DNA of 31,802 nucleotides, from IMG/VR virus record IMGVR_UViG_3300033067_000662, positions 1 to 31,802 of that record; one strand, 5' to 3'. Made by a program: the position numbers and the translations under genes. A model generated the notes under the pieces. That model had not been told where the DNA came from, ran no database searches, and worked only from the letters and a program-made list of their open reading frames with translations. This DNA comes from a virus. Taxonomy: Duplodnaviria > Caudoviricetes. Positions 1 through 31,802 of the stretch are shown here, one piece after another. The number at the start of each line of letters is the position of its first letter. Position 1 is the first letter of the stretch.

Positions 1-1530
1 GTAGGGGTCGGTGATGCCGATGATGTCAAAAGGCTCGAGCAGGATGCCGGGGCGCGTGGTCGAGAACGTCACGGTCGTGACTTCGGTGTTCGACGAGATC
101 AGGCGCAGCAGCGCACGACGCTGTGCTTCGAACGGGTCGATGCAACCGACCGCGACAAAGTCCATCGGAATGCGGCCGTTCTTCGCGATGTAGGAGTCGA
201 CTTTGACCTGACGAACATCCTGGTTCCACTTGAGCTCCGGGTTGATGAAGGTCACCAGATAGTCGTTCGCGCGCGAAGAGACGTCGGCGAACTGATACTG
301 GAAGCCTTCGATCGTCACCGACTCGGGCCCGAAGATTTGGACCGGGTTACCAGGCTTGTCGAGCTTCAGCCGCACCGAACCATTGAGGTCGGTGGTGATG
401 ATGCCGCCGAAGATCGAGGCCACATACTGCGCGGCTTCAATGCCGGGGCGAGGTTGGTCGATCAGATCGTGATAGGTATAGCGCGGCTGGTAGCCGAAGG
501 AGCCACGTCGCGGAACGAGAACATCACACCACTGGGCCGCTTCGTAGAACGACCAGCGGTCGACCATGATCTCCGGGTAGTGGGCCCTGAACCCGTAGTT
601 CCCATCGAGGATCATATCATAGAGACACCACGCGGGGTTGTCGCTGTAGCCCCATTGGAAAGTGCCATCCCACAAGCCATCATAAACCCGAGTGATCGGG
701 CTGTAGTTGCTGGGGATACGGATGATCTTCCCGGCGTAGATGCCGCTGAACGTCGGAATGGACGAGAACTGGTTGCTCGATGCTCCCAAACCGCGGACAC
801 AGACCAGGTTGGGGAACTGCAGCTTCGTGCTAGTCGACACACACTGGAAGCTCTCAAACGTGGCCTTTACGAAAAGCTCATCGTTGATTTCATCATTCAG
901 CTTCTCGACATAGATGTCCCAGTCGCCCGTATAGGACCGGTCGGCCAGTGGGATGCTCCGTACGTATTCTTTGACGTAGGTCGAACCCGTCTTACCGGTG
1001 ACCTTCACCACTCCATCAGCACCAGTAGGGTTGAACGGATTCCATGTAAAAGGTCGCCAGTTGGTCTCGTCTGCCCGCTTGTACTGGATTTTGAACTCAG
1101 CCGTGTGTTCCAGCTGGTCACCACCACTGTTCGTCTTGAGCAGCTGGTTGATAATGATGCGGACCTCAAGCCGGTCAATCAGCCCCCGCTGGTTTTGAGG
1201 GGTCGTGCGGATGACCGGGACGTATTGGGCAAGCTGGACACCGACCTGGATATTCGTTGCCGTCCCACCGAGCTTGGGGGTGATACGTGTCGGTTCAGCG
1301 GCCCCATGATAAGCGTGAAGTTCGAAGCTCTCGAAGTTGTTCTCACCAGTGGCAGATACGAGTGGGGTGTCGTTCAAGTAGAAAGACTTGGGACCATCAA
1401 CCAGGCCAGCGATGGGGCCCTCGCAGATGCCCATGATGAACTCGATGCTGTCCTGAGACCGCAGGCTGTCGCTGACGATCGTCGGGGAGCCACCACCACC
1501 ACCACCAGCACCGGTAAGGATTTTGTTCAT
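1..1530 (-). CDS. Tail tip / host-specificity protein, lambda gpJ-like (N-terminal 510 aa; runs off the window)
   Basis: Not in the ORF track. My translation from ATG 1530 gives MNKILTGAGGGGGGSP...ICEGPIAGLVDG...WGYSDNPAWCLYD...GCIDPFEAQRRA, which has gpJ-type motifs. ATGA overlap with the upstream gene. Confidence 0.9.
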   Translation of the reverse strand, partial: MNKILTGAGGGGGGSPTIVSDSLRSQDSIEFIMGICEGPIAGLVDGPKSFYLNDTPLVSATGENNFESFELHAYHGAAEPTRITPKLGGTATNIQVGVQLAQYVPVIRTTPQNQRGLIDRLEVRIIINQLLKTNSGGDQLEHTAEFKIQYKRADETNWRPFTWNPFNPTGADGVVKVTGKTGSTYVKEYVRSIPLADRSYTGDWDIYVEKLNDEINDELFVKATFESFQCVSTSTKLQFPNLVCVRGLGASSNQFSSIPTFSGIYAGKIIRIPSNYSPITRVYDGLWDGTFQWGYSDNPAWCLYDMILDGNYGFRAHYPEIMVDRWSFYEAAQWCDVLVPRRGSFGYQPRYTYHDLIDQPRPGIEAAQYVASIFGGIITTDLNGSVRLKLDKPGNPVQIFGPESVTIEGFQYQFADVSSRANDYLVTFINPELKWNQDVRQVKVDSYIAKNGRIPMDFVAVGCIDPFEAQRRALLRLISSNTEVTTVTFSTTRPGILLEPFDIIGITDPY

Positions 1531-2249
1531 GCTTGACTCGGGATGTTTGTAGAAGAGGGAATCGGGCTGGCGTAGATCGGTCGATAGGGAGCCAACCACA
1601 TCTGACCGGTGCCGGCGCTCACGGGCGGGGTGTATTGAAGGTCGTACCGGTAATAGTTCGGCTTGCCTTCAGCGGCTTCGTTCGGGTCGCCTTCGAGAGC
1701 GATATCCTTGGCGTCCACATCGAATGACAGGTAGTGACCACCGATCTTGCGGGTGCCATAGAGGATCGGGATGCGCGTCCCGATCTTCACGGTGTTCACA
1801 CCCGCGCCGAGATACATCGAGCCTTCGGTGCTGTCCGTTTCAGGAACGGGCATCAGCATCTGTACGATACCGCCCAGCACCATCATCGCACCGCTCAACA
1901 TCAGCATCCCGGATTGGATGGTGACGCCAGCGATGGTCAAACCGGCCGGGAAAACAATAGCCAGGGCGATCAGAGTGATGCCGATGATGATTTGCATGAT
2001 CCCGTTCTTGCCGCCTGCACCACCAGTGCGTGGGTAAACGTGGATCTCTTCCAGATCGGTTTCGGCAAACAGCTTCAGCTGGCTGTCGATGCCGCGGACA
2101 GTCACCGGCCAAGGTTGACCATTTTCGGGCTTCAGCTCAGGGATTTGTTCAAGGAAGCGCAGAGCTTCAGCAACCGACGAGGCCTCGACCTCGATCGGTT
2201 TGTCATACAGCTTCTTCAGATGCCCGTGGAGTATAATCCGCTTCATCAT
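1527..2249 (-). CDS. Tail assembly protein, lambda gpI-like
   Basis: MMKRIILHGHLKKLY...EALRFL, GAGG then a hydrophobic segment, and GTRIPILYG. Start moved to ATG 2249 (or 2246). Confidence 0.88.
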   Translation of the reverse strand: MMKRIILHGHLKKLYDKPIEVEASSVAEALRFLEQIPELKPENGQPWPVTVRGIDSQLKLFAETDLEEIHVYPRTGGAGGKNGIMQIIIGITLIALAIVFPAGLTIAGVTIQSGMLMLSGAMMVLGGIVQMLMPVPETDSTEGSMYLGAGVNTVKIGTRIPILYGTRKIGGHYLSFDVDAKDIALEGDPNEAAEGKPNYYRYDLQYTPPVSAGTGQMWLAPYRPIYASPIPSSTNIPSQA

Positions 2250-2580
2250 CGACACAGAAGACGATCCCATTGTGAACCTGATAGCACCTTACTTCATCAG
2301 CACCAATAATGAAATGGAGCATCGCAGGCCAGCACTGGAAAAACCGGTAGTCCTCGATGGACAGATTGGCAGGCGTTGCAGGGTGCGTGTGCCAGGTTGC
2401 TACCGGCCCATCTTCGAGAACTTCCTCATCGAAGGCAAAGGTGTATTCAGGATTTTTGGAACGGTTCGGAACCTCGACTATCTCGAGGTTCGCGGTGATC
2501 ACACCGCACCGTTCATCTCCCGGACTCCAGAACCCGTTTAGCTGCTGCTTGAAATTCAGGAGACTGGAGTACTTGAGCAT
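2203..2580 (-). CDS. JAB/MPN-domain metalloprotease-like tail-tip protein (equivalent to the N-terminal half of lambda gpK)
   Basis: ERCGVI...WHTHP...LSIED JAMM motif. Start uncertain (ATG 2580 or 2592). Confidence 0.82.
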   Translation of the reverse strand: MLKYSSLLNFKQQLNGFWSPGDERCGVITANLEIVEVPNRSKNPEYTFAFDEEVLEDGPVATWHTHPATPANLSIEDYRFFQCWPAMLHFIIGADEVRCYQVHNGIVFCVDDEADYTPRASEEAV

Positions 2581-3016
2581 TGATGATCTCATGTAGATGT
2601 AGCTTTTCGACAGGCTTCTTGGCGTTCGCCGCGGTGACGACCGGATGACGCACCACGACATTGGCCCGGTTGGTCCACTTGGGTCGCATCGGTTCGACGC
2701 AGCTGAGGCGTCCAGGTGGGTGATGCAGGATCAGGTTGTCGCCGACCACGATGCAGGCGTGGGTAGCAAAGGGTGTGAAGAGCGGCATCAGCAGCACGTC
2801 GCCGAGCTCGATCGTATCGTCCAGCACTGGCTTCGCGCCTTCCAGCTTGAACATCTTGTAGAGGTCCAGCTGGTCGTCTTCCCAGAAGCGACTGGGTCGC
2901 GCGTAGTTGCGGAGATTGAGGTCGTAATTCTCCGCAAAGTAGCGGCGAACGATCGAATAGCAATCCTGCTTTCCGTCGATGTAGGGAAGACCGATGAGGT
3001 CAGTATAGCGAGACAT
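2513..3016 (-). CDS. NlpC/P60 (C40) tail-tip protein (equivalent to the C-terminal half of lambda gpK)
   Basis: LIGLPY..GKQDCYSIVRRYF...HACIVVGDNLILHH contains the Cys/His catalytic residues. Start ATG 3016. Confidence 0.88.
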   Translation of the reverse strand: MSRYTDLIGLPYIDGKQDCYSIVRRYFAENYDLNLRNYARPSRFWEDDQLDLYKMFKLEGAKPVLDDTIELGDVLLMPLFTPFATHACIVVGDNLILHHPPGRLSCVEPMRPKWTNRANVVVRHPVVTAANAKKPVEKLHLHEIINAQVLQSPEFQAAAKRVLESGR

Positions 3017-3491
3017 GGGGGAACTCGGGCGGGTAATAGGAGCGGGCCGGTAGCTTGAACATATGCCCATCGAAGACGTCGCGCAACTCAACACTGACCA
3101 TGTCTTTGTTGACCATCACCACTTTGCTGACAAAGAACTTCTCTGTGACCTTCGCGTTGATGTTGGCATCCAGATCAGCCTTCAAAATGCGGAAGCGCGT
3201 CAGCGCAGCGTTGTCGATCAACCCCTGCTGAATGGATGAGGTGAAGATGCCTCCGGGGTTGGCGAAGGTGAACTTGGGCCGGTTGGCGCGACCCTGCGCG
3301 TCCTGCTCCATCTGCGCCATCGTGCAGGGGATCTCGGAATAGACGTTGCCGAGCCAAGTCACTTCCTTGTGGGGTGTGAAATAGATCTCGGTGCTGGTGT
3401 TGTTCAGGACCAGCTTGAAGAGACTGACGATCGCATCAGGAGACAGTTCCTGTGCGCTCGACTTCATGCCAGAGGGGAGATCAGTTCTCAT
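3000..3491 (-). CDS. Minor tail protein, lambda gpL-like (short form)
   Basis: Lies between the M-like and K-like genes. Motifs VTWLGNVYSEIP, RPKFTFAN and VSVELR..FD...LPAR. Confidence 0.75.
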   Translation of the reverse strand: MRTDLPSGMKSSAQELSPDAIVSLFKLVLNNTSTEIYFTPHKEVTWLGNVYSEIPCTMAQMEQDAQGRANRPKFTFANPGGIFTSSIQQGLIDNAALTRFRILKADLDANINAKVTEKFFVSKVVMVNKDMVSVELRDVFDGHMFKLPARSYYPPEFPHVSLY

Positions 3492-3871
3492 GGGATTTCA
3501 ACCAGTTCGACTTCGAAGGCGGGGAGCATGCCAGAGCCGCCCTCGATGCCTTCGGGGATTTGGAGCGGCTGGTTGAACTTGCAGTTCACCGTGCCGTAGA
3601 CCGGGTGGGTGAACTGGAAGGTCAGGTAGAGTTTGTGGTCCAGATAGAACTGCTCAAAGACCGCCATGTTGCGACCAAGCTGGAGCGTCGTGTTGATCGT
3701 CCCATTGGTGTTGACGAAGTAGGTCATGCCCTGCAGCTTCACATTGAAGATCCGCTGATCGGGAGCCAGGGGTGGAGCGGTGTAGAGGTAGCTGTTCCCC
3801 AGCTGGACCCGAGAGCCCGACTGGGGATACTTCGTCTGCACCGTGAAGTAGGTGGCGGGAAAGGTGGCCAT
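3488..3871 (-). CDS. Distal tail protein, lambda gpM-like
   Basis: 127 aa directly after the tape measure, with a YLTFQFTHP motif and ATGA coupling to the L-like gene. Confidence 0.7.
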   Translation of the reverse strand: MATFPATYFTVQTKYPQSGSRVQLGNSYLYTAPPLAPDQRIFNVKLQGMTYFVNTNGTINTTLQLGRNMAVFEQFYLDHKLYLTFQFTHPVYGTVNCKFNQPLQIPEGIEGGSGMLPAFEVELVEIP

Positions 3872-3873
3872 CG

Positions 3874-6800
3874 TCAGTATCCCATCGCAACGGACTTGAT
3901 CAGTTTCTTGGTGGTTCCATTCCGAGCGATGTCGTCGTTGATCACGGCGATGATGTCGGACGGGCCGGGGACCGGCTGCTGTTCGGGGGCGACCACATAG
4001 ACGTTGGTCTGGCCGAGCGGGCCCTTCTTCTGGTTCGCGACACCGACGTGCCCACCAGTGGCCATCGCACGGTTGCCCATCGAGTTCATGGCGTTCAGCG
4101 TCTCCAGGCCAATCATGTCGACGGCCTTCTTCCGCAGGACGTACTCACCAGGCATCAACATGTGGAGCTTGCTGTCGCGGGCCACGTTGCCGGTGACTTC
4201 ACCACCGCCAGCCTTGCGGACAGCCCCACCCATCATCGTCGTGATCGGCACAATCTCAGCGCCGCCGCCCGTCATCGTCATGCCGAAGATGCCGAGGATC
4301 TTCTTCATGATGTACATCGCCATCATCTCGGCGATCACGTTCTGGATCGACTCGACCACCGACATGGCGAAGTCACGGAAGGCTTCCTTTGCAGACTTGG
4401 TGCCGCTCATCAGATCAGAGAATAGGGTGGACAGACCGTTCTTCATCGAGCCAAGGACGCCGAGGAAACCTTCCTCGAGCCCCTTGCTGATGTTCAGGTT
4501 TTCTGCCGCCCAAGCCTTCACGCTGTTCAGAAGGTTGATCTGGGACAGGCCCTGCTCTTCCTTGATCTTGCGGATGCCAGCCTCTTCCTCGCGGATGAAG
4601 CCGAGCAGGGTGCGCTCTTCGCTCTTCAGACGATTGTATTCGGCCGAGCCTTCCTTCTGGGTGGCCATCAGCTGACGGCGGGCCTCGAGCTCTTCCTTAG
4701 CCTTCGCGACGATCTCTTCCATCCGAGCGACAGCTTCGGGGCCCGTCGCGTCGTTGTATTTCAGATCCTGACCGGCGTCGGTCATGCCAGTCTTGAATTG
4801 GTCCATCATCAGGTTGAAGTCACGACCAGCGCCAGCATCGGCCGAACCAGCGCCGCCGCCGCCAGAGCCGCCCGACGCACCTTCGACGTTCGACAGGTTG
4901 TCGCTGAGGAAGGACCGCAGGCGCTTTTCTTCACGCACACCCTGCCCGTAAGCACGTTCCTCAGCCGGGGTCAGCGGCATGTTGGCGTCGAGCTTGGCTT
5001 GGATCGGCTTGATGCGACCTTGAACACCAGTCAGTTGCGTCTGAGCATCAGACTGGATTCTGGCGTATCGGGCCTTGGCTTCCTTCTCGTCGATCTCTTT
5101 CAGTCGCGCAGCGATGCGCGTCTCTTCAACCCGGTTCTGCAAACCAGACATGTTCGCGCTGAAGGCCCGATCCGCGGCCGTATCAACACCAGCTTCCTGA
5201 TCATTCAGGAAGCTGTTGATTTCGCTACCACGAGTGCGGACGTAGTCCCGCAGCGTGTTCTCAGCGCCAGCGAGGTAGCGGAACTGTGCCTGTTCCTCGG
5301 CGCTCAGCGATCCCTTGGCTTCGAGCCGCTGACGCTCGGCCGAGATATTGGTCAGCAGCTGCTCGGCCGACTGCATGTTCGAAGCCATACCGGCTGCGGC
5401 GTCGGAACGACGCACTTCACCGTTCTCGAACTTGTTCTGGATGTTGGTGTCCGAGGTCCGCAGATCGTCGATCTGGCGATCGAAGTTCGCGCGGGCAATC
5501 GCCGTCTGACCACCAGTGCCGCTTTCGATGCCTTCGACCGTGTTCTGGCGCTCACGCTCGATGTCGCGCAGGCGCTCATCGAACATGTTCTGAGCATCCC
5601 GACGAGCAGCACGGCTCTCGGTCGTGTCGATCAGGTTACCCTTATCATCCTTGCGAAGGCCCGTGTTGATTGCGGCATTCTGCTGGTCGAGCAGCATCTG
5701 AGCCTGGCGCTGCGCTTCGGCGTAGTTCGTACCAGCCTCTGCGACGGTGTTCGACCGGCGAGCTTTCTCCAGGACGCCTTGATAGACGACGTTGGAGGTC
5801 CGAGCCTGGCTGTCCTCGATCGAGTTCTGCTCTTTGTCGTAGTTCTGGAATGCGTCAGCCGAGGCACCGGTCAGCATGCCCTTGACTTCGTTCCATTTGC
5901 CAAGCTGCTCACGGGCGACGTTGTCCGTCAGATCCTGGCCGTTGCGGCTGTTGATCTGAGCCTCGACGCCTTGGATCATGGGCAAGTACTGCGCGGCCAG
6001 GGCTTCGGTAGCCTTGTACTTCGCAATGGGATCGCCTGCGTAGAGCTTTTCGATCATCGACAGACGCTCACGCACCTGGCCCTCAATGGTCCGACGCTGT
6101 GCGTCAACCGGGGCCAGAGTGCTACGCGAGGTAGCATCCATCTGCTCGATTTCAGCCTGAGACATCTGCGACTGAACGTCGAGCTTGTTCGCTTCCAGAG
6201 TGCCCATCTCGTTGACGAGACCGGTCAGGCTCGTTGCACGACGCAGGCTTTCTTCGAGGAAGGTGCGGCGATCGACACGCGGATCAGGGGCCGAGCTCGG
6301 CGCACCCATCGGGTCTTGATAACCACTGGTGTCTGCAGGAGCCGAAAGGCTCATGTAGTCCTTATTCTCGAGCTCAGTCTGACGAGTGGCAATCAAAGCA
6401 TCAAACTTAGCCCGCGCGTCGTTGAAGCCATCGGTTCCGCGGCTCCGCACAACTGCGGCATAAGCAGCTTCCAGTTCCGTATCTTTGCTCTGACCGTCGA
6501 ACTGTGCGGCCGACATCCGGTTGCCGATGTCCATGCCCTGAAGGTTCAGAGCGGTCATCAAGCCGTTCAGGTTGGAGATCTGGACCCCAATCTTGAGGAT
6601 GTACTGCTGCTGCAGCTGGGCCCAAAGAGCCTGCAGTTTACCGATCAGCGAGTCCACGCTGGTTTCCGTACCGTCGATCGCAGAATCCATACCGGCGAAC
6701 TGAGACCGCACCTGAGCGATCTCGCTCTTCAGCATATCTTGATTGCGGGTCAGTTCCTTGCTGCGGTTGCTCAGGCTCTGGATGCGATCTTCGACTTCCT

Positions 6801-9174
6801 TGATTTTCGCCCGATAGCTCTCAACAGCACCCCTCGAGTTGTCGAGTTTGGTGCGCCACATGTCGACAGCGTTGTTTGCCCGCTGCTGCTCAGTCTCGTA
6901 AGAGGAGAACGCTTGGACTGCGGTGTAGAGACCAAAGCCGACCGCGGCCAGGATGGGGAGCCATGCGGCGAAGGCACTTGCAAGAGCCCCGACAGCAGCC
7001 CGTGCGGTCACCAGAGAGGCTGTGAAAGTACCGCTCCCCATTGAGGCCACGGCGAACAGCGTCGGCAGCGACTTGAAGGTGACGACCATGTTCTGCAACG
7101 AAGCGACCAGAAGGTTGCTCGACATTGCCACCGTGCCGAAGGCCAGGTTTCTCTGCATGCTGGCCCCGAGGGCGACAGTCGCCCCCTGCGTCAGCATCAG
7201 CTGAGAAGGCAGCAGGCCGAACAGGCCGAACAGGCGGTTCACGGTGGTGTAGAGAGCGGCGCTCCCAACGGTAGCGGCCATGATCGTGCCGAACATCCGC
7301 AGCGAATCACCGCTCTCACGCAGGGTAACCAAGAAATCACTGGTGGACTTGGCCGCATCCCGCAGCAGATACAGCATCGGCTCGAAGGCTTCGTAGGCAA
7401 GGCTCGAGAGAACACCATTCAGGCGTTCCGACTGACCAGCCAGAGAACGCATCTGCGTTTCCTGTGCCTGCGAAGCAGCGACCGAGCCATAGAAGCTCTG
7501 CTGCATCGTCTCCATCAGCGGGAGGTTGTTGGACAGCGCGATGAAGGCCGCAGCCGAGCGGACTTCGAACGACTCGATGGCATCACCGGCGCTGAACCCT
7601 GCTTCGCGCAGGGTCTTCATGACGCCGTAGAGCCCCTTGGTCTTGAGGTCCACATCGTAGGTCGTCAGACCCAGCTTGTGCAGATTGCGCTCAAAGGTCT
7701 CGGAGGGCTTCTCCAGCGAGACCAGAATTTGGCGCATACCAGTGCCGAGCGTGGAGCCCGACCGGATACCGGCGTTGGCCATCGCGCCGAGACCGGCAGT
7801 CAGTTCTTCGAAGGAGACACCAGCGTCGTAGGCGGTGTTACCGGCATACTGCAGACCGAGGGTCAGCTTCTCGATGTCCAGCTTCGAGGAGTTCACCGCC
7901 TGCGTCAGGGTGTTTGCCACCGTCTGCATGCGGGACGCTTCGAGGTTGAAGATGCCGATGACCGAGGTCGCCACATCCACAGCACGGGTCAGCTCAGTCC
8001 CGGTCGCAGTGGCCAGTTGGGACACAGCGGAAACAGACTGACGGATCTCAGCGTTCGAGAAGCCCGCCTGGCCGAGAACGATAGCGGCCTGGGTGACTTC
8101 GTTCGCAGTGAACCGGCTGGCATCTGAAGCCGAGATGATGGTGCTTCTCAGGCTTTCCATCCCACCATCAGTGATCTTCACGATGGCCTGCAGATCCCGA
8201 AGGCTCTTGTCGAACTCAACACTGGCCGTCACGGCGTTCGAGAACGCACTGGTGACCTGATTGACCAGCATGTAGTTGGCCATGAGGTTGGCCTGAATGC
8301 GGAGCAAGCTGGCCCCGCCGTCGCCAAACAGACGCTGTTCCGACATCTCGCGCGAACGCTGAGCGTTCGCCCGATCAGTGAACGGCTGCATCGCGCGCTT
8401 TTCTTCAAGAGCGTTGGCCCGCTGCTGCTGCTTGATGCGGTCTTCAAGAGCACGACGCGCAGCCTCAGCGACCATGCGCTCACGGCGCTCACGTTCCCGA
8501 AGACCGCTCTCGATCTCCTGGTTCATGCGCCGCAGTGCGGCCATCGCTTCGGTCTGACGCTGCTTTTCACGCTGCCGCTGACCGGTGTCGATCTGAGCCG
8601 CCATTCGGTCCATAGCCGCAAGGCCATCCCGCTGGCGCTTGTCCGCTGCTTCCCGTGCCTTCGCCTCAGCGTTGATCTTTTCAATTCGCATCTGGAAGAT
8701 GCGAACCAGCTGTTCAGCCTTCCTCTGAGCCTGATCGTCCTGCCGCAGCTGGGCGTCCTTGGCTCGGAACTGCGCCGCACGGAGGTTGAGGCCCAGCTGC
8801 TCGAGGTCATTGATCTTCTTGACCCGCTTACCCTCTTCGTCGAGCATCTTGCTCTGCGACATCAGGAGCGCACCGCGCTCCTGATCGAGTTTCAGCAAAT
8901 CCTTGTAGGCCTGGATGCGCTTCGCGTCGGCCGAGATTGCAGTCTTCTGGACCTGGGTCTCTTGAGAAGCTGCAGCCCCCTGAGTGTAACCGGGGGTTTT
9001 GGCAATCTGCGCCGATTTCAGCGCCTTCAACTGCGTGTCGACAAGTTTCAGGCTGTTCAGAAGGGCATTGACCATGTCCTTCTGAGCGGCGAACTGATCG
9101 GTCAGCCTCTTCGCTGCGTCGACCGAGTTCTGAGTGACCAGAATGTCGACCTGTTGAACCTGCTTCTGTACCAT
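3874..9174 (-). CDS. Tail tape measure protein (1766 aa)
   Basis: Long helical protein with a TP901-type core (LGQAGFS..EI, GIRSGSTLGTGMRQIL), hydrophobic segments and a C-terminal AGGGEVTG...MPGEYVLR motif. Follows the chaperone genes. Confidence 0.96.
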   Translation of the reverse strand: MVQKQVQQVDILVTQNSVDAAKRLTDQFAAQKDMVNALLNSLKLVDTQLKALKSAQIAKTPGYTQGAAASQETQVQKTAISADAKRIQAYKDLLKLDQERGALLMSQSKMLDEEGKRVKKINDLEQLGLNLRAAQFRAKDAQLRQDDQAQRKAEQLVRIFQMRIEKINAEAKAREAADKRQRDGLAAMDRMAAQIDTGQRQREKQRQTEAMAALRRMNQEIESGLRERERRERMVAEAARRALEDRIKQQQRANALEEKRAMQPFTDRANAQRSREMSEQRLFGDGGASLLRIQANLMANYMLVNQVTSAFSNAVTASVEFDKSLRDLQAIVKITDGGMESLRSTIISASDASRFTANEVTQAAIVLGQAGFSNAEIRQSVSAVSQLATATGTELTRAVDVATSVIGIFNLEASRMQTVANTLTQAVNSSKLDIEKLTLGLQYAGNTAYDAGVSFEELTAGLGAMANAGIRSGSTLGTGMRQILVSLEKPSETFERNLHKLGLTTYDVDLKTKGLYGVMKTLREAGFSAGDAIESFEVRSAAAFIALSNNLPLMETMQQSFYGSVAASQAQETQMRSLAGQSERLNGVLSSLAYEAFEPMLYLLRDAAKSTSDFLVTLRESGDSLRMFGTIMAATVGSAALYTTVNRLFGLFGLLPSQLMLTQGATVALGASMQRNLAFGTVAMSSNLLVASLQNMVVTFKSLPTLFAVASMGSGTFTASLVTARAAVGALASAFAAWLPILAAVGFGLYTAVQAFSSYETEQQRANNAVDMWRTKLDNSRGAVESYRAKIKEVEDRIQSLSNRSKELTRNQDMLKSEIAQVRSQFAGMDSAIDGTETSVDSLIGKLQALWAQLQQQYILKIGVQISNLNGLMTALNLQGMDIGNRMSAAQFDGQSKDTELEAAYAAVVRSRGTDGFNDARAKFDALIATRQTELENKDYMSLSAPADTSGYQDPMGAPSSAPDPRVDRRTFLEESLRRATSLTGLVNEMGTLEANKLDVQSQMSQAEIEQMDATSRSTLAPVDAQRRTIEGQVRERLSMIEKLYAGDPIAKYKATEALAAQYLPMIQGVEAQINSRNGQDLTDNVAREQLGKWNEVKGMLTGASADAFQNYDKEQNSIEDSQARTSNVVYQGVLEKARRSNTVAEAGTNYAEAQRQAQMLLDQQNAAINTGLRKDDKGNLIDTTESRAARRDAQNMFDERLRDIERERQNTVEGIESGTGGQTAIARANFDRQIDDLRTSDTNIQNKFENGEVRRSDAAAGMASNMQSAEQLLTNISAERQRLEAKGSLSAEEQAQFRYLAGAENTLRDYVRTRGSEINSFLNDQEAGVDTAADRAFSANMSGLQNRVEETRIAARLKEIDEKEAKARYARIQSDAQTQLTGVQGRIKPIQAKLDANMPLTPAEERAYGQGVREEKRLRSFLSDNLSNVEGASGGSGGGGAGSADAGAGRDFNLMMDQFKTGMTDAGQDLKYNDATGPEAVARMEEIVAKAKEELEARRQLMATQKEGSAEYNRLKSEERTLLGFIREEEAGIRKIKEEQGLSQINLLNSVKAWAAENLNISKGLEEGFLGVLGSMKNGLSTLFSDLMSGTKSAKEAFRDFAMSVVESIQNVIAEMMAMYIMKKILGIFGMTMTGGGAEIVPITTMMGGAVRKAGGGEVTGNVARDSKLHMLMPGEYVLRKKAVDMIGLETLNAMNSMGNRAMATGGHVGVANQKKGPLGQTNVYVVAPEQQPVPGPSDIIAVINDDIARNGTTKKLIKSVAMGY

Positions 9175-9530
9175 TATCCGAAGACGCTCCTGAAGGCGAG
9201 TTCCAGTTCCGCCGCCGATTGTGGCTCAACAGGCTTGTCTTTTTTCTTCCCGCCGAACGCTTGGCTGACAATAGTCGCCATCGACTGGAAGTTTTGAACG
9301 ATCAAAGCTTGCTGATGCCCCAAGTATAGGCGCAGCTTCACTCTAATATCTTTGATCGAGCAGCGCCAGTAAATCTCGACGAGATCTGACGGGACGCTGT
9401 CAAACACTAGGCAGACAGCGTCCTCAAATGTCAGTTGCCCGAACCAGCCTGAGAAGGCATCAAGGCTTTGATCCGACCCTGATGACGTTCCTGCAGGGCC
9501 TTTGTCTTCTCCAGACCCTTCAAGAAAAAA
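9174..9530 (-). CDS. Tail assembly chaperone, frameshift extension (gpT part of gpGT)
   Basis: Open -1 frame from the slippery site to TAA 9174-9176, which overlaps the tape measure ATG (TAATG). Confidence 0.78.
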   Translation of the reverse strand, partial: FFLEGSGEDKGPAGTSSGSDQSLDAFSGWFGQLTFEDAVCLVFDSVPSDLVEIYWRCSIKDIRVKLRLYLGHQQALIVQNFQSMATIVSQAFGGKKKDKPVEPQSAAELELAFRSVFG

Positions 9531-9805
9531 TCCAGAACGTGGTCTCCAGCCCACGCGATCAGATCACCGGCCGCGTCGATGTCGAGGTCGAGCGTGTCGA
9601 GGTCGATCGCTTCCTTGATCTTGCCCTTTGCATCCCGATCAGAAAGCATCTCCACAAGGAATGCGTGACGCAGGATCGGATCGAAGTTCACCGATGCCGC
9701 TGCATCGACGTTACCAACTGCTCGGCAAAGAATGTTCAGAAGGCCGAAGCTCATCTTGATCTGCTTCTCAGATCCGTTGACGACGATGTCGAAAGTATCA
9801 GCCAT
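9431..9805 (-). CDS. Tail assembly chaperone (gpG-like)
   Basis: 124 aa between the major tail and tape measure genes. GGGAG RBS and an in-frame T-TTT-TTC heptamer. Confidence 0.85.
   Translation of the reverse strand: MADTFDIVVNGSEKQIKMSFGLLNILCRAVGNVDAAASVNFDPILRHAFLVEMLSDRDAKGKIKEAIDLDTLDLDIDAAGDLIAWAGDHVLDFFLKGLEKTKALQERHQGRIKALMPSQAGSGN
9524..9530 (-). promoter_or_regulatory. -1 ribosomal frameshift slippery heptamer T TTT TTC
   Basis: Minus strand CTG GAT TTT TTC TTG is an X XXY YYZ heptamer in the correct phase. The -1 frame reads TTT TTT CTT GAA into the T ORF. Confidence 0.8.
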
Positions 9806-9818
9806 TTGGCTCCCCTTG

Positions 9819-9856
9819 AAAAAGAAATCGCCCCGTGAATTTACTTCACGGGGCGA
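9819..9856 (-). terminator. Intrinsic terminator after the major tail gene
   Basis: 12-bp perfect stem TCGCCCCGTGAA/TTCACGGGGCGA (9828-9856) followed on the minus strand by TTTCTTTTT. Confidence 0.88.
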
Positions 9857-9882
9857 GGTTCAGCAAGGTTATTCTTGGTGCC

Positions 9883-10647
9883 TTACTTCGGCGTGAACAG
9901 CTTCGCCTGGACGCCGCCGAACTCCGCGTAGTTCGCGTCTTCCGAAGTCAGGTCGTAGCAAGTGAACTCCATCGGCAAGTTGCCGAAGTTGTCCGTGGTG
10001 AAGCCCAGCGTGAAGCCAGCGGTGACGCGGATCTTCGGGATCAGCAGGCCGACTTCGGTGCCATCAGCCAGCGAACCAACGATCTTGGCCGACAGGTAGG
10101 GCATATCTTCCTTGGAGCCGACGTCGATCACGTTGACCTTCTGAACCGTAGCACCCGATGCCAGGGCCACCGGCAGGGCGGCGTTCAGCGTCAAGGTGTT
10201 GGTCGAGACAGCATTGATCTTGCGATAGAAGATCTTGTCGTCAGTGCCTTCCTGGATCGAGATCCAGGTGCCCTGGGTCAGACCGGTCGGCGAGGTGACG
10301 GTGATCGAGGTCGCGGCAGCAGCGGTCGCAGCCGAGGTCGTGGTCGACGCCGAGATCGCGGTCAGCGAGGAACCGTTCAGGCCGAGTGCGTAAGCGATGT
10401 TTTTCGAAGTGTATTCATACACTTCCATCTGCGCGCGGACGCGGTTGCCGGTCATCACCGAGTAAACGATGGTGTTCTTCACGCCCTGGGTCAGGTCCGT
10501 GTACTGGGGTTCGTTCGAGACCGTGAAGTTCTTCACGAGACCGATTGCGTGGGTCGAAGGGGCCAGCGTGAACAGGTCGGCCTGCGGGCCAATCATCACG
10601 GTTGCCGAACCCAGCATGAACGAGTTGGTTTTTGCCTCGCCAGCCAT
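9883..10647 (-). CDS. Major tail (tube) protein with an inserted beta-rich domain
   Basis: Sits upstream of the chaperone and tape measure. FMLGSATV...IGLVKNFTV start and FTLGFTTDNFGNLPMEF end. GGAG RBS before ATG 10647. Confidence 0.85.
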   Translation of the reverse strand: MAGEAKTNSFMLGSATVMIGPQADLFTLAPSTHAIGLVKNFTVSNEPQYTDLTQGVKNTIVYSVMTGNRVRAQMEVYEYTSKNIAYALGLNGSSLTAISASTTTSAATAAAATSITVTSPTGLTQGTWISIQEGTDDKIFYRKINAVSTNTLTLNAALPVALASGATVQKVNVIDVGSKEDMPYLSAKIVGSLADGTEVGLLIPKIRVTAGFTLGFTTDNFGNLPMEFTCYDLTSEDANYAEFGGVQAKLFTPK

Positions 10648-10689
10648 ATTCAAAAGCTCCTTTCAGGGTTTGCTTTCCTGTGTGCGGTG

Positions 10690-10718
10690 ACTATAACCAC
10701 AAACCTACTGTGCGCCAA
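10690..10718 (-). promoter_or_regulatory. Putative sigma70-type promoter for the major tail gene
   Basis: Minus strand TTGGCG-N17-TATAGT, about 40 nt upstream of the start codon. Confidence 0.6.
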
Positions 10719-10728
10719 AGGTTTTCTT

Positions 10729-10737
10729 TGGTATAAG
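10729..10737 (+). promoter_or_regulatory. Putative extended -10 promoter for the Arc-like gene
   Basis: TGGTATAAG (TGn-TATAAG) about 30 nt before the ATG, followed by an AAGGAG RBS. Confidence 0.5.
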
Positions 10738-10767
10738 GAAGCACCAGTTTAACCCAAGGAGCTTCTC

Positions 10768-10950
10768 ATGAAGAAGATGAAAGCCTTCACGATCCGTATC
10801 CCTGTGGATCTACATGATCAGATCGAGGCACGGGCCGCAATCAGCCGCCGCACCAAGAATGCAGAGATCATCCACATCTTGGAGACGGCGATCGACGAGC
10901 ATGTTGCTCAGGATATTTCTATCGCAAGGTCTGGTCAGAGATCAGGCTGA
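10768..10950 (+). CDS. Arc/Mnt-family ribbon-helix-helix DNA-binding protein
   Basis: KAFTIRIPVDLHDQIEARAAISRRTKNAEIIHILE matches the Arc pattern (FxxRxP..L...I...A....RS.N.EI...L). Strong RBS. Confidence 0.9.
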   Translation: MKKMKAFTIRIPVDLHDQIEARAAISRRTKNAEIIHILETAIDEHVAQDISIARSGQRSG

Positions 10951-11359
10951 TCATGATCGGCTGCACAGTCCTGGTGGTCGACGGAAAGGGTGCAGCAACG
11001 CGCGTCCCATTCGTGATCGCCAGGAAGCCTCTCGTCTGACCGCTCGACGCATTCAACAGCTTAATCCGCATGCCGGGGACCAGTTTGTTGACGAGCATGT
11101 TGGTCAGGTCTGCCAGTCGGAAGTTATTGGTGTCTTCCACAGTCGACAGCCCAAGAGCGACGTCGATCTCGATGTTGCCGTCGTTCAGGGTGAAGGTGAA
11201 CTCACCAATCCCAATCACATCCTTCTTCGACCAGGTCTGCGGTTCACCCGCCGTGTCGAAGTCGATCACATCCATCTCGATCCCGCGCCCAACCATTTCG
11301 TCCGCGAAGTCGCGGCAGAAACGGATCAAGGACGCACGGGAATCCCGGTATTCGTTCAT
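10919..11359 (-). CDS. Putative tail terminator / tail completion protein
   Basis: 146 aa immediately upstream of the major tail gene, ATGA-coupled. Function inferred from synteny only. Confidence 0.6.
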   Translation of the reverse strand: MNEYRDSRASLIRFCRDFADEMVGRGIEMDVIDFDTAGEPQTWSKKDVIGIGEFTFTLNDGNIEIDVALGLSTVEDTNNFRLADLTNMLVNKLVPGMRIKLLNASSGQTRGFLAITNGTRVAAPFPSTTRTVQPIMISLISDQTLR

Positions 11360-12174
11360 TGTAGAGCCTCTCTGATACGGGTAAAGCCGGTGTTCTGCAG
11401 CCACCATTTCATGAACGGCGCGAGAAGCGGTCGAGCCGGAACATTGCCGCCAAGGGCAGTACCGAACTCGTTACCGGCCAGTCTCTGAATCCAGTTACCG
11501 CGACCGGCTCCCTCACCACCTTCCTCGTCGTCGTCGCCACCACCACCGCTCATCGGACCAAGGTCGCGCGACCGCCGACGCATCGCGTCGAAGATCTCAG
11601 GCGCTGTGAGGTTGAGGACACGGGGGAAGAGCTCGACAGTGACGCGGGCACTCGGTGTCACGAAGCGACCGCCGATCTTCTTGATCGTGCCGTCATCCAT
11701 CCGCCGCGTAGAACCGGCGGCGAATTGGAATCGACCAGGGAGGCTCTCAACCGGCACGATCTTGCCCTCAACGCCAGTCATGTCGCTGGCCGCTTTTACC
11801 TTGATCTTCGGTGAACCAAACAAGACGTTTGCGTTCTTCTTTGAGATTTCATCACGAAGATGAGGGCCGAGACCAAGGTTCGGGCTGATACCGTAGTAGA
11901 TCTTGCGGAAGGCATAACGGTTGCGGTTGCGCTTCCGCTTGTCCCAGTTTGGACTCAGGTCAGCCCATCCGAAGGCACCGGGGGCAGGAACGCGCATGTA
12001 GTCTTTGGCCAGGGTGCGAAAGAACTCTCGGCCCATCTTGCGGGCAGCAAGTCGGACGTTCTGAACCTTCTGCTCCGTGATCCGATCCAAAGCATCAAAG
12101 GTCGCATTGTAAAAGATGCGTTCCGACTTCTCGATGATCGCATCGAACGCTGCACCAGGTTTGGTTTTTGCCAT
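11356..12174 (-). CDS. Putative neck / tail completion protein (basic)
   Basis: WADLSPNWDKRK and C-terminal PARPLLAP motifs typical of morphogenesis proteins. Synteny agrees. Confidence 0.6.
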   Translation of the reverse strand: MAKTKPGAAFDAIIEKSERIFYNATFDALDRITEQKVQNVRLAARKMGREFFRTLAKDYMRVPAPGAFGWADLSPNWDKRKRNRNRYAFRKIYYGISPNLGLGPHLRDEISKKNANVLFGSPKIKVKAASDMTGVEGKIVPVESLPGRFQFAAGSTRRMDDGTIKKIGGRFVTPSARVTVELFPRVLNLTAPEIFDAMRRRSRDLGPMSGGGGDDDEEGGEGAGRGNWIQRLAGNEFGTALGGNVPARPLLAPFMKWWLQNTGFTRIREALQ

Positions 12175-12683
12175 CAGCTGACCTCAAGCAGATAGAGGCC
12201 GAGGGCTTCCTTCCGGTTCTGCACGATCCATGCACCGAGGCGATCGCCGACCTTCACATCGGAGCCCGTCAGGATGTTGTAGCGGTCGGTCTCGATGCCG
12301 ATGTTCTGGACGATGCCACCATATTCCACCACGACTGACAGGGATGGATCGAGGATCTGCATGCTGCTGTCGCGGGCCAGACCAGTTACCGGATCGACCT
12401 GATCAACCTTGCGGGACCAGCTGATCCGGTGGGTGATTTCGAAGCACTTGAACTGGAGCGTCTCCGAGTATGTTGCCTGCAAAGCTAGGAGGTAGCTGCC
12501 CAGGTCGCTCGAGACAACATCGCCTGTGTCAACCATAGCCAGTTTTGAAACAGTGATGGTTCTCCGCGGCCGGAAGTCTGTGGTCGAAGCCGACTGGCTG
12601 GGAAGTCCAAGTTCACCGAAGAACTTGTTTCCCCTTTGGGTCCGAAACAGAGTTTGAAATTGGCCGCGGAGTTGTCGCATCAT
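12174..12683 (-). CDS. Putative head closure (stopper) protein
   Basis: Beta-rich with DPVTG and DVKVGDRL. Follows the adaptor with TGATG coupling. Confidence 0.6.
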   Translation of the reverse strand: MMRQLRGQFQTLFRTQRGNKFFGELGLPSQSASTTDFRPRRTITVSKLAMVDTGDVVSSDLGSYLLALQATYSETLQFKCFEITHRISWSRKVDQVDPVTGLARDSSMQILDPSLSVVVEYGGIVQNIGIETDRYNILTGSDVKVGDRLGAWIVQNRKEALGLYLLEVS

Positions 12684-13384
12684 CAGGCTCCAGTGACAGG
12701 ATCGGTCGGGGTTGCCACGGAGAATACTTCGACCGTCGTCTCTTCAACAGAGATAACTGCAGTCAAAGCCTGTTGAAGTTTACGACGAAGCTCGAGCTCC
12801 ATCGCGGCGAAGTCCAACCCAGCGATCCGCGCGAACTGCGAGTCTTCACTGCGGGCTGAGACCGGGACGCGCAGCGGGAAGGAGGACGCAACGTCGATTG
12901 CAGCCTGCAGCGCAATGGCCTCATTCGCCTGCCGGTTCTTGAAGGTCGTGGCCGTCAGGTGGCTGGAGAAGTCCGTTCCGAAGCTGTCGAACAGCTGAAA
13001 GTAGGCCGACATGATGTCGATCTCTGCATCCGGCAGTTCGTTCTCGGTCAGGCCGGTCAAGCGCCGAACATCAGCTGCGGTCGCAGCGATCGGAGAGAAC
13101 GAGGTGATCTTGTAGGGTTGGACCAGCGTGTAGCTGCGGCCGTTGTAGATGAACGTCACCAGCACATAGCGGTTCTCATAGAGCGCACCGTTTGCCAGAG
13201 CGTTGTTCACAGCGGCGATCTGGATCGACACGGAAGTGGTCAGGCCGGTGAGGTTGACCGCGCTACCGACCGCAACGCCAGAGTGGTTGCGGAGCGTGTA
13301 GCTGGCCGACGTCGGGACGACGAACTCGCCATCCACCTTGAAGTCGAAGTTGATGGTGACGTTCTCACCAGCGAAGAACCACAT
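12683..13384 (-). CDS. Head-tail adaptor with an N-terminal Ig/BppU-like domain
   Basis: The C-terminal part begins ATAADVRRLTGLTENELPDAEID (gp6/gp15-like helical adaptor start). The first ~95 aa have an all-beta pattern. Confidence 0.68.
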   Translation of the reverse strand: MWFFAGENVTINFDFKVDGEFVVPTSASYTLRNHSGVAVGSAVNLTGLTTSVSIQIAAVNNALANGALYENRYVLVTFIYNGRSYTLVQPYKITSFSPIAATAADVRRLTGLTENELPDAEIDIMSAYFQLFDSFGTDFSSHLTATTFKNRQANEAIALQAAIDVASSFPLRVPVSARSEDSQFARIAGLDFAAMELELRRKLQQALTAVISVEETTVEVFSVATPTDPVTGA

Positions 13385-13387
13385 GGC

Positions 13388-13735
13388 TTACCCTTTCCTA
13401 CGGGTGGGTTTGGACGGAGCGATCTCGTCGACCTTCACCTCGACAGTGACAGCAGGCTTCTTGGTGCCGGGGGCGTCCTGAAGACCGTAGGTCGACACAA
13501 AGGATGTGATCGCCAGATCGAGGTTGCCGTCCGAGGACTTGAGAAAATCGAGCCACTCCTCGTTGGTTGCTTCTTCGGTGAAGCCGCGATGGAGGACGCG
13601 CACCTGGCCGAGGCCAGTGCGGGCTTCGAGGAAGGCAGTCCAGACGGTCAGGGTGGGAACAACATCGTCGATGGCATCGCCCGTGTTCGGGTCAAGCAGC
13701 ATGATGTTGGAGGTCGTTTCGACCAAAACTTTCAT
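13388..13735 (-). CDS. Hypothetical virion-associated protein (115 aa)
   Basis: AAGGAG RBS, located directly after the capsid gene. Confidence 0.75.
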   Translation of the reverse strand: MKVLVETTSNIMLLDPNTGDAIDDVVPTLTVWTAFLEARTGLGQVRVLHRGFTEEATNEEWLDFLKSSDGNLDLAITSFVSTYGLQDAPGTKKPAVTVEVKVDEIAPSKPTRRKG

Positions 13736-13754
13736 GGGGTTAGCTCCTTATGGG

Positions 13755-13784
13755 AAAGGCCCACCCACGGTGGGTGGGTGGGCC
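13755..13784 (-). terminator. Hairpin / probable leaky terminator after the major capsid gene
   Basis: 11-bp stem GGCCCACCCAC/GTGGGTGGGCC (13758-13784) with only a short TTT tail. Confidence 0.65.
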
Positions 13785-13810
13785 CTCGGTTTGACCGATC
13801 TGATCTAGGA

Positions 13811-14992
13811 TCAGGCGTTGGTCGTCAGCACCGTACGGGTGTCGCCGAAGGCCAGCTTGTAGCCGGTGACTTCGGTGCGAACGTAGGTGATCGACTGGTT
13901 CAGGATCGAACGCTCGTTCTCGGAGATCGAGGAACCAGCTTCGATCAGCTCTTCCAGCGTCTCAGCCTTGGTGAAGGCGATCAGCTTGTTGGCCGGAACA
14001 GCCGAGGACACCGCGAACTGCACAGCGCCGCCCATGATCGGAAGCTGCAGCATCGGGCCACCGGCCGCGGTCAGAGCTTCCATTTCAGTGCGGTTCAGGC
14101 CAGCCGAGTTCGACGGAGCGAACATGAACATCAGTTCGACATAGGTGTCGAAGTTGCCCACGAGCATGTCGACCGGGGTGCCGTTCTTCGCACGTTCCAT
14201 CAGGAACTTGGCCAGCGACTTGTAGTTGTGCTGCAGCGACTTGCCAGAGGTGAAGTCACCACCGTAGGTCGACAGAGCAGCGGTCGCAGCAGCGCCGTTG
14301 ACGCCGTCACCGTTGATCAGCACAGCCACAGCGGCCTTCGCCTTCGAGATCTCGAGCTCACGCGCCACACGGGCAGCGTAGGGCGTCAGGATGTCGAGCG
14401 AGGCGCGACGGTTGAACTCGTACGAGGTGCGGTAGGCCGAGCCATGCTTGTACATCGAGACCGTGGTCTGCGAGGTACGGATGGTCCGCACGGGAATACG
14501 AGCCAGTTCCGGCACCGAGAAGGTGTCGCGTTCGCTGGAGTCATCCTCGACCAGGGTCGAGATCAGTTCGGTGCCAGCGATGGTGCGCGACTGCGCCAGC
14601 ATCGGGGCCACGGACTCGATCTGGTCCTGACGGTTCTTGAACTTCAGCATGTCGTCGATGACTTCCGGGAACATGGCACGGGTGCCAGGGAACTTCTGGA
14701 AGGTTTCCGACGCAGCCTGCAGCACGACACCGGCTTCGAAGTCGTTGCGGAAGGGCAGATTCAGGTGGGCCAGGGTCGCTTCGTAGCCCGAGAGCTCGGC
14801 GAAGCGGTTGGCATTTTCACCCGAGCGGGTGTCGATCGCCAGGGTCAGGTAGTCACGCAGACCGAGGCCAGCCTCGGCAGCGTCACGCACCAGGCGCTGG
14901 CCAGCTTCAACGGACTCGCCGCGCGAAGCGGTGAGACCCTTCAGCACGTCCTCGACGGGACGGCGCTGGATGTCGATGAGATCACGCGTCAT
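13811..14992 (-). CDS. Major capsid protein (HK97 fold expected)
   Basis: 393 aa after protease and decoration genes. FPEVID, VPELARIP, KHGSAYRTSYE..RRASLD and LINGDG motifs, AAGGA RBS, downstream hairpin. Confidence 0.9.
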   Translation of the reverse strand: MTRDLIDIQRRPVEDVLKGLTASRGESVEAGQRLVRDAAEAGLGLRDYLTLAIDTRSGENANRFAELSGYEATLAHLNLPFRNDFEAGVVLQAASETFQKFPGTRAMFPEVIDDMLKFKNRQDQIESVAPMLAQSRTIAGTELISTLVEDDSSERDTFSVPELARIPVRTIRTSQTTVSMYKHGSAYRTSYEFNRRASLDILTPYAARVARELEISKAKAAVAVLINGDGVNGAAATAALSTYGGDFTSGKSLQHNYKSLAKFLMERAKNGTPVDMLVGNFDTYVELMFMFAPSNSAGLNRTEMEALTAAGGPMLQLPIMGGAVQFAVSSAVPANKLIAFTKAETLEELIEAGSSISENERSILNQSITYVRTEVTGYKLAFGDTRTVLTTNA

Positions 14993-15003
14993 TTTGGCGT
15001 TCC

Positions 15004-15399
15004 TTACTTCATCACGACGACGACGTAGTCGGAACCCGACTCGACGACCATATTCAGGCTGTAGTCAGCGGAGGTGGTCTTCTTCACGGAACCGCTGGTA
15101 GCAGCGCCCTGAACAGAGTCACCGACAGCGATCGTGCCGCTCTTGGTGAACTTGAAGCCGCCCTTGAGCGCCACAGCACCCATCTTGTAGCCTTCGATCG
15201 CACGATCTTCGTACGTCGCCAGCTTGCCCACGATCACATCACCATCACCAGCGACCTTCACGGTATTGGCTGCGGTCGTATCAAGAGCGACCGGCTTGCC
15301 AACATCATTCGCCGTGACGGCGCTTGCGAGGTTGAAGGGATAGTGGAACTCTTCGTGCTCGATCCCGCGGAGCGAGACGCCAACACCAATAGTTGCCAT
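15004..15399 (-). CDS. Head decoration / cement protein
   Basis: 131-aa beta-rich protein (DVGKPVAL...VKVAGDGDVIVGKL) between protease and capsid genes. Confidence 0.78.
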   Translation of the reverse strand: MATIGVGVSLRGIEHEEFHYPFNLASAVTANDVGKPVALDTTAANTVKVAGDGDVIVGKLATYEDRAIEGYKMGAVALKGGFKFTKSGTIAVGDSVQGAATSGSVKKTTSADYSLNMVVESGSDYVVVVMK

Positions 15400-15411
15400 C
15401 TTTCAGTCCTT

Positions 15412-16920
15412 TCAACGCTTAGGGGTTTTGAACGCCGAGAGACCGGGACGTACCGCGGTGATCTTGGCATCTTCGACAGCAGAAGCAGCCACGCCGCCGA
15501 CCGGGATACCCGAAACGTCGATCGTCACTTCTTCCTTGTTCGGAGCCGCCGATGCTTCAAGCTCCGCGATGCGGGCTTTGGCAGCGTCGAGTTCCGCTTT
15601 CAGAGCAAAGGCCTCATCAGCCTGCTCGGAATTTTCCACGACGGGCTGTTCAACAACCTCGTCTTCAGCTTCGGCCACTTCGGCCTCAGCTTCGTCTTCG
15701 TCTTCGTCTTCCTCATCGGCGATGAGCAGCGACTTGATCTCGGCCAGTTCGGCCCGCAATGCGCTGATCTCGGCCTGAGGATCGAAGACCTGGGTGCCAT
15801 CGTTCGGCATCGGTGCTTCCTTCTCGTCAGATGCGGTGAAGAGAACGACCACTTCCGGCGGAAGACCGTCTGCGGCAATGCGGTCGTAGGTTTCACGGCC
15901 GAGCACTTGCTTGGTCCGACCGAGAATCTTGGGCTTGCTGGACGCGCCGCGCGAAACCAGCGAGAGCTCCATCCACTTGTCGAGACCGGCCAGCTTCACA
16001 TGAGCGCCGTCGTCGCCGACCGTGTGACCGTTGTCGCAAGTCATCGAGTAGAGGTGCTCGAACCCTGCGTCGGCAGAGAAGTAGTCAAAGCCACACTTCG
16101 AGCAAAGCAACTGCTTCGACTTGAGGCCAACCGACACTTCGTCGATGATGCCGAGGTTGATCTTCTCGACCAGTGAGGCCTCAGACGCCGGGATGTAGAA
16201 CATCGCGCGGAGTTCAGAGTCACCGTCAGCGCCAGAGATAACCTCTGCCTGGAACACTTTGCCGATCGGCAGTTCGCCGCCCTGCATGTGCAGGGTGTGC
16301 AGCGGGACTGACTCTTCGCCAGCGTTCAACGCAGCCGCCATCTGGCGCAGCGTGTCTTCAGTGATGCGGCCCTGATTGAAGATGGAACCCATCTTGTTCA
16401 GCGGACGGGTGTTGGCGACCGAAGCCTCAAAGACCACAATGTCCGAAGCCTCGACGGCGGTGCCCGTCACGCGTTCGATCTGCGCCAGCATTTCTTCGGT
16501 CACTTCGACCGTCTTGCTGAAACGCTTCTCGCGCTTGAAGTAATCCATCGACACGACCTGGTTCAACTCAGCTTCCGCCTTCTTTCCATCAGCACGGTTC
16601 ATCTGGGCGACCTTCTTACGCGCCCACGACTGACCAGCATCTCCACCCCACAAAGCCCACGCGATCCGGCCAGCACTCGGGAAGTTCGGGCCCTTGCTGA
16701 AGCCATCACCCTTCTTGTCGACTTCATGCCGAGAGAAGAACGAGTGCATGCGCTTCACCGTCGAGGGCGACAGCTTTTCCTTGCGTTGCAGCTGGGCGGC
16801 ACGAGCCACCCCGACAGCAGTGCCCCCACGCTTGAACTCCTTGCGCCAAGCAAGACCACGCTTAGCTTCCGCGGCCATCGCGTCAGTCGGCGTAAAGTCT
16901 ATGTTATCGTACTTGGCCAT
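15412..16920 (-). CDS. Prohead protease-scaffold fusion with an extra N-terminal basic domain
   Basis: LHTLH..GELPIGKVF, IDEVSVG, CSKCG..CDNGH and ELSLVSRGA motifs, plus an acidic coiled-coil C-terminus. Confidence 0.85.
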   Translation of the reverse strand: MAKYDNIDFTPTDAMAAEAKRGLAWRKEFKRGGTAVGVARAAQLQRKEKLSPSTVKRMHSFFSRHEVDKKGDGFSKGPNFPSAGRIAWALWGGDAGQSWARKKVAQMNRADGKKAEAELNQVVSMDYFKREKRFSKTVEVTEEMLAQIERVTGTAVEASDIVVFEASVANTRPLNKMGSIFNQGRITEDTLRQMAAALNAGEESVPLHTLHMQGGELPIGKVFQAEVISGADGDSELRAMFYIPASEASLVEKINLGIIDEVSVGLKSKQLLCSKCGFDYFSADAGFEHLYSMTCDNGHTVGDDGAHVKLAGLDKWMELSLVSRGASSKPKILGRTKQVLGRETYDRIAADGLPPEVVVLFTASDEKEAPMPNDGTQVFDPQAEISALRAELAEIKSLLIADEEDEDEDEAEAEVAEAEDEVVEQPVVENSEQADEAFALKAELDAAKARIAELEASAAPNKEEVTIDVSGIPVGGVAASAVEDAKITAVRPGLSAFKTPKR

Positions 16921-16985
16921 GATGTCCGTTGTGGTTCAGTTGTGGCGAGAATAACCGCTATGCTGGGAACAAGTCTAGGGAAACT

Positions 16986-17315
16986 TTACGGCGCGTTGCC
17001 AGCAGATCGAACTACATGGATCTCGATGTAGTTCGAGTTGGGGAAGCTCTCGATCCCACCGCCTGTATAGGTGACGGAGAACTCACCATAGTAGGCACCG
17101 GGGACCACGGTGTTTGCAGCAACCCAGGGGTAGGCCACCTTGCCTTGGAGAGCGTCGATGATCGTGGCTTGGCCCTTGATCACGAGCGTGTCGTTGTCCC
17201 GGCTGCGCATAGAGAAGCTCACAGTCGCACCAGTCAGGACGACCGGCTGGCTGTCCGAGTCGAGCAAGGTCGCTTCCAGCAAAGGGAGAGTATTATACTG
17301 CTTGATGGTGAACAT
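16986..17315 (-). CDS. BppU N-terminal-like (DUF2479-like) Ig-fold protein, candidate fibre anchor
   Basis: FTIKQ..TLP.L...L.D....V.LTGATV.F.M...G.V.Y.W...T...G.Y.GEF.VTY..G..ESFP pattern. Confidence 0.75.
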   Translation of the reverse strand: MFTIKQYNTLPLLEATLLDSDSQPVVLTGATVSFSMRSRDNDTLVIKGQATIIDALQGKVAYPWVAANTVVPGAYYGEFSVTYTGGGIESFPNSNYIEIHVVRSAGNAP

Positions 17316-17330
17316 ATGGTCCTGCCGATT

Positions 17331-20300
17331 TCAGCTTTCCGGCAGAATAGCAGAATTGGGCCGACGTTCCAGAACAACTGCAAAATTCATTCGTGTGATG
17401 ATCGAAGGCTTGTTCTTCTGTTCCAGGACTTCAGCAGCGTTGATCTCGATGTTGTACGAGATCGCGTTCTTGCTGTCTTCACCAGAGGCGCGGCGCTGGG
17501 ACTTGATCACGTTCCCAGAGGTTTCGCCGATCAGGGAGATCGAACCAGTGGAGACAACCTTTACCGGAAGGCGACCAGTCGTTGCGCCCGTGATCGACAG
17601 GGAGCCAGAGAGGTCGCCTTCAACCTGGATGGCCCCTGCGGCCGCGCCGCCGAAGGTCATGCTCCCGGAGGTGCTGGCAACGATCTTCAACTGTCCGGTA
17701 GCTTCAGCGACAAAGTCGAGCGACGAACTGGCGGCACCACTGGCCTTGGCAGTGGCTACCGCACCACCATTCAGATCGAGGGCAGCGACGGCAACGCCGA
17801 CGATGTTGACGTCACCATCCGCGGTCGCCGGGAGACCCAGTTCGCCCGAGGCCTGACCAGTGTTCTTCACCGTGCCAGTGACCGCGCCGGTGAACGCGAG
17901 GATCGACTGGGCCTGGCCGGAAGTTGCGACAAAGCCCTCGGCCGAGCCATCCAGCGTGATCGAACCAGTGGTGGTCCCGGTGGCCTTTGCGGTCGCGGAG
18001 CTCGAGCCGGTGAGGTCAATGGTCGAGGCTGCAACGGCCGCAACAGTTACACGCGCCGCCGCGCCACCGTTCAGATCAAGCGCCGCGACCAGAGTTCCGG
18101 TGATCGGCAGATCAACATCAGCCGCACCACCCAGAGCGATCGAGCCTTCGGCCGAACCACGGATGACCTGGCTGGCCGTCGCTGCACCGGTCAGGTCGAT
18201 CGACCCGCTGGCAGACAGCTCGACCGGAACTTCACTCGAGGCAACGCCGGTCAGGTCGATCGAACCGTCGGCCGAACCCGCGATCAGGATCGTCGCTTCG
18301 GCAGCGCCGCTCAGGTCGACCGTCCCACTGGACGAGCCTGTGACTGCTGCCACACCCTCGACCGTGCCGCCCAGCACAATCGAACCTTGAGCGGAAGCCT
18401 GAACAATCAGGGTGGTGCTTGCGGAGCCAGTCAGATCCATCGACCCGCTGGCCGACAATTCGACCGGAACTTCGCTCGATGCAAACCCGATCAGGTCGAT
18501 CGTGCCTTCGGCCGATCCAGCAATCCGCACGATGCCGGTTGTATCACCGACCAGGTCAATCGCCCCACTGGACGATCCCGTGGCTGCTGCCACACCCTCG
18601 GTGATGCCGCTGAGATCAATCGAACCTTGAGCGGAAGCCTGAACAATCAGGCTGGCGATTGCGGAGCCGGTCAGGTCGATAAAGCCGGTTGCGTTCAACA
18701 GGACCGGAACTTCGCTCGAGGCAACGCCGGTCAGGTCGATCGAGCCCTCAGCCGAGCCTGCGATAAGCACCGTCGCTTCGGCAGCGCCGGTCAGTTCGAT
18801 CGTGGACGATGCTTCGGCGGTCGGGATGCTGGAGCTTGCAGCATGACCCGTCAGATCAAGGGTCGATTCCGCCTGCGCGGTGATCGGAACGTAGCCGACC
18901 GCGCCGCCGTTCAGGTCGAGCGCAGCGACCGCCGTGCCGATGACATTGATGTCCCCATCAGCAGTCGCCGGGAGCCCGAGTTCTCCAGAGGCAGCACCAC
19001 TGATCAGCACCTTCGCTTCGGTAGCGCCGGTGAGGTCGAGAGTCGTGGATGCCGACCCGAAGAGAACACTGTCCTGGACCGTACCTTCGGCCGCGCCGGT
19101 CAGGTCCAGAGATCCAGAGACTTCGCCAGAGGTGGTGACCAGGGTTTGGACGACGCCTTGCGACGAACCGGTGATATCGAAGTCGCCCGTGCCAGCCCCG
19201 TTGGTGACCAGGGTCATCGGGTAGCGAAGGATGACGATACCATCGCCGCCTTTGCCAGACTGGTAGTTGACACCGGCTACGCCAACACCACCAGAACCAC
19301 CACCCGAGTTAGGCGCAGCGGCCAGAGAGTTCGCTCCGTAGGCACCACGCGAACCGCCACCGGGACCATACCCATTGTTCGCTAGAGTTGCACCCCCGCC
19401 GCCACCACCACCGCCAAAGGGGATGGGAAGATCGTAGATGGCATAGGTCGCCGGAATGCCACCCGTGCCACCCGTTCCAGTAGTGCCAGTGGTCCCATTG
19501 CCACCAGCACCACCAGAACCACCACCGCCACCACCAAAACCTGAAGTGCCGTTACCGCTGCCGCCGCTATTACCCTGTCCTGAAGTTCCGGCAGCGCCAG
19601 CGTTGGTCGTTGCGCCACCGCCACCGCCACCGCCCGAACCACCAGTTGTAGCGGCAAGGTTGTTTGCGCCGCCGCCGCCGCCACGGACTGCCGTCAGGCC
19701 GTTGAAGGTGGTGCTGGTGCCTACGTTGCCGACAGCAGTGGCGGTGCCAGTTGTCGCTGCGCCGCCGACACCGATGACGATTGGATAAGACCCTGCGGGA
19801 AGGGTGATCGGGCTGGCGACGTTGTTGAGGACGCCCCCCGCACCGCCGCCGCCGCCATTGCCTGGGTTGATGCTTCGGCCACCAGACCCACCCCCACCGA
19901 CAAGGATGTATTCCAGGCCGGAAATGTCGCTTGCGGGGCTGAACGTGCCGTCGCTGACAAAGATATGGTAGCGGTAGGTGGTGCCGCCGATCGTTTCATC
20001 AAAGGTCGTGTTGACCGAAGGGACGAAGCTGGCCGGATAGCGGACCATGACGACGCCATCGCCGCCCTTGCCCGTCGAAGCTGTGGTGGAGAACGTCGCC
20101 CCCGAACCGCCGCCGAGGCCGTTGGTGCCTTGCGTGGAACTGTTAGAGCCTGCCGTGCCGCCCCCGGTGCCACCCGTGCCATAGCTGAGAGTGCCCGAGT
20201 TACGACGAGACGCGCCCCCGCCACCCGCGTAGGTGACAAACGCTCCTGAGAACGAATAGGGCATGCCATTCGCGCCGTTGAGCGTGGTCGGAGCAGCCGA

Positions 20301-20825
20301 TGCACCGCCGCCACCGCCGCCGACCTGCGTTGTCGAGCTGGTGTAGGTTCCGGCTGCGCCCGCAAAGCCCTGTCCAGATGTTCCGGTCCCAGCGACACGT
20401 GGCCCCGTGGTGCTGCTACCAGCGCCGCCACCGCCAGACCCACCGTTCTTGCCTGCGCTCCCGCCACCGCCACCGCCACCGCCACCTACAGCAGTCAAGC
20501 CGTTGAAGGTGGAGTCGCTGCCGCTGTTGCCTGCGCCGGTCGATCCAGCGCCGCCAACCCCGACTACAATGGGATAGGAACCGGCGGTCAGGCTGATGGC
20601 CGAACCGCCCGTGTTGGTCAGAAGACCGCCAGCGCCGCCACCGCCTGCCGATGCGCCCGAATTGTTGGTCCTGCCGCCCGAACCGCCGCCAGCGACTAGG
20701 AAGTACTCGACGTCAGCCCCACCTTCAGTAACCGTGAGGGTATCATCAGCCGTAAATCTATGGAGCCGCCAGAGTTTTCCGGCGTCCCACACATAGCTGA
20801 CTGTACCCCCGGTCGCCTTGGTCAT
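17331..20825 (-). CDS. 1164-aa fibre protein: two glycine-rich domains plus ~28 x 20-aa repeats
   Basis: Two domains, each running H.F.....EY.LV.GGGSGG to GKGGDG.V..RYP, then IDLTG-type repeats. Confidence 0.88.
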   Translation of the reverse strand: MTKATGGTVSYVWDAGKLWRLHRFTADDTLTVTEGGADVEYFLVAGGGSGGRTNNSGASAGGGGAGGLLTNTGGSAISLTAGSYPIVVGVGGAGSTGAGNSGSDSTFNGLTAVGGGGGGGGGSAGKNGGSGGGGAGSSTTGPRVAGTGTSGQGFAGAAGTYTSSTTQVGGGGGGASAAPTTLNGANGMPYSFSGAFVTYAGGGGASRRNSGTLSYGTGGTGGGTAGSNSSTQGTNGLGGGSGATFSTTASTGKGGDGVVMVRYPASFVPSVNTTFDETIGGTTYRYHIFVSDGTFSPASDISGLEYILVGGGGSGGRSINPGNGGGGGAGGVLNNVASPITLPAGSYPIVIGVGGAATTGTATAVGNVGTSTTFNGLTAVRGGGGGANNLAATTGGSGGGGGGGATTNAGAAGTSGQGNSGGSGNGTSGFGGGGGGSGGAGGNGTTGTTGTGGTGGIPATYAIYDLPIPFGGGGGGGGATLANNGYGPGGGSRGAYGANSLAAAPNSGGGSGGVGVAGVNYQSGKGGDGIVILRYPMTLVTNGAGTGDFDITGSSQGVVQTLVTTSGEVSGSLDLTGAAEGTVQDSVLFGSASTTLDLTGATEAKVLISGAASGELGLPATADGDINVIGTAVAALDLNGGAVGYVPITAQAESTLDLTGHAASSSIPTAEASSTIELTGAAEATVLIAGSAEGSIDLTGVASSEVPVLLNATGFIDLTGSAIASLIVQASAQGSIDLSGITEGVAAATGSSSGAIDLVGDTTGIVRIAGSAEGTIDLIGFASSEVPVELSASGSMDLTGSASTTLIVQASAQGSIVLGGTVEGVAAVTGSSSGTVDLSGAAEATILIAGSADGSIDLTGVASSEVPVELSASGSIDLTGAATASQVIRGSAEGSIALGGAADVDLPITGTLVAALDLNGGAAARVTVAAVAASTIDLTGSSSATAKATGTTTGSITLDGSAEGFVATSGQAQSILAFTGAVTGTVKNTGQASGELGLPATADGDVNIVGVAVAALDLNGGAVATAKASGAASSSLDFVAEATGQLKIVASTSGSMTFGGAAAGAIQVEGDLSGSLSITGATTGRLPVKVVSTGSISLIGETSGNVIKSQRRASGEDSKNAISYNIEINAAEVLEQKNKPSIITRMNFAVVLERRPNSAILPES
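17503..19185 (-). repeat. Degenerate 60-bp (20-aa) coding tandem repeat, ~28 units, with a 240-bp super-period
   Basis: CCGGTCAGGTCGAT-like words recur every 60 nt. ASSEVPV recurs every 80 aa (three times) and IVQASAQGS twice. Confidence 0.92.
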
Positions 20826-21025
20826 TCGATGACAACCTCATCAGGCGGCTGGAAGCCGAGGGTTTCGGTCCAGGTCCAGCCGAGCGCCGGATACTGGCTC
20901 ATGTCGAGAACCTCTACCCAGTTGCCGGGGTAGAGGTCGGGGTTCTGTTCGATGCGTTCTGCGGTGACGCGGCGCACGTCCGAAACCACGCCGTCAGTCA
21001 CCTGAGCGAAGTAACCGGTCGACAT
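20822..21025 (-). CDS. Small partner of the glycine-rich protein (67 aa)
   Basis: YFAQVTDGVV...YPALGWTW...FQPP pattern, ATGA-coupled to the 1164-aa gene. Confidence 0.78.
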   Translation of the reverse strand: MSTGYFAQVTDGVVSDVRRVTAERIEQNPDLYPGNWVEVLDMSQYPALGWTWTETLGFQPPDEVVIE

Positions 21026-21035
21026 GGTTCAGGAC

Positions 21036-21437
21036 TCACGCGCCGCCAGCGGAGATCGTGAACGAGGTGATGACCACCTGTTGGCCCGAGGCGATCGAGG
21101 TATTGTCGAGGGTCATGTCGCCGCCCCCGCCGGTCGCGGTGATCGAGCCCTGGATGTGGGTCGTGCCAGCACCCTTGATGCGGAAGTGACCAGCGGTCCC
21201 AGCGGCATCTGCCGACAGATCCTGCCAGGTGCCCGACAGCGACTTCGAGCCACCAGAGGCCGCAGCCAGCCAGTCGGACGGCAGGACGAGGGTCGCCAGA
21301 ACGGTGCCCGAGTCGGCCGCAGCAGCGTTGGCCGGAACCGAGCCCGAGCGGATCTCGAGGGTGGGAGCAGTCCCGATGGTCGTCTCGATTGCGTCGAGAG
21401 CGGCGTTGCGGGAAGCGGTAGAGAACTGGAATGCCAT
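21036..21437 (-). CDS. Small beta-rich virion structural protein, candidate filament subunit (133 aa)
   Basis: RNAALDAI...LEIRSGSVP...GTAGHFRI...GDMTLDNTSIASGQQVVITSFTI. Strong TAAGGA RBS suggests high expression. Confidence 0.75.
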   Translation of the reverse strand: MAFQFSTASRNAALDAIETTIGTAPTLEIRSGSVPANAAAADSGTVLATLVLPSDWLAAASGGSKSLSGTWQDLSADAAGTAGHFRIKGAGTTHIQGSITATGGGGDMTLDNTSIASGQQVVITSFTISAGGA

Positions 21438-21448
21438 GAGGGTTGTCC

Positions 21449-22915
21449 TTACTTCACGGAGTTGCTTTTGGCGGCTTCGCTGCCCTGGGGTGCGAGAGAC
21501 CGGCCGAGAGGGTCAGAGTTGGGGGAGACGTCCTGCGCGTTACCTACATCCGCTGCGCTGCCATCATTGAAGCCAGAAGCAGACAGTTCGGGAGCGTCGT
21601 CGGGCCGAATGCGACCGTACATTTCCAGATGATATTCATCATCAGTGATGATTCCCAAAGAGAGGTCAGACTTCAGCCGAGATGAACGGATCATCAGCTG
21701 CGGTTCGAGTTCGAGGGCGGGGCGCAGTTCAACAGGCTTGAAGCGGCAAGTGACGTGCGACTGCTCGTGACCGTGCAGGCGGATCAGCATGGTCATCATC
21801 TGAGACCAGACTTCAGCCAGCGGCTCATTGATTTCCTCGGCATTCATCGAGAAGATCCGAGCTTCGACCGACGCCGTGTTCACACCGCTCTCACCCCGGC
21901 CGAGGACCGTCGCCACGCTGCGCAGCGCGGCCTGGTTCTGGGCATTCAGGGTGCTGATGATCGAGTCGATGTTCATCGCATTCGCGGGCTTCGAATCGTT
22001 CAGCATCTTCGTCTCGACCGAGTCGGTGTGGACGAAGGCTTGATCAGGCCGCAGATTGACCACCGTGCTGCGGATCAGGCCGATCTGGGTGTTGATGTAC
22101 TGGGCCAGCTTTTCGGCATCCTGCTTCACCGAAGCGGGAGCGTTCTTGCGGATCACTTCCTCAAGCACAGTGATCTCGAGCCGGGGGTAGCCGGTCAGCT
22201 GCATGATCCGATAGAGGTCGTTGATCACTTGCTGGCGGGCGGCGACCGTGTTGATGGCCGAGACGAAGGGCGAGAAGGTGTAGATCGAGGTCGGGTCGCG
22301 CCGGTAGAACGACACGAAGAAGGTCGGGATGTTCAGGTCGATGTAATCCGACGAGTTCGCCGGTTTCTGGCGCGGCGTGAAATTGCTCGGGGTCTTTTCG
22401 AACCATTCAACGCTGGCCATGTCGACATGGCGGATCTCGGTCGGCATCATTGCCTTGTCGACGACGAGTTCCTCGCCCAAAGCCCCGCGCAGCAGGACCA
22501 TGTAGCGCATGTTCTCGCAGATCTGACGGACGTTCGGACGCCAGTCGAACCCCTTCGAGTAATCGAAGCGGGTGGTCAGAGCCAACAGCAGCGAGTTCAG
22601 CGTCTTCTGGGCCTCGCGGTCGATCAGCCCGTTCACATCCCTCGCGACGAAGACCGGATCGGTGTTCGCCACGGTCAGGAAGGCGTTCACCGCCGCCGAC
22701 ACATCGGGGTCATGGACGAACAGCGACTTCATCAGCACTCGACTGTCGTCGGTCGAGCGCGACGTGAAGACGTCGGTCAGGTGATCCCGATACGCCGGGA
22801 GCGAGAGCGTGTTCTCGGTCGAGGTCGGGTTGTACGTATTCGTGAAAGCAATACCGGCGGGATTGCTCCGCTTCGGTAGAAGTACCTTCAGAACTGAAGC
22901 GAAGTTGGTCGCCAT
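21449..22915 (-). CDS. Portal protein
   Basis: 488 aa directly after the large terminase with TGATG coupling. Size and position are typical. Confidence 0.88.
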   Translation of the reverse strand: MATNFASVLKVLLPKRSNPAGIAFTNTYNPTSTENTLSLPAYRDHLTDVFTSRSTDDSRVLMKSLFVHDPDVSAAVNAFLTVANTDPVFVARDVNGLIDREAQKTLNSLLLALTTRFDYSKGFDWRPNVRQICENMRYMVLLRGALGEELVVDKAMMPTEIRHVDMASVEWFEKTPSNFTPRQKPANSSDYIDLNIPTFFVSFYRRDPTSIYTFSPFVSAINTVAARQQVINDLYRIMQLTGYPRLEITVLEEVIRKNAPASVKQDAEKLAQYINTQIGLIRSTVVNLRPDQAFVHTDSVETKMLNDSKPANAMNIDSIISTLNAQNQAALRSVATVLGRGESGVNTASVEARIFSMNAEEINEPLAEVWSQMMTMLIRLHGHEQSHVTCRFKPVELRPALELEPQLMIRSSRLKSDLSLGIITDDEYHLEMYGRIRPDDAPELSASGFNDGSAADVGNAQDVSPNSDPLGRSLAPQGSEAAKSNSVK

Positions 22916-24660
22916 CAAAAGATCCCGCGGTTGGCCTTCCTGTTTATAGCAAAGAGGCCACTGTCAAGACCAGATATATTTGCGGCTTCTACATAAAGAG
23001 TGCTTCGCGGGTCTGAATTCTTGCCTTGTTCGTACTCTTTCAGCTTCAAACCGGCGACCAAGAAGGCCAGGGAGTGGAAATAGTGGTCGTTCCCAGTGAG
23101 CTTGACCCATGAGGCAGGCTTCTCCGGGTTCTCGTCCCGGACCATGTCCTTCAGGTGTTCGGTGATCGTGGTCTTCTGCTGCCCGTAGCCCGAGAAGCGG
23201 AACCGGTGCTGGCGAACCAGACGGGCGACCTCATCGAGCAGAGAGGTGCGGTTCGCCTGTGCGTACTTGATGATCTCCAGATCAAGTTCATCCCTTATGA
23301 GGTTGAACTCCTTTTGCCCCCGATACTCGACCGGCAGGATACGGCCCTGGCTGATGGTCCAGAGCGCCTCGGCGGTTGGGGTGTAAGGATGGCGGTCGAC
23401 CCCGCCGCCGATCACGTTGTAGGTGCCCAGCAGTTCCTGGACCACGTTCAGCAGATCATCGACCGGGACGGTGCGGAACTCGACGATGTGCAGCGTCTCG
23501 ACCGAGTCCCCCTGCCCGACCGTCAGGTGGCATGTCTGACCCATGTCGATCCCGATCCATGTTGGATCATTGCGTTCGACCAAGGGGGTCATCGACCGAG
23601 CGGTGAAGCACAGGTTGATGTCGGTATCGGACAGGCGGGCGTTGCCGCCGGTGAAGGCCTCGCCCAGCACGGTGTTGTACCAGCCGCGCATGTAGTCGCG
23701 GGCCCGATACTTCAGCAGTTGCGCGATGATATAATCAGGTCCAAGGCGGTCGGTAGAAAACGGACGGACTCGGTAACCTCGAGCATGAGTTCGTGAAGGG
23801 TACTGGGCCACCCATTCTCGATTCTCCTCGCGGCCAAGGTCGAGTGGTGCGCGGCATCGTTCGCAGACGACTTGGGCGTTGACCAGATCGAGGCGACCGG
23901 TGTCGATGAGCGTCTCGTCGATCTCAGCAAGATGCTCCAGGTCATCGGGGAGCCCAGGTATATCAACGAATGCACGGGAGAAGAGGGGGATTTGCCAGTG
24001 GTTGCAGGCGTCACAGCGGCACATGTACTCCTGTTGATCGGAGACCATGTAGCCCTGGTCCACGCCGAAGTTGTTGAACGTCGGGGTCGAGAAGCGTTGG
24101 TTGATCTTCCAGTCGGAGTTCTGCAGGCGTGAGTTGAACAGGGCCAGCATCTGCTGGTCCGATAGGTCCACTTCGTCGTTCATCACCACGTCGGCCGAGA
24201 TCGAGGTCGCATCGCCCTCGGTCATGCCAGTGACGTACATGAAGCTCGAGCCGACCTGGATCAGACCACGGCTGCGCGTCGGCTTCTCGCCAGAGCGGGT
24301 CTCCAGATTGAAGACCTTCTCTTCCTTGACGATCGGCAGGATGCGCGTCGTCGACATCCGCTCGAACATCTTCTCGTTCGGCATCGTGAAGATCAGGGTC
24401 GTGCCACGGTTCCGCGCGATGAAGCCGAGGGCCTTGCGGACCTGGATCTCAGACAGACCGACCTGGGACGGCTTGATGACGTCCATGTTCGGGTGGAGGT
24501 CGTCGGCGATCGCCCGCTGGAAGGGGTATCGCTTGAACGAGAAGGGGCGACCACGCAGCTGCGTGTTCTGGCACAACCACTCGCCCATGCTCATCTCGAC
24601 AGAATCGACCGAGTACCGGTTCTGCAGTCGACCGAGAAGCTCTTTCAGGTGCTCATTCAT
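22915..24660 (-). CDS. terL: Terminase large subunit, GpA-like
   Basis: RYPFQ, Walker A KPSQVGLSE, Walker B VVMNDEVD, FSTPT coupling motif, CDAC/CERC zinc pairs, nuclease IGIDMG and NDHYFHS. Confidence 0.94.
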   Translation of the reverse strand: MNEHLKELLGRLQNRYSVDSVEMSMGEWLCQNTQLRGRPFSFKRYPFQRAIADDLHPNMDVIKPSQVGLSEIQVRKALGFIARNRGTTLIFTMPNEKMFERMSTTRILPIVKEEKVFNLETRSGEKPTRSRGLIQVGSSFMYVTGMTEGDATSISADVVMNDEVDLSDQQMLALFNSRLQNSDWKINQRFSTPTFNNFGVDQGYMVSDQQEYMCRCDACNHWQIPLFSRAFVDIPGLPDDLEHLAEIDETLIDTGRLDLVNAQVVCERCRAPLDLGREENREWVAQYPSRTHARGYRVRPFSTDRLGPDYIIAQLLKYRARDYMRGWYNTVLGEAFTGGNARLSDTDINLCFTARSMTPLVERNDPTWIGIDMGQTCHLTVGQGDSVETLHIVEFRTVPVDDLLNVVQELLGTYNVIGGGVDRHPYTPTAEALWTISQGRILPVEYRGQKEFNLIRDELDLEIIKYAQANRTSLLDEVARLVRQHRFRFSGYGQQKTTITEHLKDMVRDENPEKPASWVKLTGNDHYFHSLAFLVAGLKLKEYEQGKNSDPRSTLYVEAANISGLDSGLFAINRKANRGIF

Positions 24661-24937
24661 CGTAGACCGAGTCGAGAACCTGGAGCTTGGTCATCTCGAG
24701 AATGCCCGCGACGGTGAAGTGGTCGTAATCCCCCAGCCCGAGGAGGTGGGTGCGCCACTGGCCGACCTCGTCCGACAGTTCGGCGATCATCAACGCTGAA
24801 GTCTCGCCGAATTCGACGCGGAGCTTGATGTCGTCGAGCGTTTTCAGGACCGAGTCCTTCCAAGCGCGGTCATCCTCGTCCTCGGCCTGCTTTTTCAGCA
24901 CCTTGAACTGGTCCATCGAGACAATTTTGTCGTTCAC
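24653..24937 (-). CDS. Hypothetical acidic protein (94 aa) upstream of terL
   Basis: GTG 24937 with a GGAG RBS. 8-nt overlap with terL. Confidence 0.7.
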   Translation of the reverse strand: MNDKIVSMDQFKVLKKQAEDEDDRAWKDSVLKTLDDIKLRVEFGETSALMIAELSDEVGQWRTHLLGLGDYDHFTVAGILEMTKLQVLDSVYDE

Positions 24938-25224
24938 GCAGGCTCTCCGGGGTTCGGAACAGTGATTCTCACGCACATGACGCTGATTTCCGGGTCGATT
25001 TTCTCGATCTGGACGCAACTTTTGACCTGTCTGATCTCAAGATCAACGGTCCCATCAGCATTCCAGAGGAAGAAAATCAGGGCATAAATCGTCATGAGCG
25101 CAGATTAAACCAGTGGTGAACAGTGGTTCAAGTAGTATTAGCTATAGTATAACGCTACTTTTTTCTTGTGTTCGGTCTTGGGAAACGCCTAATTATGCCG
25201 GTATTCGGCAGAAATGAGGACGAA

Positions 25225-25674
25225 ATGGCGATTTTTCCCGACCTGAACGACGAACTGGGGCTTGCTTTGCAGCTTCTGGAGCAAGATCCGGGGCTCCTGA
25301 ACGACCCGGAGTGTCCCTATTCGGCCGATACCAGGGTGGTTTTGGCGGGGCTGCAGGGTGGCAAGGCCGAGGTCGCAGAGACCCCACGCGACAAGTGGGA
25401 GAAGCTCGAGCGCGAGACCGGACGGCTCTATGACGAGCTGAAGGACTCCAAGGACAACCTGTCGATCGAAGATCACGCCGAGCGGATGTCGTATTTCCGC
25501 ACCGCGACGTCGCTTTTGGACAAGTTGGTGGGTCTTCAGGAACGCGCGGTCGGGCTCAAGGCCATCGGGACGTTCCACCAGACCGTCCTCGACATCATGG
25601 AAGACATCCTCGACCCCGGCCAGCGCACCGATGTGATGCAGCGGCTCGAGAAGGTCGTGAAGGGAGAGATCTGA
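25225..25674 (+). CDS. Helical protein, possible terminase small subunit (149 aa)
   Basis: GAGGA RBS before ATG 25225. Helical C-terminal half (ATSLLDKLVGLQER...FHQTVLDIMEDILDP). TGATG-coupled to the primase. The function is a guess. Confidence 0.5.
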   Translation: MAIFPDLNDELGLALQLLEQDPGLLNDPECPYSADTRVVLAGLQGGKAEVAETPRDKWEKLERETGRLYDELKDSKDNLSIEDHAERMSYFRTATSLLDKLVGLQERAVGLKAIGTFHQTVLDIMEDILDPGQRTDVMQRLEKVVKGEI

Positions 25675-28082
25675 TGGGTATTTTCGCGTCCACCGCCCCC
25701 GCCTACTACGCTCGTGGCATCCCGGTCATCCCGCTGCACCGCAAGGAAAAGCGCCCCGTCCCGCTGGACTGGTCCCGCTTCCACGACATGCCGGTCGAGC
25801 TCGAGCTCCAGAACGAGTGGCTCAACTCCTATTCCGAGGGCAACATCGGGATGGTCTTGGGCAAGCAGTCCGGTGTTGTCATGCTCGACATCGACACCGA
25901 TGATCCGGCGCTGATCAACCTCATCACCAGCCTCTTGCCCCGTTCGCCGTGGCAGCGCATTGGCCAGAAGGGCATGGTGCTGGCGTTCAAATACACCGGT
26001 CTGCGCACGTTCCGTATCAAGAACATGTCGGGCGAGTCGATCTGCGAACTCCTGTCGGAGCGGACCCAGTGCGTGTTGCCGCCGTCCATCCACCCCAAGA
26101 CCCAGCAGCCCTACAAGGCCAACGTCGATCTGCTCCAGGTGATCGGAAATCTGCCGATCTTGGACACTGCGATCGAGAGCATCCTGCGCCAGGCCCTTGA
26201 GGCCAATGGTGTCAAGCTGTCCCACTCTGGTTGGACCCGCGTCACGGACTATGTCTCGTCGGGGTCGCGCGATGTGTCGATGACCGAGAAGGCCGGTCTG
26301 TTCGCCTTCGCCGTCATGCGCGGTGAGCGGTCGCTCAAGGAAGCGATCGGCATGCTGCGGTCCTACCACACCGAGTTCATCGAGAACGTCGCTGGCGATG
26401 CCGTCGAAGTCGACAAGCACGTCGACAACATGATCAAGTTCCTGCACCGCGACGTCTTCGACAAGAAGAAGGCGCTGCCCGAGGGCTGGGACGAGGGCCT
26501 GACGGCCGAGGATAAAGAATCGCTCGGGCTCCAGTTCGACAAGGAGCACGAAGAGTGGTCCTTCGAAGAGATGCGCGACTTCCTGCGCGACGAGTTCGAG
26601 CGTCACCCGGAGCAAAGCTCGGGACGGTCGCGGGCTGTCGACACCATCCTGGACAAGATCGCCCGCAGCCAGAACATCAACCGGCTCGAGGAAGACCGCT
26701 TGATGCAGTACATGGTCGACACGGCTGGTCTCGATCTGCGGATCTCGAGTTTGCGGAACCGGCTGCGCGAACTGCGGTCGGGCGAACTCGATGGCACTGA
26801 CCATAGCCAGATCGCTGAGGCGGTGATCGCTGACCTCTCCGAGGTCTGGGAACTGCGCTACCACAACAACATGATCTGGAAGTGGACCGGATCGCACTGG
26901 GAAGTGCTGGACGAGCGTGAGGTCAAGTCGAAGATCTCGTCCGACTATGGCCAGTTGCCTGCCGCGAAGAAGGCCAATGACCACAAGGGCATCCTCGAGA
27001 TCATCAAGGTGCGGCTGCAGAAGGGCATCAAGTCGCAGGACGTGAAGGGCATCAACTTCGCCAATGGCTACCTGACGGAAGAGCGTGTTCTCATGCCGCA
27101 CGACCCGAACTATGGGTCGACCTACACCCTCCCCTTCCGCTATCTGCCGGAATCGACCGGGGAGTGCCCGATGTTCTTCCAGCTGCTCGAGGACTCGTGG
27201 GGCCACGATGCTGACTATCACGCCAAGTTGGCTGCGCTGCAGGAAGCCCTGTGCGTGACGCTCTTCGGGATGGGCCCGAGGTTGCAGCGGGTGATCCTGC
27301 TCAAGGGTGTGGCCAAGTCAGGCAAGAGCCAGGTGCTGACGATCGCGCAGTCCTTGGTCCCTGACAACGCGAAGAGCTTCGTGCCGCCGAACGAGTGGGC
27401 AGACAAGTTCATGCCGACGCAGATGAACGAGAAGCTGATCAACGTGTGCGGCGAGTTGTCGGAGAACAAGCGCATCGACGGTCAGCGGTTCAAGGACATC
27501 GTCGATGGAGCCGAGATGTCTGGCCAGCACAAGGGCCGCGACATCTTCAACTTCCGGCCCATGTGTACCCACTGGTTCGCGTCCAACCACACGCCGAAGA
27601 CCAGTGACTCGTCGGAGGGCTTCAACCGGCGTTGGCTGATCCTGGAGTTCAACAAGCCAGTGGCACCGGAGAAGCGCAAGCTGGGGATCGGCGACATCAT
27701 CGTGGCCGAAGAGCGTGAGGCCATTGCTGCGTGGGCTGTGCTGGCGATGCCGCGGCTGATCGACAAGCGTGAATACACCTTGCCCGACAGCCATAAGCAA
27801 CTCATCCGCGAGATTGCACAGGAGAACAATTCCGTCCGTTTTTTTATCGAGGAGAGTCCGAAGCTCAGATCGAGCACGTCGGGCCGCATCTCCGAGACGA
27901 AACTGTTCAGCGAGTATTGGAGCTTCTGCTTCGGGCCGGGGAATGCCAAGCCTGTTACCTCGAAGGCCTTCCGCAATGCGATGAGGGAGCTCCAGCAGGA
28001 GAAGAACTTCCGCCTGGTGATCCAGACCAACAGCCTCGGGGCTCAGGAAGCCTTCTACGAGTGCCTCATACTTGCGGACTGA
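25674..28082 (+). CDS. Bifunctional primase-polymerase fused to a D5/P4-type SF3 helicase
   Basis: N-terminal VIPL...KRP, NIGMVLG, MLDID and CVLPPSIHP. INFANG (D5_N), Walker A GVAKSGKS, FASNHTP and GFNRRWLILEF. Confidence 0.94.
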   Translation: MGIFASTAPAYYARGIPVIPLHRKEKRPVPLDWSRFHDMPVELELQNEWLNSYSEGNIGMVLGKQSGVVMLDIDTDDPALINLITSLLPRSPWQRIGQKGMVLAFKYTGLRTFRIKNMSGESICELLSERTQCVLPPSIHPKTQQPYKANVDLLQVIGNLPILDTAIESILRQALEANGVKLSHSGWTRVTDYVSSGSRDVSMTEKAGLFAFAVMRGERSLKEAIGMLRSYHTEFIENVAGDAVEVDKHVDNMIKFLHRDVFDKKKALPEGWDEGLTAEDKESLGLQFDKEHEEWSFEEMRDFLRDEFERHPEQSSGRSRAVDTILDKIARSQNINRLEEDRLMQYMVDTAGLDLRISSLRNRLRELRSGELDGTDHSQIAEAVIADLSEVWELRYHNNMIWKWTGSHWEVLDEREVKSKISSDYGQLPAAKKANDHKGILEIIKVRLQKGIKSQDVKGINFANGYLTEERVLMPHDPNYGSTYTLPFRYLPESTGECPMFFQLLEDSWGHDADYHAKLAALQEALCVTLFGMGPRLQRVILLKGVAKSGKSQVLTIAQSLVPDNAKSFVPPNEWADKFMPTQMNEKLINVCGELSENKRIDGQRFKDIVDGAEMSGQHKGRDIFNFRPMCTHWFASNHTPKTSDSSEGFNRRWLILEFNKPVAPEKRKLGIGDIIVAEEREAIAAWAVLAMPRLIDKREYTLPDSHKQLIREIAQENNSVRFFIEESPKLRSSTSGRISETKLFSEYWSFCFGPGNAKPVTSKAFRNAMRELQQEKNFRLVIQTNSLGAQEAFYECLILAD

Positions 28083-28146
28083 GGGGTCACGCCTTCGTCG
28101 ATCGGGATTGGTATGAGACCCGAGCCAAGTGGCTCACGATGGAAGT

Positions 28147-28175
28147 AAAAAAGAGGGGCTCCTAGCGGAGCCCCT
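28147..28175. terminator. Intrinsic terminator hairpin after the primase
   Basis: Stem AGGGGCTCC/GGAGCCCCT. The good U-tract is on the minus strand and the plus-strand tail is weaker. Confidence 0.75.
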
Positions 28176-28248
28176 TGAGTAGTTTTGGCAGGATCCATCA
28201 AGGAACGGATGTCTATGTCTAAGACAAATACTCCCTTGTTGCAAGCTC

Positions 28249-28303
28249 CCAACTCCCTACCGACTCCCTACCAGCTCCCTCCCAACTCCCTCCCAACTCC
28301 CTA
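28249..28303. repeat. Five tandem 11-bp repeats CCRRCTCCCTM
   Basis: ccaactcccta ccgactcccta ccagctccctc ccaactccctc ccaactcccta. Confidence 0.93.
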
Positions 28304-28619
28304 CCAGATCAACACCAGTATTGCCTTGGCGAAGCATAGGCACTGGGGGAGCGGTTCACTTTGGTTCACCTGAATTTCCAAAAATTTCACACGCGGAGAC
28401 TTGGCATGATTGCGCCCGGATCGCTGGCAACGAGGTGAAAAATGGTGGACACCTTGGGCACCGGACCCGAGACGCCGCGCCTTGCGCCGCGTTAGCGGGG
28501 GGGAACCGAACCGAACCGCCGCCCTATCCTTGCCTGACTGGCAAGGCGGGGACCGGGGAAGGTATGAGCGAAACAAGGAAAAGCCCCAAATTGGGGGAAA
28601 CGTGAAAAGGACCAAAGAC

Positions 28620-29390
28620 ATGGAATTGACCGCTTACGCTATGACTCAATTCGCTATCGGCAACGCCGCGCGTTTCAACGCGCTTGTCGGCTTTGCCGTC
28701 GCCAATATCGCGGCATGGCAAGACTGGACGGAAACGGGCCGCAAGGTCAGCATGGCGGAAAGCGCCGCCACCCTGAAAAGCGCGCTTATCACGGCGCGGG
28801 TGCCGGAAACGTCGCGTGACCGTTTCCTGTCCACCGTTTCCGGCATGACAACGCGCCTTAACGTGGACGCTAAGGCGGCGCTGGCGGAAGCGCGCGGCGT
28901 TTATATGGCGGCGGAAACGCCGGAAGCGGCGCGCGCGGAAAGCGCCGTGGAAGCCGTCGCGCGTTTCCTGCGCGACATTGGCGCAGACTCTCTTGGCTAT
29001 CTTGAGGCCTATGCCAAAGGCGGCAAGGCGGCGCTTGCCGGGGCGCGCGCCAAGACGGAAGCGCAAGCGGAAGCGCTGGCAAAGCGCGCCGTCATGACGG
29101 AAGCGGAAGCGGCGGAAGCGGCGGAAGCCGACAAGGCGGAAGCGGAAGCGGCGGAAGCCGACAAGACGCCGCGCGCCAAAGCGGCAAAGCAAGCGGCGGC
29201 AATGCTGGCGGCGCTGGCAAAGCATGGCGACAATATGACCGACGCCGAATTGACGGCGCTTGCAAGCGCCGTCGCGGAAACGCTGGCAAAGCGCCGCGCG
29301 CTTGAAACGGAAGCGCGCATCTTGCGCGACAAGGCGCAAGCGGCGCGTGACAAGGCGGAAGCGGCGGCGGAAGAACGCCGCGCCGCCTAA
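28620..29390 (+). CDS. Alanine-rich helical protein of unknown function (256 aa)
   Basis: AAAGGA RBS before ATG 28620. Strongly biased codons (GCG, GAA, CAA) and an internal AEAAEADK duplication. Confidence 0.85.
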   Translation: MELTAYAMTQFAIGNAARFNALVGFAVANIAAWQDWTETGRKVSMAESAATLKSALITARVPETSRDRFLSTVSGMTTRLNVDAKAALAEARGVYMAAETPEAARAESAVEAVARFLRDIGADSLGYLEAYAKGGKAALAGARAKTEAQAEALAKRAVMTEAEAAEAAEADKAEAEAAEADKTPRAKAAKQAAAMLAALAKHGDNMTDAELTALASAVAETLAKRRALETEARILRDKAQAARDKAEAAAEERRAA

Positions 29391-29420
29391 GCGCCGCCCC
29401 ATATCGCTGGCCTACCTGAC

Positions 29421-29582
29421 GCCGCGCGGCATTGCCGCGCGGCGTTTCCGCTTGCCGCAGCGCAGCGCGGCATCGCCGCAGCGCAGCGCGGCAATGCCGC
29501 ATCGCGGCATGGCCGGATCTGATTGCCGCAGCGCAGCGCGGCATCGCCGCAGCGCAGCGCGGCATCGCCGCAGCGCGGCATC
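29421..29582. repeat. Array of GCCGC-N(0-8)-GCGGC palindromic units (21-bp unit GCCGCAGCGCAGCGCGGCATC)
   Basis: Full or near-full units at 29454, 29475, 29525 and 29546. Shorter units at 29421, 29434, 29496 and 29567. Confidence 0.93.
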
Positions 29583-29772
29583 GCACCTGCCCACGCAATA
29601 TATCCGCGCGATGCGGCCGCGCTACGTCACGTGATGTAGGTGCGCGCATGTAGGTTATATACGTGCGCCTAGGCTGGCACTCTAAAGATAAAAGCAAGTA
29701 AACGCGCGAAGGGTTTTGGACAACTTTTCGTATGTGTTTTCTCGTTTCAATTCGAAATCAAGGATTCCAAAA

Positions 29773-29973
29773 ATGACCCCTGAAGAACAAGCTCAGGCCT
29801 GGGCTTACCGTATCTTGCACCAGACCAACCGGTTGCAGGCAGAGATCCTCAAGCGGTCTGTGCCCGTGCCGCTGGCCCCGCGTCAGGCTCCTGTGCAGAC
29901 CAAGCCTGGCACCCGCCGTGTGCCCCATACCCCGAAGGGTAGCGGGTCTCGCCGCGTTTGGAGTGTTTCCTGA
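29773..29973 (+). CDS. Hypothetical basic protein (66 aa)
   Basis: AAGGA RBS then MTPEEQAQAWAYRILH. Confidence 0.7.
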   Translation: MTPEEQAQAWAYRILHQTNRLQAEILKRSVPVPLAPRQAPVQTKPGTRRVPHTPKGSGSRRVWSVS

Positions 29974-30125
29974 TGTGCATCCTGATCGCCAATGGTGAGA
30001 CCCTTGCGACGGGTCTCAGCCACACCGCCGCAATGCGTGAAGCGCGGATCGCGTCGAGGTTGCTCGGCACGACCGTCACGATTTTCAATCTCAAGACCAG
30101 GGAGTCGGTCGAATGGAAAAACTGA
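29973..30125 (+). CDS. Hypothetical protein (50 aa, below the ORF-track cutoff)
   Basis: MCILIANGETLATGLSHTAAMREARIASRLLGTTVTIFNLKTRESVEWKN. TGATG-coupled to the previous gene and fills the gap to the next one. Confidence 0.65.
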   Translation: MCILIANGETLATGLSHTAAMREARIASRLLGTTVTIFNLKTRESVEWKN

Positions 30126-30295
30126 TCGAGATGACCATGGATGGGCGACTGTCCCTCATTTGGGCGTTCCTTGCCTGCTGCCTGATTGTGGTGGTTTGGG
30201 AAGCCTGGCCGTGGGTGGTCGCTCACTGCCGGGACCGTAACCGGAGGGTAGCGTTGGCGCGCCGGTATGGCAAGAACGCAAAGTTCTATCGCTGA
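30113..30295 (+). CDS. Small single-pass membrane protein (60 aa)
   Basis: GGGAG RBS, hydrophobic LSLIWAFLACCLIVVVWEAWPWVV and a basic tail. Confidence 0.7.
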   Translation: MEKLIEMTMDGRLSLIWAFLACCLIVVVWEAWPWVVAHCRDRNRRVALARRYGKNAKFYR

Positions 30296-30354
30296 GGAGT
30301 TATCGTATAAGTCCGCGGGGGGCGCAGATTTGGCCAGAGGGTGTCCTCCGCGGC

Positions 30355-30532
30355 AGCATTATGTATGCTACTTTTTCTGCTAAGATACTGGTATATATAG
30401 ATTCTTTTCTTTCTTCAAAAGTGGCTTACAAGAAAAGAAGAAAAGAAGTAATAGAAAGAAAGAAGAGTTATAGGATAGTAAATATAAAAGTTAGAGATTT
30501 GAAAATCCGAAATACGTGTAGTCTACTTTTTT
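30355..30532. other. AT-rich non-coding tract (candidate origin or regulatory region)
   Basis: Most AT-rich stretch of the window, with pyrimidine then purine runs and no credible ORF. Confidence 0.6.
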
Positions 30533-30878
30533 GAGTGACGTGTTTTCCGGGGCCTCCGAGTTATACGATAGCTCCGCCCCCACAGCCCTGAGCCTATGCT
30601 ACGCCAATACCCTCTGGCCAACCGGCGAGGAAGAGATTCGGTCTCTTCTGGATGGGATGAGTCGTGCGTTGCATGTGCTGAGTGCTGTCCAAACAAGGAG
30701 AAAACGACATGACCACGACCGGGGCCTGCATCCCTCGAAAACTGCAACGTCGGCAAGCCACGCCATAGAGAGCGCCCACCAGATCCGGGGTCTAGGAGTG
30801 ATCTGCGCGATCATTGAGATCACAAAACCCAGTGCGTGAAGCTGGGTTCACTCAACCTTTAATTTGGGAAACCAAGAC

Positions 30879-31277
30879 ATGACACCTTCCGACATCTACA
30901 AGAACTGCCTCGCCATCGAGGCGCTCATGACCTCGCGCGGCTTCATGCGCCCAGAGGTCGCCTTCTTCGTCAACTTCCTCGGCGGGAAGCCCTATAGCCT
31001 CAAGGTCGAGATGAGGACCACGCAGGACTACAATTCGGCGATCTCCATCTATCCAGATGTCCAGTCCGAGGACGAGATCTTCAAGCTGTTCGAGCATGCC
31101 CGCGAATGGGTCGCCGCGCAGAAGACCCCCAAGGAAATCCGGCAGGAGCAGTTCCTCGCGTCCCTGGGCCGCGTGATCGACGAGGGTCGGTCCTTGGGCC
31201 TCGACGTCGAGTTCATGAACCCGCTGGTCGAGTCCATGCGCAAGCTGTCCGAGAACGTCCTGGAGTATCACGCATGA
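30879..31277 (+). CDS. Hypothetical protein (132 aa)
   Basis: Phage-like codon usage, ATGA-coupled to the next gene. Confidence 0.85.
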   Translation: MTPSDIYKNCLAIEALMTSRGFMRPEVAFFVNFLGGKPYSLKVEMRTTQDYNSAISIYPDVQSEDEIFKLFEHAREWVAAQKTPKEIRQEQFLASLGRVIDEGRSLGLDVEFMNPLVESMRKLSENVLEYHA

Positions 31278-31732
31278 ACCTCGAAAATCTGAACAAGGTC
31301 ATCGACTGGCTGCACCGGGGTGCGCCCGAGATGATCTTCTCGATGAAGTATTCGCTTCGCACCATCGACGAGACCGACGTCGCTGACAAAGATTACACTT
31401 GGGACGGCTACTACGCGCTGGCCCTCTCGCAGCAGGCCAAGGTGGACACCGACTCCTGTGGCTCGGTCTGCTGCATCGCCGGTGCGGCCGCACAGTTCGA
31501 CGGTGCCAGGCCCAACGAATACGACGAGTGGGGCCCCATTCAGAAGCGGGCCCTCCAGTATTTTGGGATCAATCCCGAGGACTACGACGACCTCCCGTGG
31601 ATGCTGCCGGTCTTCGACCCCGACCTGGCCCCCGACAACTGCGGTCCCAGGACCGCAGCAGCCGCTCTCAAGCGGTGGGCCGAGCAACCCGTCTTCGACA
31701 TCAACTTCAACCCCTGGAGCCACAAGGAATGA
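31274..31732 (+). CDS. Hypothetical protein with a CGSVCCIAG motif (152 aa)
   Basis: True start is probably ATG 31274 (MNLENLNK), given the ATGA overlap. Confidence 0.85.
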   Translation: MNLENLNKVIDWLHRGAPEMIFSMKYSLRTIDETDVADKDYTWDGYYALALSQQAKVDTDSCGSVCCIAGAAAQFDGARPNEYDEWGPIQKRALQYFGINPEDYDDLPWMLPVFDPDLAPDNCGPRTAAAALKRWAEQPVFDINFNPWSHKE

Positions 31733-31802
31733 ACAAGGAACTCCTGATCCAGACCATCAACTGGCTCGAGGCTGGCGCACCAGAGCGCCAGTTCAACATG
31801 AG
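31729..31802 (+). CDS. Start of a probable paralogue of the preceding gene (truncated by the window)
   Basis: MNKELLIQTINWLEAGAPERQFNM versus MNLENLNKVIDWLHRGAPEMIFSM. ATGA overlap. Confidence 0.75.
   Translation, partial: MNKELLIQTINWLEAGAPERQFNM

Follow-up and report, generated by a model that had tools for sequence, protein, structure and literature searches.

A four-gene cassette between portal and protease

The window (the whole stretch of viral DNA analysed here, 31,802 nt) carries four genes between its portal gene and a gene labelled as protease. An ORF check confirmed all four, on the minus strand, at the coordinates and with the strong ribosome-binding motif that an earlier note on this DNA had reported. 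From the portal side these encode a 133-aa protein (21036..21437), a 67-aa protein (20822..21025), a 1164-aa protein (17331-20825) and a 109-aa protein (16986..17315); the intergenic gaps from portal to protease are 11, 10, -4, 15 and 65 nt. The Shine-Dalgarno site of the 133-aa gene (TAAGGA; 21446..21451, minus strand) overlaps the portal stop codon, and the same motif stands upstream of the major capsid gene. The protease (15412-16920) is named from its position and the look of its sequence; no Pfam family matches it, and the PHROG that matches best has no known function.

Portal and protease adjoin in Achromobacter phage JWF and in 27 of the 36 portal loci of the window's clade, the remaining loci having the cassette (one), other genes (five) or several tiny ORFs (two), or being cut off (one). 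Logan contigs from run X1, possibly the window's own sample, span the locus from the portal to the first glycine-rich domain of the 1164-aa protein with one difference, and from the C-terminus of that protein to the protease with none. No variants in repeat number were found among the Logan joints inspected (36 more beyond those), and no RNA dataset carrying the cassette was among the matches listed. A role of the cassette as tail tape measure was rejected, the phage having a separate one at 3874-9174.

Glycine-rich domains and repeats of the 1164-aa protein

The N-terminal half of the 1164-aa protein holds two glycine-rich domains, at about residues 14-272 (20010..20786) and 285-538 (19212..19973), both on the minus strand and recognised by two stretches of PF21722 (Gly_rich_2; E 4e-37; best stretch in the second domain 294-535). 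The second domain is 47% identical to the first, which also matches phrog_2295, and residues 1-540 are 32% Gly with 16 runs of three or more Gly. Polyglycine-II sandwich adhesins of the T-even gp38 type have a Gly_rich_2 domain with repeated Gly runs, and we regard the two domains as a putative distal adhesin. PDB searches with the 1164-aa protein or with a 10-sequence profile of the Gly-rich domain returned no match, the solved gp38 adhesin included, and a tblastn search of named phages with the Gly-rich half gave nothing, probably owing to the low-complexity filter. The 67-aa protein matches phrog_14370, and its gene lies directly upstream of a double Gly-rich domain in all three related loci (in the part tiled of one of these, neither of the bead and rope proteins described below was seen); this neighbourhood speaks for the earlier proposal that it is a partner of the glycine-rich tip, possibly as its chaperone in our reading. 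Its nearest named Atlas cluster, a tail-fibre assembly family (0.80), is a lead only.

Residues 543-1109 (17499..19199, minus strand), hereafter the rope, comprise 28 repeats of 20 aa, 24 of them in register (630-1109) and four less regular (543-629). Across residues 546-1125 the autocorrelation is highest at lags 20, 40, 60 and 80 (1.13-1.56), with half-period peaks at lags 10, 30, 50 and 70 (0.64-0.70) and every other lag negative. Large hydrophobic residues occupy repeat positions 7 and 9 in 24/24 units, position 17 in 18 and position 19 in 17, and hydrophobic and small residues keep to odd positions throughout the even 20-residue period. Units 80 aa apart have 46-53 of 60 nt in common against a median of 27, the mark of a rope that grew in part through duplication of blocks. 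Rope profiles of the 20- and 21-residue types gave no significant PDB match and recovered no solved rope, low-complexity repeats being poor queries; a single-sequence PDB search with the 1164-aa protein likewise gave nothing significant.

The protein ends in a segment of five repeats of 9-10 aa (residues about 1118-1164; 17334..17474, minus strand), with Asn at 1120, 1129, 1138, 1147 and 1157. Its lag-9 autocorrelation has a z of 3.0 (p 0.047); among dereplicated rope ends (n=37, after exclusion of 11 loci whose ends were fused or unrelated) z at this lag averages 2.6. Counted by eye, such repeats number about 2 to 8 among relatives.

The bead protein and its family

The 133-aa protein, hereafter the bead, gave nothing significant in the PDB as a single sequence, and only the profile of its family found matches: the bead of phage A1002 (44NX_B, E 1.2e-12), over the full length (profile 1-133), and the garland protein gp014 of phage 7-7-1 (9RKV_A, E 7e-7). 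The bead also matches phrog_3758 (E 4e-30), and its family amounts to at least 7,949 clusters at 90% identity (2,469 at 50%). The predicted structure (pLDDT 93.7) has an N-terminal helix (7-21) and seven strands forming a beta-sandwich, and its fold matches (VIA) were 9RKV_A (Z 14.1), 9C39_K (Z 10.5) and 8JOU_a (Z 7.4), together with 9MT4; the model superposes on 9RKV with a TM of 0.76 and more moderately on the GP4 and Bas63/Sf14 proteins (TM 0.52-0.65).

Among the 74 bead loci whose downstream sequence extends for 4 kb or more, 61 have a repeat ORF of period 19-23, rich in small residues, within 5 kb downstream, against 4/72 upstream and 1/90 control windows; an earlier detector confined to period 20 had found ropes in 36/74 loci, missed those of periods 21 and 23, and was replaced. 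After dereplication a rope stands just downstream in 49/60 loci, being undetected in 11, and an anchor is undetected in 28/60. Beads without an adjacent repeat protein among the genes read occur in the baseplate modules of CKB-S1 and of 7-7-1 (the garland). The ropes have 4-34 repeats (median 10, n=55). In the slot behind the rope, 17 of the 60 loci have a BppU_N domain, 15 a homologue of GP4 gp77 (PF23148; 8JOU_D, E 2e-17) and none has both, an exclusion with a hypergeometric value of 0.003 for loci that are not independent. Annotation of the flanking genes covered 102/138 picked ORFs, from 47 loci.

Rope period (20, 21 or 23) clusters on the bead tree, with 4 changes against 16 for shuffled labels. 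For this tree near-identical beads were removed (54 to 48 rows, one a 60-aa fragment), locus L067 was relabelled as period 20, and L133 and L155 were dropped as borderline. The bead columns that best discriminate the periods include positions 3, 5, 9 and 13, which correspond to the region forming the dimer interface in Bas63. Because kin share labels, the tree is not proof that bead and rope co-evolve. The earlier suggestion that many copies of the 133-aa protein line the repeats is favoured by homology to A1002 gp40, by the match in period and by co-occurrence of the genes. Siphophages, T4-like phages and mycobacteriophages carry the bead family as a travelling cassette in which tips, rope lengths and anchors can be exchanged, and many genes listed as hypothetical become annotatable through the survey.

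A proposed C-terminal anchor and its probable attachment site

The 109-aa protein matches BppU_N (PF10651, E 6.6e-6, above the Pfam cut-off), an Ig-like domain that in relatives adjoins the rope end or is fused to it. It has no PF23148 match, hhalign against a gp77-like alignment gave 0.5% probability, its profile showed no similarity to the N-terminal domain of the adaptor described below (1.9%), and neither profile nor single sequence had a significant PDB match. Its homologues occur in head, neck and tail modules; here it stands alone, in the head module. Judged by gene context, it occupies the slot of GP4 gp77, which suggests that it is the C-terminal anchor, as had been proposed, and that it would work like gp77; it is not classed as gp77. 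Each of the five C-terminal repeats of the rope protein may grip one anchor subunit. A literature search found no account of a BppU-anchored rope or of anchor repeats; its scope excluded two papers, on GP4 (J Mol Biol 2023) and on VP1 (Structure 2024), as well as supplements, any of which may describe rope repeats.

A likely docking site lies outside the cassette, in a 233-aa putative head-tail adaptor (12683..13384, minus strand), whose Atlas look-alikes are Mu gp36 (0.91) and a cluster with 10% BppU_N (0.93); a PDB search with the adaptor profile was negative. In the window's own clade, ropes are fused in frame to a full-length homologue of this adaptor (L111/L112 and L114). Elsewhere a rope is fused to a gp6-like connector (L146), gp77 is fused to gp6-like or DUF4054 domains (L040 and L034), and in the T4-like locus L015 the cassette directly precedes the head-tail adaptor Ad2. 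Fusions of rope or anchor to head-tail adaptors favour the neck over a capsid vertex, so that of the two docks offered in the earlier note the capsid is the less well supported.

A model for the fibre

We are fairly confident that the cassette builds a long, flexible accessory fibre of the rope-and-bead (chain-like) kind. The 1164-aa protein would be a single extended chain, in which each 20-aa repeat provides two 10-residue beta segments, one for each half of a bead dimer; lodged in the open groove of its half, a segment would complete the beta-sandwich there. The bead is expected to form dimers, one per rope repeat, so that about 28 dimers (56 beads) would coat one rope. Repeat number would set the length, roughly 75 nm at the mean rise of A1002 and under about 190 nm fully stretched. 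At the distal end the N-terminal Gly-rich domains and the 67-aa protein would form the host-binding tip; at the other, several 109-aa Ig domains would gain strands from the five short C-terminal repeats and would hold the rope to the virion at its head end, where they most likely form a collar on the head-tail adaptor.

Some parts of the earlier proposal go further than the evidence: length control by repeat number, for which the literature search found no repeat-deletion test; flagellum binding; and a link to the head filaments of phiCbK or 7-7-1, the bead homologue of 7-7-1 being its baseplate garland. A tblastn search with three beads and the anchor had neither phage among its matches; since the profile recovered the 7-7-1 garland, tblastn is too insensitive here.

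A bolder and rather doubtful extension of the rope-and-bead model would have two rulers, the 28 long repeats setting length and the number of short repeats setting the Ig subunits per rope, and hence the fibres per ring; in its boldest form, one 56-subunit, Gly-tipped filament would stand at each capsid vertex on a pentamer of the 109-aa protein. On a two-ruler reading, 2, 3, 4 or 6 repeats would suit 12-mer collars, and five a 15-mer collar or a five-fold vertex. If true, the vertex-filament form would mean that a set of genes for long head filaments like those of phiCbK and 7-7-1 had been identified for the first time.

Alternative readings

Placing the same fibre on the five-fold vertices, with five C-terminal repeats gripping a 109-aa pentamer and one long filament per vertex, is in our judgement unlikely. 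There are exactly five anchor repeats both here and in L076, the cassette directly follows the portal gene in L021, L024, L030, L043, L073, L136 and L137 (six portal families), and 109-aa homologues lie in the head modules of HRTV-25, HGTV-1 and CRP-6. The head spike of RcGTA is a precedent for one chain on a pentamer (PMC7296036), and 7-7-1 carries one fibre per vertex (PMC12796354). Against this, repeat counts vary among the relatives, five repeats occur in L034 together with a gp77 that is fused to DUF4054, and every fusion found points to neck proteins; RcGTA, moreover, has a jelly-roll base and a motif of another kind, 2 residues long. A site on the tail tip or baseplate, with the BppU-like domain acting as in Gram-positive baseplates, we regard as quite improbable. 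The Pfam name BppU_N invites it, and the A1002 rope belongs to a nozzle. Tail-fibre or lysis genes are the neighbours of about a dozen related cassettes and also of those in Caulobacter phage Seuss, Pseudanabaena phage Pan4 and mycobacteriophage Charlie; with many cassettes in such surroundings, the location of the genes does not tell where the fibre sits. In the window, however, the cassette belongs to the head module and is separated by about 15 kb from the genes of the tail tip, and it is relatives within the clade that have the rope fused to the adaptor.

The repeats might instead fold on their own as a beta-solenoid stalk bearing the Gly-rich tip, the 133-aa protein being a separate, garland-like decoration. 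Beads can indeed occur without a nearby repeat protein, and the top PDB matches of the rope profile, though not significant (E 0.49 and 1.1), are autotransporter passengers. The odd-position pattern across an even period is, however, that of one continuous strand face, repeat proteins track beads and their period tracks bead clade, and the nearest solved sequence relative of the bead binds a rope; a solenoid is thus highly improbable. The rope-and-bead fibre, anchored at the neck, remains our preferred reading.

Comparison with known systems

Rope-and-bead fibres have so far been a handful of cryo-EM structures of short parts with 2-11 dimers, and with GP4, A1002 and Bas63 already solved the principle is not new. 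The closest in sequence is the chain-like fibre of the Pseudomonas podophage A1002 (nozzle-rope gp39, beads gp40/gp41; PDB 44NX), where rope residues 243-468 hold 11 dimers through beta-sheet augmentation (PMC13730344). Our bead is a full-length homologue of the 147-aa gp40 chain, the 20.5 rope residues per dimer computed for A1002 compare with a 20-aa repeat here, and the A1002 rope likewise carries an Ig-like domain, at its distal end. Its 11 dimers are of two bead types, whereas about 28 of one type are expected here; its rope is fused to the podophage nozzle, whereas ours is a separate protein in a siphophage, with two Gly-rich domains as tip.

Fibre I of the Ralstonia podophage GP4 (gp80 dimers, separate rope, adaptor gp77; PDB 8JOU), as described in PMC13730344 and PMC12609058, resembles the cassette in combining bead, separate rope and small Ig anchor, the rope interlocking with an Ig-like collar (PMC12609058). 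Close relatives of our bead use true gp77 homologues; the BppU_N domain here, in contrast, has no detectable similarity to gp77, and GP4 has five dimers only. In the collar-whisker of Bas63/Sf14 (PDB 9MT4, 9C39; PMC12609058) the rope precedes, on the N-terminal side, an Ig collar at the neck, the same order as here, and the Bas63 dimers have an N-terminal helix and an incomplete sandwich that the rope completes; unlike our cassette, these have two dimers per rope, each of the 12 collar subunits is itself extended into a rope, and no tip domain is described.

The best fold match, the garland of Agrobacterium phage 7-7-1, consists of homodimers, as is expected of our bead, but it surrounds the baseplate, with no rope described, and is distinct from the capsid fibre, whose proteins are stated to be unknown (PMC12796354). 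The neck fibre of cyanophage A-1(L) (gp82-gp81-gp80; PMC10966104) is a bead chain, about 100 nm long, from a separate three-gene operon and with a distal binding module; there, trimers are joined head to tail and no rope is described, and none of our PDB searches matched its proteins. The RcGTA spike has an N-terminal Leu repeat of 2 residues, unlike the C-terminal, period-9 anchor repeats here, and at most the principle is common. With the BppU upper-baseplate proteins, which link Dit to receptor-binding proteins, the likeness is a domain match only. Neither the mycobacteriophage baseplate preprint (PMC13252515) nor the HFTV1 paper (PMC12494034) mentions a "rope".

With its four genes and 28 sites, the cassette offers a clean system for testing whether a rope can serve as a second tape measure, a test that the literature search did not find. 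Set against the solved fibres, the cassette most likely encodes a longer, differently anchored version of a known design: it has 28 sites where they have no more than 11, its tip comprises two Gly-rich domains, its putative anchor is of the BppU type, and its rope protein ends in five repeats of 9 aa.

Genomic setting of the cassette

The window is the entire IMG/VR record, at an estimated completeness of 39%, and represents a siphophage. Among its relatives are Achromobacter phage JWF, with the capsid at 62%, and Caulobacter phage Seuss, at 47%; its minus strand carries the terminase, portal, capsid, tail tube, tape measure and tail-tip genes. As the earlier note had described, the four ORFs of the cassette are present and tightly packed between the portal and protease genes: a 133-aa "bead" gene (21036-21437, minus strand) with its ribosome-binding site, a 67-aa gene (20822-21025, minus strand), a 1164-aa gene (17331-20825, minus strand) in which two Gly-rich domains (the "tip") and 28 repeats of 20 aa (the "rope") were verified, and a 109-aa "anchor" gene (16986-17315, minus strand), whose BppU-like domain was likewise borne out.

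The cassette is an accessory element inserted at a place that tolerates such additions, since among 36 portal loci from the clade of relatives only one further contig (L076, the same as L086) has it between portal and protease, L087, with a portal 86% identical to that of the window, lacks it there, and in five others unrelated genes occupy the gap. Codon third positions have a GC content of 0.64 across the tip half and 0.69 across the rope half, compared with 0.71-0.82 in the core genes. Other accessory genes found in this gap (L090:8737-9606, L092:3822-6894, L120:11502-13521, L094:6958-7332 and L119:7337-7879), by eye fibre-like, esterase-like, membrane and spanin-like, make it an insertion hotspot.

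The neighbouring putative protease (15412-16920) has an additional N-terminal domain of ~110 aa (phrog_2859, E 1e-27) and is 502 aa long, compared with 437-441 aa for its homologues in L086 and L087. At 9174-9805 two ORFs overlap ahead of the tape measure gene, as is usual for tail chaperone pairs with a frameshift; at 28100-31802 the three ORFs tested gave no Pfam or PHROG match and look like shadow frames.

The bead protein and the rope repeats

A PDB search with the bead sequence alone gave no match; a profile of 142 bead sequences matched 44NX_B at full length (E 1.2e-12) and 9RKV_A (E 7e-7). Entry code and length agree with the 147-aa 44NX chain being gp40 of phage A1002 (PMC13730344); 9RKV is the tail-fibre entry of phage 7-7-1, and we take its 141-aa chain for gp014, the garland protein that forms homodimers (PMC12796354). 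The predicted bead structure (pLDDT 93.7) matches in fold 9RKV_A (Z 14.1), the Sf14 neck chain 9C39_K (Z 10.5), fibre I of GP4 (8JOU_a, Z 7.4) and connector chains of Bas63 (TM 0.65). Proteins P0123, P0136, P0175, P0135, P0184, P0237 and P0266 include tandem bead-domain pairs within one chain, a ready-made dimer, and bead domains joined to large domains that resemble enzymes or lectins.

The account of A1002 places 11 dimers on rope residues 243-468 (PMC13730344), from which we computed 20.5 residues per dimer. The window repeats have a period of 20 and a half-period of 10, with large hydrophobic residues and Gly/Ala at odd positions and polar residues at even ones; the two periods fit an arrangement in which each repeat takes a bead dimer and each half-repeat a single monomer.

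The loci screened for repeat proteins comprised 80 viral, 35 genome and the clade loci; leaving aside those with <4 kb downstream, duplicates and three named phages, a repeat protein lies downstream of the bead in 61 of 74, compared with 4 of 72 upstream regions and 1 of 90 control windows (49 of 60 bead loci after dereplication). The named phages Pan4, Seuss, Charlie and Vibrio phage 501E54-1 also encode the bead and rope pair. Some loci with no detected rope are T4-like, with short divergent candidates. Repeat number estimates (n=55) range from 4 to 34 with a median of 10, the window being among the four longest, and no solved rope in the PDB was matched by the rope profiles. Rope periods of 20, 21 and 23 group together on the bead tree, which shows joint inheritance and is not evidence of co-evolution.

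In mycobacteriophage Charlie (L003:6408-8357, gp22-gp24) a bead homologue adjoins a repeat protein with a C-terminal Gly-rich domain, the reverse of the window's order, and a bead homologue is present in 42 mycobacteriophage records. T4-like loci (L015:4410-6823, L071, L077-L080) hold a bead, a short aromatic-rich rope candidate and a BppU-type anchor immediately ahead of neck genes. In L018:6381-7199 the ORF continues beyond the rope into a domain that by eye resembles a head-closure protein and has no Pfam match.

Proposed tip and anchor modules

In L017/L165, L166 and L167, too, the 67-aa gene lies upstream of this pair of Gly-rich domains. The tip is a swappable module, because in L166 the 67-aa gene accompanies a different bead subfamily, L167 has no bead or rope within its tiled part, and other ropes bear LamG, peptidase or unnamed domains. 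A Gly-rich domain profile had no PDB match; the tip is a putative adhesin by analogy with gp38.

The gene adjoining the rope end is a homologue of the GP4 fibre adaptor gp77 in 15 of 60 loci (PF23148; 8JOU_D, E 2e-17) and of the window's BppU_N type in 17, the two never occurring together (0/60), and by the profiles used 28 loci have neither. Comparison of the gp77 and BppU_N-type profiles found no similarity, so that the 109-aa protein is not itself a gp77 but takes its functional place. Short repeats, in most cases 9 residues long, occur at the ends of ropes (37 ends, mean z 2.6), numbering five in the window and L076 and, by eye, ~2 to 8 in others. We infer that each short C-terminal repeat binds one Ig subunit; the three gp77 chains listed in PDB entry 8JOU agree with a single rope that reaches across more than one adaptor subunit.

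Anchor homologues were also found in haloarchaeal and roseobacter viruses: HRTV-25 (L168:2131-7645), CRP-6 (L170:5727-7318) and HGTV-1 (L169:3250-3603). In HRTV-25 the homologue is preceded by a 146-aa gene that the bead profile does not match and by a LamG protein whose C-terminal half is rope-like; in CRP-6 an acidic repeat protein precedes it.

Probable site of attachment

The fibre is probably anchored at the neck. Two distinct clade relatives, L111/L112 (L111:13670-16003; L112:4984-7317) and L114 (L114:15276-17984), have the rope fused in frame to a homologue, complete in length, of the gene at 12683-13384, which encodes 233 aa (E about 1e-36). In the Atlas this 233-aa protein looks like adaptors of the Mu gp36/gp6 type, and its label as a head-tail adaptor is putative because it has no match in the PDB. 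The fused homologues retain their own Shine-Dalgarno site and ATG; two products per fused gene could place ropes on only some ring subunits. Elsewhere the rope or gp77 is joined to gp6-like or DUF4054 domains (L146, L040, L034), and in T4-like loci the cassette stands immediately ahead of the neck genes, the position of the whisker gene in T4.

Portal genes of six other families also precede cassettes, and further cassettes adjoin tail and lysis genes; anchoring at the tail is improbable, and anchoring at some other site equally so. A capsid vertex is a somewhat better candidate, still an unlikely one. In the RcGTA head spike one chain binds a pentamer (PMC7296036, PMC10218006), which shows that such binding can occur, by a motif and fold unlike those of the window's anchor system.

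Relation to known fibres

The new principle assumed in the earlier note has to be given up, since the rope-and-bead design is already published in structures of Bas63 and GP4 and in a 2026 P2 preprint, which mentions rope-type fibre designs in a range of phages (10.64898/2026.09.14.750843). As described, Bas63 has whisker dimers strung bead-like along a rope that completes their incomplete sandwiches, and GP4 has five dimers on a rope that is a protein of its own and itself interlocks with an Ig-like collar (PMC12609058). The interest that remains lies in the size and modularity of the family, in the anchor repeats and in a ruler open to testing. The neck fibre of A-1(L) (PMC10966104) is a look-alike unrelated to that of the window. 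The cassette most likely encodes a long, tip-bearing, BppU-anchored variant of the rope-and-bead fibre of GP4, A1002 and Bas63.
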